Source of the DNA: Candidatus Daviesbacteria bacterium
GTDB taxonomy: Bacteria; Patescibacteriota; Microgenomatia; Daviesbacterales; UBA10151
Assembly: GCA_016186955.1 (NCBI GenBank)
Contig: JACPKP010000011.1
Location: 12,477-76,476, forward strand
DNA length: 64,000 bases
Direction: 5' to 3'
Part shown: piece after piece, positions 1 through 64,000 of the stretch
Layout of the letters: every line of letters begins with the position of its first letter
Numbering within the stretch: the first letter of the stretch is position 1
The notes under the pieces: generated by a model
What the model was told of the DNA's origin: nothing
Databases searched by the model: none
What the model saw: only the letters and a program-made list of their open reading frames with translations
Made by a program: the position numbers and the translations under genes

Positions 1-595
1 GATGGGTTACAACGAGTACATTTCTCTTTACAAATTCCCTGACTAACATATCATTAAAACGACTGACTCTTGCCCTAACATCAGGTATGTTTTCACCCTG
101 CGGAAACCTGTACCAATAGCCCCCCATAAGTTTTTCAAGTAGTTTTTGCTCAGGGTGGAATACATAGAAAATTTTCCTGTCATTATAAAGCAGGCACAAA
201 CCATGCTCCCTTTCCCTCATCCTCTCTTCCTCTTTTATTTCAACTTTCGCCAGATCAGGCCAACCCCTTTTCATATGTTCAAAAGTGTCTTTGGTTCTTC
301 TATACGGAGACACAAAAATGATATCAGGCAACTTTATTAATGTTGAAAGCTTTTTTGCCATTTCCTCTGCCTGCCAACCGGCGCCCGGCGCCAAAGGGGT
401 ATTGTGGTCACTGACTTTTATTGAAAGCTCTTCCCTGACTTTTTCTGCAAAAAACCTTGTTGCTTTTGAAAGATGATTTTCTTCATAAGCTTTTAAAAAC
501 CTCTGGTATAAGGGATTATCCTTTTTATTTTTCTTAAACTCATTGTATGCTGAGATATCATGCCTTACCAGGGTTAGTGTTTCAGGCCATTTCAT
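1..595 (-). CDS. Histidine phosphatase superfamily protein (phosphoglycerate-mutase-like), 3' end truncated by window edge
   Basis: Manual translation of the minus strand from the ATG at 595: MKWPETLTLVRHDISAYNE...LVVTH. This carries an N-terminal RHG-type motif (VRHD) and a C-terminal VVTH motif typical of branch-1 histidine phosphatases. It is absent from the ORF track because its stop lies outside the window. Confidence 0.45.
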   Translation of the reverse strand, partial: MKWPETLTLVRHDISAYNEFKKNKKDNPLYQRFLKAYEENHLSKATRFFAEKVREELSIKVSDHNTPLAPGAGWQAEEMAKKLSTLIKLPDIIFVSPYRRTKDTFEHMKRGWPDLAKVEIKEEERMREREHGLCLLYNDRKIFYVFHPEQKLLEKLMGGYWYRFPQGENIPDVRARVSRFNDMLVREFVKRNVLVVTH

Positions 596-660
596 ATATC
601 TTAGGGATTTTAGCACAAATACCCACTTTAACCAAATTTTTTGTCTGGTATAATGCGGCT

Positions 661-1986
661 ATGGTGCAGATAAAAGTTATCATCATGGGGGCAGCCGGAC
701 GGGATTTCCATAATTTTAATTTACTATATAGGGATAACCCTCGTTATCAGGTCATCGCATTTACAGCCTGCCAGATTCCCAACATCTCAGATAGAATTTA
801 CCCTGCCAGTTTAGCCGGCAAATTATACCCCAACGGCATCCCCATCTATCCTGAAGAGAAATTGAATGATCTCATCAGAAAACATAATATAGACGAGGTG
901 GTTTTTGCCTACTCGGATGTCTCCCATGAATATGTGATGGATAAATCTTCACTTGTTAATGCAGCCGGCGCCAACTTTACCTTATTAGGGACAAAACAAA
1001 CTATGCTGGAATCCAAAAAACCTGTTGTGGCGGTTTGTGCAGTCAGAACCGGCTCCGGCAAAAGCCAGGCTGCAAGAAAAGTCACCAGATACCTGCTTAA
1101 AAAAGGGCTTAAAGTTGTGGCAGTCAGGCACCCCATGCCTTACGGGGATCTTGCCAAACAGGAGACCCAAAGGTTTGCCTCATATGAAGACTTGGATAAA
1201 AATGAATGCACCATTGAAGAGCGGGAAGAATACGAACCATATGTTGAGCAGGGCATGGTGGTTTTTGCCGGGGTGGATTACGGAAAGATTTTAGAGCTGG
1301 CTGAAAAAGAGGCTGATGTCATAATCTGGGACGGGGGAAACAACGACACCCCTTTTTATAAACCTGACCTGCATATTGTGATTGCCGACCCGCACAGAAG
1401 TGGGAGTGAAAGTTCATATTATCCGGGGGAAACCAATGCCAGAATGGCTGATGTGTTGATTGTAAATAAAGTAAATACCGCAAAGGCGGAAAATGTCAGG
1501 GCTGTTATGGAAAACCTGGCCAAACTCAACCCTAAAGCAACTCTTATCAAATCAGACTCGGTCATAACAGTCAGCAATCCGGAGACAGTAAGGGGCAAAA
1601 AAGTCCTGGTTGTAGAAGATGGGCCAACCGTCACCCACGGCAACATGGCTTACGGCGCGGGATTTTTTGCTGCCAAAAAATACCATGCTCAAATTATTGA
1701 CCCCAGAAAGTTTGCCATCGGATCAATTAAGAAAACATTTGCCAAGTTTCCCCACTTAAAAGAGGTACTCCCTGCCATGGGTTACGGGGGAAAACAGATC
1801 CATGAGCTGCAAAGAACAATCAACTCCTCCAGCGCGCAGGCTGTTATTGTAGGGACACCGATAGACCTGGCCAAACTGCTCAAATTAACTAAGCCTTCCG
1901 CCAGAATAACTTATGATATAAAAGAGCATGGCACAGTGACTATAGAAAGTATCATGGCAAAATTTGTTAAAAAACACCAATTATGA
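661..1986 (+). CDS. COG2403-like P-loop GTPase (cyclic 2,3-diphosphoglycerate synthetase-like family)
   Basis: Internal start MVQIKVIIMGAAGRDFHNFN chosen over the 547 start. Walker A AVRTGSGKSQ and an NKxD-like IVNKVNTA motif. The domain order resembles archaeal cDPG synthetase and COG2403. Overlaps the next gene by 4 nt (ATGA). Confidence 0.4.
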   Translation: MVQIKVIIMGAAGRDFHNFNLLYRDNPRYQVIAFTACQIPNISDRIYPASLAGKLYPNGIPIYPEEKLNDLIRKHNIDEVVFAYSDVSHEYVMDKSSLVNAAGANFTLLGTKQTMLESKKPVVAVCAVRTGSGKSQAARKVTRYLLKKGLKVVAVRHPMPYGDLAKQETQRFASYEDLDKNECTIEEREEYEPYVEQGMVVFAGVDYGKILELAEKEADVIIWDGGNNDTPFYKPDLHIVIADPHRSGSESSYYPGETNARMADVLIVNKVNTAKAENVRAVMENLAKLNPKATLIKSDSVITVSNPETVRGKKVLVVEDGPTVTHGNMAYGAGFFAAKKYHAQIIDPRKFAIGSIKKTFAKFPHLKEVLPAMGYGGKQIHELQRTINSSSAQAVIVGTPIDLAKLLKLTKPSARITYDIKEHGTVTIESIMAKFVKKHQL

Positions 1987-2924
1987 CATACCCTGAGAAA
2001 CAGACCACCTCTTCTGTGCTGATGGTCAGGCCTGCCAATTTCGGCTTTAATGAAGAGACTTTTGAAACCTGCCCATTCCAGACTAAAACCGATATGCCTG
2101 CTCCAATACTACAACAAAAAGCCCTTTTTGAGTTTGACCTGTTGGTGAAATATCTTAAACATGCCGGTGTCAATGCATTAGTTTTTGAAGATACCCCCTA
2201 TCCTGTAAAACCTGATGCAATCTTTCCTAACAACTGGATAACATTCCATGAAGGCGGAGATGTCATACTTTACCCGATGCTGGCCCCAAACAGAAGGCTT
2301 GAGAGGAGAATGGATATCTTAAACAGTTTGAGAAGGGACCACGGCTATCCCACCTCAACAATATTGGACCTTAGGCCTTTTGAGGAAAACAACCAGTTTC
2401 TGGAAGGGACAGGCAGTATGGTTTTAGACAGGGCCAGTAAAATTGTTTATGCCTGTATCTCGCCAAGAACCCATATTGAACCTTTGGAAAAATTCGCCAA
2501 AAATATGGGGTATGAAATTTTTACTTTCCATACCCGCGACAAGCTGGCAAAACCTGTTTACCATACCAATGTTGTTATGTCAGTAGGCGAAAAATACGCC
2601 GTAGCTTGTCTGGAGGCTGTGGCAGACAAAACAGAAGCAAGGAAGCTTGCAAAAAAATTAAAAGACACCAACCATAAGCTGATAAATATCTCCCTTGACC
2701 AGCTTTATGCTTTCTGCGGGAATATTTTAGAAGTCAAAAATACCAAAGGCGAGCCAATCACAATTATGTCTACCCAAGCATATAAAGCCTTCAATCCAAA
2801 ACAGTTATCTGTAATAGATAAGTATTCTGAAAGGATCACCTCGCCTGCATACACAATTGAGGCTACTAGCGGCGGGAGTGTCAGGTGCATGCTGGCAGAG
2901 ATCTTCCCTCCTGTTGATTCTTAA
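1983..2924 (+). CDS. Amidinotransferase-superfamily hydrolase (arginine deiminase-related/CtlX-like)
   Basis: N-terminal VLMVRPANFGFNEET and C-terminal GGSVRCM catalytic-Cys motif typical of the arginine deiminase/DDAH/amidinotransferase fold. Translationally coupled to the upstream gene. Confidence 0.45.
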   Translation: MTYPEKQTTSSVLMVRPANFGFNEETFETCPFQTKTDMPAPILQQKALFEFDLLVKYLKHAGVNALVFEDTPYPVKPDAIFPNNWITFHEGGDVILYPMLAPNRRLERRMDILNSLRRDHGYPTSTILDLRPFEENNQFLEGTGSMVLDRASKIVYACISPRTHIEPLEKFAKNMGYEIFTFHTRDKLAKPVYHTNVVMSVGEKYAVACLEAVADKTEARKLAKKLKDTNHKLINISLDQLYAFCGNILEVKNTKGEPITIMSTQAYKAFNPKQLSVIDKYSERITSPAYTIEATSGGSVRCMLAEIFPPVDS

Positions 2925-2937
2925 AGTATAGTTTCCT

Positions 2938-3348
2938 TCATAATTCTGAAGCTAATTTAAAACCTTTACTTTTATAAAACTTGTCAAAACTGAATATTGC
3001 ATCAGCCTGATATTTTTGGGCAATTGCAGCCACAACTGCATCAAAAAGAGTATTATGTTTGCTTTTTTTGAAATCCATAAACAGACTTGCTTTTTGAATG
3101 ATTTCAATATCTACCGGCTCTATAGTAAGCTGGCCATCGTTCACCAACCGGATAACTTGGTTCGCCAATTCTGGTGAATTTAGTCTGCCTTGTAAAAAGG
3201 TTACAGTCTCAACTATGACGGTCGCTGGATAAATTAATGTAGCCCCATTTTTGACTAATCGGGTTGATATTTTCTGTGTATTCGAATGGTGCATATCTTG
3301 GGGGTCAAGATTGCCAATAAACCCATCGCTATCAACAATAATTATCAT
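2938..3348 (-). CDS. vapC: PIN-domain toxin (VapC)
   Basis: N-terminal IIVDSDGFIG acidic motif. The 136-aa length and the layout match a PIN domain. A 4-nt overlap with the upstream RHH gene indicates an operon. Confidence 0.65.
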   Translation of the reverse strand: MIIIVDSDGFIGNLDPQDMHHSNTQKISTRLVKNGATLIYPATVIVETVTFLQGRLNSPELANQVIRLVNDGQLTIEPVDIEIIQKASLFMDFKKSKHNTLFDAVVAAIAQKYQADAIFSFDKFYKSKGFKLASEL

Positions 3349-3620
3349 GGCTTAATCTTAGGATTTCTCTTAGGCAGTCCCCACAAATAGTAATCGTGGT
3401 TTGAAGAAGCGTCTCTCGGACCCTTTATATTATGTTTTTTAGCAAATTCAGCTAGTTTTAATAGTACTTCCGCACCGCCTGGTTTTTGCTTCTCCATAAC
3501 TCCAAAACCAGCCTTTAAAGCATTTCTTATCACTTCTGCTTTACTGGTTTTCTGGGCTTTAGCGGCCAGGCTAATCTTTTGGTCAAGATCATCAGGAATA
3601 TATAGATAAGTTTTTAGCAT
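3345..3620 (-). CDS. vapB: Ribbon-helix-helix antitoxin (VapB/CopG-like)
   Basis: N-terminal YIPDDLDQKISLAAKAQKTSKAEVIRNALKAG is RHH-like. Overlaps the vapC start. Confidence 0.55.
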   Translation of the reverse strand: MLKTYLYIPDDLDQKISLAAKAQKTSKAEVIRNALKAGFGVMEKQKPGGAEVLLKLAEFAKKHNIKGPRDASSNHDYYLWGLPKRNPKIKP

Positions 3621-3678
3621 ATAACTGAATTATACCATATCTTGCAACATGTTGTACAATATGTTGTCATCTGACTTT

Positions 3679-5547
3679 TCACCCCGGGGTTTTAAAATAC
3701 AGCCCGCTGTGGGAGATTGGGAGAGAAAAGGAAAAAGTAGACCCAACTCCTTGTTTGGATTCAACCCAAATTTTTCCATGATGCGCTTCTATAATAGTTT
3801 TGCAATAATAAAGCCCCAACCCCACACCCGGGTAATTGTACTGCAAATAATCCGTACCCCGGTGGAATTTTTCAAACAGTGTTGGTAAAACAGCGCTATC
3901 AATGCCTATACCATGATCGGTCACACTTGTCACTAAACTATCTCCTTCAATCTTGATCCTCAATTCAATAATACCACCTTCGGATGAAAATTTAATTGCA
4001 TTATCTAAAAGGTTAACAACCACATCATGGATCCTGTTTTTATTTGCAGACGCCAAAGGCAAGTTTGGGGGGCAATTTAAAATTACTTTTAAACCTTTAG
4101 GTTTAATTAAAATGTCCAATACCTCAATAACATCTTGAATCAGCCGGCAGATGTCTGTTGGCTCAGTCTCAACCCTCATCCCCCCTGCACCCATAGAACT
4201 GATATATAACATCTCATCTACCAACCGGTTAAGATTGTCTACATTCTGATCTATTTTAAAAATGTAATCCTTACCTTTACTGTCTGAGATAATCTTATTC
4301 CTTATTACTGAAAGATATCCTTTAATAATAGTCAAAGGCGTCCTGAGATTATGGGATACTAAAACTATAAATTCATCCTTTAATTTATCCGTTTTTTTTA
4401 ATTCTTCTATCTGATTTTTGATAAGTCCCGCCATTGAGTTAAACTGCATCGCCAAATCTTCAATCTCATCTCCTGTAGCTACCAAAACACGGTAATCCAA
4501 ATTACCCCTCGCTATCGCCTGGGATGCTTTATACAACTGTTCTACCGGCCCTACTATTTTGCCGGTAAAAATAAGCGCTGTAAACACTGCCGCCAAAAGT
4601 ATAAAAATAGTTATTACTGTCGTAAAGATTGTTACCTGGCGGACGGCCTCAAATGCCACTGAGACAGTTTGTTCTGAAACTACCATCCAATCAGTTTTAA
4701 GTTCGTTTTTCCCCTGGTTTTGGAATGACAGGTTAACAGGGACGCCAAAAGCCAAAACTTCACTTCCAAGTTCATTATGAAAACTGCCCATCTGAGTATC
4801 AGCAGGTTTGAAGTTGCGGATTGCCCGGATAACCTCAACTTTTGAAAAATCTTTTTGGACTAACACATCGGATATGTCCGGATGGGCAATTACAATATTA
4901 TTTTCGTCGAGTATATATACCCTTGACAGTTTGGAGGTTTCAGAGATATTTTTGACAACATCCTGCATCACCCTGGCATCAACAATCCCAAAGACGGCTC
5001 CCATAAACTTATCCGCACTGTCAAGCACAGGAACACCAATTTGGAAAAATGGCCTTCCCTCAAACAGGTAGACAGGCCCAAGGTACCTTTTTTTACTTTT
5101 TACAGCTTGAAATTCGGGACTCAGCGACCTGTCAACCAGCTCATCTTTTGTAAATAACTTTAAAGTATTTTCACGCCTTTTTTCCGTGCCTTTATTGTCT
5201 ACTATAGCTATATCATTGAAGTTTATACTTTTGAATAGAACGTGCTCCAATAGGTTATTTTGGATGTCTTGGTCAAAAAGTTGCGGATCAATACTCACAT
5301 ACTCCAATACTCCAAATTGAGCTTCAACAAATGCTTCAACCTGTTCAGCAACATTTAAGGCGATCTGCTGGTTTAAGTTTGAAGCATTAAGTTTTTCTAT
5401 ATTTTGCAGGTTAAAAATTGTAATCGTCATCCCCAAAAGAACCGGCAGCAGGGCGATGCAAAGAAACAAAATCACAAATTTACTTCTTAATTTAATCCTC
5501 AAAAGCAACAACTTCCCCAACATATACCCATCATACACAATTGACAA
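3679..5547 (-). CDS. Sensor histidine kinase (TM-periplasmic-TM, HAMP, HisKA, HATPase_c)
   Basis: Two TM segments, H-box HNLRTPLT, N-box NLLDNAIKFS and G-boxes DHGIGI and GVGLGL. Confidence 0.8.
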   Translation of the reverse strand: MSIVYDGYMLGKLLLLRIKLRSKFVILFLCIALLPVLLGMTITIFNLQNIEKLNASNLNQQIALNVAEQVEAFVEAQFGVLEYVSIDPQLFDQDIQNNLLEHVLFKSINFNDIAIVDNKGTEKRRENTLKLFTKDELVDRSLSPEFQAVKSKKRYLGPVYLFEGRPFFQIGVPVLDSADKFMGAVFGIVDARVMQDVVKNISETSKLSRVYILDENNIVIAHPDISDVLVQKDFSKVEVIRAIRNFKPADTQMGSFHNELGSEVLAFGVPVNLSFQNQGKNELKTDWMVVSEQTVSVAFEAVRQVTIFTTVITIFILLAAVFTALIFTGKIVGPVEQLYKASQAIARGNLDYRVLVATGDEIEDLAMQFNSMAGLIKNQIEELKKTDKLKDEFIVLVSHNLRTPLTIIKGYLSVIRNKIISDSKGKDYIFKIDQNVDNLNRLVDEMLYISSMGAGGMRVETEPTDICRLIQDVIEVLDILIKPKGLKVILNCPPNLPLASANKNRIHDVVVNLLDNAIKFSSEGGIIELRIKIEGDSLVTSVTDHGIGIDSAVLPTLFEKFHRGTDYLQYNYPGVGLGLYYCKTIIEAHHGKIWVESKQGVGSTFSFSLPISHSGLYFKTPG

Positions 5548-5586
5548 AAGAAGTTTTTGTCTGTTAAATTTAAATAGGAACCAATA

Positions 5587-6636
5587 ATGCTGCCTAAAAT
5601 TATCATAGCCCTAGTTTTAGTTGTTGTTGCGTCTGCAGCAGGCCTTTGGGTTTTGAACGGCGCCCCCAAAACAGATCAAATTAAAAAACCTGCCACGGTG
5701 AAAAGGATCGGTATTGTCCAATACCAAAAGATTTTTGAACCATCCATCAAGGGTTTTAAGGACGGTTTGGCGGAATCAGGATACAAAGAAGGGGAAAATG
5801 TAAGTTATGACGTACGGCTTGCCGACGGCAATAAAGATAAGTTAAAAGAAGGCGCTGACTATTTTTTAAACCAGAATGTTGACTTAATCTTTGCGGATTC
5901 TCCAGAATCTGCCTCTAGCGCCTTAAACGAATCTACGAGGTCCGGCAAAACTAACATACCGATAGTTTTTACAAACGGCACCAACCCTGACAAAGTAGGC
6001 ATAATCAAGAGTTTCAAATCATCCGGGAATAATACCACAGGCGTTGCGGTTGATTTTGCTGCTATCACAACAAAAAAACTTGAATTTTTAAAACGCATAA
6101 ACCCCACTATCAAAAAAGTAGGCGTTGTTTATGGCGCCGTATCTGACCCAACCGCTGATTTTAATATGAAGGTCTTAAGGGAAGCTGCAACAAAGTTTGA
6201 TATAAACTTGGTTGAATACAAATTACTTAAACCTCCCGGGCCTCTTTCTGCTCAAGAAGCTCAAAAATTGGTAGACAGCCTAAAACCTGGGGATTTTGAT
6301 GCCTATTTTCATCCTGCCGGCCCTGTTGTCAACTTTCCTGACACAAAAAAAGTTTTGATGGGTATCGGTAAAAAATTAAAAGTGCCTACTGTTTTTACCA
6401 GGGATTTTGACCCAAAAGAGGAAAGCTGGCTGTTATCTTATGGGCATGACTTTTTTGAAACAGGCAAACAGGCTGCAGAAATCGCTGCCAAGGTGCTCGG
6501 CGGTACCAAACCTGCTGATATCCCGATAGAATACCAGAAAAAAATCAGGCTGATTGTTGATTTACGGGCCGCAAAAGAGATTGGCGTCACTATCCCTGAA
6601 TCAATTTTGGCGATTGCTGATAAAAGAATAGAATAA
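5587..6636 (+). CDS. Periplasmic substrate-binding protein (ABC_sub_bind/PF04392-like), divergent from histidine kinase
   Basis: Signal-anchor N-terminus; the length and the IGIVQY...GVVYG segment pattern fit the ABC transporter substrate-binding family that is often paired with sensor kinases. Confidence 0.45.
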   Translation: MLPKIIIALVLVVVASAAGLWVLNGAPKTDQIKKPATVKRIGIVQYQKIFEPSIKGFKDGLAESGYKEGENVSYDVRLADGNKDKLKEGADYFLNQNVDLIFADSPESASSALNESTRSGKTNIPIVFTNGTNPDKVGIIKSFKSSGNNTTGVAVDFAAITTKKLEFLKRINPTIKKVGVVYGAVSDPTADFNMKVLREAATKFDINLVEYKLLKPPGPLSAQEAQKLVDSLKPGDFDAYFHPAGPVVNFPDTKKVLMGIGKKLKVPTVFTRDFDPKEESWLLSYGHDFFETGKQAAEIAAKVLGGTKPADIPIEYQKKIRLIVDLRAAKEIGVTIPESILAIADKRIE

Positions 6637-6663
6637 TCTCCTGTATGATGGATTTGATTGTAA

Positions 6664-7395
6664 TCAGAACTCTTCTTTTTGCTCTGCTAATCCATCTGTT
6701 TCACTAACTACCCGGAGACTATCCACCGGGATCAAATCCCCGCATGCCGTTCCCTTTTGTTTTAACATCCCGGCCCTTTTAACCTGGCCAAGCCCCTGAT
6801 CCACTTTGCATGCCGAAGTTAACTCTATTTCCAAAGTTTCACACTCTTTTGGCTCATTTTTAGTTTGTAAAAAGATAGTAAAACACTGACCCTTTCCGGA
6901 GATATACCCTTTCGGCCAAACAATTCCATCATATGTTTTATCATCGTTATAAATTATTTTGACTGCCCCGTCCCTTTGACCATAGTACTGGTATTGATCA
7001 ACGTTAACTTCCCGTCCAAGCACCTGATTTGCTGAATCATAAGTTACTACTAAGCTATTGAACCGGTAAGTTCCTTCAATATTAGGCGGTTTATCCCCTC
7101 TATAAATTGTCATCCCGGCTGCCTCAACTTTCTCCATATCAATTTTATCCAGAATCGAATTCACCGGGCTTGGAAAATCTTGGCTGGGTTTTGTTACTTC
7201 TGCTTTAGTCTCTGTTTTGGTATTGGTAGTTATATTGGCCGGAGTTTGACTGCTTTGACTTTTCCTGTTGGTAAACAAATATCCAATCGCAGCGACTACC
7301 AATACCCCTATTAAAATTAAGACCACCGGGGGTATAAATCCACGCTCATTATTGGGCATTATCTTTAGAATAGTCCAATGGTTATCTTCCGTCAA
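6664..7395 (-). CDS. Hypothetical membrane-anchored secreted protein
   Basis: N-terminal TM helix, Thr/Pro-rich linker, then a beta-rich domain. No recognisable motif. Confidence 0.4.
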   Translation of the reverse strand: MTEDNHWTILKIMPNNERGFIPPVVLILIGVLVVAAIGYLFTNRKSQSSQTPANITTNTKTETKAEVTKPSQDFPSPVNSILDKIDMEKVEAAGMTIYRGDKPPNIEGTYRFNSLVVTYDSANQVLGREVNVDQYQYYGQRDGAVKIIYNDDKTYDGIVWPKGYISGKGQCFTIFLQTKNEPKECETLEIELTSACKVDQGLGQVKRAGMLKQKGTACGDLIPVDSLRVVSETDGLAEQKEEF

Positions 7396-7488
7396 TCCTT
7401 AGCACTTGACAAACCGGCAAACAGGGCTTGATACCTCCTCTTTGTCGGTTTGAGTTAGACACAAATTGTAGTATTTTGAGTATAGTAT

Positions 7489-8733
7489 ATGAATTCTTTA
7501 GAGAAGATTGTCCAAAAAGCTAAGAAGGTACTGGCTTCCAACAGACAAAAGGGCGTTTCAAAGTGGGGGGGAAGGGAGTATGATTTTGTTTGCCCGTCAG
7601 CTCAAAATTACCCTTTCCAATGGTTTTGGGACAGCGCTTTCCATGCTATTGCTTTGCTCCAAGTTGACCCCGGGCTTGCCAAACAAGAGATCATTTGTTT
7701 ACTCCAAGCTGCCCAACCTGACGGATTTATCCCTCATATGATCCTTTGGGAAAAATCATTACATAAGGCTGCAGAGAATAACTATTCCATTATTTTAGCT
7801 GATGAATTTTATACAGCTACCATCCAACCTCCTGTATTGGCCAGAGCGGTTTTTAGAATCTACCAAACCACTAAGGATAGGGAGTTTCTACTTCAGGTTT
7901 TACCTAAAACAATCAACTTTTTTAACTGGCTCAAAGAATACAGAGACCCTGATAATGATTCCCTGATATCCATTATCCAACCCGATGAGTCCGGATTAGA
8001 CGCTTGTTCAAAATACGACCTTTTATTCAATTTAAGCAGTAAGAAAAAACTTAATAAAGCTATGCGGTTTTTAGTTAAAAGTTATGTTCCTTTCAGAAAA
8101 GATCCTAAAAAATTACCTGCTCTCAATATTTTTAATTGGGAGGATGTCATGGTTAACTCAATCTATGCTGATGGACTGGAATGCTTAGAGTTTCTTTCAA
8201 AAGAAGCGGGATTTTCCGGACAAGCTGCAGAATTAAAGATAGAGTCACAGCAAACCATTAACTCTTTAATGGAAAAGTGTTGGGATAAAAAACGGGGAGT
8301 TTTTTGGGACCTATATGGGGAAGATGAAAAACAGGCTAAAATTCTCACTTTTTCCAGTATCTTCCCGTTAATCCTGAAAAACCTTGATAATTCGATCAAA
8401 GACCGTTTAATCAGTGAACATCTGTTGGATAAAAAGGAGTTCTGGCTGCCTTATCCTATCCCTTCCGTGGCAGCAAATGAACCAAGTTTTGTGCCTGATT
8501 TTACTAATAAAACAATTTGGAGAGGACCTTCATGGGTGAATATAAACTGGTATATTTGGCAAGCGCTCAAAGATGACCCCAGGCGCCAGAATATAGCTAC
8601 TGAGTTAGCCAACCGCACTTTAAAAATGGTTGAAATAGGAGGAATGAGGGAGTTTTTTAACCCATACACAGCCGAAGGTATGGGAGCTATTAACTTTGGT
8701 TGGACAACTCTAATTTTGGATATGATCTCTTAA
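7489..8733 (+). CDS. (alpha/alpha)6-barrel glycoside hydrolase, GH63/mannosylglycerate-hydrolase-like
   Basis: The FQWFWDSAFHAIAL motif and overall length are typical of the GH63/MGH/glycogen-debranching N-glycan glucosidase fold. Confidence 0.45.
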   Translation: MNSLEKIVQKAKKVLASNRQKGVSKWGGREYDFVCPSAQNYPFQWFWDSAFHAIALLQVDPGLAKQEIICLLQAAQPDGFIPHMILWEKSLHKAAENNYSIILADEFYTATIQPPVLARAVFRIYQTTKDREFLLQVLPKTINFFNWLKEYRDPDNDSLISIIQPDESGLDACSKYDLLFNLSSKKKLNKAMRFLVKSYVPFRKDPKKLPALNIFNWEDVMVNSIYADGLECLEFLSKEAGFSGQAAELKIESQQTINSLMEKCWDKKRGVFWDLYGEDEKQAKILTFSSIFPLILKNLDNSIKDRLISEHLLDKKEFWLPYPIPSVAANEPSFVPDFTNKTIWRGPSWVNINWYIWQALKDDPRRQNIATELANRTLKMVEIGGMREFFNPYTAEGMGAINFGWTTLILDMIS

Positions 8734-9003
8734 CTTCTGGCCATCCATAGCCTTATAAGGTCTGCTCTACGGTTTTTGCAGTGCTTTATCAAATGTAAAA
8801 ATCTGAATTTCTTCGATTTCTGATTTGGCTAACAAGAAACAATCAACTAAGCTCAGCTTTTTCTTCCTATAATTTTTTAAACTTTTTTTGAAAATGTCTC
8901 CATCTTGCACAGAGAAATATGACGCTGTAAGTATTGATTCAAGTTTATCAATAATCTGGAACCTGGGAAACTTATAGTATTTAGACAGGGCAAAGTGAAT
9001 CTA

Positions 9004-9130
9004 CACCGCTTTAAAAAGCGGTGCATCTTCCTGTCATTCCCGCGAAGGCCTGCCTTGCCGGCAGGCAGGCGGGAATCCATAATTTCATTCATCCCCAGCT
9101 TTAAAAAGCTGGGGCTTTCTGAAATGACAG
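9004..9130. repeat. Nested GC-rich palindromic element
   Basis: Two gctttaaaaagc hairpins (caccgctttaaaaagcggtg and ccccagctttaaaaagctgggg) flank gcctgccttgccggcaggcaggc. An outer ctgtcattcccgc / gcgggaat / gaaatgacag pairing encloses them. The GC palindrome is related to the repeats at 11430 and 13525. Confidence 0.6.
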
Positions 9131-9179
9131 TAAATCCGTAGTACTCTCGAACAATTATAGAAAGATTATCAGTCTTAAA

Positions 9180-9635
9180 TTAAGATTCTATTGATGACTC
9201 TTCTGGATATCTTTTTCTTGTGTTCATAAATATAGGGCCTAAACCAACAATTAATGCTCCTGCGGCTGCTCCACCCCCAACCATAACTCTAGCCAAACCC
9301 CATGGTCTATCTTTTTGAGCTTGCTCTTCATATTTAGCTATTAACTCACTGGCGGGAACTCCTTGATCAAGTTTGACACAAACTTCTGTTGGATTCTTGA
9401 GGGAATAAACTGGTGGATCTAACCGGGTCAACACTTTCTCGCATTTATTTTTCTCAAAGTTAAATCTATACTCTCCAGAAGTTAAACCATCCGCTCCACC
9501 TGCGACTAACACTCCTCCACCTATCAAACAAATTCCAAACCAATTTAATTTTACCCTCTTAATTTCTTTGCCTAAATTTCTCCCGAATTCGATCATAATG
9601 TTGGGAATTGTATATTGAATTGATTGTCTTGTCAA
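9180..9635 (-). CDS. Hypothetical membrane protein
   Basis: Long ORF with two hydrophobic Gly-rich segments. Confidence 0.35.
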   Translation of the reverse strand: MTRQSIQYTIPNIMIEFGRNLGKEIKRVKLNWFGICLIGGGVLVAGGADGLTSGEYRFNFEKNKCEKVLTRLDPPVYSLKNPTEVCVKLDQGVPASELIAKYEEQAQKDRPWGLARVMVGGGAAAGALIVGLGPIFMNTRKRYPEESSIES

Positions 9636-9688
9636 CTATGAGACTGACGCTTGAATTTTTAGTGTAATTACATAATAATAAAAGAGCT

Positions 9689-10033
9689 ATGGGAGTAATC
9701 ATTTTAGCTGTGATCGTAGGTTTGGGTATTGGCTATTTTGCCACTCAAAATACTAACCAGATTAGTTTATATTTTGGTCCTTATGCTGTCTCAAATACTC
9801 CTCTTTATCTTGTAGTAATAAGCGCCTTGCTTATGGGATTGCTTCTTGCTTGGATCTTTTCTTTAGTCAACTCATTTTCTTCTAAGATTACTCTGCACGG
9901 AAAAGAGAATAAAATTAAAGAAGATGAGAAAACTATTGCAGAGCTTACTAAAGAAATTCACCAGCTCGAGCTTGATAATACTCGTTTGAAAGAAAAGTCA
10001 GGAGAGGGAAAAAACGATGATAAATCTCTATGA
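9689..10033 (+). CDS. Small membrane protein with C-terminal coiled coil (LapA/DUF1049-like)
   Basis: Two TM helices (IILAVIVGLGIGYF, LYLVVISALLMGLLLAWIF) followed by a charged coiled coil. Confidence 0.35.
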   Translation: MGVIILAVIVGLGIGYFATQNTNQISLYFGPYAVSNTPLYLVVISALLMGLLLAWIFSLVNSFSSKITLHGKENKIKEDEKTIAELTKEIHQLELDNTRLKEKSGEGKNDDKSL

Positions 10034-10491
10034 AGAGTCTTTTAGCAAAACTGTGGCGGCTGCTTAAACTCCCCAAACACATTCAACTTAATATCATGAG
10101 ACTTACCCAAGATCAATTCTTAGTTGGAACAACAGGCATTGTCTTCAATAACAAAAATGAGGTTTTACTTTTTAAACATACCTATAGACAACATCAATGG
10201 AGCTTGCCCGGTGGTTATATGAAAGCAACAGAACATCCCTCTGAAGGCCTCGATAGAGAGATCGAAGAAGAGTCTGGACTGATTGTAAGCATTGATAAGG
10301 AAATAAAAATCAGAGCAGACAGGGAAACAGCAAGATTGGATATTGCATACATTGGCGCTTATATTGGTGGAAGGTTTAAATCCAGTAGCGAAGTGTCTGA
10401 CGCCAGATTTTTCTCTTTTGAAAATTTACCCCTTTTGCCTAAAAATCAGCTACTTATGATCAAGGAGGCTCTGCAAATGAAAGTCACTTAA
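10030..10491 (+). CDS. NUDIX hydrolase
   Basis: Nudix box GGYMKATEHPSEGLDREIEEESGL (Gx5Ex7REuxEExGu). Overlaps the upstream gene by 4 nt. Confidence 0.65.
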   Translation: MKSLLAKLWRLLKLPKHIQLNIMRLTQDQFLVGTTGIVFNNKNEVLLFKHTYRQHQWSLPGGYMKATEHPSEGLDREIEEESGLIVSIDKEIKIRADRETARLDIAYIGAYIGGRFKSSSEVSDARFFSFENLPLLPKNQLLMIKEALQMKVT

Positions 10492-10503
10492 CATCTAAAT
10501 GTG

Positions 10504-10827
10504 TCATCTAAACCCGGCTAAATATAATATCAAGCCTACAATTATAGCAATTACCAGCATTGAAGACAGTCCTCCAAAAGCCAATATTCCTAAAACTGAT
10601 AGTACCCATAAAATGAACAATACACCTGCTATTTCTTTAAAAGGACTGGGTAAGACACCAATTACCGATGAAATAACAAGCAGGATTAGAATATTCCATA
10701 GAGTAATTGGTTGACCATTTATGTTAAATAAAATCAAATCAGGGATAGGAAAGGCGCCAACGCTTAAATACCCTACAAACCAAAGAATGATCAAAATGAC
10801 GAGTAAAGCTTCAAGCATTTGAATCAA
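10504..10827 (-). CDS. Hypothetical polytopic membrane protein
   Basis: Three to four hydrophobic helices. Overlaps the next gene on the same strand. Confidence 0.35.
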   Translation of the reverse strand: MIQMLEALLVILIILWFVGYLSVGAFPIPDLILFNINGQPITLWNILILLVISSVIGVLPSPFKEIAGVLFILWVLSVLGILAFGGLSSMLVIAIIVGLILYLAGFR

Positions 10828-11266
10828 CTTTTTTATTTACTTCGTCTGGGGTAACCGGTTTAATAAATTGCAAAAGATTAACTAACCCATATGCCAAAAG
10901 TAAATATACCATCATGGCCACAAAAGTTGACCACTCAATTACAGGACCTTCATCAACAGATGTTTTAATAATTCCCCTGAAAGGGAGTGCAAGGGGAGCG
11001 CTTAAAGAATAAATTAAATTAACAAACCCGCTGGGATACGCTCCAGACATCCTCAGAAATATTCTAAATGCCAGCAAAAATTCAATAACACCTAAGATAT
11101 ACCAAATAACCTGATAGGTACGAAAAATTATTTTTTTCTTTTCAAATACTTTTTGAGGATGCTCAGTTTGTATAGGGGGAGGAGTTATGGTTTTTGTTGT
11201 TTGTGTAACTTGAACCGGAGCAGACTTTGATACTGTTGTTACTTCTTGAGCTTCTAATTGTGCCAT
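10811..11266 (-). CDS. Hypothetical membrane protein (YGGT-like?)
   Basis: Two TM helices flank a FLRMSGAYP loop. Family assignment is weak. Confidence 0.3.
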   Translation of the reverse strand: MAQLEAQEVTTVSKSAPVQVTQTTKTITPPPIQTEHPQKVFEKKKIIFRTYQVIWYILGVIEFLLAFRIFLRMSGAYPSGFVNLIYSLSAPLALPFRGIIKTSVDEGPVIEWSTFVAMMVYLLLAYGLVNLLQFIKPVTPDEVNKKVDSNA

Positions 11267-11429
11267 GTTTTTAATATAACATAAGAACCCAACCAGACCA
11301 AATACTGTTTAAAAATCTTTATTTATGGTGTGATAGTAGGAGTAGGCAAAGCAGTTGGATTTATAATAACATTAATGTTGTTCCAGAACTGGCAGATGGG
11401 TTGGGTGTTGGAGTAGAGCTAGGGGTGCA

Positions 11430-11576
11430 AAAACCCATACACCCTCCGGGTGTATTACCTGCCTGCCCTGCCCTGCCGGCAGGCGGGCGGCAGGCAGGAC
11501 TTGACACCTGCTCTTTTTCGGCTCCGTATTCCTAGTCTTAATCGAACTTGAAGTATCAATTCGAACCTATCTTGCT
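11430..11576. repeat. Repeat copy A: GC-palindrome element plus decayed tRNA-Asn 3'-end remnant
   Basis: aaacccatacaccctccgggtgtattacctgcctgcc...ggcaggcaggacttgacacctgctcttttt is near-identical to 13525-13611. It is followed by ggctcc...aatcgaacttgaag, which resembles the tRNA-Asn 3' region ggctcctcggccaagattcgaacttggaa. Confidence 0.55.
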
Positions 11577-12040
11577 AATCTAGGACTACTTTTTTCTCCC
11601 CTTTTATATATTGACGAATTAATAAACCGATTAAAGTTTGATAGGCTATACCATTTCTCTTGGCTTTAGCTTTAACCTTAATCAAATCCTCAGTATTAAC
11701 CCTGAGTGTAATACTTTTTGTTTGTTGTAACTACCTAAAGTTTCTAGCCGCTTCCTGAAACATTTGTTTAGTAACTTCTAGATTAGGGCTATTTTCAAAT
11801 TCGCCCTTTTCTAAAGCATTTTCTAAATCTTTCTCGTATTTATCAAGTATTACTTTCATTTTTGGCGCCTCCTTTCAGATATTTATCAGCCAACACCCTA
11901 CTTGGGTAGACTGTTTTTAAAAAAACTACTTTTCTTTTTTTATCTATTACGTAAGGCGTTGCATACACATATTCTTTTATCTTTATTACTAGTATTTTCT
12001 TCTCTTCAATATAAGTGCCACTTGGCTCCACTGTGTTGAT

Positions 12041-12910
12041 TCATTTAACCCCTATCTTCCATACCCCTTTTTCCCGAAAAGCAGGAATTGTTTGACGTTT
12101 TGCCGCATTTAAAATTACTGGAGCTGGTTTACCAATTTTTACCGCATACTCAGTTGCTTCGATAATTTTATTCCCTTTAAGATAGGCTACTCTTTTATGT
12201 AAAGCCTCCAGCAGCGCAAGCGATATTAACTTGTCCATATTTTTGGTCATTTTATCATCCCTATATTCCTTAAAAGAGTTATAATAGGCTTGCTTTTCTT
12301 TATCACGGATAATTACTCCAGGAAACCCCAATCTATATAGTTGATAATTTATAATAACTCTGCCAATTCTGCCATTGCCATCATTAAAAGGGTGAATTGT
12401 TTCAAATTGCAAGTGAAATTTAGAAATTTTATCTATAAAGTAATCTATATTATCGCTTGAGTATTCAATTAAAGCCTCTTCCAGTAAACGTTCTATATGT
12501 TCTGGAGCAGTAGCAATAAAAGTCCCTATGCGCACATATTCTGTTTTTTTGCGAAATCTCCCGGCAATACTTTCATCAATATTTCCTATTAACATCTGGT
12601 GAAGGAGTAATACAATCTCTTTAGAAAGCTCTCCAGCTTTATCACGGATATATTCCATGACCCGAGCCAAATTCTTAGCTTCAAAAACTTCACGCAGGCT
12701 GACATTTTTAGATACCTCCATCTCTAAGAGTATCTTCTCTGTTTCTTTTAAAGTTAAAGTAGAATTTTCTATAGCATTTGAGTTATAAACACTCTCGGGA
12801 ATTTCAGCTTCATCAATAATTTTAAGCAGAGACTCTTTGCCTGTCTTAAGATGATCATATTCTTTTTTAAGGATTTCTATCCTTTTTTGAAGGGGAAGCG
12901 AGGTTGACAT
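12041..12910 (-). CDS. Fic/Doc family protein (AMPylase-type)
   Basis: Canonical Fic motif HPFNDGNGRIGR. Confidence 0.75.
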   Translation of the reverse strand: MSTSLPLQKRIEILKKEYDHLKTGKESLLKIIDEAEIPESVYNSNAIENSTLTLKETEKILLEMEVSKNVSLREVFEAKNLARVMEYIRDKAGELSKEIVLLLHQMLIGNIDESIAGRFRKKTEYVRIGTFIATAPEHIERLLEEALIEYSSDNIDYFIDKISKFHLQFETIHPFNDGNGRIGRVIINYQLYRLGFPGVIIRDKEKQAYYNSFKEYRDDKMTKNMDKLISLALLEALHKRVAYLKGNKIIEATEYAVKIGKPAPVILNAAKRQTIPAFREKGVWKIGVK

Positions 12911-13107
12911 GATACCCTATTATACCAGATTCACGTTATTTTGTCAATTTGACGTGAATTAAGTGCCATTTACGGCATAAATTCACGCTATTTAGTCGGT
13001 TCGAGTAAAAACTATCTGGCTCCCCTGAGTTGGTGCGCTTAGAACTAGCATTGTTAGAATCTGAGGACGAATTCGAACCTGTATTCGTTTAAATTAGAAG
13101 AGGACTA

Positions 13108-13347
13108 CTAATTTGCTTGCTCTGAGTCCAGAATAGTCCTTTGATGATCTGAATTGAAGATAATTCTCAATCGTTCTATGGCATCTTTAAGTATGTAACC
13201 ACGACTCCCTAAATTTTCGATAGCATGGTTAGTATTCGCCTGGTCAAACATATCTATAACATAGACTGCTCCTTCTAAAATAGGTTGTACTTCTTCTGTA
13301 GGAGATAATTCTCTTTGAGATGATTCATAAAGGACTCGTTCTATCAT
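13108..13347 (-). CDS. Hypothetical small protein
   Basis: ORF only. Confidence 0.25.
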   Translation of the reverse strand: MIERVLYESSQRELSPTEEVQPILEGAVYVIDMFDQANTNHAIENLGSRGYILKDAIERLRIIFNSDHQRTILDSEQAN

Positions 13348-13524
13348 TGGAGGATAATATCATGACATAATTGAGATTGCAAGAATCATTTTATTTGCTC
13401 TTCGAGTAAATTCTGTTATGCTACTAATTTAGCCTGAAGTTCTGTTTTTAGGCTCTCATTATCTTTGAACAGGATTGTTTGAAGCCCTGCTCTATTAGCT
13501 GCTTCTACATTTACTTCACTATCG

Positions 13525-13611
13525 AAACCCATACACCCTCCGGGTGTATTACCTGCCTGCCGGCCTGCCTGACGGCAGTCAGGGCAGGCAGGACTTGACA
13601 CCTGCTCTTTT
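13525..13611. repeat. Repeat copy B: GC-palindrome element abutting attL
   Basis: Same about 90-nt unit as 11430-11520 (acaccctccgggtgt hairpin, cctgcctgcc...ggcaggcagg palindrome, cttgacacctgctctttttt). Confidence 0.6.
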
Positions 13612-13858
13612 TTGGCTCCTCGGCCAAGATAATATACCCTCGCTTCGCTCAAGCGAACAGCTTCCCATTTCATGGGGCGCAGTTCAAATCAGTCTCGAGA
13701 AAAAAATGAAAAATACAGATATGAAACCTCTATTTTTCATTTTGCTCCCCTTATTGGACACATTAAGAACTTTTAATTACCCTCAACTAGGAAACTTTGC
13801 TTACGCTTAGTTATAAAAATGATAATATACTAAATATAGCATCTTTAAAAATTAAGTA

Positions 13859-14575
13859 ATGAACAGTCAACAAAAAACTTTATTGATTATTAGCTTCGTA
13901 TTAGCTTTTGTAATTCCCATTTATGGATTAAGCCAATCATTAGCAGCTGGGTCATATGGTCAAACAAGACTTCCAGGGTTTACAGTATTTGTACTTGAAG
14001 CTGCCCTATTAGCAGCTACGGTTTTTGTTTATAAAATCCTGAAGGAACATCCAAACCTAAAAAGAAGCCTAATTACAGCTTTGATTGTTTTTATTACTCC
14101 TTTTATAGTTGGTGGATTATGTTTTTGGGGTTATGTTTCTTGGGCTAGCCATCAATATACCCCTTCTAACTTTGTCGCCGATCCAGCACCTCTAAAACCT
14201 GGTAAGGATATCTATCAGGTGGCAGAAGATATACCTTATGGTTACATGACATTAAGAATTGAGGCTGTAAAACGGCTGAGCACCAACATGATTGAGGTGG
14301 ATTTATATGAATATAACTCAAAGGACAATCCAAATAAACTGCAAATGTTTAATTCTCAATATTATTTAGAGGCACCAGACAAAACCAGAATAGAGCCAAA
14401 TTTTGATAATGGTGGTTTAAGAGGGGTTGATGTAGAACCAGATGAGGCAAAAAGAGGTAGAGTACTATTCCAAAATGATGCTTTGAAAGCGAATACACCT
14501 TTTATACTAAAGGTTCTACCATTTGAGGGGTCTCCTGCTCTTTCAGTGGATATTAGTAAGTATCTAGTTCAATAA
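13859..14575 (+). CDS. Membrane protein with C-terminal extracytoplasmic beta domain (DUF4352-like?)
   Basis: Three N-terminal TM helices, then a soluble domain. First gene inside the element. Confidence 0.4.
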   Translation: MNSQQKTLLIISFVLAFVIPIYGLSQSLAAGSYGQTRLPGFTVFVLEAALLAATVFVYKILKEHPNLKRSLITALIVFITPFIVGGLCFWGYVSWASHQYTPSNFVADPAPLKPGKDIYQVAEDIPYGYMTLRIEAVKRLSTNMIEVDLYEYNSKDNPNKLQMFNSQYYLEAPDKTRIEPNFDNGGLRGVDVEPDEAKRGRVLFQNDALKANTPFILKVLPFEGSPALSVDISKYLVQ

Positions 14576-14584
14576 GAAGAACCT

Positions 14585-15391
14585 TTACTGCTTCTTTTTC
14601 CCTCCAACACCTTTAATCTCAGTCAGGGTTTTATCAGCATCTTCCATAACTTTTCTCATAGAGTCGGCTTCTTTGCTCTGAAGAAAGTTGTCTCTTGTAA
14701 GTATTCTTAACGGTGTCTCTTTAGATACCACAAACGAACGTCCAGGCTCAGGAAAAAGTTTAGTACCCACCTTTATGTAGACTATATAACCTGCACCTAT
14801 ATAAAAACGGTAGGCATTCAAACCTGCGAACATATCAGTATCATACTCAGGGTGAGGATCAGCCATAAATGACTGTCCAATATCATCAGGAAACCTCGCA
14901 ATGATAAAAGAGAAGTTATTATCACCCCCTGAGTCATTATTCAATATATTTTGTCTAGCTCTTTCTAATTCTTCCTGGCTAAGATTTATTTTCCCAAATT
15001 GAGGTAACTGGCTTGCTCCTGCCCTCCATAACACTGAGATAACAAAAAGTTTTAATTTTTCATAATCAAATTGAGCTATTTCCCACCCTTTTAAATCACC
15101 ATTAACTATTATCTGCCTGTGGTGGTCTTCGTTTTGAAGAAGTAACCTAGGGGAATAATTATCATAAGGAGCAAATCTATTTTCGCACTCCGCACAAACC
15201 AGATCGGAATCGTACCACCCTATTCTCACCTTGCCTATTGGAAATTGATCCTTTGTATTAGTAATCAATTTCATCGATTGGGTTTTGGTCATTTTTGCTT
15301 TGCGCCTTGAGTACTCAAAATAAGCTCTTGGAAGAACATGAGCATTAGCTAATTTCACTACCTTCTCTTTGCAGAACTTACAGGTTTTCAT
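14585..15391 (-). CDS. Hypothetical protein with N-terminal HNH-like Cys/His motif
   Basis: N-terminal CKFCKEK...AHVLP resembles an HNH/zinc-ribbon nuclease signature. Remainder unrecognised. Confidence 0.35.
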   Translation of the reverse strand: MKTCKFCKEKVVKLANAHVLPRAYFEYSRRKAKMTKTQSMKLITNTKDQFPIGKVRIGWYDSDLVCAECENRFAPYDNYSPRLLLQNEDHHRQIIVNGDLKGWEIAQFDYEKLKLFVISVLWRAGASQLPQFGKINLSQEELERARQNILNNDSGGDNNFSFIIARFPDDIGQSFMADPHPEYDTDMFAGLNAYRFYIGAGYIVYIKVGTKLFPEPGRSFVVSKETPLRILTRDNFLQSKEADSMRKVMEDADKTLTEIKGVGGKKKQ

Positions 15392-15460
15392 AACCCCAAA
15401 ATTTTACCATTAAGGCTGGTATAATAACTAAAGTGACTGCCCTAAAAGAAGTAATGACTT

Positions 15461-16459
15461 ATGATAAAACGAGATGCAAATGGCAAATGGACGGCTTCTA
15501 ATGTCCCCAAGGATGTTAACCCTGTGTATGCAAGGGCTTTAGTAGATTTTTTTAATTCTCTTGACCCTCTCTTCACTAAAGCACAAGAGAAATCTGATTT
15601 TGAGTTTATTTTTGCGTTACTCAATGTTCAAGGAATGCAAGATGCTGGATGGGATGCTTTTGAAACTACCAAAGATATTTTTGAGACTTTTAATAAACTG
15701 AAGTCAAAAATTAAATACAATGATGAACAGCTACACCTTTTTTTAGTTTTATACGGCTTAATACTAGAAGCATCCTATCCATATGACCTTCTCTATAACT
15801 TGCTAAGAATAATTTCAGGCGAAAGATATTCAGTTATTTGCTTCCCAGACATAAAAATGGGTAGTAGTGGCAAGACCAGACCAATGTTTGCATCAGAAAA
15901 AATTAACAAAATAAAAGAACTGGCAAAAAAATTAGGTCTGGAATTAAATATACAACCTCTTGTGAACATTTTTGATAAAGAATTGCGAAATGCTATCTTC
16001 CATTCAGATTATTGCCTTTACGATAACGAATTACGACTACCAAAGTCTTCAACTATCTATAAAGTGGATAATGTAATGGCAATACTAAATAAAACAGTTG
16101 CTTATTACGAGGTGATTGTCAGGCTGGTAAAAATGTATAAGGCATCATATGAGAGACCTGAACTAATTGACCCTCCCCCTAGTTTTAATGCTGACCCAGA
16201 AGAAAAAATGGTAGTAATGGTGCGTAAAGGCACAGGAGCCATTGGAATTAAGAGTAATTGGACACAGGAGGAAATTGCTCAGGGAAAGATATCGTTCAGT
16301 ATAAGCCGCTTATTGCCCTACGAACAAAGAATGCTTCAAAAAGACCCTACGCTAGTTGAGTTCCCAGAAAACAAAGTTGAGAAATGGAATAAATTTTTGC
16401 ATATGTTCCCTGTACCAATAAGAAAACATCTCTTACCTATAACAGAACGGTTCTTGTAG
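15461..16459 (+). CDS. HEPN-motif protein, Abi_2 (AbiD/AbiF)-like abortive-infection candidate
   Basis: Contains ELRNAIFHSDY, a match to the Rx4-6H/RNxxxH HEPN motif conserved in AbiD/AbiF-like proteins. Size about 330 aa. Confidence 0.4.
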   Translation: MIKRDANGKWTASNVPKDVNPVYARALVDFFNSLDPLFTKAQEKSDFEFIFALLNVQGMQDAGWDAFETTKDIFETFNKLKSKIKYNDEQLHLFLVLYGLILEASYPYDLLYNLLRIISGERYSVICFPDIKMGSSGKTRPMFASEKINKIKELAKKLGLELNIQPLVNIFDKELRNAIFHSDYCLYDNELRLPKSSTIYKVDNVMAILNKTVAYYEVIVRLVKMYKASYERPELIDPPPSFNADPEEKMVVMVRKGTGAIGIKSNWTQEEIAQGKISFSISRLLPYEQRMLQKDPTLVEFPENKVEKWNKFLHMFPVPIRKHLLPITERFL

Positions 16460-16477
16460 CCTGTTTTTAAAAATGTA

Positions 16478-17209
16478 ATGAATAAGATTAAATCATCAGA
16501 CACAAAAATAACAATTGGTCAGTTAAGCAAGCTCACGGCTGAAGAGCGAACCAAAGTATTAGAACCAATTGTGAAAGCTAACGCAGAACAATTTACCAAA
16601 ATTGCCAGCGCTATAGGTGAAGCCTCTAATTTTGCTAAGACTATTAGCTCTATTGCCAGCTCTTTTAGGCTTCCGATGATTGATATGTTAGAAAACATCA
16701 AGCTCCCAGAACTACCCCAAATTCCTGATGTATACAGTTCTATTGATACTAAGGGAATGAGCTTTGAAAGATATGATCCACCAGTAGTAATTAAAAAATC
16801 AAAGTGGGAAATAGAAAAAGAAGCACGAGAGGCTTATAGAACAGAACTTCAAATTCAAGTGCTGGAACAACAACTGAATCTTTATAAAGGAATGCTCGCA
16901 CCTCAATATGATATAAATACTGGCACTATTACCTTTCTAGGTAAACAGATACAAATACCTCTAAATACAAATTTGGAAATGATCTGTCGCATTGTTCTTA
17001 AAAACTTAACCAATATGAAACGTAAGTGGTCGTGGGAGGAAATTATTGAAGAAAACAGAGAAAGCACTGATAATTTCACCTCAAGACAAATATATACGGC
17101 AGTCAGGTCAATCAATGATAAAGTTGCCGTAGAAACACAAGCAAAAGACCTACTTATTTCAAAACCCTACTCAACCGTTCAGGTAAACCCCAAATACCTG
17201 GCTAAATAG
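16478..17209 (+). CDS. Hypothetical protein (element cargo)
   Basis: ORF only; partly coiled-coil. Confidence 0.35.
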   Translation: MNKIKSSDTKITIGQLSKLTAEERTKVLEPIVKANAEQFTKIASAIGEASNFAKTISSIASSFRLPMIDMLENIKLPELPQIPDVYSSIDTKGMSFERYDPPVVIKKSKWEIEKEAREAYRTELQIQVLEQQLNLYKGMLAPQYDINTGTITFLGKQIQIPLNTNLEMICRIVLKNLTNMKRKWSWEEIIEENRESTDNFTSRQIYTAVRSINDKVAVETQAKDLLISKPYSTVQVNPKYLAK

Positions 17210-17556
17210 TTAGCTACATTTAGCTACTATCCCCTTTGATAAGCTCTGTTCATTATGAAACAAAGTAATGAGCAGCTAAAAATGAGCTTGGAAAAACTCT
17301 ATGGTCGCACCTTGACCACACAGGAACTTTTTTCTATCAAATACAACCTCGTAGGCTTCTTTGAAACCTTAATTAAGTTAGATAAACAGATGCAGAAAGG
17401 AGCACTTTATGGGAGCTCGTGAAGAAATGCAAAAAGAATATGAGCAGAACCTAGACAATCTCTTTGTTGAGGATTTTAAAGACTTGCTGATGAGTCTTTA
17501 TAAAAAACACCTAAGTTTAAATATAAAAAGAGGTATAGCAGCAAAAAGGAGAAAAA

Positions 17557-17826
17557 ATGCTCAAAGTAAGTGAGGTTCAGATAAGAGTCATTAAGCCCAA
17601 GGATGGGCTCGTAGGCTTTGCTAGCTGTGTCTTAGATGGTGTCCTCTACCTAAGTTCTATTGGCATATTTAGCAGACTGGATGGGACTGGCTACAGAATA
17701 ACTTTCCCAACTAAAAAAGTTGGCGATACTGACCTACAAATCTTTCATCCAATTAGCAGAGAGCTCGGTCAAGAAATAGAACAGGCAATTATTGATAAAG
17801 CTAGAAAGGTTTTTGAGGCTATATGA
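17557..17826 (+). CDS. spoVG: SpoVG family protein
   Basis: MLKVSEVQIRVIKP...GFASCVLDGVLYLSSIGIF...FPTKK...IFHPISRELGQEIEQAI matches the SpoVG pattern V.IR.I/ASI.FD..F.I..I.V/P...DI.HPI..E.R..I. Confidence 0.6.
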   Translation: MLKVSEVQIRVIKPKDGLVGFASCVLDGVLYLSSIGIFSRLDGTGYRITFPTKKVGDTDLQIFHPISRELGQEIEQAIIDKARKVFEAI

Positions 17827-17873
17827 GCTGAAAATCACTGACAGCTTATGTCGCTGAAGTAATGAGGTAAGTA

Positions 17874-19025
17874 ATGATTGACACAGTAATCCTAACTATG
17901 CAACTAGATAAAACACTTGTTACCGACCCTGATAAGTTCACACCTTCGCTAAGATGGCTTAAAGAAAGCGATAGGGGTTTTGGTGCTCGTTTGTTTACAA
18001 AGTACACTCAAAATATAAATCAAAAGTATGGTTATTACCCTCGTTTGACGGTTACTCCTAGATGGAAAGGGTATCTTGAAATACCTCTGAAAATTGAGTT
18101 TTCAGTCCCTAAATTATTATATGGTAACAACTTGGATGAAGTTAGCGAGGATGACTTTGAAAGAGTAATAGAAGTATTACAAAGCAAGCTAAAAGAAATG
18201 GGTATTAGAGTATTTCCAGAGCAGCTTAGAAATGCTCTGGTTTCCGCTGTGCATTATTCAAAAAATATACCCTTGTCTCATTTTGTTACAGCCTCCTGGG
18301 TAATCAGTGTCCTGAGCAAATTAGATGTAACTAAAAGATTAGAGCTTAACCATAGACATTTTAAGAACCAGGGACACGCTCTCTATTTTGACTGTGGCTC
18401 CTACCAAATAGTTATCTACGACAAACTAAAAGATATAGGTAAAAGTAAGCGGCACGCTGTAGATAAAGAACCTACATCAGAACAGCTAGGATTATTTGAC
18501 TTTATTAAGAAAAATAAGATACCTGCAGAAATTCTTAGAATTGAGATTAGACTTGTTCAGAAAGGAAAACTTAATTCCCTCTTTACCCAATTTGGTTATC
18601 CAGCTAATCCTACTTTTAAACAGATTTTTAATAGTGAAATTGCTAGAAAAGTTCTACACTTTTACTGGGACTTTATTGCTAATGAGAAGAGTTTATTTCT
18701 ACTCAAAGCCACTGACCAGGACACTTTAAAACAAGTAATTGAATTCCAGAGATTGAATAAAAGAAAGTTAAGTACTATTGAAACTTTAGGTATAGCTCAA
18801 ATTATAGAGTATTCTAAGACAAATGGGCTTAGAACATTAAGAGAGTCCCTTAGTAGCTTTTATTCAGACAGAAACTGGTTTAGACAACAAAAGTATTTTG
18901 ATTTAATAGAAAAAATTACTGCAGATAAAAAACCGTATGACTTTGTTACAGATATTGAAAATACCCTTAATACATTGAAGCCATATAGAATTGAGAACGA
19001 CTTAATCAAAGGAGAAGAGTCGTGA
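17874..19025 (+). CDS. Putative replication initiation protein (Rep_trans-like)
   Basis: 383 aa, positioned between a small regulator and the integrase as in phage or ICE replication modules. Family call by architecture only. Confidence 0.3.
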   Translation: MIDTVILTMQLDKTLVTDPDKFTPSLRWLKESDRGFGARLFTKYTQNINQKYGYYPRLTVTPRWKGYLEIPLKIEFSVPKLLYGNNLDEVSEDDFERVIEVLQSKLKEMGIRVFPEQLRNALVSAVHYSKNIPLSHFVTASWVISVLSKLDVTKRLELNHRHFKNQGHALYFDCGSYQIVIYDKLKDIGKSKRHAVDKEPTSEQLGLFDFIKKNKIPAEILRIEIRLVQKGKLNSLFTQFGYPANPTFKQIFNSEIARKVLHFYWDFIANEKSLFLLKATDQDTLKQVIEFQRLNKRKLSTIETLGIAQIIEYSKTNGLRTLRESLSSFYSDRNWFRQQKYFDLIEKITADKKPYDFVTDIENTLNTLKPYRIENDLIKGEES

Positions 19026-19226
19026 TAAAGGGATTTTCAAGGCTTTTGCAAGCCTACCTATATTTTCTAAGGATGGGTTTCTTAATCCTCTTTCAATACC
19101 TGAGATATAGGTTCTATCTAACCCAGTCTCAAAACCTAACTTCTCTTGAGAAAGCCCAATGCTCTTTCTTAATTCAAGAATCCTGGCACCGAACTTTTTC
19201 CTTAGTGGACTTGATTTTGTTACCAT
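19002..19226 (-). CDS. XRE-family HTH transcriptional regulator
   Basis: ILELRKSIGLSQEKLGFETGLDRTYISGIERGLRNPSLENIGRLAKAL is a canonical HTH_3 segment. Confidence 0.65.
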   Translation of the reverse strand: MVTKSSPLRKKFGARILELRKSIGLSQEKLGFETGLDRTYISGIERGLRNPSLENIGRLAKALKIPLSRLFSFD

Positions 19227-19308
19227 CAGCTATCATAATCAGAGATAAGTGGACTATTGGTCTACGGACTATTAGTCACAATCTCTGTCAAAAGGAGGTG
19301 AAAAAGTA

Positions 19309-19992
19309 ATGAAAGAAACAGAAAAAAGTACTTCTAAAATAGGCATTGGTTCTATCTTGAGTTGGGGTTTAGGAGGATTATTAGTAGTTGGTGGTATTAT
19401 TGAGCTTTTTAGCAAGCCAGCGATGGGTATTTTTACTCTCCTTGCAGGTTTGATTATATTTCCACCAGCAGTTAAGTTTATTAAAAACAGAACTCACTTT
19501 GAGCTATCAAAAGCCTTAAAAGTAGTAGCATTTTTAGTCCTGCTCGGTATTGGTGGTGCTCTGGCTGGTACTTCAAGTACTTCCACAGCAAGCACACCTA
19601 GTGCTAGCAACCAACAAAACAAACCTAATAGTGCCTCAAGTAAACCTGAGCCAACAGCGACAAGCGTAAGCAAGCAACCAGATGTACCAACTGAATATAA
19701 ATCTGCTCTCAGCCAAGCTACTTCATATGCCAACACAATGCATATGTCCAAGCAAGGCGTCTATGACCAGCTAGTTTCAGAATATGGTGGTAAGTTTTCG
19801 CCAGCAGCCGCACAGTATGGAATAGACAATGTAAAAGCAGATTGGAACGCTAATGCCCTAGCTAAAGCAAAGAACTATCAAGATTCCATGCATATGTCAC
19901 CAGCTGCCATTCATGACCAGCTAACATCTGCTTATGGGGAAAAGTTCACACAATCAGAGGCAGATTATGCTATTCAGCATCTTAACGACTAA
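19309..19992 (+). CDS. Membrane protein with two Ltp-like (PF07553, phage superinfection-exclusion lipoprotein) repeats
   Basis: Two TM helices and a Ser/Thr/Pro linker, then two roughly 48-aa repeats: YKSALSQATSYANTMHMSKQGVYDQLVSEYGGKFSPAAAQYGIDNV and AKAKNYQDSMHMSPAAIHDQLTSAYGEKFTQSEADYAIQHL. Confidence 0.5.
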   Translation: MKETEKSTSKIGIGSILSWGLGGLLVVGGIIELFSKPAMGIFTLLAGLIIFPPAVKFIKNRTHFELSKALKVVAFLVLLGIGGALAGTSSTSTASTPSASNQQNKPNSASSKPEPTATSVSKQPDVPTEYKSALSQATSYANTMHMSKQGVYDQLVSEYGGKFSPAAAQYGIDNVKADWNANALAKAKNYQDSMHMSPAAIHDQLTSAYGEKFTQSEADYAIQHLND

Positions 19993-20094
19993 TAGTGCTT
20001 ATAAAGTGAGACTATACAAAAGTTGTTCTTTTTAATTCTGGGCAGGAGCAATCCTTCCCAGCCTAAAGAGAAGGTTATACCTAACTATAAAATT

Positions 20095-21609
20095 ATGAAG
20101 GCTCTTGGCATTGCTCGTGTATCAACACCAGAACAAAAAGAAGCAGGAAACTCATTACCTGCTCAGGTAGCTCGTATTGAAAAATACTGTCGTATCAAAA
20201 CCTTTGACCCAGTAGAAACATTCAGCTTTGATGAGACTGCCTATAAAGAGGATAGGGATAAGTTTGACAGCATTCTAGATAGGATTATTGAAGAGAAAGA
20301 TAAGATTGCAGTTTGTTTTGATAAAGTTGACCGCTTATCAAGAAATGTATTTGATAAACGAGTATCTTTATTGTACGAAAAGGCTCTAAGAGATGAGATA
20401 GAGCTTCATTTTGTATCTGATGGTCAAGTAATTAACAGTCAAATATCGGCAGTTGAAAAATTCCAGTTTGGTATCAGCTTAGGCCTTGCTAAATATTACT
20501 CAGATGCCATTAGTGACAATGTAAAAAGAGCAACCGAACAAAAACTACGCAGAGGCGAATGGCCTACTAAAGCACCTATCGGCTACTTAAATATAGACCT
20601 GGAAGATGAAAAGAAATGGATTGAAGTTGACACTCAACGAGCAGATTTGGTTATTAAGATATTTGAATGGTATGCAACCACTGCTTATTCCATGGAAATG
20701 CTTAGAAGGAAAGCTAAAGAAGAAGGGTTAACAAACAATACAGTTTCTGGCACCTATCTAACGAAAAGCCAAATAGAACTTATCCTTAAAAATCCTTTTT
20801 ACTATGGCGAAATGCGATATAGAGACAATATTTACCCTCATAGCTATAAACCACTTATATCAAAAGAGTTGTTTGATAAAGTGCAGCAAGTTAAACAAAA
20901 CTGGCACAAAAAGCCCTTTAAGTACGCTGCTAAGCCATTTATTTATAGAGGTCTACTCTCCTGCTCCAGTTGTGGTTGCAGGATTACTTTTGAAACAGCT
21001 AAAGGCAAATACAATTATGGACACTGTACTAACTATTATAAAAATTGTTCTAATGTAGTTTGGATTAGAGAAGAGGATATAACTGACCAATTTAAAGATT
21101 TATTAAAAGGGTTAACTATAGATAAAGAGGTATTAGAAGAACTGGTTAAAGAACTTAGGGATAACCACACAGCCAAGGTTGAGTATCACGAGCGTACCAT
21201 GTCTAACTTAAAAGCAGAATACGATAAATTGGAAAACCGCTTAACTAAAATGTATGAGGATAAACTAGATGGGAGTATTACAGGCGATAAGTATGACAGC
21301 TTACTCAGTAAGTATAAGGGTATTCAGGCAGACATTCTTTTACAGATGGAAAGACATAGTAAAGCAGATGAGAGTTATTACACTGAAGCGAATAAGTTGC
21401 TAGAGCTTGCCAGTCGTGCTTATGAGATTTTTGAAAGTTCTGAAGCCGATGGTAAAAGGGAACTTTTAAAGTACCTACTTCAGAACTCTGAAATGAAAGG
21501 CAGAAAGGTTATTCCCACGCTCCAAATGCCATTTGATGCTATCCTTCTTGCCAACAAAACAAAAGATTGGCTCCTCGGCCAAGATTCGAACTTGGAACCT
21601 TCTCGTTAA
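20095..21609 (+). CDS. Large serine recombinase (integrase)
   Basis: Start set at MKALGIARVSTPEQ (catalytic Ser) rather than 20023. Has a resolvase N-domain, recombinase domain and zinc ribbon CSSCGCRITF...HCTNYYKNC. The ORF's C-terminal about 40 nt run into the tRNA-Asn 3' end, so the true stop is uncertain. Confidence 0.75.
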   Translation: MKALGIARVSTPEQKEAGNSLPAQVARIEKYCRIKTFDPVETFSFDETAYKEDRDKFDSILDRIIEEKDKIAVCFDKVDRLSRNVFDKRVSLLYEKALRDEIELHFVSDGQVINSQISAVEKFQFGISLGLAKYYSDAISDNVKRATEQKLRRGEWPTKAPIGYLNIDLEDEKKWIEVDTQRADLVIKIFEWYATTAYSMEMLRRKAKEEGLTNNTVSGTYLTKSQIELILKNPFYYGEMRYRDNIYPHSYKPLISKELFDKVQQVKQNWHKKPFKYAAKPFIYRGLLSCSSCGCRITFETAKGKYNYGHCTNYYKNCSNVVWIREEDITDQFKDLLKGLTIDKEVLEELVKELRDNHTAKVEYHERTMSNLKAEYDKLENRLTKMYEDKLDGSITGDKYDSLLSKYKGIQADILLQMERHSKADESYYTEANKLLELASRAYEIFESSEADGKRELLKYLLQNSEMKGRKVIPTLQMPFDAILLANKTKDWLLGQDSNLEPSR

Positions 21610-21642
21610 CAGCGAGCCGCTCTACCATTGAGCTACCGAGGA
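21568..21642 (-). tRNA. tRNA-Asn (anticodon GTT)
   Basis: The reverse-complement folds as a cloverleaf: acceptor TCCTCGG/CCGAGGA, anticodon loop CTGTTAA, T-loop TTCGAAT, encoded CCA. Confidence 0.8.
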
Positions 21643-21740
21643 TTGTTAAGGTACTTTAGCAATTCTACCATCTAGCAGGCTTGAAATCCACCCTAACCAA
21701 AATAGCATGTCTGGGGTATAATTTTATAGTTACATAAAAA

Positions 21741-22448
21741 ATGAGCCCTGCACAAACAGAACCTCACTCATCAAGTAGTGTTGCAAAACTTAATTGGCTG
21801 CGCGCAGCTGTGCTGGGAGCAAATGACGGGATTGTATCTATAGCAGGACTGGTGGTAGGAGTCGCAAGCGTCACAACTTCCCAGTCGATAATTTTAACAG
21901 CCGGAATAGCCGGGATTATTGCAGGCGCTATATCAATGGCTGCCGGTGAGTATATATCTGTCAGCAGCTCCAGGGATACTGAAAAAGCGCTTTTAAAAAA
22001 AGAGCGCCATGAACTGCGTGAATTTCCAAAAGAAGAGCTGGAAGAACTGGCAATTATTTACGAACGGAAAGGCTTATCAAGAAAAACAGCCTTGACTGTG
22101 GCTCAAGAATTAACCAAACATGATGCATTTGCAGCCCACGCTGAGGCAGAGCTTCATATTGACCCACATAACCTAACTAATCCATGGCACGCAGCTTTTG
22201 CATCAGCTGCCGCTTTCCTGGTGGGCGCAGTCATACCATTGGTATTAATCTTGATTCCCCCGGCCGAAATCCGGATCCCCATAGCTTTTGTTTCGGTAAT
22301 CATCGCACTGGCAATCACCGGGGTCTTAAGCGCTTTGGTGAGCGGGGCAGGGGTGCTGCGCGCGATATTTCGGGTTACAACCGGCGGAGCTATTGCCATG
22401 GCAGTAACTTATGGCATAGGCAGGATGTTTAATGTTTCCGGCATATAA
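21741..22448 (+). CDS. VIT1/CCC1 family iron/manganese transporter
   Basis: LNWLRAAVLGANDGIVSIAGLVVGVA N-terminal signature, Glu-rich cytoplasmic loop, five TM helices. Confidence 0.7.
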   Translation: MSPAQTEPHSSSSVAKLNWLRAAVLGANDGIVSIAGLVVGVASVTTSQSIILTAGIAGIIAGAISMAAGEYISVSSSRDTEKALLKKERHELREFPKEELEELAIIYERKGLSRKTALTVAQELTKHDAFAAHAEAELHIDPHNLTNPWHAAFASAAAFLVGAVIPLVLILIPPAEIRIPIAFVSVIIALAITGVLSALVSGAGVLRAIFRVTTGGAIAMAVTYGIGRMFNVSGI

Positions 22449-22449
22449 T

Positions 22450-23544
22450 TTACTCTAAATAATCCCTTAACTTTTTGGCTCTGGTTGGATGCTTGAGTTT
22501 CCTGACTGCTTTAGCCTCAATCTGCCTTATACGCTCCCTGGTTACTCCAAATTCCCTGCCCACTTCCTCTAAAGTCCTCTGTTTGCCATCCTCAAGCCCA
22601 AATCTCAGCTGCAGGACGCGCTTTTCCCTGGGAGATAAGGTATCCAGCACCTCATCAAGTTGGCCTTTTAAAAGCTCCCTGGTAGCCTGTTCATCAGGTT
22701 TCAAGCCAGGAGCTTCAATAAAATCTCCCAACTGGGAATCATCCTCATCACCAACAGGTGTGGCAAGGGATGTGGGTTCTTGCGAAACTTTGACAATCTC
22801 GCGGGCTTTGCCCGGGTCTATCCCCAAAACCTCCGCCACCTCCTCCGGTGAAGGCTCCCTCCCAAGCTCCTGCATAAGCCGCCTTTGGGTCCTGTTAAAA
22901 CGGTTTATTGTCTCAACCATATGGACCGGGATCCTGATAGTCCTGGCCTGGTCTGCAATCGCCCTTGTTATAGCCTGCCTGATCCACCAGGTTGCATAAG
23001 TTGAGAATTTATAACCCCTTCTCCAATCATATTTTTCAACAGCCCTCATCAGCCCGATATTCCCTTCCTCAATCAGGTCAAGCAGGCTCATCCCTCGCCC
23101 CACATATTTTTTGGCAATAGATACAACCAATCTTAAGTTTGCAGAAATCAACCTATGTTTGGCAGGTAGTTCACCTTTTTCTGATTTTTGGGCAAGTTCA
23201 ATCTCCTGGGCTGCAGTAAGCAGTTGGACTTTACCAATATCCCTTAAATATTGTCTGACAGGGTCTGTGACAGAGCCTTCCTCTAGCGCTGCAAGAACTT
23301 CCAGCTCCCGCTCAAGGTCAGTCGCTGATTTTGTATCCTCAGCTACTTCCTCTGAGGTTGTTTCAAATACATCAATCCCAGCCTCTGTCAGTTTCAAGTA
23401 AAAGTTGTCGAGCGCTTCTAGAGTATCTTCCGGCTTTGGAAAAACCTGCAGGATTTCTTCCTGGGTGATAAACCCCCGCTCCTTACCAAATTTTAGCAGT
23501 TTTTTCTCATCTAAATTTGCTAATTTATTGTTCTTTTTAGCCAT
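22450..23544 (-). CDS. rpoD: RNA polymerase sigma factor RpoD (sigma-70)
   Basis: [27 protein letters not shown] (region 2.4/3) and region 4 [13 protein letters not shown]...LTPRE. Confidence 0.85.
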
Positions 23545-23663
23545 TATATTAAATTTTCAATTTTTAGTTTTTAATTTTTAATGAATTTTCAATAATTATT
23601 TTTCTAAACATTGGAACATTTGAATTTGATTTAAAATTTTAAATTTCAAATTAAAAATTATCT

Positions 23664-25436
23664 TCATAGATTCTTAAGTTTTATTGACAAATCCCTAAAC
23701 CGTTTGTTAAGTATACCCAACTGTTCCATATTATCAAATTCCTGTGCACTTTTAATCTGCAAAGATAATTTTTCCAGTGATGTTTTGATCAATGTCTTTT
23801 TAAGCTGGGTTACTACCAGGTTTAATTCTTTCTGCCAGTTTTCCAGATCAGTTAATTTATCATCAATTGGCATTAAATACAACTTGTCTACTTCGGCCAC
23901 CAGACTCTCGGGTACTTTTTTGATAAATTCCGATATCTTAAAGGATTTGGCCTTAAATGAGATTGAGTCTAAAAAGAGGACCAACAGGACATAAATTTGC
24001 CTTAATTCTTCTGATAAAAAAAGTGTCTCCGGAAATGAAGGGACAAAGGTATGTTGCAAAGGGATATGCAACATTAATGCTATTAAATACGCCTCCAGCA
24101 GTTCCCTTCTGCTATAAGGCTCTACCTTTCTAACTTGTGTTTGGTCTTCTCTCAACACCTTAAATTCAGGCTTCAACTTGTCCATCTCCTCTTTGATAAC
24201 ATCATCTTTAATTTGAAGCAGGGCCGCCAGTTTTTGGGTGTAGTGCTCTTTGACTATCGGGTCTGAAATTTTCCTGAATATTGGCATCAACTCCGCAGAA
24301 ATAGCTTTTTTAGAGCTGGCTGATTTAATACCATATCTTTGGTTTGCTGACTGGAGGTAGTAATCATAAATCGGCTCTGCTTTTAAAACATTTTGCAACC
24401 ATTGCTGGGGGTTTTTGAGACAAAGTTCAGCAGGATCCTTGGCGCCTTCAATTTTTATTACCTTGATGTTTAAACCAGCTTTATCAGCTATCTCAATCCC
24501 TCTTCTGGAAGCGCTGTCTCCTGCTAAATCTGTATCAAAACACAGGCTGATGGCATCTGCCTGTTTTTTCAAAGACTCTATCTGCTGTTCTGTCAAAGCA
24601 GTCCCTTTTGAGGCAACTACATTTTTTACCCCAACCTGATACGAAAAAAGCATATCCATCTCCCCTTCCACTAAAATTGCTTCTTTGCTTTTGCGTATGT
24701 CCGGTTTGGAGATATGCAGGCCGAATATAAACTTCCCTTTGTCAAATACCGGAGTTTGCGGGGTATTAATATATTTTGGCTCCCCATGGTCTATAATCCT
24801 TCCTGAAAACCCCACAATCCTGCCTCTTATATCGATTAAAGGAAACGTGATCCGCCCCCTAAACCTGTCATAACAACTGCCTTTAGACGGCACACAAAGC
24901 CCGGAGATTATCAGGTCCTGGATACCAAACCCCCTTTTCTTTAAAAAATTTGTCAGTGATTCCCAATTTTGCGGGGCATAACCTATACCAAACTGTTCAA
25001 TAGTCTCTGCTTTTAAACCTCTTTTTTGAAGATACCCTAGGGGCTTTTTACCCAAGGGGTGTTTTAAGAGGATGTGCTGAAAAAACTGCTGGGCTTTTTG
25101 GTTGACAAGGTAGATCTGCTCATTTGAATCTTTTTTTTTGCCTGTTTTTTGCAATACAACCCCTGCTTTTTGGGCTAAAATTTCCAGGCTTTCAGGGAAA
25201 GTCAACCCTTCCTTCTCCATCACGAATTTGAAGATATCCCCGCCACGGTCGCAGCCAAAACAATGCCAAATCTGGCGTTCCGGGGATACCACAAAAGAAG
25301 GGGTCCGTTCGTTATGGAATGGGCAATTAGCTTTAAAATTTACACCTGCTTTTTTTAGGGGAAGATATTCCGAGATTAAATCTACAACATTAATCTTTTG
25401 CTTGATAAGTTCGGTGTCGTCCATGCCTTTTATCAA
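23664..25436 (-). CDS. dnaG: DNA primase DnaG
   Basis: Zinc-binding CPFHNERTPSFVVSPERQIWHCFGC, TOPRIM segment EGEMDMLS. Sits downstream of rpoD in the classic operon order. Confidence 0.85.
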   Translation of the reverse strand: MIKGMDDTELIKQKINVVDLISEYLPLKKAGVNFKANCPFHNERTPSFVVSPERQIWHCFGCDRGGDIFKFVMEKEGLTFPESLEILAQKAGVVLQKTGKKKDSNEQIYLVNQKAQQFFQHILLKHPLGKKPLGYLQKRGLKAETIEQFGIGYAPQNWESLTNFLKKRGFGIQDLIISGLCVPSKGSCYDRFRGRITFPLIDIRGRIVGFSGRIIDHGEPKYINTPQTPVFDKGKFIFGLHISKPDIRKSKEAILVEGEMDMLFSYQVGVKNVVASKGTALTEQQIESLKKQADAISLCFDTDLAGDSASRRGIEIADKAGLNIKVIKIEGAKDPAELCLKNPQQWLQNVLKAEPIYDYYLQSANQRYGIKSASSKKAISAELMPIFRKISDPIVKEHYTQKLAALLQIKDDVIKEEMDKLKPEFKVLREDQTQVRKVEPYSRRELLEAYLIALMLHIPLQHTFVPSFPETLFLSEELRQIYVLLVLFLDSISFKAKSFKISEFIKKVPESLVAEVDKLYLMPIDDKLTDLENWQKELNLVVTQLKKTLIKTSLEKLSLQIKSAQEFDNMEQLGILNKRFRDLSIKLKNL

Positions 25437-25542
25437 TTATCCAGTCGCCCCTACGTTCAGTTTACATGAACGTAGTTTAGCCACCAGACATTGATGTGGG
25501 CAAATTTTAACCTAAAATAGAAAATAATGCAAGTTTGGGGTC

Positions 25543-25866
25543 TTGCCAAAAAAAATATTATATAGTAAGTTAGTATTGAATATGTTTCCTGAAGCACCAA
25601 AAGAAAATCCCAAAAAAGAATATTCAGTACAAGAATTGATAATAATAAAAGAACAATTTGCAGATGAATTTATGAATGTTCCTGGTGTAAATGGGATTGG
25701 AGTTGGAATAGCTGATGTTTCACACAAAGATGTTGGTGTGGTTTTATTCTTGGAGAGAATGCCTAAAAAAGATTCTGATCTTAACCGTTTAATCAGTGTA
25801 GCTAGAAAATTACCTGAAGATGTTTTATTACACATAAGACAGATCGGAACAATTAGAGCTTTATAA
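25543..25866 (+). CDS. Hypothetical small protein
   Basis: ORF only, divergent from dnaG. Confidence 0.25.
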   Translation: MPKKILYSKLVLNMFPEAPKENPKKEYSVQELIIIKEQFADEFMNVPGVNGIGVGIADVSHKDVGVVLFLERMPKKDSDLNRLISVARKLPEDVLLHIRQIGTIRAL

Positions 25867-25918
25867 TCCTTAATTTAACTTCCCATTTATAATTTTAATC
25901 GCTATAATATGACCATTT

Positions 25919-26010
25919 GGAGGGGTCGCATAGTGGTCTAGTGCGCTTGCTTGGAAAGCAGGTGTCCGATGAACATCGGACCGTGGGTTCAAATCCCACC
26001 CCCTCCGCCA
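25919..26010 (+). tRNA. tRNA-Ser (anticodon GGA)
   Basis: GGAGGGGTCGCATAGTGG...; anticodon loop TTGGAAA; long variable arm TGTCCGATGAACATCGGAC; T-loop TTCAAAT; acceptor CCCCTCC-G-CCA. Confidence 0.8.
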
Positions 26011-26013
26011 AGT

Positions 26014-26625
26014 TCAGATTTCAGAATTCGAATTTCGGACATCAGATATTAAAAGCAGGTATTCCCTGTTTCCTCCGCTTCCCAAAATCGGTGACTCAAT
26101 AGAATTAACAATATTGAATGATAAATTATGAATTTTATCTTTAACACTGTTTACAACCTCTTCCAATTCCTCATCTTTTACAACTCCTTTTACTCTTTGC
26201 TGTTCAAAAGCCTCATATTGGGGCTTAAGTAAGGCAATAATGATTCCGTCTTTTTTCAAAAACTTTCTCACAACCGGAAGCACTAATTCCAACTTAGTCC
26301 ACCCCGCATCAATGGTAATAAGATCCACTTTATCCACCTCGCCACCATCTAAGGTGTTTTCAGACCCACCCTCCAGGTGAGGCAAATGCAATATGTTTGT
26401 GCGTTCCATCACCACCACCCTGGGATCATTCCTCAGCTTCCATGCCAACTCACCATAAGAGGTATCCACTGAATAAATTTTTGCTGCCCCATTTTGCAAA
26501 AGACAGTCCACAAACCCGCCAGTTGAAGACCCAACATCCAAACAACTGAAATTTTTAATTTTTAATTTGAAATTTTCAATTGCATGCTGGAGTTTAATCC
26601 CACCGCGGGAAACAAATTGATTCAT
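26014..26625 (-). CDS. tlyA: TlyA-family rRNA 2'-O-methyltransferase (FtsJ fold, no S4 domain)
   Basis: VSRGGIKLQHAIENF and SAM motif CLDVGSSTGGFVDCLLQNGAAKIYSVD. Confidence 0.6.
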   Translation of the reverse strand: MNQFVSRGGIKLQHAIENFKLKIKNFSCLDVGSSTGGFVDCLLQNGAAKIYSVDTSYGELAWKLRNDPRVVVMERTNILHLPHLEGGSENTLDGGEVDKVDLITIDAGWTKLELVLPVVRKFLKKDGIIIALLKPQYEAFEQQRVKGVVKDEELEEVVNSVKDKIHNLSFNIVNSIESPILGSGGNREYLLLISDVRNSNSEI

Positions 26626-26713
26626 AATCTTAAAACGAAAATCGTAAAACTCAAATCTACATTTAAAAATTTAAAGTTTGAAAGATTTTAAATTTTAGAT
26701 GTAATTTTGACAT

Positions 26714-27139
26714 TTAGGATTTGAGATTTAACATTTTTAAGGCTTTTTCTAAAAGTTTCTTGTCATTTTGGAAACTGAGCATTTTCATGGCTTCCTTGGG
26801 CTCAACCCATTTTGCATCAAGAAGTTCTGAAGGCTGGTGTTTCAACTCACCACCCGTATATTTCATCAAGTAAATAATCACAATCTTAAAAATCCTTTCT
26901 TCGCCTTTGCCAAAGACATATTTTGAATCCCCAACCTTATCCACTATCTCCACTTCTACCCCGGTTTCCTCGCTTACTTCCCTTAAGGCTGCTTCTTTAC
27001 TTGATTCTTTACCCTCAATATGGCCTTTGGGAAACCCCCAATATACTGTCCTGGCATCCCTAATGGATGAGTTTTGTATGAGTAAAGCTTCCCCCTTATT
27101 ATTAAACACTATCCCTCCTGCAGAAAATTCTCGCTTCAC
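26714..27139 (-). CDS. NUDIX hydrolase
   Basis: Nudix box GFPKGHIEGKESSKEAALREVSEETGV. Confidence 0.65.
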   Translation of the reverse strand: MKREFSAGGIVFNNKGEALLIQNSSIRDARTVYWGFPKGHIEGKESSKEAALREVSEETGVEVEIVDKVGDSKYVFGKGEERIFKIVIIYLMKYTGGELKHQPSELLDAKWVEPKEAMKMLSFQNDKKLLEKALKMLNLKS

Positions 27140-27390
27140 CTATAAATATCCTTTCTATGGTCAACAATATGAATAACCAAATTTTTGTCCTCTACATCAA
27201 AAGCTACACGATAATTACCTATTCTAAATCTATACTTTCCCATCTGTATATTATTTAAGGTTTCTGCAAATTCAATAGGGTTTTGCTGGCTGCAAAAAAA
27301 ATCCAGTTTCTCAATAATTCTTTGTTGGATTTCTTTTGGTAATTTTCTGAAGTGCTTAAATGAAGATTTGGTAAATTGATAATCAAACAT
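27136..27390 (-). CDS. RelE/ParE-family toxin
   Basis: 84 aa, basic, ...YRVAFDVEDKNLVIHIVDHRKDIYR C-terminus typical of RelE/ParE. Overlaps the upstream antitoxin by 4 nt. Confidence 0.5.
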   Translation of the reverse strand: MFDYQFTKSSFKHFRKLPKEIQQRIIEKLDFFCSQQNPIEFAETLNNIQMGKYRFRIGNYRVAFDVEDKNLVIHIVDHRKDIYR

Positions 27391-27675
27391 TTATACTAAA
27401 CCTAACATTTTTTTAACCTGAACGGATGAATAACGGACTTTATCTGCTCTTGATTTCGCAATTCTTTTTAAATAATTTTCAGAAGATAAAGCTTCTAAAT
27501 CTTCCAGGAAAGATTCCCAAACATTATCAGGGACCAGTACACCTAAAGGTTTATTATTGCGCATTACCCTAATAAACTTACCTTTTTTTTCTGCAGTTTT
27601 AAAGATTTTAGTCAAACCTGCCTGGGCTTTTTGGACGCTGGTGAATTCTTCATCGTTAATCAGTTGTCTTTGCAT
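27391..27675 (-). CDS. Antitoxin (Phd/YefM-like)
   Basis: Small acidic protein immediately upstream of the toxin, on the same strand. Confidence 0.4.
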   Translation of the reverse strand: MQRQLINDEEFTSVQKAQAGLTKIFKTAEKKGKFIRVMRNNKPLGVLVPDNVWESFLEDLEALSSENYLKRIAKSRADKVRYSSVQVKKMLGLV

Positions 27676-27728
27676 ATGTAATAATTATTACAGAATTATG
27701 ACAGATTGTCAACACTGCGCAAAACTTT

Positions 27729-27800
27729 GCGCCCCCGGCGGGAATCGAACCCACATATCAGGATCCGGAATCCTGTGGTCTATCCGTTAGCCTACGGGGG
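27729..27800 (-). tRNA. tRNA-Arg (anticodon CCG)
   Basis: Reverse-complement GCCCCCGTAGGCTAACGGATAGACCACAGGATTCCGGATCCTGATATGTGGGTTCGATTCCCGCCGGGGGCG; anticodon loop TTCCGGA; no encoded CCA. Confidence 0.75.
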
Positions 27801-27950
27801 CATCCAATGCTCTAAGATAACAAAGTCTGTTATTAAAACAACGATTTTAATAACAAGCGACGTTATCGCAAACTTTGTTTATCCATTAAGCTACAGGTGC
27901 AAAACGAAATCCTGCGGTCTAAAATATCGTAGTGTTTTTGTATTTTACCA

Positions 27951-28235
27951 TCAAGGATAGACTTTTATATGCCCGCCGATTGCTAAAAAGCTTACCGTAT
28001 TTTTACCTGCTATCTTGTAAACAATTCTTACATCATCATTGATACTAAAAGCCCACAAACCTTTCATTTTTTTTCTAAGAGGATGGTTGTGTAATCTTGT
28101 ATCGTCTGGGTTCCGCTCAAACAACCTGACTTTCTCATTAATAACTGCTTCAAGACCCGGAGATTCTTTTAGTAGGGTCTTTAAAAATGGGACGTAGTCT
28201 CTGGCATATTTAATCTTAACCATGCTTCTGCTCAC
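27951..28235 (-). CDS. RelE/YoeB-like toxin
   Basis: 94 aa; overlaps the RHH partner. RelE-like ...DDVRIVYKIAGKNTVSFLAIGGHIKVY C-terminus. Confidence 0.45.
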   Translation of the reverse strand: MSRSMVKIKYARDYVPFLKTLLKESPGLEAVINEKVRLFERNPDDTRLHNHPLRKKMKGLWAFSINDDVRIVYKIAGKNTVSFLAIGGHIKVYP

Positions 28236-28506
28236 GATGGTTCTTTAAAGGATAGTTCATCACAAACTGAGAGAAAGGCGTTTTGCCATCCCACTCGATA
28301 TATTCCTGGTTGGAATCATTGGCTATTTGTAGCACTTCTTCTTCAAACTCTGAGGTGAATCCATTTTCAGTCAATTCGGGGTACAAAAACCGCCGCAAAG
28401 CATCACGAAAGAGCTCACTGATTGATGTATAACCCTTACCGGCTACCGCTTTCTTAGCGTCGGCATGGAGAGATTTTGGGAGTGAGATGTTAATCGTAGT
28501 TGTCAT
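28216..28506 (-). CDS. RHH/ParD-like antitoxin
   Basis: INISLPKSLHADAKKAVAGKGYTSISELFRDALRRF is RHH-like. Confidence 0.45.
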   Translation of the reverse strand: MTTTINISLPKSLHADAKKAVAGKGYTSISELFRDALRRFLYPELTENGFTSEFEEEVLQIANDSNQEYIEWDGKTPFSQFVMNYPLKNHREQKHG

Positions 28507-28558
28507 AGTATCATTGTATGGTTTTCATACAAACTTTGTCAACTATTACTATCTCCTG

Positions 28559-28645
28559 CGGTGGGGGTGGGATTTGAACCCACGAAGGACTTTCGCCCTT
28601 TCCGGTTTTCGAAACCAGTGCACTCGGCCACTATGCGACCCCACC
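28559..28645 (-). tRNA. tRNA-Ser (anticodon CGA)
   Basis: Reverse-complement GGTGGGGTCGCATAGTGGCCGAGT...; anticodon loop TTCGAAA; long variable arm; T-loop TTCAAAT. Confidence 0.75.
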
Positions 28646-28654
28646 ATGTGCACC

Positions 28655-28765
28655 CCCGAAAGGATAATATACCCACCGACTAAAGTCGGTGAGCGAACCT
28701 TCGAGGATAGCGCGCCCGGCGGGACAACATACCACTCGCCTCCGGCGAGTAGCGAACCTGCCAGG
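28655..28765. repeat. Duplicated tRNA-Arg 3'-end fragment plus two hairpin-agcgaacct units
   Basis: gcacccccgaaaggat at 28654-28669 repeats the tRNA-Arg 3' end at 28766-28781. Between the copies: ccaccgactaaagtcggtgagcgaaccttcgagg and ccactcgcctccggcgagtagcgaacctgccagg (hairpin followed by agcgaacct, twice). Confidence 0.55.
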
Positions 28766-28839
28766 CACCCCCGAAAGGATTCGAACCTTCGACCTCAACG
28801 TCCGCAACGTTGCGCTCTAATCCACTGAGCTACGGGGGT
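28766..28839 (-). tRNA. tRNA-Arg (anticodon GCG as read)
   Basis: Reverse-complement ACCCCCGTAGCTCAGTGGATTAGAGCGCAACGTTGCGGACGTTGAGGTCGAAGGTTCGAATCCTTTCGGGGGTG; anticodon loop TTGCGGA. GCG is an unusual Arg anticodon, so the isoacceptor call is tentative. Confidence 0.6.
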
Positions 28840-28899
28840 ACTGTGTGTATTTTACCTTATTGACTTATAAAAATCATAAGTTTAATATCTTAAATTGTA

Positions 28900-29220
28900 A
28901 TGTCTCCTGAACAGAGGGAAATAGTAGGTAAACCATTTGAGGAGGTTTGCGGAATTAAAGATATTTTTGTTGAAAAATATTTGCGACCATTCTTTTATGA
29001 TTATGAATACCCCTTGAATGGTGCAGGAGTTGGCCTGTCTAACTACAATAGGGGCCGTGCACGCTTTGTGATAAGTGTTAATACCCTCCAAAAACCTACC
29101 TCAGAATTTTTAAAGTCTCTAAGTTTACCAAGGAAATCATTCAAAGGAGTGCCTGTAAAATACCAACTTTTTGCTGGGTTTAGGGCTGCCGCGGACAGCA
29201 GAAACCAACTGTTTGAATGA
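28900..29220 (+). CDS. Hypothetical protein
   Basis: ORF only. Confidence 0.2.
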   Translation: MSPEQREIVGKPFEEVCGIKDIFVEKYLRPFFYDYEYPLNGAGVGLSNYNRGRARFVISVNTLQKPTSEFLKSLSLPRKSFKGVPVKYQLFAGFRAAADSRNQLFE

Positions 29221-29353
29221 GCAAAGAAAATTTAGATCCGAACAGGGCATATTTTGAGTAGAGTCACAGCTTTGGATAACGGACCTGTGTATAGCTATGG
29301 TGGACCGGAAGAAGAGTTCTATCCAAAGGGCAAAAAACGGTTTTGTTAAGATT

Positions 29354-29995
29354 TCATCTGTGGGGGTTCTCCAGCGGAAAATGTTTCTGCAGGCTGTCTG
29401 ACCATTTTTCCATCATAGTTTTTGGCGCGATCTCATGAAAAGGCAGGTATCTTGCGCAGGTATTCCTGACCTCCTCTTCACTGACATCTGAACCCAAAAC
29501 AAGGATCAACACACCGGGAAAATTTATCCTTGTCAAAACATGTAGGAGTTTATGCCCGTCTTTTTCGGAAAACCAGAAAGAGTCAAGTTCCTGCCAGTGG
29601 TAAAAATGGTCTCCTATGGTAACACCCTGTGTAGATATTTTATAGCCAACATCTTCAGGGGAGATAAAATTTAAAACATAAACCAGAAAACCCAAGGCTA
29701 ATATCGCCCCTACCAGAATCTTTTCCCCTGCTAAAAAGACTATCATTGAGGTTAAAACGATTAATACTGCAACTGTAGTATAAAAAGAGCGGTCTTTTTT
29801 CCTGAATGGCCGGGACGGGGCTTTCCAAGATAGCAGAGTCCTGACAGGATCATAATCAAAAAAAGGGTCGCTTTGCTGAACATCTTCGGCAGGGAGCTCC
29901 TCCGCAGGTTTTATGGGATTTGGGAGTTCCTTTTCAGGGTCAATCGAACTGGGCAACTCCGGTGTAAGCAGGTCTTTTTCGAAATATTCGGGCAT
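29354..29995 (-). CDS. Hypothetical membrane protein (two TM helices)
   Basis: MPEYFEKDLLTPELP... acidic N-terminus, two TM helices. The heptamer repeat begins 8 nt upstream of the start codon. Confidence 0.4.
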   Translation of the reverse strand: MPEYFEKDLLTPELPSSIDPEKELPNPIKPAEELPAEDVQQSDPFFDYDPVRTLLSWKAPSRPFRKKDRSFYTTVAVLIVLTSMIVFLAGEKILVGAILALGFLVYVLNFISPEDVGYKISTQGVTIGDHFYHWQELDSFWFSEKDGHKLLHVLTRINFPGVLILVLGSDVSEEEVRNTCARYLPFHEIAPKTMMEKWSDSLQKHFPLENPHR

Positions 29996-30003
29996 TAGGG
30001 ATA

Positions 30004-30031
30004 GTGTAAAGTGTAAAGTGTAAAGTGTAAA
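30004..30031. repeat. Heptanucleotide tandem repeat (GTGTAAA)x4
   Basis: gtgtaaagtgtaaagtgtaaagtgtaaa, 8 nt upstream of the ATG of 29354..29995 (minus strand). Confidence 0.8.
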
Positions 30032-30040
30032 GTAGTAACC

Positions 30041-30595
30041 CTAACTTAATTGGGCCCTAATAGCGCTGATAATCAGCGGATAATAGTTATGGGGGACGAA
30101 TTTTTTGCTCAAAATAGGATCAGTAACCTCTTTTTCAAACCGGTCAACAGGCTCAAACTTCACCTTCCCCACCTCCCCATCCTTAAAATCCAGTTCTTTC
30201 ACAGCACCGTCAAACTGAAACAAATAAAGATGGTTCAGTTCATTGTTTTGGAACCCTGGTTTACCAGAAATCCTGTATTTCTGTTTTTGGATCTTCACTT
30301 TTTTTAACAGCTTGGGGTCTATTTTTATACCAAGCTCCTCTGATAACTCCCTTATTGCAGCGCCATCAGGGGTTTGCCCTGCAGAAATATGCCCTGCGCA
30401 GGATATATCCCAAAGCCCGGGGTAAACATATAGGTTATCTGCCCGCTTTTGCAGAAGCACTTCACCTTTTTTGTTGTACATCCAGATGTGGACTGTGGCA
30501 TGCCAGGAACCGTCGCTGTGCGCCAGGTTTCTGGATTTCACCCTGCCTGTTTTATTGCCTTTTGCATCAAGGATATCCAAAAGTTCATCAGGCAT
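30041..30595 (-). CDS. NUDIX hydrolase (IPP-isomerase-like subtype)
   Basis: Start set at MPDELLD. Nudix box GLWDISCAGHISAGQTPDGAAIRELSEELGI. Confidence 0.6.
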   Translation of the reverse strand: MPDELLDILDAKGNKTGRVKSRNLAHSDGSWHATVHIWMYNKKGEVLLQKRADNLYVYPGLWDISCAGHISAGQTPDGAAIRELSEELGIKIDPKLLKKVKIQKQKYRISGKPGFQNNELNHLYLFQFDGAVKELDFKDGEVGKVKFEPVDRFEKEVTDPILSKKFVPHNYYPLIISAIRAQLS

Positions 30596-30678
30596 GTTAC
30601 GGTAGTACATTATACCAAGTTTTGCAAACAATATCACATTGTGATATTGACATATGATATAATAGTAAATATAATTCA

Positions 30679-30960
30679 ATGATGCTAAACGCCAATATTG
30701 TGCCCGCCAGAAATCTTCAAAAATCTTACAAATCCATTATTGAAGAAGTAAAGAAAAAAAAGAAGGCAGTGGTTTTAACAACCAATAACCAGCCGCAAGC
30801 CGCCATTGTGAGTCTTGAGGATTTAGAAAAACTACAACAGACTAAAGCACAACAAGGGACTGCTGAAATGCTAAATTTTGTGGAGGAACACAAAGAAGAA
30901 CTGAAAGAACTACCAGCAAATTTACGCGAAATTGCAGATGATATCCTATATAGCAAATGA
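30679..30960 (+). CDS. Phd/YefM-type antitoxin
   Basis: Beta-strand KAVVLTTNNQPQAAIVSLEDLEKLQ typical of Phd/YefM. 4-nt overlap with the PIN gene. Confidence 0.55.
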   Translation: MMLNANIVPARNLQKSYKSIIEEVKKKKKAVVLTTNNQPQAAIVSLEDLEKLQQTKAQQGTAEMLNFVEEHKEELKELPANLREIADDILYSK

Positions 30961-31400
30961 TTAAAAAAGTGGTTATAGATTCTGATGCTATATATGCAAT
31001 TTATAACCATAATGATCCTTTACATAGTAAGGCAATTAAAACTTTACAGCTGTTGAATAAAACCCAAGTTCAATTAATTTATCCTACTTCGGTTATTTTT
31101 GAAGTCATGTCTTTATTCCAAAGAGTTCTCTCAGCACCTTCAGTAACAATAAAGATGGTAGATTTAATTAGCAGAGATCTTTTAATAATCTATGCAATAG
31201 ACAATGAGCTGCTTAAAGAAGCTACGAATATCTTTAAACCAGCTGGAAGTGAGCAAGCTCCTTCCTTCGGAAGTAAAAAGAATACCTTAGTGGATTGCTC
31301 AGTAGTGGCTGTGGCTAAAAAAATAAAAGCAGATGGTGTATTTTCTTATGATGAGTTTTATAAAAAACAAGGTCTAAAATTAGCTGAAGATTTAATTTAG
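30957..31400 (+). CDS. vapC: PIN-domain toxin (VapC), paralog of 2938..3348
   Basis: IKKVVIDSDAIYAIY; C-terminus FSYDEFYKKQGLKLAEDLI resembles 2938..3348 (FSFDKFYKSKGFKLASEL). Confidence 0.65.
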   Translation: MIKKVVIDSDAIYAIYNHNDPLHSKAIKTLQLLNKTQVQLIYPTSVIFEVMSLFQRVLSAPSVTIKMVDLISRDLLIIYAIDNELLKEATNIFKPAGSEQAPSFGSKKNTLVDCSVVAVAKKIKADGVFSYDEFYKKQGLKLAEDLI

Positions 31401-31555
31401 CCTTCTAAATTCTTCCAAAATCTCCCTCGGCGGTACCTGGTTGCCTGCCATCCATAGCTTTAGCAAGGGATGGACTATGTTGGAACCTTTTATCAAATCT
31501 CAACACAGCAAAAGGCCTTTGTTAACACATTAATTGTACGATAAAATTAGTTTTA

Positions 31556-32065
31556 GTGACCAATAATGATTTCCTCAACTATCTATTCAATCTACAACCT
31601 ACTTGGGTAGCATTGCTTATCTTTTTATGGGGAGTTGGGTCGTTATTGATTGTTGCCGCAAAAACTAAAACAATAAAAACTGTCCTTTTTAAAAATCCCG
31701 GAATTGTAGTAGGAGACTTTTTTCTCTTGCCCATAGCAGGAGGTTTGATAACTTTCTTCTATCAACAGGTTACTAACCCCGTACCCGTAAATAATCCTTT
31801 GTGGACCCTTTCTATAATGTTTATTAGCCTACTTTTAACTATATTCTCGGCATTAAGATTTAAACTGCTCAACATTTTATGGCTACCTCATGGACTGTTT
31901 TATTTATTCATGAGTTATATTGTCTTAACTTTTATAAGTAAAGGACTGTGGCAACTCATACATGGTGGTACCCCACTATTATGGTTAATATGGATATTAG
32001 TCGTATTTGCTGTTACAACTCACCAACTCTTAGGTATTTTATGGTCAAAAAAGTTTCCTCTGTAA
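31556..32065 (+). CDS. Hypothetical polytopic membrane protein
   Basis: Five hydrophobic helices. Confidence 0.4.
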   Translation: MTNNDFLNYLFNLQPTWVALLIFLWGVGSLLIVAAKTKTIKTVLFKNPGIVVGDFFLLPIAGGLITFFYQQVTNPVPVNNPLWTLSIMFISLLLTIFSALRFKLLNILWLPHGLFYLFMSYIVLTFISKGLWQLIHGGTPLLWLIWILVVFAVTTHQLLGILWSKKFPL

Positions 32066-32223
32066 AAAAGTTTTGGTTGGAACCTGTTAAAAACTGCCTT
32101 TTTAGGCACAAATTGATGATATTGATAAAAAATGCCCTAAAAAATGATTGGGTTGGTTGGAACTTACCCTTAAGGGAAATATAGCCTGGTAAAACTGACT
32201 AGCTAAGGTTATTGTTAATCTTT

Positions 32224-32460
32224 TCATATAAATCTCTTTTTTAAAAATGCTCTTCCAGAACCAGACTTTAGATATTTCTCAAAACCATAAGCCTTATATT
32301 TATCTGTAAAAACTAAATAAGTTATCAATTTGACAGGTAATCTACTCTTGGTTGCTGGTACCCATCCGGACTCATGCCGTTTTAAGCGTTCATCTAAATT
32401 ATCTGTACATCCAACATAAGTCTTTTCATCATTACAAGTTAATATGTAAACATACCACAT
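32224..32460 (-). CDS. GIY-YIG nuclease domain protein (UPF0213/Slx1-like)
   Basis: Start set at MWYVYILTC: WYVYILTCNDEKTYVGCTDNLDERLKRHE is a textbook GIY-YIG. The longer ORF N-terminus is read from the repeat sequence. Confidence 0.6.
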   Translation of the reverse strand: MWYVYILTCNDEKTYVGCTDNLDERLKRHESGWVPATKSRLPVKLITYLVFTDKYKAYGFEKYLKSGSGRAFLKKRFI

Positions 32461-32464
32461 ATCA

Positions 32465-32820
32465 TTTATCTTAGCGGACTTTGTCCGTGCGCCGACGCTG
32501 AAGCTCTGGCGCAAGCGTCCGAAGCTCGCCATACAATCTCGCCGTCGCTAAAGCTATGGCGAGCGAATTCCTCTTTCGCGTACTTGGCGGATTTTATCCG
32601 CCGAAGTCCGCTTCAGCGGACGAAGGCGGAGGGGGTGAGATTCGAACTCACGGAGAGCTTGCGCCCTCAGAAGTTTTCAAAACTTCCGCACTAGGCCACT
32701 ATGCGACCCCTCCATCAAACTTTAATCTTTGAGGTCGCATAGGTACATTAGATAGTAAAGCACCGCTTGACGGTGCGGCTATCGCAAGAAACGAAGTTTC
32801 TTATGCGACCTCTCCATTCC
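32465..32820. repeat. Segmental duplication unit 1 (tRNA-Ser flanked by conserved 60-nt and 100-nt blocks)
   Basis: gcggactttgtccgtgcgccgacgctgaagctctggcgcaa (32465-32524) and atcaaactttaatctttgaggtcgcatag...cttatgcgacctctcca (32714-32815) recur at 32916-32975 and 33098-33199. Confidence 0.7.
32627..32713 (-). tRNA. tRNA-Ser (anticodon TGA)
   Basis: Reverse-complement GGAGGGGTCGCATAGTGGCCTAGTGCGGAAGTTTTGAAAACTTCT...; anticodon loop TTTGAAA; long variable arm. Confidence 0.75.
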
Positions 32821-32915
32821 GGATGTCAGATGTCAAAAATCGGATTTCGGATCAGTACAATTTTATCCGATTTATCCGAGATCTGATTTCCGATATCCGA
32901 AATCCGAACTTGGCG

Positions 32916-33199
<284 letters not shown>

Positions 33200-33232
33200 A
33201 GACAGGCTTAATTGTATCAAAACATTGTACTG

Positions 33233-33925
33233 TTATCTAGCCAACGTCAGCGACCAGACTTTTTTTGCCCCATTTCTTTTTAAGACATAGCAACATTCTT
33301 TTAGGGTTGAGCCGGTAGTCCAGACATCATCTACCAAAATAGTGTTATTAGTTATTAGTTCATGGTTCATAGTAAGGGAAAAAGTATTTTTAATATTTTG
33401 CCTGCGTTTTTGGGAATCCAAACCTACCTGAGAGCTGGTCATTTTATGACGCTTCAAGGCCTCCGAATAGTCCAAACCAAGCCTGTCTGCAAAAACTTTT
33501 GCAAACAGGGATGATTGGTTAAAACCTCTTGAATTTTTTCTGGTCCAGTGCAACGGTACAGGCACAACTACCCAATCTTTCCCATAATTTTTTTTAATTT
33601 CATCCAACAAAAATGTCCCGCTTTTCGCCCAATATTCCAAAGTTATATCCACTAAATCTTCAGCCAACTCTTTGATGTATCTGTACTTAATTTTTTGGAT
33701 TGCTGATCTTAAGGAACCGGAGTAGACCCCTAAACTCCAAAGCCCGTCCAGCCCAAACTTTCTTCGGCAGACAGGATGGGTCACACCCCCTATTGAGGGG
33801 CGTTCACAGCCCGGACAGACAAGTTCAGCCTGAAGGATATTTGAAATACAACCAGGACAAAAATATGCACCCAGCTTATTACATCCTACGCATTTTTTGG
33901 GAAATAAAAGATCCAAAATATTCAT
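33233..33925 (-). CDS. comFC: ComF-family protein (ComFC, zinc finger plus phosphoribosyltransferase domain)
   Basis: CVGCNKLGAYFCPGC...CPGCERP zinc ribbon; C-terminal PRTase motif ILVDDVWTTGSTL. Confidence 0.65.
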   Translation of the reverse strand: MNILDLLFPKKCVGCNKLGAYFCPGCISNILQAELVCPGCERPSIGGVTHPVCRRKFGLDGLWSLGVYSGSLRSAIQKIKYRYIKELAEDLVDITLEYWAKSGTFLLDEIKKNYGKDWVVVPVPLHWTRKNSRGFNQSSLFAKVFADRLGLDYSEALKRHKMTSSQVGLDSQKRRQNIKNTFSLTMNHELITNNTILVDDVWTTGSTLKECCYVLKRNGAKKVWSLTLAR

Positions 33926-34076
33926 AATCCATCATTGCGAGACCACGAAGTGGCGAAGCAATCTCTTAAAAATAAGTCAAAAACTCTATAAATTAGATTG
34001 CCACGTCGTTTCACTCCTCGCAATGACAAAATAGAAATTTGCATTTAGGCTCAGGTTGTGGTAGTATACTACTTAC

Positions 34077-34443
34077 GGGGATGTATAGTTTCGACAAGTC
34101 GGCACTTTAAAAACTGCAAGCCGTTTAGGGAACATTAAACGTTAAATACTGTTTCAAAACGTAAACGCCAATTTATTTGGTCGTTCCAGTGACCGCGTAG
34201 CATACGCTTACGCCTAACCGGTGCTTTAGAAATTCTTCCTCCTGATGGGAATCTAAGGTATATACACAGTCGGGATGCAAAATTTAAAGGTGCAGGTTGA
34301 TCCTTAAATTTTAAAGACAACTCAATCTGGTATCAGTTTTCCTGCTAATTGGTTACAATTGATATCTAAATATTAATTAGCTAAGCTTGTAGAAGTTTTT
34401 GAATAACTTACTTGGACGAGGGGTCACACCCTCCATCTCCACC
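34077..34443 (+). ncRNA. ssrA: tmRNA (SsrA)
   Basis: 5' GGGGATGTATAGTTTCGACAAG (tRNA-like acceptor and TTCGAC D-loop analogue). 3' GGACGAGGGGTCACACCCTCCATCTCCACC compares with the E. coli 3' end GGACGGGGGTTCAAATCCCCCCGGCTCCACCA. Internal tag ORF ...gca tac gct tac gcc taa (…AYAYA*). smpB lies 0.9 kb away. Confidence 0.7.
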
Positions 34444-34517
34444 CGATAATCCCATACTTTGAGTATGGGATTTTTGAAGATTGACATTTCCCAAATAAAA
34501 AAGTATATTCCCTAACA

Positions 34518-35318
34518 ATGGCTGTAGAAAGTTTATTTAATGGGGAATTTGTGGTTAAACAGGATGGTATTTATACCTTTGTACACTATTACACCCATCC
34601 TGAAACTGAACTCCAGGTAGTTTTAGCAGGTATGAATCATGGAGGAGACAAAAAATATTTTGATAGAATCGGCAAGATACTCAACAAACAAGATAAAGTA
34701 ATATTTGAAGCTATTTCCTCTGATGACAGACCCCGGGAAGAAAAACGGCAGGAGGAGGAGAAAGAATTACAGAACGTATACAGCGCAGATCCGAATGAAG
34801 CTTTTTTCCCCGCAGTCGGAGTTTATTTTCAAAAAACAGACCAATATCTAAATCTTGTTTGTGAGGAGGATGCTTTTGACTTTACAAATCCAAACTGGGT
34901 CTGTGGTGACATGGAGTTTTTTATGTCGCTTGAGAATAAAGACAGACAACTGGCTCTTGAAGAGGAAATGCAAAAAAAGTTAAATTATATCCCAACCGAG
35001 CGTAAAAAAGAGGTAGTTGAATACATTAAAAGGTCTTTTGGAAAAATAGAAAGTAAGCAGTTTACCAAGAGAGATTTTGGTGAAAGCTTTGTATTTTTAT
35101 ATTCTGATCCTAATATAGTCAAATTATTTTCAGAAATTTTGTGTACAGAAAGGGAAGAGATGATAATGAACTGTTTTGATAAAATCGTTGTTGAGGATAA
35201 TCCCAGATCAATTGGTTTAAAATACGGAGCAGCACATATTCCTAATTTGAGATCCTTATGTGAACAGAGAGGGTATCTACTCAACAGGTCAACAGAGTTT
35301 AGAAATTTGAAATTTTAA
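34518..35318 (+). CDS. TraB/GumN/PrgY/Tiki-family protein
   Basis: N-terminal VVLAGMNHGG and C-terminal GLKYGAAHIPNLRSLCEQRGYLL match the two GxxH motifs of the TraB/GumN fold. Confidence 0.4.
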   Translation: MAVESLFNGEFVVKQDGIYTFVHYYTHPETELQVVLAGMNHGGDKKYFDRIGKILNKQDKVIFEAISSDDRPREEKRQEEEKELQNVYSADPNEAFFPAVGVYFQKTDQYLNLVCEEDAFDFTNPNWVCGDMEFFMSLENKDRQLALEEEMQKKLNYIPTERKKEVVEYIKRSFGKIESKQFTKRDFGESFVFLYSDPNIVKLFSEILCTEREEMIMNCFDKIVVEDNPRSIGLKYGAAHIPNLRSLCEQRGYLLNRSTEFRNLKF

Positions 35319-35762
35319 TCATTCTTTAAGCCCTCTTAGCTCCTGTTCAATCCTGCGCTGGTGGTCTTTTTCCTTCAACACTTTTCTTTTATCAAATTCC
35401 CTTTTTGACTTGGCCAAGCCCACATCAACCTTAAAATTGTTGTTTTTTTCATAGATTGAAACCGGCACCAAAGTTATACCTTTACCTGAAGTTTTACCCA
35501 TTAAATTTTGGATCTGACTCTTGTGCAGCAAAAGCTTCCTTGGCCTGAAAGGGTCATAGGTTTTTGATCCTGTTTGGACTAATTTCGGGATATTGGCATT
35601 GATTAAAAATGCCTCTTCATTTAAAACCCTGATAAAACTCTCATTAAGATCCAACCTACCCGCCCTGATTGACTTGACTTCAGAGCCCAACAAAGCCACT
35701 CCTGCCTCCAGGCGCTCCAGGATGTGATAGTTACGCAAAGCTTTTTTGTTAACAATTCTCAT
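35319..35762 (-). CDS. smpB: SsrA-binding protein SmpB
   Basis: KALRNYHILERLEAGVALLGSEVKSIRAGRLDLNESFI matches the SmpB N-terminal region; about 150 aa. Confidence 0.8.
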   Translation of the reverse strand: MRIVNKKALRNYHILERLEAGVALLGSEVKSIRAGRLDLNESFIRVLNEEAFLINANIPKLVQTGSKTYDPFRPRKLLLHKSQIQNLMGKTSGKGITLVPVSIYEKNNNFKVDVGLAKSKREFDKRKVLKEKDHQRRIEQELRGLKE

Positions 35763-35785
35763 ATTTTAATATTATCATTTTAAGC

Positions 35786-35820
35786 TTAAAAAAGAGGGGT
35801 CCGATGTAACATCGGACCCC
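35786..35820 (-). terminator. Rho-independent terminator for minus-strand transcript
   Basis: ggggtccgatg-taa-catcggacccc hairpin, followed on the minus strand by TCTTTTTT. Confidence 0.6.
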
Positions 35821-35828
35821 ATAGCACG

Positions 35829-36026
35829 TCATGAATCAGAACCGTCAGTCTCCTCAAGATACTGCAGAACAGGACAATCTTCTGCATTTTTGTCCCCACA
35901 AGGACAAATTCTGCAGCATGCCCCGCAGCTGTGTTCCTCATGAACACCGCATCCTGGCGGAAAGACAAATTTTTCCGCTGCATCCGCCAGGCTTACAACC
36001 TCAACTCTCGGATCTCTGCAACCCAT
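35829..36026 (-). CDS. Small Cys-rich protein (8 Cys in 65 aa), putative metal-binding
   Basis: CGACCRICPCGD cluster. Lies between the upstream 596-aa gene and the terminator. Competing overlapping ORFs exist, so confidence is low. Confidence 0.25.
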   Translation of the reverse strand: MGCRDPRVEVVSLADAAEKFVFPPGCGVHEEHSCGACCRICPCGDKNAEDCPVLQYLEETDGSDS

Positions 36027-36093
36027 TCATTCTCCCTTTCAACGTACTGTCTTTTGCAAGACACCGGAATTTTAACTCATTATGGGATTCTTG

Positions 36094-37884
36094 TCAATGC
36101 AGGTCCAGCTGGTATATTTTGTTCCCTTCCAGAAGATACAACTTTTTCCCTCCAGAATCCACTGCAAAATCATCCGCGTCTTTAAACTTATCCCCGGTAA
36201 TTTGTGACTGGTACTGCCCGTTTTTCTTCAGGACAACCACTCTGTTGTTGGGCCTGTCTAACACATACATACTGTCAATGTCTTCGGGGACAACAAAACC
36301 GGACACTTCACTAATAGGTTTGTCCAACCCGCCCACTGAGAAAAAATCACCGGCTCCGGCGGTAAATTTGAGGATTTGGCTTTCCTTCAATACCCAAACG
36401 GAATAATCTATATTTAACTTTTTAGCGCCTGCAAGGTCAACTTTTTGGCCTGGCTTCAAATAAGCAAATTTGTTTGAATACCCGGTTTCTGTAGGCACAT
36501 ATTTCCAGATTTGGCTTTTGATTGAATCAAGCAGATAAATATTGCCTGCAAACCCAAAAATATCAGATATCTCTCCCCAAGTATCGTCAGGTTTGACTAC
36601 CGGCGTAGATTTTGAATTTATCAGGTCAACCTTCACCACTCCTTTATCCTTGGAATAAACAAAAGCAGAATTGGCATTCAGTGAAGCAAAAGAAGCATCC
36701 CCAAGCTGGGTTTGGCCTGCCAATATCTGATTGGTCTTTTTACTGGTATCGACCACCACCAATGTTTTTTGTTTTTCATCTAGTAATAAAAGCTTTCCAA
36801 GTGAAAATGAGAATTTTTTAACAAACAGGTCGCTTTTAATAAGGTCAAGGCTTAAATAAAGCGGCCAATCACGGATCTCCACCACCTTTAGGATTTCATT
36901 ACTGCCACTATCAAGCTCTTTTTTAAGTTCCTGTGCTTTAATATCTTTTGGTTTAATTTTAAGCGCTTCGGTCATATTTTTTTTTGCTTCATCAAGACTT
37001 TGTTTTGCACCTTGGGGATCCGAATCCTTTAAATTTTGTGCTTTGGAATATTGTTCCCGGGCAGCAGAATAGGCTTTGGAAAACCTGGTTTCTTTTTGTG
37101 TATTTTGGGTGTTTAAATAGGACAATCCAATCCAAACCAATAATAAACATCCTAAAAACACCCCAAATAAAACTTTAATCTTTTTACTCAAAAAAATAGT
37201 ATGGTTGCTTTGTATTAACCTTAATCTTTCTAATAACCTCTTTTTTAATAGCGCTGTCATCTGCCCATGGCCCACAGTAATTTGCGGAGCCGGATTTATG
37301 GTATTAGGTTCCAAAATAGTTTTTTCGGGTTGGTTGTCTATTAATACAGCAGCCACCGGAGGATGATTCTCGGCCTTTAACAGGTACATACCCAACTCTT
37401 CTTCGAATGAACAAGTTTTTGACTCCGCCAATAAATCAACCGACTGATAAATCAGCTCCTGCAAACCCTGGTCGGTTGCCAATAGCACCTTATCGTAATC
37501 TTTAACAAAACCTGAGATTAACTGCCCTTTTCCGTCCGGAGGTATAAGCTCGGAAACCTTCCCTTCCCTAAGTAAATAAGCCTTGAACTCCCCTGTAGAA
37601 TACAGGTACAAAACATCACCCTGCCAAAAACCCAAAAGAACCTGAAGGTTTACGACAGCAGAGAGTTGGGTGTTTATCTTTTCAATTATTTGTGGAATCC
37701 TGGTGGCATACGGCTCCTGAGAACTAAAAAACTCCTCTTCTAAATCCAGGCCTGTTTGTCTGATTTTAATAAAAACATCATCGCCTTCGCCGGATAAAAG
37801 AACAGCCAAAGAAGACTGGTATATAAAAGCTTGGGCAGTCAGCAAATCGGTATTTGCGCCAATTGCCTTGGCAAATTTCAACAT
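36094..37884 (-). CDS. Hypothetical bitopic membrane protein (cytoplasmic N-domain, TM, coiled coil, C-terminal beta-rich domain)
   Basis: Single TM helix near aa 230; no recognisable catalytic motif. Confidence 0.45.
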   Translation of the reverse strand: MLKFAKAIGANTDLLTAQAFIYQSSLAVLLSGEGDDVFIKIRQTGLDLEEEFFSSQEPYATRIPQIIEKINTQLSAVVNLQVLLGFWQGDVLYLYSTGEFKAYLLREGKVSELIPPDGKGQLISGFVKDYDKVLLATDQGLQELIYQSVDLLAESKTCSFEEELGMYLLKAENHPPVAAVLIDNQPEKTILEPNTINPAPQITVGHGQMTALLKKRLLERLRLIQSNHTIFLSKKIKVLFGVFLGCLLLVWIGLSYLNTQNTQKETRFSKAYSAAREQYSKAQNLKDSDPQGAKQSLDEAKKNMTEALKIKPKDIKAQELKKELDSGSNEILKVVEIRDWPLYLSLDLIKSDLFVKKFSFSLGKLLLLDEKQKTLVVVDTSKKTNQILAGQTQLGDASFASLNANSAFVYSKDKGVVKVDLINSKSTPVVKPDDTWGEISDIFGFAGNIYLLDSIKSQIWKYVPTETGYSNKFAYLKPGQKVDLAGAKKLNIDYSVWVLKESQILKFTAGAGDFFSVGGLDKPISEVSGFVVPEDIDSMYVLDRPNNRVVVLKKNGQYQSQITGDKFKDADDFAVDSGGKKLYLLEGNKIYQLDLH

Positions 37885-37962
37885 CAGTTAGAGTCCAGTT
37901 GCCAGAATCCAGAATCTAGAAAAAATATTCCTGGACTCTTGACTCTGGACTCTTGTCGCTAA

Positions 37963-38190
37963 TTAAAGAAACCCCACAAACAAGATGATTATACCTAAAG
38001 CCAACCCTGAATGCAAAATGCTCACCGCCCGGAGGACCGGGCCTGTTTGAGTCATAATAGTTTCTGTCATTAAATATACTTGCCTGATTATAATTAAACT
38101 AAATAAAAAATAAAGGCAGGCAAACGCAATAAAGCTCAACTTAAATACCAAGCCAATATTACCATTAAAAATAGCGGTTATGTCCGGCAT
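37963..38190 (-). CDS. Small two-TM membrane protein
   Basis: 75 aa, two hydrophobic helices, directly downstream of 38191..38757. Confidence 0.3.
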   Translation of the reverse strand: MPDITAIFNGNIGLVFKLSFIAFACLYFLFSLIIIRQVYLMTETIMTQTGPVLRAVSILHSGLALGIIILFVGFL

Positions 38191-38757
38191 TTAAACCCTC
38201 TTTAAATCTTCAATTCGGTCTGCCACTAAATCCGGTTTGGGTACATTTAAAAACCCTATGTTGTGGGTTTCCGCTGCAGTTTGGATTATGATATCCCCAA
38301 AGTAAAAAAGGGACCCAAAAACCCCTTTTACCGACGAGGATATTGTCTCAATATTTTTAAGGTCAATGGTCAAAATATCCCTTGAGGTCAGGTTATAAAA
38401 ATTAACATCTATAACATGCAGGTTGGTGACTATATAGATATTAAAATACCAGAATAAAAACTTCTCAATTGTGTAGGCTACAACAAGCATATACCAGATG
38501 ACCAAACCCCCAACAAAAACCTGAATTGGTATTGCACTGATAATATTTAGATTGAAAATCTCTTCCAGTCTGATGGTAATCACTGGCAGTGTAAATGCTG
38601 CCAGTGAAGCTAAAATCCACGGTAGATTGACAATTCCATGCTCCCTTAAAAAAAGCTCTACAACTTCATCTTTCTCTTGTTCAATAAACTGAATTTTTTG
38701 GGGCTTGTCAAAAAAGGAGGGGAAAAATTTAAGGTCCATATGAGTGGATAATAGCAC
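38191..38757 (-). CDS. Membrane protein with bacterial PH-like (DUF304/bPH_2-like) domain
   Basis: Two TM helices followed by a beta-rich domain of about 90 aa; assignment by architecture only. Confidence 0.3.
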   Translation of the reverse strand: MLLSTHMDLKFFPSFFDKPQKIQFIEQEKDEVVELFLREHGIVNLPWILASLAAFTLPVITIRLEEIFNLNIISAIPIQVFVGGLVIWYMLVVAYTIEKFLFWYFNIYIVTNLHVIDVNFYNLTSRDILTIDLKNIETISSSVKGVFGSLFYFGDIIIQTAAETHNIGFLNVPKPDLVADRIEDLKRV

Positions 38758-38856
38758 AGGTAATTTTCAATTTACAATTAATTTTTAAACTGTTTAAAAA
38801 TTAAAACATTGATTATTGATTGAAAATTAGAAATTAAAAATTGAAAATTAAATTAA

Positions 38857-40518
38857 TTATTTTTTCTCAATATTATAGAGTGGGGACTTAATTGAGACAT
38901 ACCCCGGGGCCCGCAGGTTAAAGATGGTTTTAAAATCAGCCCCTGAAATGGTGATTGAACCTGTTTGGGTTGCAAAAGTCACGCTAGCTGTGCTTCCTCC
39001 CTCTGAATACACCACCGATGCACTGCTGACAGAGGTGACTGCCCCACCATGCTGGTTGGCTTTATCCCTCATCTCTGATATGGAAAACGGGTTTCCGCTC
39101 CAGCAGGATGTATCTACCGGGGAAATCCTATCCCGCGAGTCCCCGGACTGATAAACAATCCAGGAATTTAATATATCCGACATCTCTTCGTTATTCAACC
39201 AGGGATGGGACTTGCCGCAGGACGCTCCCAAACGGTCCTTATACCAACCTTTATAAAACCAGGGTGAACCGGCGATTTTTTCAAAAGCATCACCTGTCCA
39301 GCAATTCTTTGAACCGCATTTTGTATCCCAACCGCCATTGTTGGTATAACCTCCTGTTGTGGAAGAATACTGGGCGTTTGGCCCGCCTTCCAAAACCCAC
39401 CCTTTTGTCTCATTTACAGCCTCTTCCCAAGCTCCGCCTTTGTTTGAGTCTTTATAAACCTGGCACGACTCAGTCGGGCAGATTGAACCGCCCTGGCGCA
39501 CAGCATAAGTCCTGGCTGCCACAGCCTGGGCTTTGAGGGCTTCTTTGGGAAACGAGTTGGGCATTTCATAAATCCTTTTCATATACTCATCTTCAAAATT
39601 CCTACTCCCGTACCCTGATACATTGATGGTTGCAGGCACATTATAGCTTTTATTAAGTGAGGCCCCGGGATAATAGGCTGCCAAAATCTGCTCCGCATTT
39701 TGCCCTGAATCAGCCCTGCCTTTGGCGCCGTATTGGCTCATCCCGTTGCGGTGGGTATAAGCGCCAAACGAAAACATGGCAAAAGCAGGTGAAAAACCAG
39801 GGTTGAAATCAGGCCTGGCATTACTATCATCTGCCAACGGGACATCACCAACAGAGGTGGTAAAGGTGCCTGATTTGGCAGCTAATATCGCCTGTTGCCT
39901 GGCGGAGAGTTCCGCAATTTTACCGGAGAGATCTGCCTGATAATCTTTGGCTTTTTTTATTTCCCCACCTAAAAACACGGCGTTTTTATCTACCTGAGCC
40001 TGCAGGGAAGCAAGGGAAGCCTTGTCTTTTTCCAGTTTTTCTTTCTGGCTGAGCAGATCAACAATCTCGTCCGTAATAGAAGTTATTACTTTCTGGTCCT
40101 CCCTGGTTGCTGCAAGGCGGTAGGAGAGTTCCCGGAAAATACTGGCTGAGGATTGTGAGGAAAATAAAACAGTTAAGGGGTTGGTGTGGTAAGAGCGGAT
40201 GTAATATGAGCGAACCCGCTGTTCAAGCAAAACCTGCTGAAAGGCTATTTTTTCTGTCCTGGCTTCAAGGTCTTTTTCCTTCCGGGAGATTTTATAAGAA
40301 AGGCTGTAAAGGGAAGCCTGGATTTGGGCAAGCTGGCGCTTCAAAGAATCCAGCTGGCCTTCCAAAGGTTTGGTGGCATCAACGGACATCTTTTTAGCCT
40401 TCTCAAGCTCATTTATCTGTTTTTGCAGGTCCTCTACCTCATCAGCATGAATGGGAAAAGTAACAAGTAACAAGTAACAAGTAACAAGTAACAAAAATGG
40501 AAGAATAGTTTTTCTCAT
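38857..40518 (-). CDS. SpoIID/LytB-domain cell-wall protein with N-terminal coiled coil (EnvC-like)
   Basis: Signal peptide, long coiled coil, SpoIID signature EALKAQAVAARTYAVRQ. Confidence 0.6.
   Translation of the reverse strand: MRKTILPFLLLVTCYLLLVTFPIHADEVEDLQKQINELEKAKKMSVDATKPLEGQLDSLKRQLAQIQASLYSLSYKISRKEKDLEARTEKIAFQQVLLEQRVRSYYIRSYHTNPLTVLFSSQSSASIFRELSYRLAATREDQKVITSITDEIVDLLSQKEKLEKDKASLASLQAQVDKNAVFLGGEIKKAKDYQADLSGKIAELSARQQAILAAKSGTFTTSVGDVPLADDSNARPDFNPGFSPAFAMFSFGAYTHRNGMSQYGAKGRADSGQNAEQILAAYYPGASLNKSYNVPATINVSGYGSRNFEDEYMKRIYEMPNSFPKEALKAQAVAARTYAVRQGGSICPTESCQVYKDSNKGGAWEEAVNETKGWVLEGGPNAQYSSTTGGYTNNGGWDTKCGSKNCWTGDAFEKIAGSPWFYKGWYKDRLGASCGKSHPWLNNEEMSDILNSWIVYQSGDSRDRISPVDTSCWSGNPFSISEMRDKANQHGGAVTSVSSASVVYSEGGSTASVTFATQTGSITISGADFKTIFNLRAPGYVSIKSPLYNIEKK
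40460..40494. repeat. Heptanucleotide tandem repeat (GTAACAA)x5, coding-strand TTGTTAC, inside signal-peptide codons of 38857..40518
   Basis: gtaacaagtaacaagtaacaagtaacaagtaacaa encodes LLVTCYLLLVT. Confidence 0.85.
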
Positions 40519-40579
40519 ACGAGCTCTTTAAGCCATTTTACCACGTTGACAATGATTACAAAAGTAATATAATTGTATT

Positions 40580-40876
40580 ATGCATAGAACTATACTGCAG
40601 GTTCCACTACCTAAAGATCTTAAAGAAGGGGCTGAAAAAGCAGCCTTGGATGCAGGGTTCTCTTCTTTACAAGAAGTTTTGAGGGTGTTTATGAAAAAAT
40701 TTGCAAACAAAAAAATAGATCTATCATTTGAAGAAGAAAAAGTTGTTTACCTTTCTGAAAAAGCTGAAAAAAGATATACTAAGGCTATGGAAGATTTCAG
40801 AAAAGGTAAAAATGTCTATGAAGCAAAAGATGTAGATGATCTTTTAAAACAACTGCATAGCTACAGTGAAAATTAA
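40580..40876 (+). CDS. Putative antitoxin
   Basis: 98-aa acidic protein overlapping the RelE-like gene start. Confidence 0.35.
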   Translation: MHRTILQVPLPKDLKEGAEKAALDAGFSSLQEVLRVFMKKFANKKIDLSFEEEKVVYLSEKAEKRYTKAMEDFRKGKNVYEAKDVDDLLKQLHSYSEN

Positions 40877-41129
40877 ATTCTACAAACAATTCGTTAAACA
40901 TCTTACCCAAAGAGTTAAACCCAACCCAAGTTTACTGAAAAAGTGTGATGAAAGAATCGCTTTATTTATTAAAAACCCCAAAGATCCATTACTAAAAGAC
41001 CATAAGTTAATAGGGAGGAAAGAAGACTTTAGGGCATTTTCAATTACAGGCGATATTAGAATTATCTACCGACAAGGAGAGGATTACATCTATTTTATTG
41101 ATATCGGCTCCCATAACCAAGTATATTGA
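40866..41129 (+). CDS. RelE/ParE-family toxin
   Basis: ...DHKLIGRKEDFRAFSITGDIRIIYRQGEDYIYFIDIGSHNQVY matches the RelE/StbE C-terminal pattern. Confidence 0.55.
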   Translation: MKIKFYKQFVKHLTQRVKPNPSLLKKCDERIALFIKNPKDPLLKDHKLIGRKEDFRAFSITGDIRIIYRQGEDYIYFIDIGSHNQVY

Positions 41130-41173
41130 AATTTTACCCCAAACCCTAATTTTAAGTTATATTAATCAAATCC

Positions 41174-42973
41174 TTGCCCCTCTTCAAAATGCATGGTAAG
41201 CAAAGCTTGCCATTTCATGGTAAGCTGGGGTTAATGTCCAAACTGATATCAATTTTAGCAATACAATTGTTTGGTTTATGTATTATTTTAACTCCTACTA
41301 TAATTTTTGCTGATGAATCTTGCAATGTAAGTGGTGGGGGGCAACAAGGTACGGTTACAATTACCACTAAATTACTAAACCCAGTTATACCTCCTAATTA
41401 TGAAATAACATTCGAGCTTGATCCAAACGCTTTAGATATATTACGAGACCACAATATTGGTTTAGAAACCGGAGGTGGTTTTGGTGGAAGTTCAGTATAC
41501 ACAAACCCTATATCTGTAACCACAAGTAATATTGCTTTTGTAATAAGAGCTGGAAACATCAACCCTGATAACAACGATTCTTTAAGTAAATTCACTGACC
41601 CTGGAAAACATCAAATATCTATATACGAAGCTGCAGGAGGAAGTTCCGGAAGTACCGGGCGATCCAACATATGTTTAGCTTCAGCTGTTTTTGATTATGA
41701 AATTACAAACCCGAGGGTTTTAGAATGCAGTGGACAAATCACGGATAGCTCTACTTCTCAGGGGATTAATGGTGTAGTAATTGAAGTTTATGACGGAGCT
41801 GCTGCCAGCCCAACCCGTACATATAACGTCACCTCTGATGATGGTAAGTATGCTTTCAGACCATCTTCCGGTGGTTTTGGACCTGGCTCCCAACAAACAC
41901 ATAAGGTCATTTTTAAAAACAACGATTACCAAGATTATATTGTTGATTATCTATTACCTGTTACCCCACAAGCCTGTCCAGGAAATATTTCTCTAAAATC
42001 AGTGGCTTTAAAAGGATATGTTTGTGATAAAGGAACTTGCAGAGAATCAAACCCCGGAGAATCATCTAAATACCTGGACAATAATATGTGTAGTAAAGAT
42101 TGTGGTTTATATATTTATGATACGGGGAGATTATATTGTAGACCTGCTTTACCCAATGAAACAACAGGAATAATTTACAGTAAATCAGAATGCGAGGCAA
42201 AAACTCCCCTCGCAGGTACAGATAATTGTGTATATAACAAAACAGTAAATAAATGCGTATGCAACCCTAACTCTGTATCAGGTGGACAACCTCTTACAGA
42301 ATGCCTTAAAAAAGTAACTTCTTCAATTTATTCAGGCATAGACTGTTCAAAGCCTGAAAATAAAGACAAGTGCTCAACTTCTGCAGGACAGACATGTAAT
42401 ATCAATACCAATGAGGTTATAAAAATAGAAAATATTACCGCTAAAAAAGAAGACATGCCTAACACCAGGACCAACCCCATCTCAACATGCAGCGACGGAA
42501 CAGACCTGCGGGAAGTAGACAAAAGAACTGATAACCCTAACAGTTGTAACCCTGAAGCATCCTGCTACAAGGCTGTGACAGGTACAGGAGGTTTTGCTGC
42601 ATATTTTTGCTACAGGGAGCAAAAGACAGTAGCTGCTAAAACTACATATAGTGACAAAAATGGTAATCCGATAGATATGGACTCTAAGAATTTAGGTGTT
42701 TATACTGCCATTGGGTGTATCCCCACTGAGCCCTCAGCTCTAATTACTAAGCTTTTGACATTTGCTGCGGGAGGGGCTGGGGGGATTGCCCTTTTGCTTA
42801 TGATCTTTGGGGCTTTCAGGATGACGACCTCGGCCGGCAACCCGGAGAGCTTAAAAGCAGGCCAGGAACAATTTTCCTCCGCGGTAATAGGGCTGTTGTT
42901 TATTATTTTTGCAGTGTTGTTGCTGCAGATTATCGGGGTTGATATACTGGGATTGCCTGGTTTCACCAAATAA
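41174..42973 (+). CDS. Large secreted Cys-rich protein ending in a VirB2/TrbC-like pilin module (adhesin-pilin fusion)
   Basis: Signal peptide, then about 480 aa with more than 30 Cys. The C-terminal roughly 90 aa (TFAAGGAGGIALLLMIFGAFRMTTSAGNPESLKAGQEQFSSAVIGLLFIIFAVLLLQIIG) are homologous to the five downstream small TM-loop-TM proteins. Confidence 0.45.
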   Translation: MPLFKMHGKQSLPFHGKLGLMSKLISILAIQLFGLCIILTPTIIFADESCNVSGGGQQGTVTITTKLLNPVIPPNYEITFELDPNALDILRDHNIGLETGGGFGGSSVYTNPISVTTSNIAFVIRAGNINPDNNDSLSKFTDPGKHQISIYEAAGGSSGSTGRSNICLASAVFDYEITNPRVLECSGQITDSSTSQGINGVVIEVYDGAAASPTRTYNVTSDDGKYAFRPSSGGFGPGSQQTHKVIFKNNDYQDYIVDYLLPVTPQACPGNISLKSVALKGYVCDKGTCRESNPGESSKYLDNNMCSKDCGLYIYDTGRLYCRPALPNETTGIIYSKSECEAKTPLAGTDNCVYNKTVNKCVCNPNSVSGGQPLTECLKKVTSSIYSGIDCSKPENKDKCSTSAGQTCNINTNEVIKIENITAKKEDMPNTRTNPISTCSDGTDLREVDKRTDNPNSCNPEASCYKAVTGTGGFAAYFCYREQKTVAAKTTYSDKNGNPIDMDSKNLGVYTAIGCIPTEPSALITKLLTFAAGGAGGIALLLMIFGAFRMTTSAGNPESLKAGQEQFSSAVIGLLFIIFAVLLLQIIGVDILGLPGFTK

Positions 42974-43095
42974 TCTCAAAACTCAAATATCAAATGATAA
43001 ATCTACATCTTAAATTTTAAATCTTCGCAACCTTAAGATTTTAGATTTTAATTGTAGTTTTGACATTTGAGATCTCAGATTTGAGATTTAATATT

Positions 43096-43440
43096 ATGAA
43101 CAAGCTTGCTTTGACAATTGACAACAAAACTATTTCTCCCCCAACTAGCTTTAAACCTGAATTTACTGACCTTGGCTCTGTTATTACAGCTTCATTAAAC
43201 TTAATTTTTTATATTTCAGGGATGCTTTTGTTTATCTGGTTGGCCTGGGGGATCATGCAATATATCTTTGCAGGAGGGAATAAAGAAGCCCTGGCCAAAG
43301 CCCGGACCAGGATTATCTATGCCTTGGTCGGATTCATTATAGTAGTCCTGTCTTTCACCCTCAGTGAATACATCAAAGCTGTACTTAGCCCAACCAGTTC
43401 AATCCCGCAACCGCCAATCACACCAATCACACCACCATGA
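43096..43440 (+). CDS. VirB2/TrbC-like pilin paralog 1
   Basis: Start set at MNKLAL. TM - FAGGNKEALAKARTRI - TM. Confidence 0.45.
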   Translation: MNKLALTIDNKTISPPTSFKPEFTDLGSVITASLNLIFYISGMLLFIWLAWGIMQYIFAGGNKEALAKARTRIIYALVGFIIVVLSFTLSEYIKAVLSPTSSIPQPPITPITPP

Positions 43441-43805
43441 TTAAAAAGTTAGCCTTCATTAGTATAACGGTTATAACGTTTATAAATATTATATTTACAC
43501 ACCCTGTCTATGCTGAAGACCTTAAAAAACAATATGGTTTTGGCTGGATCACCAGTTTGGGGGATGTTATCAGCCGTAACATTGTCCCGGCCGGTTTTGA
43601 GATTGCCGGGATTGCACTCCTTTTTTATATAGTCATAGCAGCCATAAAGTACATGACCTCAGGCGGTGATAAAGAAGCTGTAGCTTCTGCCCGTGGCATG
43701 ATTACCCATTCTGTGATAGGATTTTTAATGCTGATATTTTTATTTTTATTTTTGCAGTACATCCTGCCCGCAATCGGGCTTAAAAATTTTATTATTGTAA
43801 GATAA
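43437..43805 (+). CDS. VirB2/TrbC-like pilin paralog 2
   Basis: Signal peptide (…THPVYA), then TM - MTSGGDKEAVASARGMIT - TM. Confidence 0.5.
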   Translation: MIKKLAFISITVITFINIIFTHPVYAEDLKKQYGFGWITSLGDVISRNIVPAGFEIAGIALLFYIVIAAIKYMTSGGDKEAVASARGMITHSVIGFLMLIFLFLFLQYILPAIGLKNFIIVR

Positions 43806-44125
43806 TGGCATACCTGGCAAAAAGTTTTCAAGATATTATCGGACAGATTACCCCTCCTGACCCTATCCAGGACATAGGCCGGGGAGGCCGGGGAATAAAT
43901 ACTGTCTTAAGCAATATCCTGACCATAATTTATATATTCGGGACAATCATTTTCCTATTTATGATTGTCATAAGTGCGGTTCAGTGGATTGTCTCAGGCG
44001 GTGATAAAGAAGTTGTCCAAAAAGCCCGCTCAAGGATAACTAATGCTATAATAGGTATAGTGCTTTTAGCGCTGGCAAGGTTTATTGTTTCGCTGATAGG
44101 CTCAATCACAGGGTTTAAAATCTAA
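43805..44125 (+). CDS. VirB2/TrbC-like pilin paralog 3
   Basis: TM - WIVSGGDKEVVQKARSRIT - TM. Confidence 0.5.
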   Translation: MAYLAKSFQDIIGQITPPDPIQDIGRGGRGINTVLSNILTIIYIFGTIIFLFMIVISAVQWIVSGGDKEVVQKARSRITNAIIGIVLLALARFIVSLIGSITGFKI

Positions 44126-44158
44126 ACAGTATATTGACAAACCTTAAATAACCTGCAT

Positions 44159-44587
44159 ATGATAATATTAATGAGATCAAAAGTTCTTAGTGTATTAGCT
44201 GTCGGTGCTGCTGTATTGCTAAATCCTATCTCTGTCTTTGCGCAGGATGATGTTAGAAATATTGGTTCTATAGCGCCATCTGCCAGCGGTCTTACGGGAA
44301 TTAATCCATCAACTACCTCTTTAGGTGATTTAATCAGAAATGCCCTTGTTATTATTTATATACTTGCAGCAGTAGCAGTTTTAGCTATGCTGGTTTTTGG
44401 TGCCTTCCAATGGATCACATCAGGAGGAGACAAGGAAGCTGTACAAAAAGCCAGAAGCAGGATAACTGCTGCTTTAGTCGGTATGGGTATTTTGGCTTTA
44501 GCATTATTTATCACTGTACTCATGGGACAAATATTGAATATCAATGTCTTAAATCTTCCAACCTTACCAACACTCGGTAATCCATAA
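44159..44587 (+). CDS. VirB2/TrbC-like pilin paralog 4
   Basis: Signal peptide (…VFAQ), then TM - WITSGGDKEAVQKARSRIT - TM. Confidence 0.5.
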   Translation: MIILMRSKVLSVLAVGAAVLLNPISVFAQDDVRNIGSIAPSASGLTGINPSTTSLGDLIRNALVIIYILAAVAVLAMLVFGAFQWITSGGDKEAVQKARSRITAALVGMGILALALFITVLMGQILNINVLNLPTLPTLGNP

Positions 44588-44629
44588 ACTCATTTGCCTA
44601 TTTCACTTATTCTGTAGTAATCTTAAGTT

Positions 44630-44932
44630 ATGGATGGGCCTGCCGGAATAAAACAGATACAAGAACTTATTTTGCGGGTAATAAACCTGTCTGTGGGGTT
44701 AGTGTTTTTTGTTTTGGTAATAGTCCTGGCCATAGGCGGGATTAAATTTTTAACCTCCGGGGGTGAGCAGAAAGCTGTCCAATCCGCCAAAAGCATGATT
44801 ACCTGGGGTATCCTGGGAGTTGTTTTTATGGGGCTGGCCTGGTTGATTTTAAGCCTGGTTGAAGCTTTTACAGGAGTCAAGGTAACCCAGTTTAACCTTT
44901 GTGTGTTGTTTCCAGGCGGTGTCTGCCCATGA
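44630..44932 (+). CDS. VirB2/TrbC-like pilin paralog 5
   Basis: TM - FLTSGGEQKAVQSAKSMIT - TM. Confidence 0.5.
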   Translation: MDGPAGIKQIQELILRVINLSVGLVFFVLVIVLAIGGIKFLTSGGEQKAVQSAKSMITWGILGVVFMGLAWLILSLVEAFTGVKVTQFNLCVLFPGGVCP

Positions 44933-45843
44933 TTAGTAAATTTCAAATTTCAAATTTCAAATTTCAAATTTCTTTATTTTTCCTTTTTACTTTTTCCTTT
45001 TTACTTTTTCCTTTACATGCTTTTGCCAGCCATTGTGATGCCTCAGGTAATTTTACCTCACTAAACAGCTACTGCGACCCCTCCACCAACACCATCTGGC
45101 AAGATGAGGTTGACTGCACCCATGCTGACACTGGCACAGCCTGCGCTATCCCCGCACCTGCAACCTGTCTGTACAATGAAACCTGTGACGCAGGACCGGG
45201 CCCTGCCAGCGGGGAACACACTTGCACAGGCACTAACCCAAATGAAGCCGGGCAACCCCAGTGCGGATATAACAGTGCAGTTGACCCTGCCTGCACAGCC
45301 TGCACAGCCAAAACACCTCCTGCGCCACCTGTTCCACCTCCAGCCCCGCCAGCTCCACCTGCTGGCGCCACCCCAACAGCAGCCATAGCTACAGAAAGCG
45401 CTGAGGAAGCAGCCATCAGGCATATGGATACAGGGTTAAAACCTGAGGAATTACCACAAGAAGCAGACGAGAAACCAGGGATCATCCAAATCATAGGGGA
45501 TTTTTTTAGCAATATAGGGAGGTTATTAAACAGAATGGTATCTTTTTTCCAAAATTCTCAGGGTTTGCAAACAGCCGAGCTTCCTGAACAAAATTGTAAA
45601 TCAAGCGATCCTGATAGTGCAGTAAGTAACTTTTTAGGGGATAGTGATTGTAAAGGAATCTATAACAGCACAACACCTGATGAACAAATTTTACCGAATG
45701 GAATAAAAGTCAGGGTTGGTAATATTGATATCCCAAAAACTGAACAGGCGAATGCTAAAGAGGAGGGTTTTGAGGATGCGTTTTTACCTGAAGGATGTAA
45801 TAAAATAACTACCGGTGATTGTAATATACCTATTAGCCCATAG
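44929..45843 (+). CDS. Secreted Cys-rich, Pro-rich protein
   Basis: Start set at MISKF. Signal peptide, Cys-rich module, PAPPVPPPAPPAPPA linker, second Cys-containing module. Confidence 0.4.
   Translation: MISKFQISNFKFQISLFFLFTFSFLLFPLHAFASHCDASGNFTSLNSYCDPSTNTIWQDEVDCTHADTGTACAIPAPATCLYNETCDAGPGPASGEHTCTGTNPNEAGQPQCGYNSAVDPACTACTAKTPPAPPVPPPAPPAPPAGATPTAAIATESAEEAAIRHMDTGLKPEELPQEADEKPGIIQIIGDFFSNIGRLLNRMVSFFQNSQGLQTAELPEQNCKSSDPDSAVSNFLGDSDCKGIYNSTTPDEQILPNGIKVRVGNIDIPKTEQANAKEEGFEDAFLPEGCNKITTGDCNIPISP
44938..44972. repeat. Heptanucleotide tandem repeat (TTTCAAA)x4 inside the first codons of 44929..45843
   Basis: aaatttcaaatttcaaatttcaaatttcaaatttc encodes SKFQISNFKFQIS. Confidence 0.85.
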
Positions 45844-45883
45844 TTGACAGCTTGTATACTTTGTGTTATAATTTATTAGTTTT

Positions 45884-46441
45884 ATGGCTACTGAAACTTC
45901 ACCTGAAATCAGGCAAACTAAAAGATATTTGCCAAGAGCCGGACGCAGAAATTTTTTGAAGCTTCTTGGAGGAGTATCTTTAGCATCTCTTGTTGCTGCA
46001 TGCGCACCTCAACCTGTAGCACAAATAGCATCTGTGCCTGTTGAATCTAAACCTATAATCAATCCTCCAGCTAAACCCGAAATAAGATTGCAAAACATGG
46101 AAACTCCAGAAAATAGGGCTAAAGAGTGGTTTAATTCAGTATCAACAGGGAATAAAGACCTTTACAAGGCTCAATTTCCTGCAAATGATCCTCCGCTGCC
46201 ACTTCCTGAAGGATTAAGAAATCGTTACACAGAGTGTGATATTAATTCAAACTCAACAAAAATATTGCCTCCTATTAATTTATCTGATGGGACAACTAAG
46301 TTGGTTGTTGATTTTAATAAAAATTGTATTAAAAATGGAGCTGGAGTAGGTGAATATAGATATATTATCTTTAAAATGAAAAAAGATCAAAATGGACATA
46401 TCACTGTTATATCTGCCAATCCTGATATTACTCCAAACTAA
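45884..46441 (+). CDS. Putative Tat-signal lipoprotein
   Basis: RRNFLKLLGGVSLASLVAAC is a twin-arginine motif followed by a lipobox-like LVAAC. Confidence 0.4.
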   Translation: MATETSPEIRQTKRYLPRAGRRNFLKLLGGVSLASLVAACAPQPVAQIASVPVESKPIINPPAKPEIRLQNMETPENRAKEWFNSVSTGNKDLYKAQFPANDPPLPLPEGLRNRYTECDINSNSTKILPPINLSDGTTKLVVDFNKNCIKNGAGVGEYRYIIFKMKKDQNGHITVISANPDITPN

Positions 46442-46504
46442 ATTTACTGCCCTAAGCCATAAGTGCACTTGCAAAAATCCTTGGGTTTGAGGTAGTCTTA
46501 AAGT

Positions 46505-48316
46505 ATGGCTGCCCGGGAGTTGGTTATTAGTTCATGGTTTGTAGTTTATAGAAAAATTTTTCTCTTTTTTGTTTTACTTGTTACTTGTTACTTGTTACTT
46601 GTTACTTATCTTCCGCCCGCTTTTGCCCAGGGAACACCTCCTGCAGCAGGTACAACTTCTGCAGCCGGTACAACCCCTGCAGCTGCCCCCTGGAACGCCC
46701 AAAACCAGTCCAATTTCACCTCTCAAACCCTCCAACATGCAATCCTTTGCGACCTGGTATTTATGAGCCCATTGGGCAGGTGTGTCGGCTTTGAAAAAGA
46801 CCCGTCCAAAAAAGACGGTGTTAAAGTAAGCCTGTACGGACCGCAGTTCGGGGGAGCGCTGGGAAGTTTGACTAATATGGCGGTTGCCCTTTACCAACCC
46901 CCAACCTCCACAGTTTATTACCTGGCTGATGTGGCCAAAGGGTTTGGGATTATCACCCCAGCCTATGCCCAGGTTACCGGCTCAGGAGCAGGGATTATAG
47001 AACCTGTTAAAAAACTGTGGGAGGTGATGCGCAATTTTGCTTATCTGGCATTTATTATTATCTTTTTGGCGATCGGTTTTATGATCATGTTCAGGCAAAA
47101 ATTAAACGCCCAGACGGTTTTGACAGTCCAGGCAGCATTACCGGGGCTGGTACTGAGCCTAATCCTGGTATTTTTAAGTTATTTTATTGCAGCTTTTTTA
47201 ATTGACCTGGCTTTTTTAAGCGTCCAGATCCTGGCTTGGCTTTTTATACAAAACGGGCTGGCAAACTCTTTTGGTGATGCAGCGGGAATACAAAGCCTGG
47301 CCCAAAATTCTAATATCCTGGAACTATTTAAAAACAGCTTCCGGTTTGAAGCATTTGGAGAGGTTACGGGTGGAGTATCCGGTACTGTAAATTCAGTGTT
47401 TGGCGGGTCTGCTGCAGGACCAAATGCTTTGGCTATTATCATACCTGCAATTATCGGTTCAGTTATTGCATTTTTTATTTTTCCACCTGGAGGTTTGGTC
47501 GCACTTGGTGTTACTGCTGGTGGTGGAGCTGCTGCCGGCCTTTTGGCGCCTCTTATAATAGGCCTGCTCGTGCCTTTAATATTAATTATTGCCTTGGCTA
47601 TCCAGTTTTTTAAACTGCTTTTTAAGCTGATCATGGCTTATGTCATGTTGCTGGTGACAACAATCCTCGGCCCGCTGCTGATTTTAGTCAGCGCAGTACC
47701 CGGTAAAGGAACGTCATTGTCTTTTTGGTGGAAAAACCTGCTGGGTAATGCCCTGGTTTTTCCTGCTGTATTCGGGACTTTTTTATTTGCAGGGATGATC
47801 CTGGCCACAGACCCTTCAGCTTGGAAAGCCAGCCCCCCGCTTTTTGGCGGGCTCTCCACCGAACTTTTGAGGCTGATCATCGCTTACGGGATAATACTGG
47901 GCACACCAGCTGTACCTGATATGGTAAAAAAGATGATAGGAGCAGGGGATCTTGGAGAGATAGGCAAAACAGGCGCAGCCGGGTTCTTTGCAGGGTTTGG
48001 GGTAGGCAAGGGTGCAGGGACAGCTGGAGTTAATAGATTACTGGCGCCAACTATGCAACTTAGAAATGAGCGCAGAACCTTGCAAGAACAGGCCGCTCTT
48101 GGTAAGTTAGGTCCATTGGGTGAGGCAAGGCTTGCGGCGCTTCAAAGAGGCGCTTATAATGTTTATCCAACAGGGAAAAAGAACAAACAGGGTGAATATG
48201 AGAGGGATACCGAAGGTAACCTGGAAACCGAATCAAGGGGTAGAACATGGTGGCCAAGCAAGATCCAAAGATGGCTGGTTGAAACCGGAAATAAAGCCTG
48301 GTCAGGAAAAAAATAA
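46505..48316 (+). CDS. Polytopic Gly-rich membrane protein, VirB6/TrbL-like candidate
   Basis: Signal peptide, at least six TM helices and Gly-rich loops. Position within the T4SS-like locus. Family call by topology only. Confidence 0.35.
   Translation: MAARELVISSWFVVYRKIFLFFVLLVTCYLLLVTYLPPAFAQGTPPAAGTTSAAGTTPAAAPWNAQNQSNFTSQTLQHAILCDLVFMSPLGRCVGFEKDPSKKDGVKVSLYGPQFGGALGSLTNMAVALYQPPTSTVYYLADVAKGFGIITPAYAQVTGSGAGIIEPVKKLWEVMRNFAYLAFIIIFLAIGFMIMFRQKLNAQTVLTVQAALPGLVLSLILVFLSYFIAAFLIDLAFLSVQILAWLFIQNGLANSFGDAAGIQSLAQNSNILELFKNSFRFEAFGEVTGGVSGTVNSVFGGSAAGPNALAIIIPAIIGSVIAFFIFPPGGLVALGVTAGGGAAAGLLAPLIIGLLVPLILIIALAIQFFKLLFKLIMAYVMLLVTTILGPLLILVSAVPGKGTSLSFWWKNLLGNALVFPAVFGTFLFAGMILATDPSAWKASPPLFGGLSTELLRLIIAYGIILGTPAVPDMVKKMIGAGDLGEIGKTGAAGFFAGFGVGKGAGTAGVNRLLAPTMQLRNERRTLQEQAALGKLGPLGEARLAALQRGAYNVYPTGKKNKQGEYERDTEGNLETESRGRTWWPSKIQRWLVETGNKAWSGKK
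46574..46608. repeat. Heptanucleotide tandem repeat (TTACTTG)x4.9 (same unit as 40460-40494) in signal-peptide codons of 46505..48316
   Basis: ttacttgttacttgttacttgttacttgttactta encodes LLVTCYLLLVTY. Confidence 0.85.
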
Positions 48317-48444
48317 TTTACTGTTATCCTTTTTGGCTTAAACCTTGCTGAATAATTCCCTTGATAACTTCCCATATAAAAATCCCAAAAGCCTGGTCTG
48401 GTTTGAAAAAATCTTTAATCACGAGTAATTGGTTTATTAAAGAT

Positions 48445-50274
48445 TTACCCTTTCTTTCTTCCTTCACCCTTCCAGACATATTCAGCAAAATTCCTGATTA
48501 GTTTGCCTTTTTCGGTCCATTGGTCGGAATCCAAATGTTCCCACATATCCTTTACTTGAGCCAATGCTTCACTGGTAGGCACTTTTAAAAAGGTGCTCTT
48601 TAATTTATCCCTTAAATCTTCTGCATTCATTAGATTATAGATAGACCATTGGAGCATTGGGGAGATAGGGTCAAACACCCTGAAATCGATTTCCTGCCAA
48701 TCTACATTGCTTAAATCAACCAGTCTTGTATATTTAGGATCAGGAATACCATATTCGTCTACTCTAATATTTCCTGCTTCATCCCTCATATATATTTTGC
48801 CAGACCAATCATATTCATAAATACCCTTCTTTTTATCAAATTTCTTTTGCTCGGGCTTAAAACCATTAAATACTTTTTCTACCCTTTCCAGAGCTGTTTT
48901 ATCTGCTTTTACATTTAATTCTTTATCTTTTTCTGCCTCTTCTTCGGCATCTTCCCTGGTCTTCCCTTTTTCCACAAGCTCTTCTATCTTAGCCTGTTTT
49001 ATCTTGTTGAATTCAATGTCATAGATTTTCTTTGGCAGTTTCGAGGTTAAGAAATCCTGGTTGCCGATATCCACGTCTGCCATAAGCTCAGGGTGAAGAT
49101 GGTAATGGTCTTTATTTTTGATCAACCACCGCTGGAAATTAAACAACCTTCTGGCAAAAAAAACACCGCCTGTGAATTTTCCCTCAATTTTTTTATCCTG
49201 TGCAGACAGCCTGCCTGTAACCATCCAAAACCTTTCCCCAAGCCTACGCGCCCATTCCAACTCTGCATTTTCATTATAATCTGTGTTTTCTTCTTTCTTT
49301 TTTCTAAGTCTTTCAGAAAATTCAGGATCACTTTCCTTTTTTCTCTTAATTATCTTTTCTACTATCTTTTTTTGAAAATCCTCCAGGGTATCTGTTTTTG
49401 AAGCCTGGATATATTCCTGCGCCCGCAGATCATATTCAACGAAAAACTCCATCACCTCCGGAATATGGATCAAGGTGTTTAAGTATTCTGCCCTGAATTG
49501 TTGAACCAGACTGGCAACAGCTTTTACATCCTGAACACTTTCAAACCTCAAAAACATCTCCCTGAATTTTTTTCTGGCCTGCAATTCATTATTTAATCTA
49601 ATTCCTATGTCATAATTTGGATCTTTCTCGTCCGTATGATTCCTCCTATATTCAGGCTCCCTCAACGCTTCTATCATACTGTCAGCACGTCTTACTGCCC
49701 TATCCGCAGCCGGATCTCCGGCTTCAGAAGAAGCCGCTTCAGATAAAGCAAGCGCATCCCTTAGGTATTTGAATTTATTTTCTCTGCTTTCAGGAACATA
49801 AACTTTTCTCTGATACCCTGAATAAGATTCAATATAGGCTATTTCAACCGGATCCTTAAATTGGTGTGGTTTGGGGTTTTCAAGACCCGGCGGATTTGTT
49901 TCTAAATGAAAGTAGTTTTCCGCCTCGCTGCTACCCCTTAGCTCTTTATGTAGTTTTTCTAAACGGTGCCATGTTTTTTTATCATCTTCCTTAATCTTCA
50001 TAGAAGACAGTGAATTTCTATCTATACCAAATGATTTTAAACCCTCTAATAAATCCTCAAGATAATCTTTTTCTGTATCTGATATCTCTGGTTTTGTTGG
50101 ATCATATCCTATTTTAATATTTTTTGGTTCTTCTAATTGGGCCAATTGCGCACTCAATGCAGCTACCTGTTGTTCAAGGGATATAATTCTTTTATCTTTT
50201 TCTGAATCATTCTCCAGATCCGGGGAAGTTGTTGATGTTTCTAATTCTTCATCCATATATCTTTCTCTGCTCAT
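48445..50274 (-). CDS. Hypothetical large soluble protein (acidic, coiled-coil N-terminus)
   Basis: 609 aa, no TM helix, no recognisable motif. Confidence 0.45.
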   Translation of the reverse strand: MSRERYMDEELETSTTSPDLENDSEKDKRIISLEQQVAALSAQLAQLEEPKNIKIGYDPTKPEISDTEKDYLEDLLEGLKSFGIDRNSLSSMKIKEDDKKTWHRLEKLHKELRGSSEAENYFHLETNPPGLENPKPHQFKDPVEIAYIESYSGYQRKVYVPESRENKFKYLRDALALSEAASSEAGDPAADRAVRRADSMIEALREPEYRRNHTDEKDPNYDIGIRLNNELQARKKFREMFLRFESVQDVKAVASLVQQFRAEYLNTLIHIPEVMEFFVEYDLRAQEYIQASKTDTLEDFQKKIVEKIIKRKKESDPEFSERLRKKKEENTDYNENAELEWARRLGERFWMVTGRLSAQDKKIEGKFTGGVFFARRLFNFQRWLIKNKDHYHLHPELMADVDIGNQDFLTSKLPKKIYDIEFNKIKQAKIEELVEKGKTREDAEEEAEKDKELNVKADKTALERVEKVFNGFKPEQKKFDKKKGIYEYDWSGKIYMRDEAGNIRVDEYGIPDPKYTRLVDLSNVDWQEIDFRVFDPISPMLQWSIYNLMNAEDLRDKLKSTFLKVPTSEALAQVKDMWEHLDSDQWTEKGKLIRNFAEYVWKGEGRKKG

Positions 50275-50369
50275 AATAGTCTCCTTTCTAACTTATAGTG
50301 ATTATACCACAGATCTGAGCATGAGCCGACTTTAGTGTAGCTTTAAAGGAGTAATTTTGTCAAATTATT

Positions 50370-50792
50370 TCAATCCAATCCCAATCTTGTATATCCGTTT
50401 TTGGCAAATATCTCATCAAACCCAAAAATATCCTTTGTCTCAAAATGGTCGGCAAAAGCCATCACTATACAATCTGTGAAACTGGTAGAATTTACTTCCG
50501 TTTTAAACTTTTTAAAAGATGCCTTCCGGATTTGGTCATTTATCTCCTCCATAATAAACAAGTTCGAATCTAAAATCAGGTTACCTGTTGAAATGGCTAA
50601 ATTATGGCCAAATTTTTTCCCGATAACATTCATTGTTTCCGTAAAAATATCACCTGGGGTTATTATAGTGGTGTTGTATTCATCCAGGTGTTCCGCTGTT
50701 TTAACAGCAATTTTATGGTTATTATCTGTTGGAAAGAATAAAGATATTAAAGCACTTGAGTCAGCCACTACAAAAGCCTGCTTACTCCTCAT
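50370..50792 (-). CDS. vapC: PIN-domain toxin (VapC)
   Basis: AFVVADSSALISLFF N-terminal PIN signature; 140 aa. Confidence 0.65.
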   Translation of the reverse strand: MRSKQAFVVADSSALISLFFPTDNNHKIAVKTAEHLDEYNTTIITPGDIFTETMNVIGKKFGHNLAISTGNLILDSNLFIMEEINDQIRKASFKKFKTEVNSTSFTDCIVMAFADHFETKDIFGFDEIFAKNGYTRLGLD

Positions 50793-51030
50793 AAAGGTAT
50801 TTATCTATATTTGCAGACAGGTCTGGTGGACCCTTAATTTTTAATTTTTCCCCTAACTCTGCTAAAGCCAGCAACCCCTTTTTTGTGTTTGGTTTACGGG
50901 GGGATATAATCTTTAATCCTTTAGATAAAGCCTCTCTTATAACCTCCGCCTTTGGTTTATTGTTACTTTGCGCCAAAATCTGGATATCCCTATTGAGTTC
51001 TTGAGTGAGATAAACCTGTGTCCTGATCAT
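50782..51030 (-). CDS. vapB: RHH antitoxin (VapB/CopG-like)
   Basis: TQVYLTQELNRDIQILAQSNNKPKAEVIREAL is RHH-like; overlaps the vapC start. Confidence 0.55.
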   Translation of the reverse strand: MIRTQVYLTQELNRDIQILAQSNNKPKAEVIREALSKGLKIISPRKPNTKKGLLALAELGEKLKIKGPPDLSANIDKYLYEE

Positions 51031-51065
51031 ATATGTCTAATGTATAACATATGTCTGCTGGTTTG

Positions 51066-52073
51066 TCAAAGATATGATGACTTTTTATAAGTTAAGGTGC
51101 CTTTACATTTATAGCAGATGGATGTGCAGCAGTTTTCTACCTGGCAACTTGAACACCAGTTTTTTTTACTCTCGCTTAAAGTGACTGGCGGAAAATAGTA
51201 ATCCATACCAAGCATGGGTTGCATAAACATACCCCCAAAGTCAAAAACCGAGCAATTTGTCCTGATCTCCATGGGAGCAAACATAAACTCCATAGGATTT
51301 GGGCCGAAAAAGGCGCCAAAAAGCAGCCCGGAGTGGTATTTTTTTAAGGATTCCCCGCTCATGCCAACCTTAATCGCTTCCAGATACCTTCCGGCATTGA
51401 CTGAAGATAATCTGTTTGTTTCTTCCTCTATGTAGTTAAAGTTTAACCCTGGCCTTTCTTTGGATAACCCCAAAATCAGGGTTTGCACCTCGGCGTCCTT
51501 GATCTTGCCATTTCTCCCTCCTACAGATGTAATAATCAGGTCAGGTTCAGATTCAGGATCAACAACTTTCTTTGAAGACAATAAGTTCATCAGGACTGCT
51601 GCATCATGGCTGTCTAGCGCACCAGACTGGAACTGCCTGAAACTTACATAACCCTCGTTTACTTTTTCAGCCAAATTTATCTGTGTATCCATATACCCGT
51701 CGCCTTTAGGGGAAACCCAAATAACAGATTCCCCAATCCCGGCGTCAAATATCCTTTGCCGGTAATTTATGGCTGACCGGTATTCAGCGCCCCTTCTGAA
51801 CTCTTTATCAATACCCTCCAAAATATCTTTACCGCTGTACCTGTCTGAAGAATGCACCAACCTTTTTTCACCAAAAACCTCCTCTATAAAATACGCATCG
51901 TTATATGGCTTTAGGGTTTTTGAGGCTTCCCAGGTCTGGGAACGGAAGTTGTCTTTAAAAACATCAAGGGCTATTTTTTCCCCTACCCCAACCCCGTACA
52001 CCCTAAGGGTCTGGTGGTAAAAATTAACGTCTTTGTTGACGTCAAAAGTGTGGCTTACCGGGGAAAATTCCAT
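51066..52073 (-). CDS. Hypothetical protein with C-terminal Cys cluster
   Basis: 335 aa; C-terminus CSSCQVENCCTSICYKCKG; no family recognised. Confidence 0.45.
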   Translation of the reverse strand: MEFSPVSHTFDVNKDVNFYHQTLRVYGVGVGEKIALDVFKDNFRSQTWEASKTLKPYNDAYFIEEVFGEKRLVHSSDRYSGKDILEGIDKEFRRGAEYRSAINYRQRIFDAGIGESVIWVSPKGDGYMDTQINLAEKVNEGYVSFRQFQSGALDSHDAAVLMNLLSSKKVVDPESEPDLIITSVGGRNGKIKDAEVQTLILGLSKERPGLNFNYIEEETNRLSSVNAGRYLEAIKVGMSGESLKKYHSGLLFGAFFGPNPMEFMFAPMEIRTNCSVFDFGGMFMQPMLGMDYYFPPVTLSESKKNWCSSCQVENCCTSICYKCKGTLTYKKSSYL

Positions 52074-52297
52074 GGAAAATATAATCTATATTGATCTTTA
52101 CGCTTTGTCAATACGCTGTATATTGTGGTAGAGGAATGTGACTTTCTGATCCAGTTTGAGTGTCTAGACTATAAAATTTTCACGCAGTATAAAAAAAGCT
52201 GCTAGATAGATAGGTTCTAGTTTCTAGTAGAAATATGTGGATAAAGTCATATGATCGGTAAACTAGCACCTAGAAGCTAGTAACTAAAAGCTAATTT

Positions 52298-53377
52298 ATG
52301 GAAGCACATCCTGTCCCGCAAAATATAACCAATTTTGAATTCCACCTGGTTGGGGATATGACCTTAAAACAATTCGGGTATCTGGCTGGAGGTTTGGGGT
52401 TTGCATATATGATCTTTTTCCTTTTTGCCACCTCATTCCCGTTTGTTGCCTGGCCAATTGTCATAATTTCAGTAATCATCGGAATATCGTTTGCTTTTTT
52501 ACCCATCCAGGAACGCCCTCTTGACCATTGGGTTAGCGCTTTTTTTAAAGCTATTTTTAGGCCGACAAAATTTAATTATAAATCTGACATCGTTATAAAA
52601 GAGGACCCTTTTTTTAAAAAAAGGTTAGAATTTTTTCTCTCACAATTATCTGCAACCCCTGTAATTGGGCTTTCATGGGGGGATACACCTACTATAACTC
52701 CGCCTCCCCAACCTAAACCTGTTATAAAACCCGCCGTACAAGAGGTTAAAAAGGAAGCTGTCTCTCCGGCTGAACCTGTCAAACTCCCTGCCCCTGCTGA
52801 CTCTAAACTTCCAACCCAGGAAGACCTGAAAGCAACAGTCGAGCTGGCTGATAAAGCCCAAATAATCCGTAAAAAAATTACAGAAACAGAAGAGCAGTTA
52901 AGCCGGGTAAAAGCAAGGGCGATAGCGCCCGGAGAAGATAAAGAACTATTTGCTAAAGATTTCCAGGTTATTTTAAACAACCTGCAAAAATTAAACAGTG
53001 AAGCCGGCGAAATATCAAAAAAACTGGCAGTGCTTTCCAAAACGCCTATCAAAACACCAGCCATTGCCACCCCGGCAAAAAGCATGCCAACAATCAGTTT
53101 AACTGCTGTCCCTAATATCTTAAACGGGATTGTGACAGACCTTCAGGGAAATTATATAGAGGGTGCAATCCTGGTAGCCCATGACAAACAAAATTTACCT
53201 GTCCGGGCTTTAAAAACCAATAAGCTTGGCCAATTTATTGCCGCCACCCCCCTGCCCAACGGCGACTATGTTGTCACCTGCGAAAAAGATAATTTAATTT
53301 TTGACGTTATAAAAATAGAATTTTCAGGACAGGTGCTGCAACCTGTGATAATTTCAGCTAAAAAAGGAGCGCTCTGA
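52298..53377 (+). CDS. PrgI/VirB3-like two-TM protein fused to coiled coil and carboxypeptidase-regulatory-like beta-sandwich
   Basis: N-terminal GDMTLKQFGYLAGG, two TM helices and IQERPLDHWVSAFFKAIFRPTKFNY resemble the PrgI-family GLTxRQ...G.P.E.W...lrf signature. C-terminal GIVTDLQGNYIEGAIL...LPNGDYVVTCEKDN is CarboxypepD_reg-like. Confidence 0.35.
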   Translation: MEAHPVPQNITNFEFHLVGDMTLKQFGYLAGGLGFAYMIFFLFATSFPFVAWPIVIISVIIGISFAFLPIQERPLDHWVSAFFKAIFRPTKFNYKSDIVIKEDPFFKKRLEFFLSQLSATPVIGLSWGDTPTITPPPQPKPVIKPAVQEVKKEAVSPAEPVKLPAPADSKLPTQEDLKATVELADKAQIIRKKITETEEQLSRVKARAIAPGEDKELFAKDFQVILNNLQKLNSEAGEISKKLAVLSKTPIKTPAIATPAKSMPTISLTAVPNILNGIVTDLQGNYIEGAILVAHDKQNLPVRALKTNKLGQFIAATPLPNGDYVVTCEKDNLIFDVIKIEFSGQVLQPVIISAKKGAL

Positions 53378-54183
53378 TGGATACCACACAAAATTACCTG
53401 CCAATCAAAGATATTTTAAATGATTTAATTATTTTAAAAGACGGTAGTGTTTCTTGTGTGATTAAAACTTCCGCAGTCAACTTCGGTCTGATTTCAGAAA
53501 ATGAGCAGCTGGCGATTATATCCTCCTTTGCAGGACTTTTAAATTCATTGTCTTTTTCTATACAGCTGGTGATACGTTCAAAAAGGCTTGATATATCAAG
53601 CTATCTGAAACTGCTTGATGAATCAAGGAATAAACAAAACAACCCGCTGCTGCGTGATATGATGGGGCGTTACCGTACTTTTATTGAAAGTGTGATCAGG
53701 GAAAATGAGGTTTTAGATAAACAGTTTTATGTGGTGATCTCTGTTTCATACCTGGAGTTGGGGGTTATCAATAATATAGAAAAGCATTTCTCTAAAGCTA
53801 TAACAATACTCCTGCCAAGAAGGGATCATGTAATAAGGCAGCTTGAAAGAATCGGCCTTAAGGCAACTCAACTCAACACAGAAGCTCTAACCAGGCTTTT
53901 TTTTGATATTTTCAACGGGGACGGGCAACAACAACCAGACCGGAAACTTCAGGTTGAACCACTAATCACACAACCACAAACATCAGTACCAAAGGCTGCT
54001 GTGTTACTAAAACCACAAGTACAACCGCAGGCACAAACCCAACCAAAAAATCCACCGCCACAGCCGCAAACCATCAAAACACAATTTTCCCCGCCTGTCA
54101 TAAATGACCAACCAAAACCTGTCACCAGGTCATCCATGCCTTTTGTTGTAGAAGAACTGCCTGATGAATACAGCAGTGTATAA
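53377..54183 (+). CDS. VirB4 N-terminal-domain-like protein (split virB4, part 1)
   Basis: DGSVSCVIKTSAVNFGLISENEQLAIISSFAGLLNSLSFSIQLVI resembles the N-terminal domain of VirB4/TrbE. Overlaps the upstream gene (TGATGG). Ends in a Pro/Gln-rich tail 50 nt before the ATPase ORF, which is in a different frame. Confidence 0.35.
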   Translation: MDTTQNYLPIKDILNDLIILKDGSVSCVIKTSAVNFGLISENEQLAIISSFAGLLNSLSFSIQLVIRSKRLDISSYLKLLDESRNKQNNPLLRDMMGRYRTFIESVIRENEVLDKQFYVVISVSYLELGVINNIEKHFSKAITILLPRRDHVIRQLERIGLKATQLNTEALTRLFFDIFNGDGQQQPDRKLQVEPLITQPQTSVPKAAVLLKPQVQPQAQTQPKNPPPQPQTIKTQFSPPVINDQPKPVTRSSMPFVVEELPDEYSSV

Positions 54184-54232
54184 TAATTTTAAGCTGTTGT
54201 TTTACAATTTACGTTTTTAGTTTTTCGTTATT

Positions 54233-56020
54233 ATGGACATATCTTTTGTCACACCACCTAAGCCAAAAACACCCAAACAGGATTGGCCGCCTGGGGGAAA
54301 AACAGGCGGCAAACTCTCTATTGCTGATGTGCTGGCGCCGGCAGAGGTAGAGGTTGATTTTTCTTTTCTCAGGATCAACAACTCACTTTACAGGTCTTTC
54401 TTTGTTTCAGCTTACCCCCGGTACGCTGAACCAAATTGGCTTGAGCCTTTGATTGATTTTGACCATTCACTGGATATTTCAATGTTTATCTATCCCTCAA
54501 CCTCAAAAACAGTCCTGGATGACTTAAAAAGAAAGATAGCTGAGATGGAAGCCACCATCCAAACGGATATCGAAAGAGGGAGGGCTATAAATCCATCAGT
54601 GCAGGTAGCGCTTGATGATGCCAGGGCATTGCAAGACCAACTCGTAAAAGGGTCTGAAAGGTTTTTTAGGCTGGGGCTTTATATAACAGTGCCTGTGCAA
54701 AAAAAGCCCGCAGCTGATGAAGATTTAAACAATATCTCTGAGCTGGTAGAATCTACACTGGGATCCATCTCTATAACCGCCAAAAAAACCACACTCCAGA
54801 TGGAAGATGCTTTTATCTCCACTATACCTTTGGGTATAGATAGGTTGAACCTAAACCATAATATGGATACCACCTCACTTGCCACCACATTCCCTTTTAC
54901 TACATCGGAACTGACTGCAAATGAAGGGATTATGTACGGAATTAATGAACACAACGGGTCTTTGGTGGTGTTTGACAGGTTTTCCCTGGAAAACTATAAC
55001 TCTGTAGTTTTTGCAAAAGCCGGCGCCGGTAAGTCTTATTTTGTCAAGTTGGAAATTTTAAGATCCCTTATGTTTAATACACAGGTGATTGTAATTGACC
55101 CTGAGCATGAATATATTAAGCTTAGTGAGGCTGTCGGGGGAGAGTATATAAATTTCACATCAGAATCACCTGTTAAAATAAACCCTTTTGACCTCTCTAA
55201 TGTTTTAGAAAGCGGTGAAAATGAACTGGGCAGAAAAATATTAACCTTAACCGGTTTTTTAAAGCTGGTTTTAGGGGAATTAACTTCTTCACAATCCGCT
55301 GTCTTAGATAGGGCGTTATCTAACACTTACCGTCTTAAAGGGATTACCGCTGACCCCCAAACACAAAAACTGGCGCCTCCTTTAATGGAAGATTTGTATA
55401 AAGTTTTAATCGGGATGGAGGACCCTAATGCTAAAGAACTGGCATTCAGGCTGGAAAGGTTTATTAAGGGGTCGTTGGCAGGAATATTTTCTGCACCCTC
55501 AAATATTAACCTTAATAACCAAATGGTGGTTTTTTCAGTCAGGGACCTGGCTGACCAGCTCCGCCCTTTAGCTATGTACTTAATACTTGATTATATCTGG
55601 ACAAAAATCAGGGCAAACCTGCAAAAAAGGCTACTGGTTGTTGATGAAGCCTGGTATATGATGAAAAACCCTGATAGCGCGCAGTTTTTAGTAGAGATGG
55701 CCAAAAGGGCCAGGAAATATTATCTCGGGGTCACCACTATTACCCAGGATGTTGAGGATTTCCTGGCAGAAGACAGGGGTAAAGAAATTATTTCTAATTC
55801 ATCAATACAAACCCTGTTAAAACAAAGTCCTTCTTCAATTGATAAAATAGGACAAGTTTTTAACCTGTCAGAAGGGGAAAAACACCTGCTTTTATCTGCA
55901 GGTGTAGGCCAAGGCCTTTTCTTTGCCGGCCCTTCGCATGTAGCCATCCAGATAGTGGCCTCACCTGAAGAACACCAGCTGATCACCTCCAACCCTGCTG
56001 AACTTATAGCTAAAAACTAA
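54233..56020 (+). CDS. virB4: VirB4/TrbE/PrgJ-family T4SS ATPase (ATPase domains)
   Basis: YRSFFVSAYPRY...WL...ISMFIYP region, Walker A VFAKAGAGKSYFVK, Walker B LLVVDEAWYMM, C motif VTTITQDVEDF. Confidence 0.75.
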   Translation: MDISFVTPPKPKTPKQDWPPGGKTGGKLSIADVLAPAEVEVDFSFLRINNSLYRSFFVSAYPRYAEPNWLEPLIDFDHSLDISMFIYPSTSKTVLDDLKRKIAEMEATIQTDIERGRAINPSVQVALDDARALQDQLVKGSERFFRLGLYITVPVQKKPAADEDLNNISELVESTLGSISITAKKTTLQMEDAFISTIPLGIDRLNLNHNMDTTSLATTFPFTTSELTANEGIMYGINEHNGSLVVFDRFSLENYNSVVFAKAGAGKSYFVKLEILRSLMFNTQVIVIDPEHEYIKLSEAVGGEYINFTSESPVKINPFDLSNVLESGENELGRKILTLTGFLKLVLGELTSSQSAVLDRALSNTYRLKGITADPQTQKLAPPLMEDLYKVLIGMEDPNAKELAFRLERFIKGSLAGIFSAPSNINLNNQMVVFSVRDLADQLRPLAMYLILDYIWTKIRANLQKRLLVVDEAWYMMKNPDSAQFLVEMAKRARKYYLGVTTITQDVEDFLAEDRGKEIISNSSIQTLLKQSPSSIDKIGQVFNLSEGEKHLLLSAGVGQGLFFAGPSHVAIQIVASPEEHQLITSNPAELIAKN

Positions 56021-56025
56021 CTAAA

Positions 56026-57969
56026 ATGGCTGTCCCAAATGAGCAAAACTTAAACCCCGAGCATATCAGCCTCTATAAGGAAGCCCGGAATTTTATATTT
56101 GATTACACCACCCATAACTACAGTTATCAAAAAAGTTTAATTGACCGCCTGATTAAACCCGGAGAAATTTATGTACTCTACCCTATTAAAACTATTGTCT
56201 ATTACCTGGTTAAATTATCCCCTCCGCCTAACCTGCTTTTTGGCGCTAAACCTCCTTTTTCCTATGAAAAGATCCATCCTTTTTTAAGGTATTTTGGGAG
56301 TAAAGATGTATACAACAGGTTAAATGATATTGCCGCCGGTAAATTTAAAGCCTTGCCGGATAAGGAAGAGGTGGAGATAGCAAGTTTTAATAAGCTTCCG
56401 GAGGACCAGAAAGATAAAAAAATAAACCGGGAGATTTCCAAAAAGACAGGAGGTAAAATTTTTGGCTTTGTATCAATTCCTACATTAAAACCACCGCAAC
56501 AATACCCCAAGGTAAATATAAAACCGTTAGCCGTACCCTCTTTTATAAAAAACCTGGGGGTCTGGTCACTTATAAAAGTAAGTAATTTAATAAACAGGCA
56601 CCCTAAAATATCAGTCCCTTTGTCTGTTGGTATGATAGTGGGTTTTATACAATATGTTGTGACAGGCAACCCGGCTGTGGGGTGGATTTCCGGGATACTA
56701 ACTTCTGCCGGGGTTCATATAGCTTCACAATATCTGTCTGCGCCAAGACAGCCCCAGCAGATCGGTGATGAGGATAAACAATACAATAGTGGTGGTTGGA
56801 CTGGTGGTGGGGGTGTGGGTGGGGGCAGTTTCCAGCCGCCATGGCGGTCAAAGACTTCAAGGGCTTTAGGAAGGGGTTTGGGTAAAGCAGGAGCCAGAGC
56901 TGCAGGAGGACTGGCCAAAGCAGCTGTACCGCTTTTGGCAAATCCAATCACCTGGGTGGTAATAGGGATAATATTTTTTATCCTGCTTTTCTTCTTTTTG
57001 ATATTTAATAAAAATACCTCACTGTTTAACCCTGTTGAAGAAGATGCTGTCCCCACAGCTACATCAAGCGCCCAGTTAAAAATCAGTAAAACAGCCCCCG
57101 GAGCTGTCCCAAACGGTTCCCCAATCCCCTATGAAATTACTGTTACATATATAGGTACTGGAACTGCGGATATCACTGTCACGGATAAATTACCCGATAA
57201 CACAGATTTTACCAGTAGTAATCCTGCAGCAACCCCTGATGCCAACAGAATTCTGACATGGAACTTTCCTAAAATCCAGCCAAACCAGCCTCAAAAAGTA
57301 AGTTTTGTGATCCAACCTAATAAAAATGATATTTATGTCCAAAATACCGATTATGGTGCCAAAATAACAGGTGTTACCGGGGGAGGAGGTGGCGAGATAG
57401 CTGCCTGCACCTTCTTCAGGGAAGGAGATACTACTGTAACCGGCGGAGTATCAGGATTAAAATTTAATATACCTGAGTGGCCTGCTTTGATAAATGAAGT
57501 TACTTTAAAAGTCGGTGTCCCTGCTTCTTTCATCGCTGGTTTTCTCAGGGTAGAGTGCCCTGATTGTTTCGCAACTTCAGATCCGAGTTATATCATAAAC
57601 GACTACGATGGGCATTCTTCAGGTGTAGCTTATGGTGCTATGCAATTTACTCCCGGTACTTTTGAAGAGGTTTTTAAAAACCACAAAGACGAACTGAGGG
57701 ATAAATTCGGGAAAACATCATTTACTTTAAATATTGATCCGGGAGACCGAAATAATCCTAATAGTTCGGTGTTTAGAATGTATAGTGTTAAGGATTCTGT
57801 GGTCGCTGCCTCATTTAAAGCCAGAGATGACAGCGGTGGGGTATTTGATGAAGCTGGGGTCAGAAAAGCTGTGAAAGCCTATTATGGCAGCTGTATTTAC
57901 GATCAGGGTGGACAGGAGTGGAATTACTGCAGCGATGTCTGGAATAGTGTTTCCAGCTGCCATCCTTAA
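56026..57969 (+). CDS. Membrane-anchored lytic transglycosylase (SLT domain) with DUF11-like repeat domain, VirB1/PrgK-like
   Basis: TM helices, Gly-rich linker, DUF11-like TAPGAVPNGSPIPYEITVTYIGTGTADITVTDKLPDNTDFT, and SLT motif SGVAYGAMQFTPGTFEE. Confidence 0.5.
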   Translation: MAVPNEQNLNPEHISLYKEARNFIFDYTTHNYSYQKSLIDRLIKPGEIYVLYPIKTIVYYLVKLSPPPNLLFGAKPPFSYEKIHPFLRYFGSKDVYNRLNDIAAGKFKALPDKEEVEIASFNKLPEDQKDKKINREISKKTGGKIFGFVSIPTLKPPQQYPKVNIKPLAVPSFIKNLGVWSLIKVSNLINRHPKISVPLSVGMIVGFIQYVVTGNPAVGWISGILTSAGVHIASQYLSAPRQPQQIGDEDKQYNSGGWTGGGGVGGGSFQPPWRSKTSRALGRGLGKAGARAAGGLAKAAVPLLANPITWVVIGIIFFILLFFFLIFNKNTSLFNPVEEDAVPTATSSAQLKISKTAPGAVPNGSPIPYEITVTYIGTGTADITVTDKLPDNTDFTSSNPAATPDANRILTWNFPKIQPNQPQKVSFVIQPNKNDIYVQNTDYGAKITGVTGGGGGEIAACTFFREGDTTVTGGVSGLKFNIPEWPALINEVTLKVGVPASFIAGFLRVECPDCFATSDPSYIINDYDGHSSGVAYGAMQFTPGTFEEVFKNHKDELRDKFGKTSFTLNIDPGDRNNPNSSVFRMYSVKDSVVAASFKARDDSGGVFDEAGVRKAVKAYYGSCIYDQGGQEWNYCSDVWNSVSSCHP

Positions 57970-57986
57970 TCTGATACAATTTAAAA

Positions 57987-58685
57987 ATGAAAAAATATTC
58001 AATTTACATTTTATCTGTTCTTATATCTCTTACTTTGTTATATGGTAAAAATGCCTTAGTTTTTGCCCAAACTGTGGTCAAAGGCCTACCTGTCACTACT
58101 AAAGTGGGCAACCCAACTGAAGGAGCACCTGGAGGAGGTATATTACCTGGACCTACAGGTTTTGTTTACTATTGCCAGGGTAATACTGCCTGGGCGAGTA
58201 CTTGTAGTTTAGGTGTTGCCGGGTGTGGACCAACCTCAATGGCTATGGTACTGAGTAGTTTTGGGGTGGTAAAAACCCCACCAGAAGTTGACCGGGAGTG
58301 GGGGTTTAGGGTATGCGGAGACGTTGGAAGTAGTATGGAAGATGCACTGGGAAGTAGTTGGCTGGCAAATTTAGGTTTTGATAAGGGCCCTAATATCGGA
58401 CAAGGAAGCTTGAATGAAAACCTTGCTAAAATATTTTTAGAACAAGGAAGTTTAATTATTGGATCATCACATGCTTTCCCGTGCGCAAATTGTAAACCTG
58501 GAACTACAACAGTTGACCATATTTTTGTTGTAGATGGGATAGATGTAGCCGCAGGAACTGTTAGTATCAGGGATCCCAACAACTGTAGTTACGCCGACGG
58601 AAACGATGAAAACCCCGCAAAAGTAATCCACAAAATCAACGAATTTACCTGGGCATATGCATATCCAATAAAAAAAGTGAGATAA
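57987..58685 (+). CDS. Secreted papain-like cysteine peptidase (Peptidase_C39-like/CHAP-like), cell-wall hydrolase
   Basis: Signal peptide. CQGNTAWASTCSLGVAGCGPTSMAMVLSSFG holds the catalytic Cys as in C39-like domains; a downstream His lies in DHIFVVDGID. Confidence 0.45.
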   Translation: MKKYSIYILSVLISLTLLYGKNALVFAQTVVKGLPVTTKVGNPTEGAPGGGILPGPTGFVYYCQGNTAWASTCSLGVAGCGPTSMAMVLSSFGVVKTPPEVDREWGFRVCGDVGSSMEDALGSSWLANLGFDKGPNIGQGSLNENLAKIFLEQGSLIIGSSHAFPCANCKPGTTTVDHIFVVDGIDVAAGTVSIRDPNNCSYADGNDENPAKVIHKINEFTWAYAYPIKKVR

Positions 58686-58692
58686 TAATTTT

Positions 58693-59103
58693 ATGGAATT
58701 TGTCAAAAAAAATATTTTACTTATAATAGTTTTTGGTTTAATTGTTTTAATAATCATTTCTATAGTTGTATTGGGACTGGGCAAAAAAAAACCTTTACCA
58801 TCCGGCAGTCCAATACCTTCAGCTTCGGCAGTAATCCAAAAACCTGAAACAGGAAAAAAATATCAGATTATTACTGGCGCGGACCAAAAACAAATAGATC
58901 AAGATTCTCTTGTAGGAAATCTGCTGACAAAATTACCATATAAGGGAACTAATTTTTCTTTAGATTATTCTTATAATTCCCTCCAATTTATACTTACTTT
59001 AAATACTCAAAATAAAGATCTCGGCAATAAAGAGTTTGACCAGTTTTTACTTCAAAACCAGATACTAGACAGATCATGGCTTAAATATTTAACAATTAAG
59101 TAA
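58693..59103 (+). CDS. Small N-terminally anchored protein (possible VirB8-like component)
   Basis: TM helix plus a soluble domain of about 100 aa. Call from position and topology only. Confidence 0.25.
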   Translation: MEFVKKNILLIIVFGLIVLIIISIVVLGLGKKKPLPSGSPIPSASAVIQKPETGKKYQIITGADQKQIDQDSLVGNLLTKLPYKGTNFSLDYSYNSLQFILTLNTQNKDLGNKEFDQFLLQNQILDRSWLKYLTIK

Positions 59104-59104
59104 T

Positions 59105-59590
59105 ATGAGTCTGAAACAAAAAATTATCGGGATTATTGTGGTTTTAGGGATAGCGTTGATTGCTGTTTTTCAAACTGGGTTGGGTGGAAATTTATCAGGA
59201 AGGATGGATTCCCTCCGCCAGCTGGCGGATCGCGGGAATGACAGTGTGAAGGGTGTGAATAATACCAAAGATCAGGAAATTAAAATAATCTCAACCAACC
59301 CGTCACCACTAGAGGAAACTACAATCCTTCCCATGCAAGCTATTGAAATAACCTTTAACCAGACTCTTGAAAGCGCCCCGGAGTTTAAAACCAGTATGGA
59401 GCCTAAGGCTGATTATAAAACCGAACTATCCGAAGACAGGAAAACCGCAAAAATCATTCCAATTAAACCATACACCCTAGGAGGAGGTTATACACTTCAT
59501 ATTTTAGGCAATACTAAATTTGACGGCAAAAAAGAACTAAACAGGGAAGAAATTTTCCATTTCAAAACCATAAATTACACTGGGGTATAG
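59105..59590 (+). CDS. N-terminally anchored Ig-like (Big_5/SbsA-like) domain protein
   Basis: ISTNPSPLEETTILPMQAIEITFNQTL matches the bacterial Ig-like Big_5 start pattern. Confidence 0.35.
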   Translation: MSLKQKIIGIIVVLGIALIAVFQTGLGGNLSGRMDSLRQLADRGNDSVKGVNNTKDQEIKIISTNPSPLEETTILPMQAIEITFNQTLESAPEFKTSMEPKADYKTELSEDRKTAKIIPIKPYTLGGGYTLHILGNTKFDGKKELNREEIFHFKTINYTGV

Positions 59591-59601
59591 TACTTATATT
59601 T

Positions 59602-60735
59602 TTAGCTTAATCTGATTGGCATTATCACATATTCAAGCCCCTCTTCACCGATAGGTTTAACTAAAGCCGGAGACAGGTTGCCTGAAAATTCAATAGAAAC
59701 CTGTAAACAGGCAAGTACTGAAAGTATGTCAATTAAATACTTACTATTAAAAGCAATGGAAATTTCCGAACCTTCAGTATCAGCCTCAAGTTGGGTTTCC
59801 TGGCCACCCACCTCTTTTGCCTCAGAAGATAAAACAATCTTTTTTTCAAAAGCGCTAATTTTTATTATATTAGCTTCCGACCTGGAAAAAACAGCGGCTA
59901 ATTTACATGCTTTTAGTAACTCAACCCTGTCTATAATTGTCCTGTTTTCAAACTTTTGAGGAACAATCTTTTCCCAAACAGGAAACTGACCCTCTATTAG
60001 GCGTGATGAAAGCTGGGTATCACCTATTTTAAAAACCATCTGGTTTTGGTTTTCCGATGTAGAAATCTCTATATTTTCTTCCCCAGATGAATCTTCACTA
60101 ATCAGCCTGGCAACCTCTTCAAATGTCCTTCTGGGAATAAGTACCCTTAAATTATTTTTTTCCTTCAAGTCAACTTTTGTAGTATCGGGATTAATTTTAG
60201 TGTGTTTATGTGCAAGCCTGAAACCATCTGTTGCCACAAATTCTAAACTATCTTTTTTAATCTCAGTTAAAATTCCTGTTAAGACAGGTCTTCCATCATC
60301 TGATGCAGCAGAAAAAGTGATTAAAGGAAGTGTATTTAAAAGGACTGTGCTGTTTACTAAAATAGGCTTATCGGAAGATATAGGTATAACAGGGAATTCA
60401 CTGGCCGGTATGCAATTTAAGGTAGCGTTAAATTTTTGAGTTGATATCTTAAGTTGCTCTGACTTTGATTCAATCTCTAGGGTTTCCCCTGTAAGTGATG
60501 CAATAATATCCAGGAATGTTTTAGCCGGCACTGTCAATTCTCCTTCTTCATAAACTTCCGTATTTACAGTTTTTATAATACCTACCTCTAAATTTGTGGC
60601 TGATAATTTAAGCCTATTATTTTCAGTCCTAATTAAGATATTAGCCAAAACAGGTAAGGTTGACCTGACCCCGACAGACCTTGATACAGCCTGTAATACC
60701 GGCAGTAAATCCTGCTGTAAAATTTTTATTTTCAT
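59602..60735 (-). CDS. dnaN: DNA polymerase III beta sliding clamp DnaN
   Basis: MKIKILQQDLLPVLQAVSRSVGVRSTLPVLANILI; 377 aa; lies downstream of dnaA. Confidence 0.85.
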   Translation of the reverse strand: MKIKILQQDLLPVLQAVSRSVGVRSTLPVLANILIRTENNRLKLSATNLEVGIIKTVNTEVYEEGELTVPAKTFLDIIASLTGETLEIESKSEQLKISTQKFNATLNCIPASEFPVIPISSDKPILVNSTVLLNTLPLITFSAASDDGRPVLTGILTEIKKDSLEFVATDGFRLAHKHTKINPDTTKVDLKEKNNLRVLIPRRTFEEVARLISEDSSGEENIEISTSENQNQMVFKIGDTQLSSRLIEGQFPVWEKIVPQKFENRTIIDRVELLKACKLAAVFSRSEANIIKISAFEKKIVLSSEAKEVGGQETQLEADTEGSEISIAFNSKYLIDILSVLACLQVSIEFSGNLSPALVKPIGEEGLEYVIMPIRLS

Positions 60736-60746
60736 CTTTGTGTTTT

Positions 60747-61205
60747 TTAATCCCTCCTTTTTATTGAAACAAACTTTTGTATTTCATCTTCTGTTACTTT
60801 AATCAACCTGAAATTTACCAACCCTGCTGTAATCAGATTTTTAATATGTTTTTCTTCCTCGGTTAAAATATGGTTTTGGCCGGATTTAACTTCTATAAAA
60901 TCAATCCGCTCATTGTTTTTAATACCTATAAAATCAATAGGCCACCCTAAGGGGATTATTCTATCATAATCATAACGGAGCTCGGCATAAGTCAAAAGTT
61001 CCGCCATCCTACCTTTTTGGGGATTAATTGAACCTTGTATTGTCTGGAGTATTTTAATAGGTAAATGTTCTATTTGTTTGTAAATATCAATAAAATCCTG
61101 GGGGATTTCAGAAGTTTTCCTTGAATGAAGCCTGCCAATAAGATAGGTTATTACCAAAGTAAGAATAATGATAATAAAAAAAATTAAATCTATTTTTATA
61201 GTCAT
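60747..61205 (-). CDS. Membrane-anchored PD-(D/E)xK nuclease-fold protein (Hjc-like)
   Basis: N-terminal TM helix; GRMAELLTYAEL...GWPIDFIGI...IDFIEVKSGQ gives a D...E-V-K motif with Hjc/VRR-NUC-like spacing. Confidence 0.4.
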   Translation of the reverse strand: MTIKIDLIFFIIIILTLVITYLIGRLHSRKTSEIPQDFIDIYKQIEHLPIKILQTIQGSINPQKGRMAELLTYAELRYDYDRIIPLGWPIDFIGIKNNERIDFIEVKSGQNHILTEEEKHIKNLITAGLVNFRLIKVTEDEIQKFVSIKRRD

Positions 61206-61390
61206 ATTAATTTATCCACATTTTATTAGGTTAACTTTAAATATTTATTATAGTAACCGTAGTTATAGATATTGTCTATATGTTAAAAACAATCTTATTT
61301 GAGCACTAAATTCGTAATATTTTCGTGTTGAAAACTCTTTTAAAAATGTGGATAAGTCAGTGGATAACTGTGTATTTATATGTTGATAAC
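61206..61390. promoter_or_regulatory. oriC-like region with DnaA boxes (dnaA-dnaN intergenic)
   Basis: Perfect TTATCCACA at 61212-61220 and perfect TGTGGATAA at 61347-61355. One-mismatch boxes at 61359-61367 (AGTGGATAA) and 61381-61389 (TGTTGATAA). AT-rich. Confidence 0.65.
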
Positions 61391-62758
61391 TCATGATATT
61401 AAACCCTGCCTTACTTCTAATACCAGCCTTTGTAATTCCCTATCCCTTTGGGATAATTGCCTGATTTTTTCTATTCCATGCAAAATTGTGGTATGGTCCC
61501 TTCCTCCCAGTATCTGGCCTATCCTTTCCATTGGCAGATTGCATTCTTCATACATTAAAAACATCGCTATTTGTCTGGGTATTACCAGCTCTTTTTGCCT
61601 CCTCGGGCCTGTCAAATCAGCCATCCTGATATTAAAATACTGGTTTATTTCCGCTAAAACTTTTTTATGGTCTAAAAACTGGGTGTTGGTATGGGGTTTT
61701 CCCATTAATTTCTTAATATAATCCAACTCAGGTTTATTACCTGTTGTTTTTATCAGCTGAATTATCTGGATCAGTTTTCCTTCCAACTCCCTGGTATTTG
61801 ATTCAACAGTTTCAGCAATTATTTTAATATATTCTTCATCTAAAAATTCCCCCCGCTCCTTAATTTTTGCCTTAAGTATTGCCACCCTGGTATCAAAATC
61901 AGGGAGTTGTATATCTACCATCAACCCGCCTTGAAAACGGGATTGCAGCCTTGGCTCAAGTTTTACAATCTCATTTGGAGGTCTATCAGAGGTGAAGACC
62001 AGCTGGCTATTTTTATTTTGCAATTCGTTAAACAGGTGGAAAAATTCCTGCTGTGTGGAATCCTTACCGGAGATAAATTGGATATCATCTATCAGTAAAA
62101 TATCACAGGAGCGGTATTTTTGACGGAAATCACCGGTTTTTTTTGTCTGTATTGAATCAACAAAATCGTTCATAAATTTTTCTGAAGGGGCGTAAACAAC
62201 TTTATAATATGGTTTTTTAGAAAGAAGGGCATTGCCAATACCCAACATCAGATGAGTTTTACCTACGCCGGATTGGCCGTATATAAAAAGCGGATTATAA
62301 GATACACCGGGATTTTGGACAACTGCCTGGGCTGCTGCAAATGCCAGATTATTGGTAAACCCAACCATAAAATTTTCCAAAGTAAATTTAGGGTTTAGGG
62401 GGTTTTGGATATTGGCAGTTTTAATGTTTCCCAGTGGGAATATACCCTCCTCTTTAATAGGTATTTTTTTAGTAAATTTCGAGGAATTTATTAAATATTC
62501 TACAGACAGATGTTTACCGGTAACCTGTTTTGTTGTACTGCTGATTAAATTATCATAACGGCGTATTAACTCCCCTTTTATAAATGCAGACGGGACAGAA
62601 ATTATAAGTCTTTCATCATTTATTTGATGAAGCGATGTTTGGGAGAACCATGTACTGAAGTTTTGGATGTTTATCTGACCCTTTATTATTTTAAGTATCT
62701 TACCCCACTCCTTATTATTATCCATAATGGAAAAGATACTAGTGGATAAGTTATACAT
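61391..62758 (-). CDS. dnaA: Chromosomal replication initiator DnaA
   Basis: Walker A GQSGVGKTHLM, LLIDDIQF, sensor motifs, and C-terminal DNA-binding helix VIPRQIAMFLMYE. Confidence 0.9.
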   Translation of the reverse strand: MYNLSTSIFSIMDNNKEWGKILKIIKGQINIQNFSTWFSQTSLHQINDERLIISVPSAFIKGELIRRYDNLISSTTKQVTGKHLSVEYLINSSKFTKKIPIKEEGIFPLGNIKTANIQNPLNPKFTLENFMVGFTNNLAFAAAQAVVQNPGVSYNPLFIYGQSGVGKTHLMLGIGNALLSKKPYYKVVYAPSEKFMNDFVDSIQTKKTGDFRQKYRSCDILLIDDIQFISGKDSTQQEFFHLFNELQNKNSQLVFTSDRPPNEIVKLEPRLQSRFQGGLMVDIQLPDFDTRVAILKAKIKERGEFLDEEYIKIIAETVESNTRELEGKLIQIIQLIKTTGNKPELDYIKKLMGKPHTNTQFLDHKKVLAEINQYFNIRMADLTGPRRQKELVIPRQIAMFLMYEECNLPMERIGQILGGRDHTTILHGIEKIRQLSQRDRELQRLVLEVRQGLIS

Positions 62759-62845
62759 AAGTAAAGATAGTGAAACTGTTTAAAAATAGATCAGCTTTTA
62801 AATTTAAGTTTTGCAATTTAGATGAAGCGCTGGTATACTAAACAA

Positions 62846-62986
62846 ATGTCCACTAAAAGAACCTATCAGCCCAAAAAAATAAAAAGAGCCAGGAAACATG
62901 GTTTTAGGGCTAGGATGGAAACAAGTGGTGGTAAAAAAGTCCTCAAAAGAAGAAGAATAGAAGGAAGAGTAAGACTGGCTGTTTAA
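62846..62986 (+). CDS. rpmH: 50S ribosomal protein L34
   Basis: Manual translation [46 protein letters not shown] (46 aa). Not in the ORF track because it is under 60 aa. Confidence 0.8.
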
Positions 62987-62987
62987 A

Positions 62988-63317
62988 ATGCTTCCAAAAT
63001 CCCAAAGACTGAATCTTAAGGAAAAATTTAAATGGGTAACTTCAGGTAAAAGAATAGAAACGCACTCATTTAAACTTTATTTAAAATTAGGAGATAATAG
63101 TAAACCCTTGATAGGAATAGCGGTCCCAAAACATATTATAAAAAAAGCCCACGATAGGAATAAAACAAAAAGGGTAATTTCAGATACGATAAACCAATTT
63201 TATACCAGCTTGCCAAATAACCTAAATTTAGTTATCATTCCCAAAGGGGATATTTTTAAAGAAAATAAGGAACAACTAAAAGATGAGCTCAGCATTACTC
63301 AAAACATTAATCATTAA
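62988..63317 (+). CDS. rnpA: RNase P protein component RnpA
   Basis: LPKSQRLNLKEKFKWV...FKLYL...IGIAVPKHIIKKAHDRNKTKR; classic position after rpmH. Confidence 0.75.
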   Translation: MLPKSQRLNLKEKFKWVTSGKRIETHSFKLYLKLGDNSKPLIGIAVPKHIIKKAHDRNKTKRVISDTINQFYTSLPNNLNLVIIPKGDIFKENKEQLKDELSITQNINH

Positions 63318-63498
63318 TATAATTGGTTTTTACCAGAAATACCTTTCATTTGACCGGGGATTATTGATGTTTTTAGCGCCAAGCGGAAGCTGTAAATATT
63401 CCATAACATGCTCTGAATATACAAAGCTGATGATTTTAGAAGAAGGTGTTTTAAAAGGAATTTTTAAAGGATTAAGGAGGATTATTTCATGCAGGTGA
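63283..63498 (+). CDS. yidD: Membrane protein insertion efficiency factor YidD
   Basis: IIGFYQKYLSFDRG...CKYSITCSEYTKLMILEEGVLKGIFKGLRRIISC matches PF01809. Confidence 0.65.
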   Translation: MSSALLKTLIINIIGFYQKYLSFDRGLLMFLAPSGSCKYSITCSEYTKLMILEEGVLKGIFKGLRRIISCR

Positions 63499-64000
63499 TT
63501 GGAGACCTTTTTAATGCACTTTTTCTGGCGCCAATTATAAATCTTCTGGTATTAATATTAAGAATTCTTCAGGCAATAAATATTCCAGGGGCTTTAGGTT
63601 TTGCAATAATTATTTTAACAGTCATTATCCGGGTAATAATCTGGCCTTTTATGGCAACCCAACTTAAATCAGCTAAAAAAATGGCAGATTTAAAACCCCA
63701 CCTTGATGAATTAAAAAAGAAGCACGGTAAGGATAAACAGTCTTTTGTAAAAGCCCAGATGGATTTATATAAAGAACACGGTGTTAATCCTGCCGGGGGT
63801 TGTCTGCCATCAATTATACAAATTCCAATAATTTTGGCGTTATACCAGGTGATACTTTCTTTATTTGATAAATCCGGGTTGGAAAAAATCAACCATTTTC
63901 TTTATACAAACTCCTGGCACATAAACACTCCTCCCGACCCGCAATTTTTTGGTGTTAGCCTGGCTGATAAACCGTCTGATTTTGCCAAGATAGGTGTATT
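63489..64000 (+). CDS. yidC: Membrane protein insertase YidC (5' part; continues beyond window)
   Basis: Manual translation MQVIGDLFNALFLAPIINLLVLIL...VNPAGGCLPSIIQIPIILALYQVIL (short Gram-positive-type YidC motif NP..GCLP.L.Q.PI..ALY). No stop within the window. Confidence 0.6.
   Translation, partial: MQVIGDLFNALFLAPIINLLVLILRILQAINIPGALGFAIIILTVIIRVIIWPFMATQLKSAKKMADLKPHLDELKKKHGKDKQSFVKAQMDLYKEHGVNPAGGCLPSIIQIPIILALYQVILSLFDKSGLEKINHFLYTNSWHINTPPDPQFFGVSLADKPSDFAKIGV

What the first reader, a model, noticed from the sequence alone, without database searches (positions are those of the whole stretch)
8990..13640. Serial, decayed integration scars: GC-rich palindromic repeat family and degenerate tRNA-Asn 3' remnants left of the element
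A roughly 90-nt unit occurs at 11430-11520 and 13525-13611: an acaccctccgggtgt hairpin, a long cctgcctgcc...ggcaggcagg palindrome, then cttgacacctgctcttttt. Its GC palindrome also occurs in a nested-hairpin element at 9004-9130. Copy B ends exactly at attL. Copy A is followed by ggctcc...aatcgaacttgaag, a decayed version of the tRNA-Asn 3' region (ggctcctcggccaagattcgaacttggaa). Further T-loop-like fragments (aattcgaacc) lie at 11566 and 13068. The simplest reading is a tandem array of successive integrations at tRNA-Asn. The Fic/Doc gene (12041..12910) would lie in an older, eroded element between scars A and B. The NUDIX and membrane genes at 9.2-11.3 kb would lie in a still older one.
Basis: seen in the sequence. 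Interest (0 to 1): 0.5.

Follow-up and report, generated by a model that had tools for sequence, protein, structure and literature searches.

The report
Layered insertion scars beside tRNA-Asn
The stretch left of the 8-kb island is a stack of older, gutted insertions at the same tRNA-Asn gene, which is ordinary; but the GC-rich palindrome inside the repeats is a separate 20-base element found in at least 167 unrelated environmental and viral contigs.

Summary
Two 95-nt repeats (11431-11525, 13525-13619) have flanks identical at 73 of 74 positions and a diverged 21-nt centre. Both end in the last bases of tRNA-Asn.

The reading is partly right. In relatives, YggT-NUDIX-LapA is a conserved block that directly follows the outermost tRNA-Asn scar. 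So 9.7-11.3 kb is core flank, not an older island. The insertion hot spot is 11267-21567.

It holds three layers separated by tRNA 3'-end scars:
- the 8-kb serine-recombinase island;
- a 0.5-kb remnant (unit B, a weak HAD-like fragment, a 79-aa ORF);
- a 1.45-kb remnant (Fic, a broken antitoxin).

I found a new scar, C, at 12999-13080. It matches a relative's tRNA-Asn/island junction at 26 of 27 bases.

The 95-nt unit is the tRNA 3' end plus a terminator-like flank, present once per layer. Why it occurs twice is unresolved.

The GC palindrome is not att-specific. CCTGCCTGCCGGCAGGCAGG occurs in at least 120 metagenome and 47 viral contigs, against 0-1 for control palindromes. It nests in other hairpins and in itself, and lies just upstream of small GIY-YIG genes in four contigs. 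At 9033-9078 it interrupts a known NTS/Ssn-type hairpin.

The scars are ordinary. The palindrome is the interesting part.

The parts
9004..9130 (.). Nested-hairpin composite lying between the glycoside hydrolase gene (7489-8733, +) and the ORF 9180-9635 (-), which converge on it. Not an att scar.
   Evidence: Fold z = -7.4 and -9.8 on the two strands. One terminator-like site on the minus strand at 9025-9002. No tRNA-like similarity above background.
9033..9078 (+). NTS/SRM-type hairpin GTCATTCCCGCGAAGG...CGGGAATCC, interrupted in its loop by a 21-nt copy of the palindrome (9049-9069).
   Evidence: With the palindrome removed it matches 26 of 28 positions of the published NTS consensus (PMC11893778). 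Uninterrupted copies occur in L013, L082, L126, L143 and L144.
9689..11266 (.). Core flank, not island: LapA-domain gene 9689-10033 (+), NUDIX 10030-10491 (+), small membrane ORF 10504-10827 (-), YggT 10811-11266 (-).
   Evidence: Pfam hits. Same order and orientation in L028-L034 at 77-86% amino-acid identity. The outermost att scar lies about 30 nt upstream of YggT in L031.
11431..11519 (-). Unit A, read in the tRNA direction: A-rich arm AAAAAGAGCAGGTGTCAAGT, nested palindrome (11458-11498), then hairpin ACACCCGGAGGGTGT followed by a T-run. It is contiguous with the 164 nt that lead to the YggT start codon.
   Evidence: Terminator-like on the minus strand at 11455-11437 and on the plus strand at 11493-11512. 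Independent Logan assemblies of the same organism break at 11457-11460.
11520..11568 (-). Scar A: displaced tRNA 3' end. GGAGCC is separated by about 30 extra nt from the T-loop-like sequences CAAGTTCGAT and AGGTTCGAATT.
   Evidence: The composite pattern is unique to scars A and C. AATTCGAACCT is exact at 11558. The 9-mer TCGAACTTG is shared with the tRNA.
11569..12998 (-). Layer E1 remnant: frameshifted CopG/BrnA-type antitoxin (11575-11859), 62-aa ORF (11843-12031), Fic (12041-12910) with a consensus promoter at 12947-12919. No integrase.
   Evidence: Pfam Fic E = 7e-20. CopG_antitoxin E = 8e-6 on the frame-joined ORF. Promoter matches 12 of 12 with a TG extension. No orthologue at this position in L028-L034.
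12999..13080 (-). Scar C: tRNA 3' end GGGGAGCCA joined to GATAGTTTTTACTCGAAC, the tRNA-proximal end of an L031-type island, with a T-loop-like AGGTTCGAATT further upstream.
   Evidence: 26 of 27 bases match L031 6928-6954, E = 3e-5. Alignment A2..
13081..13524 (-). Layer E2 remnant: 79-aa ORF (13108-13347) and a weak HAD-like C-terminal fragment (13416-13532) that is fused in frame to unit B.
   Evidence: ORFs. Hydrolase_like E = 0.019, below the Pfam cutoff. The 79-aa ORF has only two other homologues in the database, one of them next to a GmrSD_N gene.
13525..13611 (-). Unit B: same arm, nested palindrome (13552-13592) and hairpin as unit A. No T-run follows the hairpin.
13612..13630 (.). 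attL core (scar B): 19-nt repeat of the tRNA-Asn 3' end.
   Evidence: Identical to 21567-21585.
13631..21566 (.). Layer E3: the intact 8-kb island, with a large serine recombinase (20023-21609, +) whose reading frame runs into the tRNA gene.
   Evidence: Resolvase, Recombinase and Zn_ribbon_recom domains. The island's left end is 78% identical over about 80 nt to a remnant beside tRNA-Asn in L001.
21568..21642 (-). Intact, intron-less tRNA-Asn(GTT), the target of all layers.
   Evidence: ARAGORN. Rfam tRNA 68.3 bits.

Best explanation
The region 11267-21567 is an integration hot spot between tRNA-Asn and the conserved YggT-NUDIX-LapA block. Elements have integrated into the 3' end of tRNA-Asn at least three times.

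Each incoming element supplied a new tRNA 3' end. It pushed the previous 3' end, and everything behind it, away from the gene. Reading away from the tRNA, the order is:
- E3, the intact 8-kb serine-recombinase island;
- scar B (19 nt);
- unit B and the E2 remnant;
- scar C;
- the E1 remnant (Fic, broken antitoxin);
- scar A;
- unit A;
- YggT.

E1 and E2 have lost their recombinases and most of their cargo (inferred). The 95-nt unit is the last 7 nt of the tRNA plus 88 nt of terminator-like downstream sequence.

The unit appears twice because the sequence that followed the tRNA was the same at two different stages. One option is that E2 carried its own copy of tRNA end plus flank in its attachment site. 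The other is that unit A belongs to an earlier element of the same family. The evidence does not decide between them (inferred).

The GC palindrome inside the units and at 9049 is a separate thing. It is a copy of a 20-nt palindromic insert that nests in hairpins. Its fast-changing nested centre explains why the middle of the two units differs while the flanks are identical (inferred).
For: Shown directly:
- The 19-nt direct repeat of the tRNA 3' end bounds an island that carries a large serine recombinase.
- Scar C reproduces 26 of 27 bases of the tRNA-Asn/island junction of relative L031. This is what the layered model predicts for the tRNA-proximal end of an older element.
- Scars A and C share a composite tRNA-3'-like pattern found nowhere else in 64 kb.
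- Relatives show the same hot spot. L031-L034 have tRNA-Asn, a 3-kb recombinase island, a direct-repeat scar, then YggT. L023 has a scar 130 nt after the tRNA. L001 has two serial scars plus a remnant 78% identical to the left end of E3. L005 has a serine recombinase next to tRNA-Asn. The L002 contig ends at tRNA-Asn.
- YggT, NUDIX and LapA are syntenic at 77-86% identity.
- Fic and the toxin-antitoxin genes have no counterpart at this position in relatives.
- Identity between the units switches from 100% to none exactly at GGCTCC and at AAACCCAT. That is the signature of a recombination breakpoint, not of gradual decay.
- The unit has terminator-like hairpins, as do the tRNA-Asn flanks of L023 and L005.
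- The palindrome is shown to be an insert by pairs with and without it. These are the NTS-type hairpin, the repeated element in L092, and tRNA fragments beside intact tRNAs in L104, L112 and L001.
Against: - No recombinase, and no clear distal end, survives for E1 or E2, so their status as former mobile elements is inferred from scars and cargo.
- The rest of the source genome was not available. Dispersal of the 95-nt unit outside these 64 kb cannot be excluded.
- Alone, each tRNA-like remnant is only in the top 2-6% of background, and covariance search finds no tRNA.
- A strict serine-recombinase model does not predict an 88-nt identical flank at two layers.
- The arm sequence also occurs next to the outermost scar in L001, where YggT does not follow. 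So whether the unit is native flank or element-borne is open.
- Relatives are distant (DnaG 58-78% identical), so no orthologous empty site was seen.
Confidence: 0.72

Rival explanations
1. The 95-nt unit is itself a small mobile element (MITE, REP or CIME-like) that inserts next to tRNA 3' ends, and each copy is an independent insertion.
For: The boundaries are sharp at both ends and the two copies have identical flanks. Relatives hold 115-130-nt mini-segments between tRNA-Asn and a direct-repeat scar.
Against: There are only two copies in 64 kb, both at the hot spot. Exact 21-25-nt probes gave no hit: the right-half probe in the genome, metagenome and viral collections, the left-half probe in the viral collection only. 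The hairpin ACACCC...GGGTGT occurs in none of the 202 fetched loci apart from the four Logan contigs assembled from the source organism itself. There are no terminal inverted repeats or target duplications. No second scar lies at the far side of unit B.
Confidence: 0.12
2. The two units are the ends of a single 2.1-kb segment inserted or duplicated by homologous (Campbell-type) recombination through the unit. On this view there were no successive site-specific integrations of E1 and E2.
For: Direct repeats of 95 nt flank exactly 2094 nt, and the flanks are identical.
Against: It does not explain scar C inside the segment, which matches another element's tRNA junction. It also does not explain the repeated T-loop-like motif.
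Confidence: 0.1
3. The unit encodes a structured small RNA or regulatory element that is kept in two copies by selection.
For: Strong predicted folds. Terminator-like ends on both strands.
Against: No Rfam match. The structure is mostly the palindrome itself. With two copies there is no informative covariation. No homologue was found in the collections searched.
Confidence: 0.04

Closest known systems
Tandem accretion of integrative elements and their remnants at a tRNA gene. This covers genomic islands with direct repeats of the tRNA 3' end, and the CIME/ICE accretion described for Streptococcus thermophilus (from my own knowledge).
   Same: An intact tRNA lies at one end. Repeats of its 3' end separate the modules. 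The newest element carries the recombinase. Older modules lack one and hold toxin-antitoxin, Fic and defence-type cargo.
   Different: The live element uses a large serine recombinase, not a tyrosine integrase. Two layers share an 88-nt flank beyond the tRNA end. The older scars are stretched by 30-45 extra bases.
NTS/dRS3 and Ssn-related motifs (SRM), which are cut by small GIY-YIG single-strand nucleases (Chenal et al. 2025, PMC11893778).
   Same: The hairpin at 9033-9078 and the one at 59198-59245 match the NTS consensus. The 20-nt palindrome behaves in a similar way: it is a dispersed hairpin repeat, and in four contigs it lies 18-64 nt upstream of a single-domain GIY-YIG gene of roughly 80-90 aa, once flanking the gene on both sides.
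   Different: The palindrome lacks the GTCWY tag of the published SRM pattern. It is a perfect 20-mer shared by contigs of 29-71% GC, including viral ones. It nests in other hairpins and in itself. It accompanies duplicated tRNA 5' fragments, which that paper does not mention.
REP/BIME repeats with RAYT transposases, and the GC clusters of yeast mitochondria (PMC3116915, PMC4478555).
   Same: Very short GC-rich palindromes that spread as inserts, are mostly intergenic, and sit in an AT-rich host here.
   Different: No Y1 transposase or any other protein family is shared across neighbourhoods. There is no target duplication. The identical sequence occurs across very different hosts, whereas REPs are species-specific.

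Membership tests
Genomic island or tandem island array at a tRNA gene | An intact tRNA with a direct repeat of its 3' end at the far boundary | tested here: met
   The 19-nt repeat occurs at 13612-13630 and 21567-21585. The tRNA-Asn is intact.
Genomic island or tandem island array at a tRNA gene | A site-specific recombinase encoded in the element | tested here: met
   Met for E3, which has a large serine recombinase at 20023-21609. Not met for E1 or E2, which have no recombinase ORF, so they are called remnants.
Genomic island or tandem island array at a tRNA gene | Further internal tRNA-end repeats separating the modules | tested here: met
   Scars A and C.
Genomic island or tandem island array at a tRNA gene | Variable content between conserved flanks in relatives | tested here: met
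   Different islands lie between tRNA-Asn and YggT in L031-L034 and upstream of YggT in L028. YggT-NUDIX-LapA is conserved.
Genomic island or tandem island array at a tRNA gene | Excision or integration activity | not testable with these tools
   This needs junction reads or an experiment.
REP/MITE-type dispersed repeat (the 95-nt unit) | Many copies dispersed through the genome | tested here: inconclusive
   Two copies in 64 kb, and no hit for the unit-specific probes (right half in three collections, left half in viral contigs only). The rest of the source genome was not available.
REP/MITE-type dispersed repeat (the 95-nt unit) | Terminal inverted repeats and target-site duplication | tested here: not met
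   Neither is present at the unit boundaries.
Decayed tRNA gene copy (scars A and C) | Recognisable by a tRNA covariance model | tested here: not met
   Rfam finds no tRNA in 8800-13800 at E up to 5. Only 3'-terminal fragments remain.
NTS/SRM repeat (hairpins at 9033-9078 and 59198-59245) | Match to CGTCATTCCCGCGMAVGCGGGAATCYRG | tested here: met
   For the hairpin at 9033-9078, 26 of 28 positions match once the inserted palindrome is removed. The hairpin at 59198-59245 shares the same stem sequences.
NTS/SRM repeat (hairpins at 9033-9078 and 59198-59245) | An Ssn (cd10448) GIY-YIG gene in the genome | tested here: inconclusive
   A 78-aa single-domain GIY-YIG ORF lies at 32224-32457. Membership of cd10448 could not be tested.
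SRM repeat (the 20-nt palindrome) | The published degenerate pattern beginning HGTCWY | tested here: not met
   The palindrome has no GTCWY tag (sequence).
SRM repeat (the 20-nt palindrome) | Spatial association with small GIY-YIG genes | tested here: met
   The palindrome lies 18-64 nt upstream of the start codon in 4 of the 6 small GIY-YIG genes found in palindrome-bearing contigs. In L112 it flanks the gene on both sides.

The most novel reading that the evidence does not exclude
CCTGCCTGCCGGCAGGCAGG is a previously undescribed, extremely small mobile or nuclease-associated palindrome. It is shared by very different bacteria and viruses. It inserts without target duplication into hairpin loops, into itself and into tRNA 5' fragments. 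It may be the cognate repeat of a subgroup of small GIY-YIG (Ssn-like) nucleases, which travel as cassettes of the form [tRNA 5' fragment + palindrome]-GIY-YIG-[tRNA 5' fragment + palindrome]-intact tRNA.
Probability: 0.35. Interest if true: 0.7.

Novelty: new member of a known kind. Interest (0 to 1): 0.45.

Why it matters
The scars themselves matter only locally. They show that tRNA-Asn is a repeatedly used landing site in Candidatus Daviesbacteria, a lineage with a small genome. They also fix the true boundary between core and accessory DNA at the YggT start.

The palindrome matters more. An identical 20-base sequence in at least 167 unrelated contigs of 29-71% GC, viral ones included, cannot be explained by descent alone. 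Its position next to small GIY-YIG genes offers a testable link to the recently described Ssn single-strand nucleases. If that link holds, it extends the nuclease-plus-repeat pairing to a new motif and to phages and candidate-phyla bacteria. It would also explain some of the hairpin insertions that break tRNA detection and assembly in these genomes.

Tried and rejected
- **Unit-specific probes.** The right-half probe (21 nt) found nothing in viral, genome or metagenome collections. The left-half probe (25 nt) was run on viral contigs only and found nothing. The source genome is absent from those collections.
- **Exact-protein look-ups.** Fic, NUDIX and VIT found nothing on record. The YggT look-up found only 1-kb Logan contigs of the same organism, which break at the repeat.
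- **Rfam.** Nothing in 8800-13800 except a chance microRNA match. The idea that the unit is a known RNA was dropped.
- **Scars as tRNA pseudogenes.** Dropped: single-tile alignment scores are within the top 2-6% of background. Only the composite pattern and the L031 junction match are convincing.
- **Palindrome as artefact or chance.** Two same-composition control palindromes gave 1 and 0 viral hits against 47. There are 173 distinct flank contexts. I take it to be real.
- **Target-site duplication.** None is consistent.
- **Shared neighbouring transposase.** None; only small clusters of phage genes and GIY-YIG genes.
- **General linkage of the palindrome to tRNA genes.** Weak: 3% against 1.4% within 100 nt. 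The tRNA association is confined to the GIY-YIG cassettes.
- **79-aa ORF homologues.** They gave no context bearing on the unit.
- **Literature.** No paper in the library contains the 20-mer.

Full report
**What is in the sequence**

The window comes from a Candidatus Daviesbacteria genome (candidate phyla radiation). Its VIT, YggT and 79-aa proteins are 100% identical to NCBI entries of that name on a 104-kb contig.

tRNA-Asn(GTT) lies at 21568-21642 on the minus strand. A 19-nt copy of its 3' end, TTGGCTCCTCGGCCAAGAT, occurs at 13612-13630 and 21567-21585. These copies bound an 8-kb island. The island's large serine recombinase (20023-21609) reads into the tRNA gene.

- Unit A is 11431-11525 and unit B is 13525-13619, both 95 nt.
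- The left 37 nt match 37/37 and the right 37 nt match 36/37. The central 21 nt are diverged.
- Both fold into a short hairpin plus a long GC hairpin.
- The GC motif is confined to three places in 64 kb.
- The element at 9004-9130 is a strongly folded nested hairpin.

**Where the core genome begins**

I reached relatives through homologues of YggT and DnaG.

In seven contigs (L028-L034), YggT, NUDIX and the LapA-domain gene keep the same order and orientation at 77-86% amino-acid identity. For comparison, RpoD is 82% and DnaG is 58% identical.

In L031-L034 the order is:
- dnaG, rpoD, a 230-aa gene;
- tRNA-Asn;
- a 3-kb island with an HTH_17 gene and a serine recombinase;
- a repeat of the tRNA 3' end;
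- about 30 nt;
- the YggT start codon.

So the ancestral neighbours are tRNA-Asn and YggT. In the window everything between 11267 and 21567 is inserted material. The stretch 9.7-11.3 kb is conserved flank. The ORF at 9180-9635 has no counterpart in these contigs, so its status is open.

**The scars**

Alone, the tRNA-like fragments after unit A and near 13070 are weak.
- Their local alignment scores fall in the top 2-6% of window background.
- No covariance hit appears.

Together they are not chance.
- AATTCGAACCT occurs exactly only at 11558 and 13070.
- GGCTCC followed 20-50 nt later by TTCGAACC occurs only at 11520-11567 and 13018-13079, with 0.00 expected.

The decisive result is scar C. 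On the minus strand, window 13025-12999 reads GGGGAGCCAGATAGTTTTTACTCGAAC. This matches 26 of 27 bases of L031 6928-6954, which is the last bases of L031's tRNA-Asn joined to the first 18 nt of its island.

This is what a layered array predicts. Each incoming element brings its own tRNA 3' end. The displaced end then sits in front of the tRNA-proximal end of the element that was there before.

**The layers, read away from the tRNA**

- E3 (13631-21566): the intact island.
- Scar B (13612-13630).
- E2 remnant (13081-13611): unit B, a weak HAD-like C-terminal fragment (E = 0.019, below the Pfam cutoff), and a 79-aa ORF. That ORF has only two other homologues in the database, one of them beside a GmrSD_N gene.
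- Scar C (12999-13080).
- E1 remnant (11569-12998). Its tRNA-proximal end is of the L031 type. It carries Fic with a 12/12 consensus promoter, a 62-aa ORF and a frameshifted CopG/BrnA-type antitoxin.
- Scar A (11520-11568).
- Unit A, then 164 nt, then YggT.

Relatives show the same habit.
- L001 has two serial scars, and a segment of about 80 nt that is 78% identical to the left end of E3.
- L023 has a scar 130 nt after the tRNA.
- L005 has a serine recombinase beside tRNA-Asn.
- The L002 contig ends at tRNA-Asn.

**What the 95-nt unit is**

In the direction of the tRNA the unit reads as follows:
- the last 7 nt of the tRNA;
- AAAAAGAGCAGGTGTCAAGT;
- the nested GC palindrome;
- TAAT;
- the hairpin ACACCCGGAGGGTGT, followed in unit A by a T-run.

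It scores as terminator-like on both strands. The tRNA-Asn genes of L023 and L005 are also followed by terminator hairpins.

Identity between the units stops abruptly at both ends. That points to a recombination boundary, not to decay.

By the layering logic, unit A followed the tRNA before E1 arrived, and unit B followed it before E3 arrived. So the same 88 nt followed the tRNA at two stages. Two explanations are possible.
- E2 carried a copy of the tRNA end plus flank in its attachment site.
- Unit A belongs to an earlier element of the E2 family.

L001 carries a similar arm (AAAAGGAAAGGTGTCAA) next to its outermost scar, without YggT behind it. This leans slightly towards the element-borne reading. 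I could not decide between the two.

Nothing supports a dispersed 95-nt repeat. There are two copies here. The unit-specific probes found nothing: the right half in three collections, the left half in viral contigs only. The short hairpin occurs in none of the other fetched loci, apart from the four Logan contigs of the source organism itself.

**The GC palindrome is a separate element**

Two control palindromes of the same composition gave 1 and 0 viral hits.

*Variants and hosts.* There are 187 sites.
- 125 are perfect.
- 61 carry one particular asymmetric variant.
- Among the 182 sites with full flanks there are 173 distinct flank contexts.
- The host contigs range from 29 to 71% GC.

*Context.*
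- There is no consistent target duplication.
- The sites are depleted in long open frames, 53% against 84%.
- They are enriched about eight-fold for abutting stems and for flanking short repeats.
- Seven sites are nested inside another copy, as in units A and B.

*Pairs with and without the palindrome show it is an insert.*
- The hairpin GTCATTCCCGCGAAGGCGGGAATCC is uninterrupted in L013 and L143. Close variants of it are uninterrupted in L082, L126 and L144. At window 9049-9069 it carries a 21-nt palindrome in its loop.
- Two copies of a 130-nt element in L092 differ by exactly the 20-mer.
- tRNA 5' fragments carry it where the adjacent intact tRNA does not. This is seen in L104 and L112, and in L001, the closest relative, where it sits in a duplicated tRNA-Asn 5' half.

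*Divergence of the unit centres.* I attribute this to the instability of a nested palindrome. This is inference.

**Link to known systems**

The host hairpin at 9033-9078 matches 26 of 28 positions of the NTS consensus of Chenal et al. 2025 (PMC11893778). That paper describes hairpin repeats found across phyla. The repeats are cut as single strands by small GIY-YIG nucleases (Ssn), whose genes are often flanked by their own repeats.

A second window copy of that hairpin (59198-59245) holds a different palindrome, TCCGCCAGCTGGCGGA. It lies in frame inside ORF 59105-59590.

The 20-nt palindrome does not fit the published repeat pattern. However, in palindrome-bearing contigs it lies 18-64 nt upstream of 4 of the 6 single-domain GIY-YIG genes found there, each roughly 80-90 aa.

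L112 shows the fullest form:
- a tRNA-Ser 5' fragment with the palindrome in its D-loop;
- the GIY-YIG gene;
- the same fragment with the palindrome again;
- the intact tRNA-Ser.

L002 shows the same layout at tRNA-Asn, with the second palindrome. No other protein family recurs near the palindrome. No paper in the library contains the 20-mer. Whether these GIY-YIG proteins belong to the Ssn family (cd10448) could not be tested.

**Verdict**

- Right: serial integrations at tRNA-Asn, with Fic in an eroded layer.
- Wrong: the older-island reading of 9.2-11.3 kb.
- Wrong: treating the GC palindrome as an att feature.

The scar array is an ordinary new example of a known kind. The palindrome is the unexpected part and deserves its own follow-up.

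Noticed in passing
L035-L201 (metagenome and viral contigs); window 9049-9069, 11458-11498, 13552-13592: The 20-nt palindrome CCTGCCTGCCGGCAGGCAGG occurs in at least 167 contigs of 29-71% GC, with 173 distinct flanks. Control palindromes give 0-1 hits. One asymmetric variant makes up a third of the copies.
   Followed up: partly
L112 4362-4870; also L104 770-1190, L145 640-1140, L196 500-820, L002 7890-8266: A recurrent cassette: a tRNA 5' fragment with a palindrome in its D-arm, a small single-domain GIY-YIG gene (roughly 80-90 aa), sometimes the fragment again, then the intact tRNA (Ser, Asn and others). L002 uses TCCGCCAGCTGGCGGA instead of the 20-mer.
   Followed up: partly
window 59198-59245, inside ORF 59105-59590: An NTS-type hairpin carrying the 16-nt palindrome TCCGCCAGCTGGCGGA lies in frame in a 161-aa ORF, where it adds roughly 15 residues (about RMDSLRQLADRGNDS). 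This recalls the in-frame palindromic elements of Rickettsia.
   Followed up: partly
window 32224-32457 (-) and 32586-32621: A 78-aa single-domain GIY-YIG ORF lies just downstream of tRNA-Ser(TGA), with several GC-rich hairpins in between. A homologue lies next to tRNA-Ser(GGA) in L031-L033.
   Followed up: partly
L001 3114-3381 (-); L031 6685-6888 (+): In these relatives tRNA-Asn is split by a group I intron in the anticodon loop at position 35/36 (Rfam 63 and 69 bits), and ARAGORN misses the gene. This is the case described in PMC13011429. The window's tRNA-Asn has no intron.
   Followed up: yes
L001 3418-4340: A second, partial tRNA-Asn 5' half with its upstream region lies next to VIT. It is interrupted by the 20-nt palindrome and by a 52-nt double hairpin. 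A 228-aa HTH_23 ORF follows it. L031 has a homologous 230-aa ORF between rpoD and tRNA-Asn.
   Followed up: partly
window 20023-21609: The reading frame of the serine recombinase crosses the attR core and ends 42 nt inside the tRNA-Asn gene. Integration therefore sets the C-terminus of the protein.
   Followed up: no
window 12919-12947 (-): A perfect TTGACA-17-TATAAT promoter with a TG extension lies just upstream of Fic, although the element around it is eroded. The neighbouring antitoxin is frameshifted.
   Followed up: no
L092 1060-1360: Two copies of a tRNA-Ala 3'-like element have several different small hairpins inserted, in the anticodon arm, the T-loop and the acceptor stem. One copy also carries the 20-nt palindrome.
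   Followed up: no
L024-L027 against window 11457-11460: Independent Logan assemblies of four sequencing runs contain the same organism and all break at the start of the palindrome in unit A. L025 shows a strain variant near 10503.
   Followed up: partly
L002 6695-8266: In this relative the ABC substrate-binding gene (71% identical to window 5587-6636) lies between rpoD and tRNA-Asn, where the window has VIT. Gene order around the hot spot is therefore rearranged between species.
   Followed up: no

What the first reader, a model, noticed from the sequence alone, without database searches (positions are those of the whole stretch)
13612..21642. 7.9-kb integrative element at tRNA-Asn with perfect 19-bp att duplication and defense-like cargo
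The 19-mer ttggctcctcggccaagat occurs at 13612-13630 and again as the 3' end of tRNA-Asn (21567-21585). The tRNA-proximal gene is a large serine recombinase with catalytic Ser, recombinase domain and zinc ribbon. Between the repeats lie an XRE repressor divergent from a Rep-like gene, SpoVG, an Ltp-like superinfection-exclusion protein, an HNH-like protein and a HEPN (RNxxxH) AbiD/F-like protein. There are no capsid or tail genes, so this looks like a small satellite or integrative-plasmid-type element carrying anti-phage cargo rather than a prophage. That is unusual for a genome of this apparent style.
Basis: partly seen in the sequence, partly recalled or inferred. Interest (0 to 1): 0.7.

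Follow-up and report, generated by a model that had tools for sequence, protein, structure and literature searches.

The report
Serine-recombinase replicon inserted at tRNA-Asn

Summary

The boundaries need revising. Six relatives show that this family's left junction is host DNA, then the core GCTCC, then a conserved P' arm. The element proper is therefore about 13744-21574 (7.83 kb) with a 5-bp common core. The 19-mer at 13612 is best read as an orphan tRNA 3' fragment from an older event.

The element belongs to a large family (444 Rep homologs) found in candidate phyla radiation bacteria, Dependentiae and other phyla. The family backbone is SpoVG, Rep and LSR beside an antisense tRNA. The LSR reading frame always crosses the att core, and its Trp codon is the antisense of CCA. 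Relatives carry restriction-modification systems as cargo.

In the window only Ltp is a homology-supported defence gene. The HNH call is unsupported and the HEPN call rests on a motif alone. No empty site was found. One relative contig shows an attP-type junction.

The parts
13612..13630 (.). Orphan 19-nt copy of the tRNA-Asn 3' end (T-loop edge to CCA, plus 1 nt). It is best read as a relic displaced tRNA fragment or attB-like pseudo-site, outside the LSR element.
   Evidence: Exact repeat, 2 copies, 0 expected. It aligns as a tRNA (B') fragment, not as a P' arm. Sixteen of its 19 nt are tRNA body and 2 more are CCA, so any displaced native 3' end would match.
13631..13743 (-). 113-nt spacer between the orphan fragment and the real attL. 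It holds an AT-rich hairpin plus a T-run (about 13700-13743) that would lie directly downstream of the pre-integration tRNA 3' end. It is host DNA or the remnant of an older element.
   Evidence: Fold z-score -6.0 for 13530-13760 on the minus strand. No homology in sibling L048, whose host gene lies about 30 nt from its core. No match elsewhere.
13744..13783 (+). attL: common core GCTCC (13744-13748) followed by the family-conserved P' arm CCTTATTGGACACATTAAGAACTTTTAATTAC.
   Evidence: The motif GCTCCCCYTAKTRRAY is unique in the window, with 0.05 expected. The same block forms the left junction in L048, L013, L003, L053 and L055. Alignment A4 has GCTCC invariant.
13859..14575 (+). Variable cargo: a 238-aa protein of unknown function with an N-terminal hydrophobic segment (read by eye).
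   Evidence: No Pfam, PHROG, PADLOC or NCBIfam hit. Absent from the sibling and other relatives.
14585..15391 (-). It is half of a mobile two-gene cassette with the next gene.
   Evidence: Only phrog_19960, of unknown function. It has 10 homologs. The pair recurs at 86-87% identity in a different LSR element, L051.
15461..16459 (+). Variable cargo: a 332-aa protein with an invariant R176-N177-x3-H181 motif (HEPN-like). It is the other half of the cassette.
   Evidence: Alignment A3 invariants. AF2 pLDDT 90.4. No Foldseek PDB match and no family hit.
16478..17209 (+). Backbone gene of 243 aa, function unknown. Its C-terminal domain is conserved upstream of SpoVG in relatives.
   Evidence: 63% identical in L048 and 66% in L004, with weaker matches in L015, L005 and L019.
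17255..17573 (+). Two small backbone ORFs of 55 and 54 aa. They are candidates for accessory or directionality factors, which is inference only.
   Evidence: The 55-aa ORF is 90% identical in L048 and has a counterpart in L003. Small ORFs sit at this position in L049, L050, L053, L055 and L056.
17557..17826 (+). SpoVG-family protein of 89 aa, the conserved partner immediately upstream of Rep.
   Evidence: Pfam SpoVG at 5.2e-9, above the gathering cut-off. It lies directly upstream of Rep in at least 11 loci and in L048-L056.
17874..19025 (+). Rolling-circle replication initiator of the Rep_trans / G2P (Phage_CRI) superfamily, 383 aa, with invariant Y182-D183-K184 and E224.
19002..19226 (-). 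XRE-type HTH regulator of 74 aa. It is convergent with Rep, overlapping it by 24 nt, and divergent from the Ltp-LSR genes.
   Evidence: HTH_3 at 2.7e-16. The same arrangement is seen in L048, L055 and L056.
19309..19992 (+). Ltp-domain protein of 227 aa: hydrophobic N-terminal segments, a Ser/Thr/Pro-rich linker and two Ltp repeats. It is a candidate superinfection-exclusion protein. It contains no cysteine, so it cannot be a lipoprotein.
   Evidence: PF07553 at 2e-47 over 2 stretches. phrog_4980 'superinfection exclusion' at 6e-58. DNA matches to sie/ltp genes of Firmicute phages. Sequence.
20095..21609 (+). Large serine recombinase of 504 aa. Its last 13 codons (WLLGQDSNLEPSR) are the antisense of the tRNA-Asn 3' end, and its stop codon lies inside the tRNA.
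   Evidence: Three Pfam domains. phrog_95 integrase at 3.4e-69. An exact-match gene call exists in Logan. Frame analysis across 30 loci.
21530..21574 (+). attR: the P arm, which is the 3' coding end of the LSR (PFDAILLANKTKDW), ending in the common core GCTCC (21570-21574). The TGG at 21568-21570 supplies the tRNA's encoded CCA.
   Evidence: A 67-nt copy of 21513-21579, 97% identical, survives as a remnant in a related Daviesbacteria genome.
21568..21642 (-). tRNA-Asn(GTT), intact. It is the integration target.
   Evidence: ARAGORN. Rfam 68.3 bits.

Best explanation
The window holds an integrated element of about 7.83 kb (about 13744-21574). It is capsid-less, site-specific and probably self-replicating, in a Candidatus Daviesbacteria chromosome.

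Mechanism, with shown and inferred steps marked:

1. Integration. A large serine recombinase (LSR) inserted a circular element into the 3' end of tRNA-Asn by crossover within the 5-bp core GCTCC, the antisense of the acceptor-stem 3' strand. Shown: the anatomy of both junctions and their conservation in relatives. Inferred: the chemistry.

2. attP lies inside the recombinase gene. The P arm is the last roughly 15 codons of the LSR gene. The conserved Trp codon TGG is the antisense of CCA, so the element gives the tRNA gene an encoded CCA and a new 3' trailer. After integration the LSR ORF ends in the antisense tRNA (tail WLLGQDSNLEPSR). In the excised circle it would read into the P' arm instead (predicted tail WLPLLDTLRTFNYPQLGNFAYA).

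3. Replication. After excision the circle is replicated by its Rep_trans-fold rolling-circle initiator (candidate catalytic Tyr182), with the always-adjacent SpoVG-like nucleic-acid-binding protein as accessory. This step is inferred.

4. Regulation. The XRE regulator faces the Ltp-LSR genes and probably controls them. This step is inferred.

5. Cargo. There are two variable slots, one next to attL and one between XRE and the LSR. They hold an Ltp-type candidate superinfection-exclusion protein, a membrane protein, and a mobile two-gene cassette with a HEPN-like RNxxxH protein. Relatives carry restriction-modification systems in the second slot.

6. The 19-mer. The perfect 19-mer at 13612-13630 is an orphan native tRNA-Asn 3' fragment left by an earlier insertion at the same hotspot. 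It is not this element's att repeat.

The transfer route is unknown. Natural transformation, helper-dependent packaging or mobilisation are all possible.
For: Junctions:
- The P' motif is unique in the window at 13744.
- The same core plus P' block forms the left junction in L048, L013, L003, L053 and L055, with host genes 2-30 nt away in L013 and L048. Alignment A4 has GCTCC invariant.
- Sibling L048 (LSR 94%, Rep 86% amino-acid identity) is homologous from 13743 and 16745-21608 only.
- The mismatches flanking the core fit a crossover inside GCTCC. The attL base after the core is C, as in the family attP. The attR base is T, as in the host tRNA.
- 5 of 7 tRNA genes in the window lack an encoded CCA.

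LSR and tRNA overlap:
- In 25 of 30 loci the ORF stops in an antisense tRNA in one fixed frame.

Free or attP form in a relative:
- Contig L056 starts with 6 nt of P arm, the core and P', ends at P plus core, and has a 12-nt terminal overlap.
- L053 shows a tandem arrangement with a P-core-P' junction.

Rep:
-.

Family backbone and spread:
-.

Defence cargo in relatives:
-.

This element:
- Ltp, XRE and SpoVG.
- An independent assembly contig is 100% identical to 13774-21625.
- Host identity comes from protein names given by NCBI and from RpoD, which is 90% identical to that of a Daviesbacteria MAG.
Against: - No empty site and no attP junction for this particular element were found. Metagenome and genome scans were exhausted.
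- The Logan contig of this element ends at 13774 and 21625, at neither model's junction.
- A 113-nt 'older element' is very small, and its origin is unproven.
- A perfect 19/19 repeat is what a single integration with a long identity block would give. One relative, L002, has a long tRNA-like P' arm with 19 of 22 identities.
- Rep has only weak direct sequence support (Rep_trans E 0.04) and no Foldseek hit.
- No recombination directionality factor, origin or transfer function was identified.
- Activity in this host is untested, and several relatives have pseudogenised LSRs.
Confidence: 0.72

Rival explanations
1. A single 7,955-bp unit is bounded by the perfect 19-bp repeat. attP carries 19 bp of identity to tRNA-Asn, and 13631-13743 belongs to the element. 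On this view the internal GCTCCCC plus P' block at 13744 is a fossil of an earlier attachment site carried along.
For: The repeat is perfect and unique, and one copy is the tRNA 3' end. This is the classical signature of tRNA-integrating elements. L002 shows that a P' arm in this family can mimic the tRNA over about 22 nt.
Against: The 94%-identical LSR of L048 uses the P' block directly at its junction with host DNA. The same is true in L013, L003, L053 and L055. The sequence right of the left 19-mer (AATATACCCTCG...) has no counterpart in any relative. Serine recombinases need no long identity. The 19 nt are explained by 16 nt of tRNA, the CCA and 1 chance base.
Confidence: 0.15
2. It is a phage satellite or a defective or cryptic (pro)phage, for example inovirus-like, which depends on a helper virus for packaging rather than behaving as a plasmid-like replicon.
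For: Rep relatives hit the filamentous-phage G2P family Phage_CRI. Ltp genes are typical of temperate phages and satellites. Inoviruses with serine recombinases, and with candidate phyla radiation hosts, are reported (PMC6813254). The element is small and has no conjugation genes.
Against: No morphogenesis ATPase (pI/Zot), coat or capsid family was hit. Only one partial Rep hit was found in 2.9 million IMG/VR contigs, with no other viral-contig match. The small ORFs show no obvious transmembrane coat-protein character, read by eye.
Confidence: 0.12
3. It is an immobile, domesticated remnant. The genes persist as a chromosomal island (defence or surface proteins), but the element no longer excises.
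For: No excised form or empty site was found for it. Many relatives have fragmented LSR genes: L015, L026, L027, L028, L036, L041 and L042. A 67-nt remnant exists in a related genome.
Against: All backbone ORFs here are full length, with the catalytic motifs intact. The sibling at 87% nucleotide identity has swapped cargo and sits at a tRNA-Asn with a different acceptor stem, which indicates recent mobility of the lineage. An attP-type junction is seen in a relative.
Confidence: 0.2

Closest known systems
Integrative and mobilizable elements (IMEs) of Firmicutes with serine integrases and Rep_trans/MOBT proteins (PMC5357655, PMC5704250, PMC7563843)
   Same: They are small (under 15 kb) integrated elements with an outward-facing integrase at one end, a Rep_trans-superfamily initiator/relaxase, no virion or mating-pore genes, and accessory cargo.
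   Different: In streptococcal IMEs the serine integrases insert within protein-coding genes and disrupt them, and tRNA 3' ends are used by tyrosine integrases (PMC5357655). Here a serine recombinase targets tRNA 3' ends and keeps the tRNA intact. Rep is too divergent to hit Rep_trans directly (E 0.04). A SpoVG partner is always present. The hosts are candidate phyla radiation and Dependentiae bacteria, and no conjugative helper is evident.
pSAM2-type actinomycete integrative elements (AICEs)
   Same: They integrate at a tRNA 3' end, then excise and amplify by rolling-circle replication from an element-encoded Rep. This comparison is from my own knowledge; PMC3218068 appears but was not read.
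   Different: AICEs use tyrosine integrases with long identity blocks, encode a different Rep family, and have an FtsK-like Tra protein for transfer. None of these is present here.
SSV1-type archaeal integrases and integration-dependent immunity of mycobacteriophages
   Same: attP lies inside a coding sequence of the element, so integration changes the product encoded. In the mycobacteriophage case the C-terminus, including an ssrA-like tag, is removed by integration.
   Different: Those systems use tyrosine integrases. SSV splits the int gene in two, and the mycobacteriophages place attP in the repressor gene. Here only the last roughly 12-25 codons of a serine recombinase are exchanged, and no functional consequence has been shown.
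Characterised large serine integrases (phiC31, Bxb1, A118, TP901-1, CcrAB, XisF)
   Same: They share the three-domain architecture, the short common core and the absence of any need for long homology. NCBIfam gives weak similarity to XisF and CcrB.
   Different: NCBIfam scores are far below the equivalog cut-offs (92 against 375 bits). The target is the antisense acceptor/T-arm of tRNA genes (Asn, Glu, Gln, Ser, Asp, Trp), and the stop codon is provided by the target.
Ltp of Streptococcus thermophilus phage TP-J34 (superinfection exclusion)
   Same: It has two Ltp repeat domains (PF07553) and lies next to the integrase and a repressor-type gene.
   Different: The protein has no cysteine, so no lipobox is possible, and it appears to be anchored by hydrophobic helices instead. 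Its function is untested, and the host is a candidate phyla radiation bacterium.

Membership tests
Large serine recombinase / serine integrase | N-terminal resolvase catalytic domain with a nucleophilic Ser | tested here: met
   PF00239 at 1.2e-17 over residues 28-180 of the 528-aa ORF. The ARVSTPEQ motif is visible.
Large serine recombinase / serine integrase | Recombinase domain plus zinc-ribbon domain C-terminal to the catalytic domain | tested here: met
   PF07508 at 1.1e-13 and PF13408 at 2.2e-7. phrog_95 integrase at 3.4e-69.
Large serine recombinase / serine integrase | Short common core between attL and attR with unrelated flanking arms, and a conserved attP arm | tested here: met
   The 5-bp core GCTCC is invariant in 11 aligned junctions, and P' is conserved among relatives.
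Large serine recombinase / serine integrase | Catalyses attP x attB recombination, and excision needs a directionality factor | not testable with these tools
No directionality factor was identified.
Rep_trans / G2P rolling-circle initiators | Rep_trans (TBP-like pseudo-twofold) fold | tested here: met
Rep_trans / G2P rolling-circle initiators | Sequence membership in PF02486 or PF05144 above the Pfam threshold | tested here: not met
   The window protein hits Rep_trans at E 0.04, 14 bits against a cut-off of 29.6. Among 71 relatives, 14 hit Phage_CRI (best 5e-8) and 7 hit Rep_trans. It is a distant sister group rather than a member by the curated threshold.
Rep_trans / G2P rolling-circle initiators | Conserved catalytic tyrosine and acidic/metal residues | tested here: inconclusive
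   Y182-D183-K184 and E224 are invariant in 71 sequences. Their equivalence to the catalytic Tyr of RepD/RepDE was not checked residue by residue.
   The repeat exists. Comparative junctions place the left end 113-132 nt further in. No empty site was found to decide directly.
Ltp superinfection-exclusion lipoprotein | Ltp repeat domains | tested here: met
   PF07553 at 2e-47 over two stretches. phrog_4980 at 6e-58.
Ltp superinfection-exclusion lipoprotein | Lipoprotein signal peptide with a lipobox cysteine | tested here: not met
   The 227-aa sequence contains no cysteine.
HEPN / AbiD-AbiF (Abi_2) abortive-infection proteins | Rx4-6H motif in a HEPN helical domain, and a match to Abi_2 or defence models | tested here: inconclusive
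HNH endonuclease (268-aa ORF) | Match to an HNH family or motif | tested here: not met
   There are no HNH hits, only PHROGs of unknown function.
Inovirus (filamentous prophage) | pI/Zot-like morphogenesis ATPase and small hydrophobic coat proteins | tested here: not met
   No such family appeared in the Pfam, PHROG or NCBIfam scans of all the element ORFs listed under parts. The marker definition is from PMC6813254.

The most novel reading that the evidence does not exclude
Integration switches the recombinase between two isoforms. Because attP lies inside the LSR reading frame, the excised circle would encode an LSR with a conserved extra tail of about 21-28 aa:
- window: WLPLLDTLRTFNYPQLGNFAYA
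- L053: ...QFLQAYA
- L055: ...SNFLSA
- L056: ...AFIDA

The integrated copy ends instead in a short tail encoded by the antisense tRNA. In the window the excised-form tail ends in AYA. These are the same last residues as the host tmRNA tag that I infer (ANLFGRSSDRVAYAYA).

The free-form recombinase might therefore be marked for proteolysis, or otherwise altered in activity. That would make integrase level or directionality depend on integration state. It would be a serine-recombinase counterpart of the integration-dependent immunity of mycobacteriophages.
Probability: 0.12. Interest if true: 0.75.

Novelty: new variant of a known kind. Interest (0 to 1): 0.55.

Why it matters
- Mobile elements of candidate phyla radiation bacteria and Dependentiae are poorly known. 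This is a compact, recurrent family with hundreds of members and a clear modular plan: a SpoVG-Rep replication core, a serine recombinase, and cargo slots that carry restriction-modification and exclusion genes. It is a plausible vehicle for defence-gene traffic in these small genomes.
- It adds a clade of large serine recombinases that target tRNA 3' ends without destroying the tRNA. tRNA 3' ends are normally the territory of tyrosine integrases. Their attP half-site is their own coding 3' end, and they even write the CCA.
- The att sites are short and predictable (conserved tRNA sequence), which could be useful for engineering.
- There is a methodological lesson. A perfect tRNA-derived direct repeat next to an integrase is not necessarily that integrase's att pair. 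tRNA hotspots accumulate relic fragments.

Tried and rejected
Searches that found nothing:
- Empty-site pattern (13604-13630 joined to 21586-21590) in JGI metagenomes: 0 hits.
- Reader-model attP junction in IMG/VR: 0 hits.
- P-arm 41-mer in metagenomes: found only the already known Daviesbacteria remnant, L047 = L046. In IMG/VR: 0 hits.
- The 113-nt spacer and the P' arm pattern in IMG/VR: 0 hits each.
- Exact look-ups of host flank proteins (VIT, RpoD, Fic): not on record. No second strain of this host could be examined.

Annotation attempts that gave little:
- DNA similarity to phage and plasmid collections matches only the Ltp segment.
- PADLOC gave nothing for any cargo gene in the window, or for the three left-end cargo genes of sibling L048.
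- A profile of the Rep family against PDB sequences found nothing.

Analyses that were uninformative:
- A search for long direct repeats of the tRNA end within 10 kb in 28 related loci found almost none. This was the first hint that the family does not make long repeats.
- Circularity by terminal overlap: none for L001 or L049.
- A by-eye comparison of the P and P' arms for dyad symmetry was uninformative.
- The promoter and terminator scan was at background level.
- The repeat scan inside the element showed no obvious iterons or origin.

Considered and rejected:
- Inovirus or prophage: no morphogenesis genes.
- A tyrosine-integrase island: no such gene is present.

Full report
**1. The observation.**
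The 19-mer TTGGCTCCTCGGCCAAGAT occurs exactly twice in 64 kb, at 13612-13630 and 21567-21585. This holds even with two mismatches allowed, and none is expected by chance.

ARAGORN and Rfam place an intact tRNA-Asn(GTT) at 21568-21642 on the minus strand. The right copy of the 19-mer is the tRNA's last 18 nt, including an encoded CCA, plus one base.

The neighbouring ORF (20095-21609; an upstream TTG at 20023 is also possible) has Resolvase, Recombinase and Zn_ribbon_recom domains. It also matches PHROG 'integrase' at 3.4e-69.

The other confirmed genes are:
- an HTH_3/XRE gene at 19002-19226 on the minus strand;
- SpoVG at 17557-17826;
- a protein with two Ltp repeats at 19309-19992, which matches PHROG 'superinfection exclusion' at 6e-58.

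No capsid, tail, terminase or conjugation family was hit.

- The 268-aa 'HNH-like' ORF has no HNH hit in any library.
- The 332-aa 'HEPN' ORF has only its RNxxxH motif. The motif is invariant in 45 homologs, but there is no family hit and no Foldseek PDB match for a confident model.

XRE is convergent with Rep and overlaps it by 24 nt. It is divergent from the Ltp-LSR genes, not from Rep.

**2. Host and copies elsewhere.**
NCBI names the Rep and the 268-aa proteins as hypothetical proteins HYW46_06545 and HYW46_06520 of a Candidatus Daviesbacteria bacterium. The window's RpoD is 90% identical to that of Daviesbacteria RIFCSPHIGHO2_12_FULL_37_16.

A Logan contig (SRR12113424_11902, 7,852 bp) is 100% identical to window 13774-21625. 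Exact look-ups of the host flank proteins found nothing.

**3. The element is one of a large family.**
A scan of species-representative genomes with the LSR found 45 loci at 30-60% identity. They come from:
- Microgenomates and other Patescibacteria;
- Babeliales/Dependentiae;
- Omnitrophota, Dehalococcoidia and Marinimicrobia;
- MAGs labelled 'uncultured Gammaproteobacteria'. Three of these (L003, L033, L037) have RpoD about 66-70% identical to the window's, so they are probably mislabelled.

In most loci the 3' end of the LSR gene overlaps the 3' end of an antisense tRNA: Asn, Glu, Gln, Ser, Asp or Trp. A frame analysis shows that in 25 of 30 loci the ORF stops inside the antisense tRNA in one fixed frame. 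A conserved PFDxIL-x7-W is present, and its Trp codon TGG is the antisense of CCA.

More than 20 loci also carry the 383-aa Rep a few kb upstream, and at least 11 have SpoVG immediately before it. The Rep family has 444 members at E <= 1e-3 in the 5.8-billion-protein collection.

**4. What Rep is.**
The window protein barely touches Pfam Rep_trans (E 0.04). A family profile finds nothing in PDB sequences, and Foldseek finds nothing.

Other lines of evidence are clearer:
- 14 of 71 family members hit Phage_CRI, the filamentous-phage G2P family (best 5e-8), and 7 hit Rep_trans.
- Y182-D183-K184 and E224 are invariant.

I conclude that it is a distant Rep_trans/G2P-type nicking initiator. The assignment of Tyr182 as the catalytic residue is inference.

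**5. Where the element really ends.**
If the 19-mer were the att repeat, relatives should show similar long repeats. They do not.

The closest sibling is L048, a Logan contig with Rep 86% and LSR 94% amino-acid identity and the same RpoD and YggT neighbourhood. It is homologous to the window over 16745-21608 and again over a 41-nt block at window 13743-13783.

In L048 that block is the left junction. A host RibD_C gene starts about 30 nt to its left, and the junction reads aagtGCTCCCCCTATTAGACACATTAAGAAC. The same structure (flank, core GCTCC(C)C, then a P' arm yTAkTrGAC...) forms the left junction in:
- L013, with a host gene start 2 nt away;
- L003;
- L053;
- L055.

In L002 the P' arm is a 22-nt imperfect copy of the tRNA.

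The window contains this motif once, at 13744-13759, with 0.05 expected by chance. An alignment of five attL junctions, five attR junctions and the left 19-mer has GCTCC as the only invariant block. The left 19-mer aligns as a tRNA fragment, not as a P' arm.

The bases flanking the core fit a crossover inside GCTCC:
- To the right of the core, attL has C, as the family attP does. attR has T, as this host's tRNA acceptor stem does.
- To the left of the core, attL has the host's T, and attR has the element's G of TGG.

The element proper is therefore about 13744-21574 (7.83 kb).

The pre-integration tRNA gene would have ended ...GGAGC followed by AAAATGAAAAATA...TATTTTTCATTTTTTT. That is a hairpin plus a T-run. 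It would have had no encoded CCA, like 5 of the 7 tRNA genes in the window.

**6. What the 19-mer is.**
Sixteen of its bases are tRNA body and two complete the CCA. Any displaced native tRNA-Asn 3' end would therefore match perfectly.

It stops at the T-loop edge. The same is true of the tRNA fragment attached to the 67-nt LSR remnant in the related Daviesbacteria genome, L046. Fragments cut there are what I would expect from elements that cross over in the T-loop; that expectation comes from my own knowledge.

Accretion at this site is directly seen in relatives:
- L053 carries two LSR elements in tandem at tRNA-Asn.
- L055 has an additional relic P'-like site.

I therefore read 13612-13630 as an orphan fragment from an older event, and 13631-13743 as what is left of that event or as host DNA. 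This is the weakest link in the argument.

**7. Evidence for an excised form.**
For this element there is none.

For a relative there is some. L056 (Rep 49% identical, Logan SRR9016296_892718) is a 10,357-bp contig. It starts TAATTG-GCTCCC-GCTAATAGG..., which is six bases of P arm, the core and P'. It ends ...GGTAATTGGCTCCC, giving a 12-nt terminal overlap, and it contains no tRNA. This is what an assembly broken at the att core would give if a circle or tandem attP form were present.

In L056, and in the L053 tandem, the LSR ORF continues across the core into P'.

**8. Cargo.**
The sibling shares the backbone: the 243-aa gene, the 55-aa ORF, SpoVG, Rep, XRE, Ltp and the LSR. It has three unrelated genes where the window has the 238-, 268- and 332-aa genes. 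The attL-proximal region is therefore a variable slot.

The 268/332 pair recurs at 86-87% identity inside a different LSR element at another tRNA-Asn, L051. It is a mobile two-gene cassette of unknown function.

Between Rep and the LSR, relatives carry:
- a type III restriction-modification system in L002;
- C5 and D12 methylases plus an HNH type II restriction enzyme in L013 (PADLOC 1.5e-104);
- a C5 methylase plus a BsaWI-like enzyme in L003;
- a DUF4352 surface protein in L055.

The window has Ltp in that slot. 'Defence-type cargo' is thus well supported for the family. In the window it is supported by homology for Ltp only, and that protein cannot be a lipoprotein because it has no cysteine.

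**9. Comparison with known systems.**
The closest described kind is the Firmicute integrative and mobilizable element with a serine integrase and a Rep_trans/MOBT protein. In the streptococcal survey, serine integrases insert within genes and disrupt them, while tRNA 3' ends are used by tyrosine integrases (PMC5357655).

Inoviruses share the G2P-type Rep, and some have serine recombinases and candidate phyla radiation hosts (PMC6813254). This element lacks their morphogenesis marker, and the family is almost absent from IMG/VR.

Full-text searches for candidate phyla radiation or Patescibacteria elements with serine recombinases, or with a SpoVG-Rep pairing, found no description. The library covers open-access papers only.

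I class it as a new variant of a known kind.

**10. A speculative extra.**
In the excised form the window's LSR would end ...WLPLLDTLRTFNYPQLGNFAYA. Related predicted tails end ...QAYA in L053...FLSA in L055 and ...FIDA in L056.

The window's tmRNA (34077-34444) has, from position 91, the frame ANLFGRSSDRVAYAYA followed by a stop. ARAGORN did not recognise a tag, so this tag is my inference.

Only one of 990 open segments of at least 30 codons in the window ends in AYA, and it is this tail. An integration-dependent change in recombinase stability or activity is therefore conceivable. The match was noticed after the fact, and it is absent in L048, L013 and L002. I give it about 12%.

**Verdict.**
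The more interesting result is the family-level design.

Noticed in passing
L048 13769-14076 (-) and L004 11510-11758 (-): The tRNA-Asn genes targeted by the sibling elements are interrupted by group I introns (Rfam RF00028, 68.6 and 105.5 bits). ARAGORN therefore misses these tRNAs. Several other 'tRNA-less' loci still have LSR tails that read like antisense tRNA (WLPRLDSN...).
   Followed up: partly
L046 10009-10085 (= L047), Daviesbacteria RIFCSPHIGHO2_12_FULL_37_16: A 67-nt stretch is 97% identical to window 21513-21579 (LSR 3' end plus core). It continues into a fragment of about 20 nt resembling a tRNA-Asn 3' end, in an intergenic region with no tRNA nearby. It is a fossil attR of a near-identical element in a related genome.
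   Followed up: partly
window 12041-12910 (-), with a 62-aa ORF at 11843-12031 (-): A Fic/DOC protein lies in the left flank. It hits PADLOC candidate defence families PDC-S04 (4e-35) and SoFic (2.4e-27). The whole stretch between YggT (10811-11266) and tRNA-Asn differs from the syntenic region of L048, so it is a variable region.
   Followed up: no
window 13548-13600: A GC-rich hairpin (GCCTGCCTGAC-GGCA-GTCAGGGCAGGC) sits in a genome region of about 37% GC. It is unique in the window and lies just left of the orphan 19-mer, inside an 85-aa ORF with no family hit.
   Followed up: partly
window 34077-34444 (+): A tmRNA (Rfam 102.6 bits) that ARAGORN does not report at default settings. The likely tag reading frame starts at position 91 and gives ANLFGRSSDRVAYAYA.
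   Followed up: partly
window tRNA genes at 27729-33097: Five of the seven tRNA genes in the window lack an encoded CCA. The two that have one are tRNA-Ser(GGA) and tRNA-Asn, where the CCA comes from the element's Trp codon under the revised model.
   Followed up: yes
L053 4163-5824 and 11162-12661: Two LSR elements lie in tandem at one tRNA-Asn. The upstream LSR (553 aa) reads across a hybrid junction made of a P arm, the core and a P' arm.
   Followed up: partly
L056 1-10357: The contig has a 12-nt terminal overlap exactly at the att core and carries no tRNA. It is a likely circular or tandem attP form of a family member. Its cargo includes a Peptidase_M48 protein and an 823-aa protein.
   Followed up: partly
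L003, L033, L037 (records titled 'uncultured Gammaproteobacteria', binchicken MAGs): These MAGs carry RpoD about 66-70% identical to the Daviesbacteria window, and L003 and L037 also have the tRNA-Asn-RpoD neighbourhood seen in Microgenomates loci. The taxonomic label is probably wrong.
   Followed up: no
L051 9126-10999 and 14319-15882: The 268/332-aa cassette of the window sits in a different LSR element that lacks Rep and SpoVG and has HTH_36 and HTH_17 genes. That element is also at a tRNA-Asn, with the LSR ORF overlapping the tRNA.
   Followed up: partly
L055 5309-7025: A family member carries a pyridine-nucleotide disulfide oxidoreductase plus an ArsR-type regulator as left-end cargo. 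This may be metal resistance, so the cargo slot is not limited to defence genes.
   Followed up: no

What the first reader, a model, noticed from the sequence alone, without database searches (positions are those of the whole stretch)
14585..17209. Candidate two- or three-gene defense module inside the element: HNH-like protein, HEPN/Abi_2-like protein and a coiled-coil partner
ORF 15461..16459 carries ELRNAIFHSDY, matching the HEPN Rx4-6H motif of AbiD/AbiF-type abortive-infection RNases. It is divergently paired with ORF 14585..15391, whose N-terminus (CKFCKEK...AHVLP) resembles an HNH/zinc-ribbon nuclease. It is followed 18 nt later by a 243-aa coiled-coil ORF. Divergent pairing of two putative nucleases inside a mobile element is the typical signature of a compact anti-phage system. 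None of the three proteins matched a named system from memory.
Basis: inference. Interest (0 to 1): 0.6.

Follow-up and report, generated by a model that had tools for sequence, protein, structure and literature searches.

The report
Stand-alone HEPN-like gene, not a trio
The three neighbouring genes are real but are not one system. The middle gene founds an unnamed, widely scattered family that looks like a stand-alone HEPN-type RNA-cutting enzyme. It rides as swappable cargo at the head of a small integrated mobile element in a Candidatus Daviesbacteria genome.

The parts
15461..16459 (+). ORF2, 332 aa. Founding member of an unnamed HEPN-like family and the core of the finding. It has a helical core (about residues 20-230) and a C-terminal alpha/beta domain (about 240-332).
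15986..16012 (+). Codons for RNAIFHSDY (R176-Y184), the predicted HEPN Rx4H active-site motif, with N after the R.
   Evidence: Invariant R176, N177, F180, H181, D183. Kept in 111 of 113 relatives and in phage and plasmid relatives.
15392..15460 (.). 69-nt divergent intergenic region. It holds an extended -10 element TGGTATAAT (15417-15425, + strand) and the ORF2 translation-initiation region AAGTAATGAC.
   Evidence: Sequence. The TATAAT/TATGAT positions are conserved upstream of ORF2 in L001, L006 and L017, and upstream of ORF3 in L014, which lacks ORF2. The simple -35/-10 scan did not report it.
14585..15391 (-). ORF1, 268 aa. Member of a large independent family with an N-terminal HNH_5-like CxxC...H...CxxC domain (about residues 1-80) and an uncharacterised C-terminal domain. 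Probably a separate cargo gene.
16478..17209 (+). ORF3, 243 aa. First gene of the conserved element backbone, with a strongly conserved C-terminal domain. Not a specific partner of ORF2.
   Evidence: 67 homologs and alignment. It is always followed by small ORFs, SpoVG, a Rep-like gene and a serine recombinase, with or without ORF2 upstream.
17255..21642 (.). Rest of the element backbone. It comprises two small ORFs (17255-17573), a SpoVG-like gene (17557-17826), a Rep-like 383-aa gene (17874-19025), an HTH_3 gene (19002-19226, -), an Ltp lipoprotein gene (19309-19992) and a large serine recombinase gene (20023-21609). The 3' end of the recombinase gene overlaps tRNA-Asn (21568-21642, -).
   Evidence: Pfam hits. 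tRNA. Synteny with L005, L014 and L017.

Best explanation
ORF2 most likely encodes a stand-alone, metal-independent RNase of the HEPN superfamily, in a sequence family not yet named. It is carried as a single-gene cargo cassette at the head of the main operon of an integrated element in a Candidatus Daviesbacteria genome. That element is roughly 8 kb by my estimate (left end not mapped) and is inserted at tRNA-Asn by a serine recombinase.

Shown:
- An invariant RNxxxHxD motif plus invariant W64, E103, Y108 and R192.
- A confident all-alpha core whose best structural matches are HEPN domains.
- No conserved partner gene.
- Cassette-like presence or absence between the backbone promoter and ORF3.
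- Sparse, phylum-hopping distribution on integrative elements, plasmids, a phage, and next to known defence genes.

Inferred, by analogy with AbiD/AbiF, ApeA, RnlA, Csm6 and HEPN toxins:
- The protein dimerises to build a composite R...H active site.
- It is held inactive by its own extra domains. The C-terminal alpha/beta domain is the candidate sensor.
- On phage infection or another trigger it cleaves cellular or phage RNA, stopping growth (abortive infection).

ORF1 is a separate HNH_5-like, probably DNA-targeting, cargo gene of a large family. ORF3 is an element backbone gene. The left arm of this element family is a swap site for such cargo: ORF1, Ymh-HEPN, an SLFN/AlbA_2-like 483-aa gene plus Shedu, or a 280-aa unknown.
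For: Motif and conservation.

Fold:
- Model pLDDT 90.3.
- The roughly 130-residue minimal HEPN chains align over more than 90% of their own length.

The motif form (N after R, upstream conserved acid E103) fits the superfamily definition in PMC3710099.

Stand-alone status:
- No neighbour cluster occurs in more than 4 of 113 loci.
- The upstream gene is on the opposite strand in 39 of 85 loci.
- Pooled neighbours hit no family more than 3 times in 149 proteins.

Cassette behaviour:
- L014 has the 483-aa gene, promoter and ORF3.
- L017 has the same gene (split), the same promoter, then ORF2 and ORF3.
- blastn breakpoints fall at the ORF2 RBS and stop codon.

Conflict contexts:
- AbiU2 plus a type III R-M system (L008).
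- An Avs/NACHT-like giant protein (L009).
- HEPN_Swt1 and an integrase (L002).
- DUF1156, AIPR, SNF2/NOV_C, Abi_C, DUF4238 and TIR (L020).
- KAP NTPase and TIR on an Agrobacterium plasmid.
- A moron position in a Microcystis phage.
- Shedu in the same left-arm region of L014.

Distribution: 41 of about 185,000 species representatives, across many phyla.
Against: - Nothing links the family to any HEPN family by sequence. Pfam, NCBIfam, PADLOC and PHROGs give nothing. The PDB profile search gives nothing. hhalign against neighbouring Ymh, Swt1 and AbiU2 proteins is insignificant.
- Foldseek against the PDB finds nothing significant.
- I could not see coordinates, so I did not verify that R176 and H181 superpose on the HEPN catalytic residues.
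- Many immediate neighbours are ordinary metabolic genes, and I computed no background-corrected defence score.
- No antitoxin or regulator is evident, so how toxicity would be restrained is conjecture.
- There is no experimental data of any kind.
Confidence: 0.55

Rival explanations
1. ORF1 and ORF2 form a two-gene system, an HNH-like DNase plus a HEPN-like RNase expressed from a shared divergent promoter. This is the core of the first reader's proposal.
For: - A 1.86-kb block holding exactly ORF1, the intergenic region and ORF2 (window 14607-16462) is 84% identical to L001. The flanking DNA is unrelated, and the two serine recombinases are only 26% identical, so the pair moved or was kept as a unit at least once.
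- PMC3710099 notes that Abi2-type HEPN genes sometimes neighbour ParB/HNH DNases.
Against: - ORF1-family genes are present in only 2 of 75 non-redundant ORF2 loci with at least 1 kb upstream. Those two are close relatives, so this is effectively one event.
- ORF1 relatives in Collierbacteria and in a farmland contig have no ORF2 nearby.
- The ORF1 family has about 4,900 representatives, against a few hundred ORF2 relatives.
- In sister elements the divergent position is taken by unrelated genes.
Confidence: 0.1
2. All three genes (ORF1, ORF2, ORF3) form one defence module, with ORF3 as a coiled-coil partner.
For: ORF3 starts 18 nt after ORF2 with no terminator between them. The ORF2-ORF3 order recurs in L005, L017-19, L023, L065 and L066.
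Against: - ORF3 occurs without ORF2, behind the same promoter, in L014-L016.
- ORF3 is always followed by the same backbone genes: small ORFs, SpoVG, Rep-like, recombinase.
- ORF2 lacks ORF3 in L001, L006 and 81 of 84 non-redundant loci.
- The full trio was seen only in the window itself.
Confidence: 0.03
3. ORF2 serves the mobile element rather than the host. It could be an addiction or stabilisation toxin, an exclusion factor against competing elements, or an RNA-processing regulator of the backbone operon it heads.
For: It is the first gene of the backbone operon, behind the promoter that drives ORF3 in elements without ORF2. It is often found on integrative elements, plasmids and a phage.
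Against: - No cognate antitoxin or conserved small neighbour exists.
- Many relatives sit in chromosomal contexts with no visible element genes.
- Backbone elements do without it, so it is not needed for the element's life cycle.
- Exclusion of rivals and phage defence are hard to tell apart by sequence.
Confidence: 0.2
4. ORF2 is not a HEPN RNase at all. It would be an unrelated helical protein or enzyme whose conserved R, N, H and D residues serve another chemistry, and the HEPN resemblance is a helical-bundle coincidence.
Against: - The HEPN-specific form R-N-x3-H has a 0.9% chance expectation and is invariant across the whole family.
- HEPN families are known to be undetectable from each other by sequence outside the motif (PMC3710099).
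Confidence: 0.15

Closest known systems
Single-gene HEPN abortive-infection proteins: AbiD/AbiD1/AbiF (Pfam Abi_2, PF07751), AbiU2, AbiJ, AbiV, and ApeA (the last recalled from memory)
   Same: It has one protein with a single Rx4H-type HEPN motif with a polar residue after R, no obligate partner, and carriage on mobile elements and near R-M or other defence genes. The predicted mode is RNA cleavage leading to growth arrest (PMC3710099).
   Different: There is no sequence match to any of these families in Pfam or PADLOC. The architecture differs, with a long N-terminal helical extension bearing an invariant GW/E103/Y108 set and a family-specific C-terminal alpha/beta domain. No phenotype is known.
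Minimal HEPN toxins of HEPN-MNT toxin-antitoxin pairs (SO_3166, PDB 5yep; 7ae2; 8xdj; HI0074, 1jog)
   Different: Those toxins are about 130 aa and always sit beside an MNT nucleotidyltransferase antitoxin that AMPylates them. ORF2 is 332 aa, with extra domains and no MNT or any conserved neighbour.
Csm6/Csx1 HEPN effector domains of type III CRISPR
   Different: ORF2 has no CARF domain, no CRISPR context and no sequence similarity.
HNH_5 (PF14279) and McrA-type HNH endonucleases (for ORF1)

Membership tests
HEPN superfamily (Pfam clan KNTase_C; defined in PMC3710099) | Conserved Rx4-6H motif, with a polar residue (N/D/H) right after the R | tested here: met
   R176-N177-A-I-F-H181 is invariant in A1. 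It is present in 111 of 113 relatives and in phage and plasmid relatives. Definition taken.
HEPN superfamily (Pfam clan KNTase_C; defined in PMC3710099) | All-alpha HEPN core fold | tested here: inconclusive
HEPN superfamily (Pfam clan KNTase_C; defined in PMC3710099) | Second conserved acidic residue upstream of the motif (typically Ex3[KR]) | tested here: inconclusive
   An invariant E103 lies upstream. Its context is E-A-S-x-P-Y, not Ex3[KR].
HEPN superfamily (Pfam clan KNTase_C; defined in PMC3710099) | Motif residues sit at the canonical active-site position, forming a composite site on dimerisation | not testable with these tools
No multimer prediction is available.
HEPN superfamily (Pfam clan KNTase_C; defined in PMC3710099) | Metal-independent RNase activity | not testable with these tools
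   Needs biochemistry.
   ORF2 gives no Pfam hit at E<=1 apart from GH113 noise. None of 35 relatives hits Abi_2 or any HEPN Pfam model. PADLOC, which holds Abi models, gives no hit.
HEPN-MNT type II/VII toxin-antitoxin | Adjacent MNT nucleotidyltransferase antitoxin gene | tested here: not met
   No recurrent neighbour was found. No NTase family appears among the top families for 149 pooled neighbours.
HNH endonucleases (HNH_5, PF14279), for ORF1 | Match to the family profile above the gathering threshold | tested here: not met
   ORF1 itself has no hit. 13 of 49 relatives hit HNH_5 only at E>=0.0042.
HNH endonucleases (HNH_5, PF14279), for ORF1 | beta-beta-alpha-metal core with a catalytic His and a Cys4 zinc site | tested here: inconclusive
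Multi-gene anti-phage system (the trio or the pair as a unit) | Component genes co-occur as a conserved unit across unrelated genomes | tested here: not met
   ORF1-family genes are present in 2 of 75 ORF2 loci and ORF3-family genes in 3 of 84. The maximum for any neighbour cluster is 4 of 113 loci.
Anti-phage defence gene (any kind) | Enrichment next to known defence genes, and protection in a phage challenge | tested here: inconclusive
   Defence genes are nearby in L002, L008, L009, L020 and the Agrobacterium plasmid, and Shedu occupies the same left-arm region in L014. Pooled immediate neighbours are mixed and no background control was run. The phage challenge is not testable here.

The most novel reading that the evidence does not exclude
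ORF2 would define a new, self-contained sensor-effector immunity protein: a HEPN RNase fused to a previously unseen C-terminal sensing domain. It would be one of the first defence families recognised from mobile elements of CRISPR-poor CPR bacteria. The left arm of this family of small serine-recombinase elements would be a dedicated hotspot where single-gene defences are exchanged, such as ORF2, the HNH_5-like ORF1, Ymh and Shedu. The exchange may run through the ~20-nt leader sequence that is duplicated in front of ORF2 and ORF3.
Probability: 0.3. Interest if true: 0.55.

Novelty: new variant of a known kind. Interest (0 to 1): 0.4.

Why it matters
CPR/Patescibacteria largely lack CRISPR-Cas (title of PMC4742961, listed), and their antiviral repertoire is poorly charted. 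If ORF2 is confirmed, three things follow:
- It would add a compact single-gene effector family, about 300-330 aa, to the HEPN repertoire. This family is invisible to current annotation libraries (Pfam, NCBIfam, PADLOC, PHROGs).
- It has a clear mutational target (R176/H181) and relatives in culturable hosts: Desulfosporosinus meridiei, Litchfieldella, Marinicella and Agrobacterium plasmids.
- The element family gives a small, well-delimited cargo slot that could be mined for further unknown defence genes in CPR genomes.

The practical lesson for the scan is that gene adjacency inside a mobile element is not evidence of a multi-gene system.

Tried and rejected
- Abi_2/AbiD/AbiF membership is rejected. 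No profile hit for ORF2 or 35 relatives.
- ORF3 as a partner is rejected. It is a backbone gene, present without ORF2.
- The 280-aa divergent gene in L006 is not an ORF1 relative (18% identity, noise).
- The 246-aa genes near ORF2 in L001 and L002 are not ORF3 relatives (tblastn negative).
- A fast-evolving small antitoxin next to ORF2 was looked for. Tightly coupled small ORFs are rare, dissimilar and mostly look spurious.
- Sequence links to HEPN gave nothing. I tried a PDB profile search and hhalign against Ymh, Swt1 and AbiU2 neighbours.
- Foldseek against the PDB for ORF2 found nothing significant.
- PDB profile searches for ORF1 and ORF3 gave nothing.
- IMG/VR viral contigs had no relatives of ORF2 or ORF3.
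- Phage records had no match for ORF1, ORF3 or the Rep-like protein.
- The consensus promoter scan does not exceed the shuffled expectation and misses the extended -10 element.
- Literature searches found no description of this family or of the element.
Full report
**Observation**

ORF1 is 14585-15391 (-), 268 aa. ORF2 is 15461-16459 (+), 332 aa. ORF3 is 16478-17209 (+), 243 aa. ORF1 and ORF2 are divergent with 69 nt between them, and 18 nt separate ORF2 from ORF3. RNAIFHSDY is encoded at 15986-16012. ORF1 begins MKTCKFCKEK...AHVLP, and its only four cysteines are C4, C7, C66 and C69. Exact matches to ORF1 and ORF3 carry Candidatus Daviesbacteria locus tags HYW46_06520 and HYW46_06530, so the window is from a CPR/Patescibacteria MAG.

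The genes lie in a small integrated element. Downstream are a SpoVG-like gene, a Rep-like 383-aa gene, an HTH gene, an Ltp lipoprotein gene and a large serine recombinase gene. The 3' end of the recombinase gene overlaps tRNA-Asn.

**ORF2**

No model in Pfam, NCBIfam, PADLOC or PHROGs matches ORF2. None of 35 relatives matches any HEPN-type Pfam family, so it is not an Abi_2/AbiD/AbiF protein. The word-indexed search found only 54 relatives, all unnamed.

The specific R-N-x3-H form appears in 0.9% of shuffles. Conservation is the real evidence:
- R176, N177, F180, H181 and D183 are invariant across an alignment reaching 33% identity, as are W64, E103, Y108 and R192.
- R[NHQDS]xxxHx[DE] is present in 111 of 113 non-redundant relatives from genome and metagenome scans. 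The two exceptions are truncated.
- The same residues persist in 23-26% identical relatives in Microcystis phage Mwe-Yong1 and an Agrobacterium plasmid.

This is the form that defines catalytically active HEPN domains: a polar N after the R and an upstream conserved acid (PMC3710099).

**ORF1**

The word-indexed search found only 10 relatives. A full profile search found 4,912 cluster representatives at E<=1e-3, so this is a large family of its own.
- H18 is invariant, and C4, C7, P21, C66, C69 and D77 are conserved at >=90%.
- 13 of 49 relatives give sub-threshold HNH_5 hits.
- One relative is named an HNH_5 domain protein in UniRef.
- The C-terminal ~190 residues match no solved fold.

**ORF3**

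ORF3 has 67 relatives of about 237 aa, nearly all from Patescibacteria. The N-terminal half is variable and the C-terminal ~100 residues are very conserved. In every long contig it is followed by the same genes: small ORFs, SpoVG, a Rep-like gene, HTH_17, sometimes a type IIG methyltransferase, and a serine recombinase. It is the first gene of the element backbone.

**Is the trio a unit? No.**

- L001 (ORF2 87% identical) has ORF1 but not ORF3.
- L005 and L017-19 have ORF2 and ORF3 but not ORF1.
- L014-16 have ORF3 without ORF2.
- L006 has ORF2 with an unrelated 280-aa divergent gene.
- ORF1 relatives in Collierbacteria and elsewhere have no ORF2 nearby.
- Distant ORF2 relatives have entirely different neighbours.

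The systematic survey covered 113 non-redundant ORF2 loci. ORF1-family genes occur in 2 of 75 loci with enough upstream sequence, and ORF3-family genes in 3 of 84. No neighbour cluster occurs in more than 4 loci. The upstream gene is on the opposite strand in 39 of 85 loci, and no recurrent small coupled ORF exists. Pooled neighbours (149 proteins) hit no Pfam or PADLOC family more than three times.

**Cassette behaviour**

In L014 a 483-aa gene faces ORF3 across a 67-nt promoter region. In L017 the same gene (split, 87-94% identical) faces ORF2 across the same region, and ORF3 follows 27 nt after ORF2. ORF2 is therefore a clean one-gene difference between the backbone promoter and ORF3. That promoter carries a conserved extended -10 element, TGGTATAAT at 15417-15425 in the window. 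A ~20-nt leader, GAAAATGTAATGAnCTATG, is repeated before both start codons.

blastn breakpoints agree with this. Similarity to L005, L006 and L017 begins 10-15 nt before the ORF2 ATG. Similarity to L001 covers exactly ORF1 plus ORF2 (14607-16462, 84%) and nothing else, although both elements sit at tRNA-Asn and their recombinases are only 26% identical. That shared block is the one piece of evidence for an ORF1-ORF2 link. It represents a single event among close relatives.

**What ORF2 probably does**

The family is rare, found in 41 of about 185,000 species representatives. It is scattered across CPR, Firmicutes, Actinobacteria, Acidobacteria, Proteobacteria, Planctomycetes and others, which is the pattern of a horizontally mobile accessory gene. 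It is found in these settings:
- On serine-recombinase or tyrosine-integrase elements.
- On plasmids.
- In a phage moron position.
- Beside AbiU2 plus type III R-M, an Avs-like NACHT protein, HEPN_Swt1, and AIPR/Abi_C/TIR/DUF1156/SNF2, KAP NTPase and TIR.

In sister elements the same left-arm region carries Shedu, a weak SLFN/AlbA_2-like gene or a Ymh HEPN gene.

The best reading is a stand-alone HEPN RNase that acts as an abortive-infection-type or inter-element conflict effector, self-regulated by its extra domains. Dimerisation, the trigger and the RNA target are inferred by analogy only. Immediate neighbours also include ordinary metabolic genes, and I ran no background control. The defence role is therefore held at roughly even odds.

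**Novelty and verdict**

The family is not in any library searched, and I found no paper describing it. In kind it is one more HEPN family with a new architecture, so I rate it a new variant of a known kind.

Noticed in passing
window 15443-15463 and 16465-16485; L017 5950-5977 and 6975-7003: A ~20-nt leader (GAAAATGTAATGAnCTATG) is present directly upstream of both the ORF2 and ORF3 start codons. It matches about 20 of 22 nt in L017 and about 12 of 15 nt in the window. Remnants follow the ORF2 stop in L006, which has no ORF3. It may mark how the cassette was inserted or exchanged.
   Followed up: partly
window 20023-21642; L001 12319-13882; L006 5125-6901: The 3' end of the serine recombinase gene overlaps tRNA-Asn on the opposite strand in both the window and L001, although the two recombinases are only 26% identical. 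In L006 a third serine recombinase abuts tRNA-Val. Different recombinases seem to use tRNA genes as targets in these CPR genomes.
   Followed up: partly
window 12041-12910 (-), with a small ORF at 11843-12031 (-): A Fic/DOC-family protein about 1.7 kb left of ORF1 matches PADLOC candidate defence models PDC-S04 (4e-35) and SoFic (2.4e-27). It may belong to the same island or to an adjacent one.
   Followed up: no
L014 4082-6933 (-); L017 4455-5907 (-): In a sister element the region upstream of ORF3 carries a Shedu SduA-like gene plus a 483-aa gene with a weak SLFN/AlbA_2 hit. In L017 that 483-aa gene is split into 201- and 291-aa ORFs, apparently a pseudogene. This fits a defence-cargo hotspot.
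   Followed up: partly
window 16478-19025: The element backbone (ORF3, two small ORFs, a SpoVG-like gene, a 383-aa protein with only a weak Rep_trans hit at E 0.04) is conserved in several Patescibacteria contigs. It has no match in phage records or IMG/VR, so the element type is undetermined. It could be an integrative plasmid-like element or a satellite.
   Followed up: partly
L144 3827-4777 (Microcystis phage Mwe-Yong1, MZ436628.1 15529-16479): A 316-aa hypothetical protein sits in the opposite orientation between tail genes and a Dam methylase. It is a distant ORF2 relative that keeps the RNxxxHxD core but lacks the C-terminal domain.
   Followed up: partly
window 13859-14575 (+): A 238-aa predicted membrane protein, by my reading of its hydrophobic N-terminal half, lies convergent with ORF1. 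It has no family assignment and no relative in the sister elements, so it is probably further cargo.
   Followed up: no
window 25919-34444: There is a cluster of six further tRNA genes (Ser x4, Arg x2) and a tmRNA gene (34077-34444) downstream of the element.
   Followed up: no
L023 (contig CAYRUR010000001.1): A MAG labelled 'uncultured Gammaproteobacteria' carries an ORF2 homolog 76% identical to the window's, followed by an ORF3 homolog, which is the CPR-type arrangement. This suggests mis-binning, mis-labelling or recent transfer.
   Followed up: no
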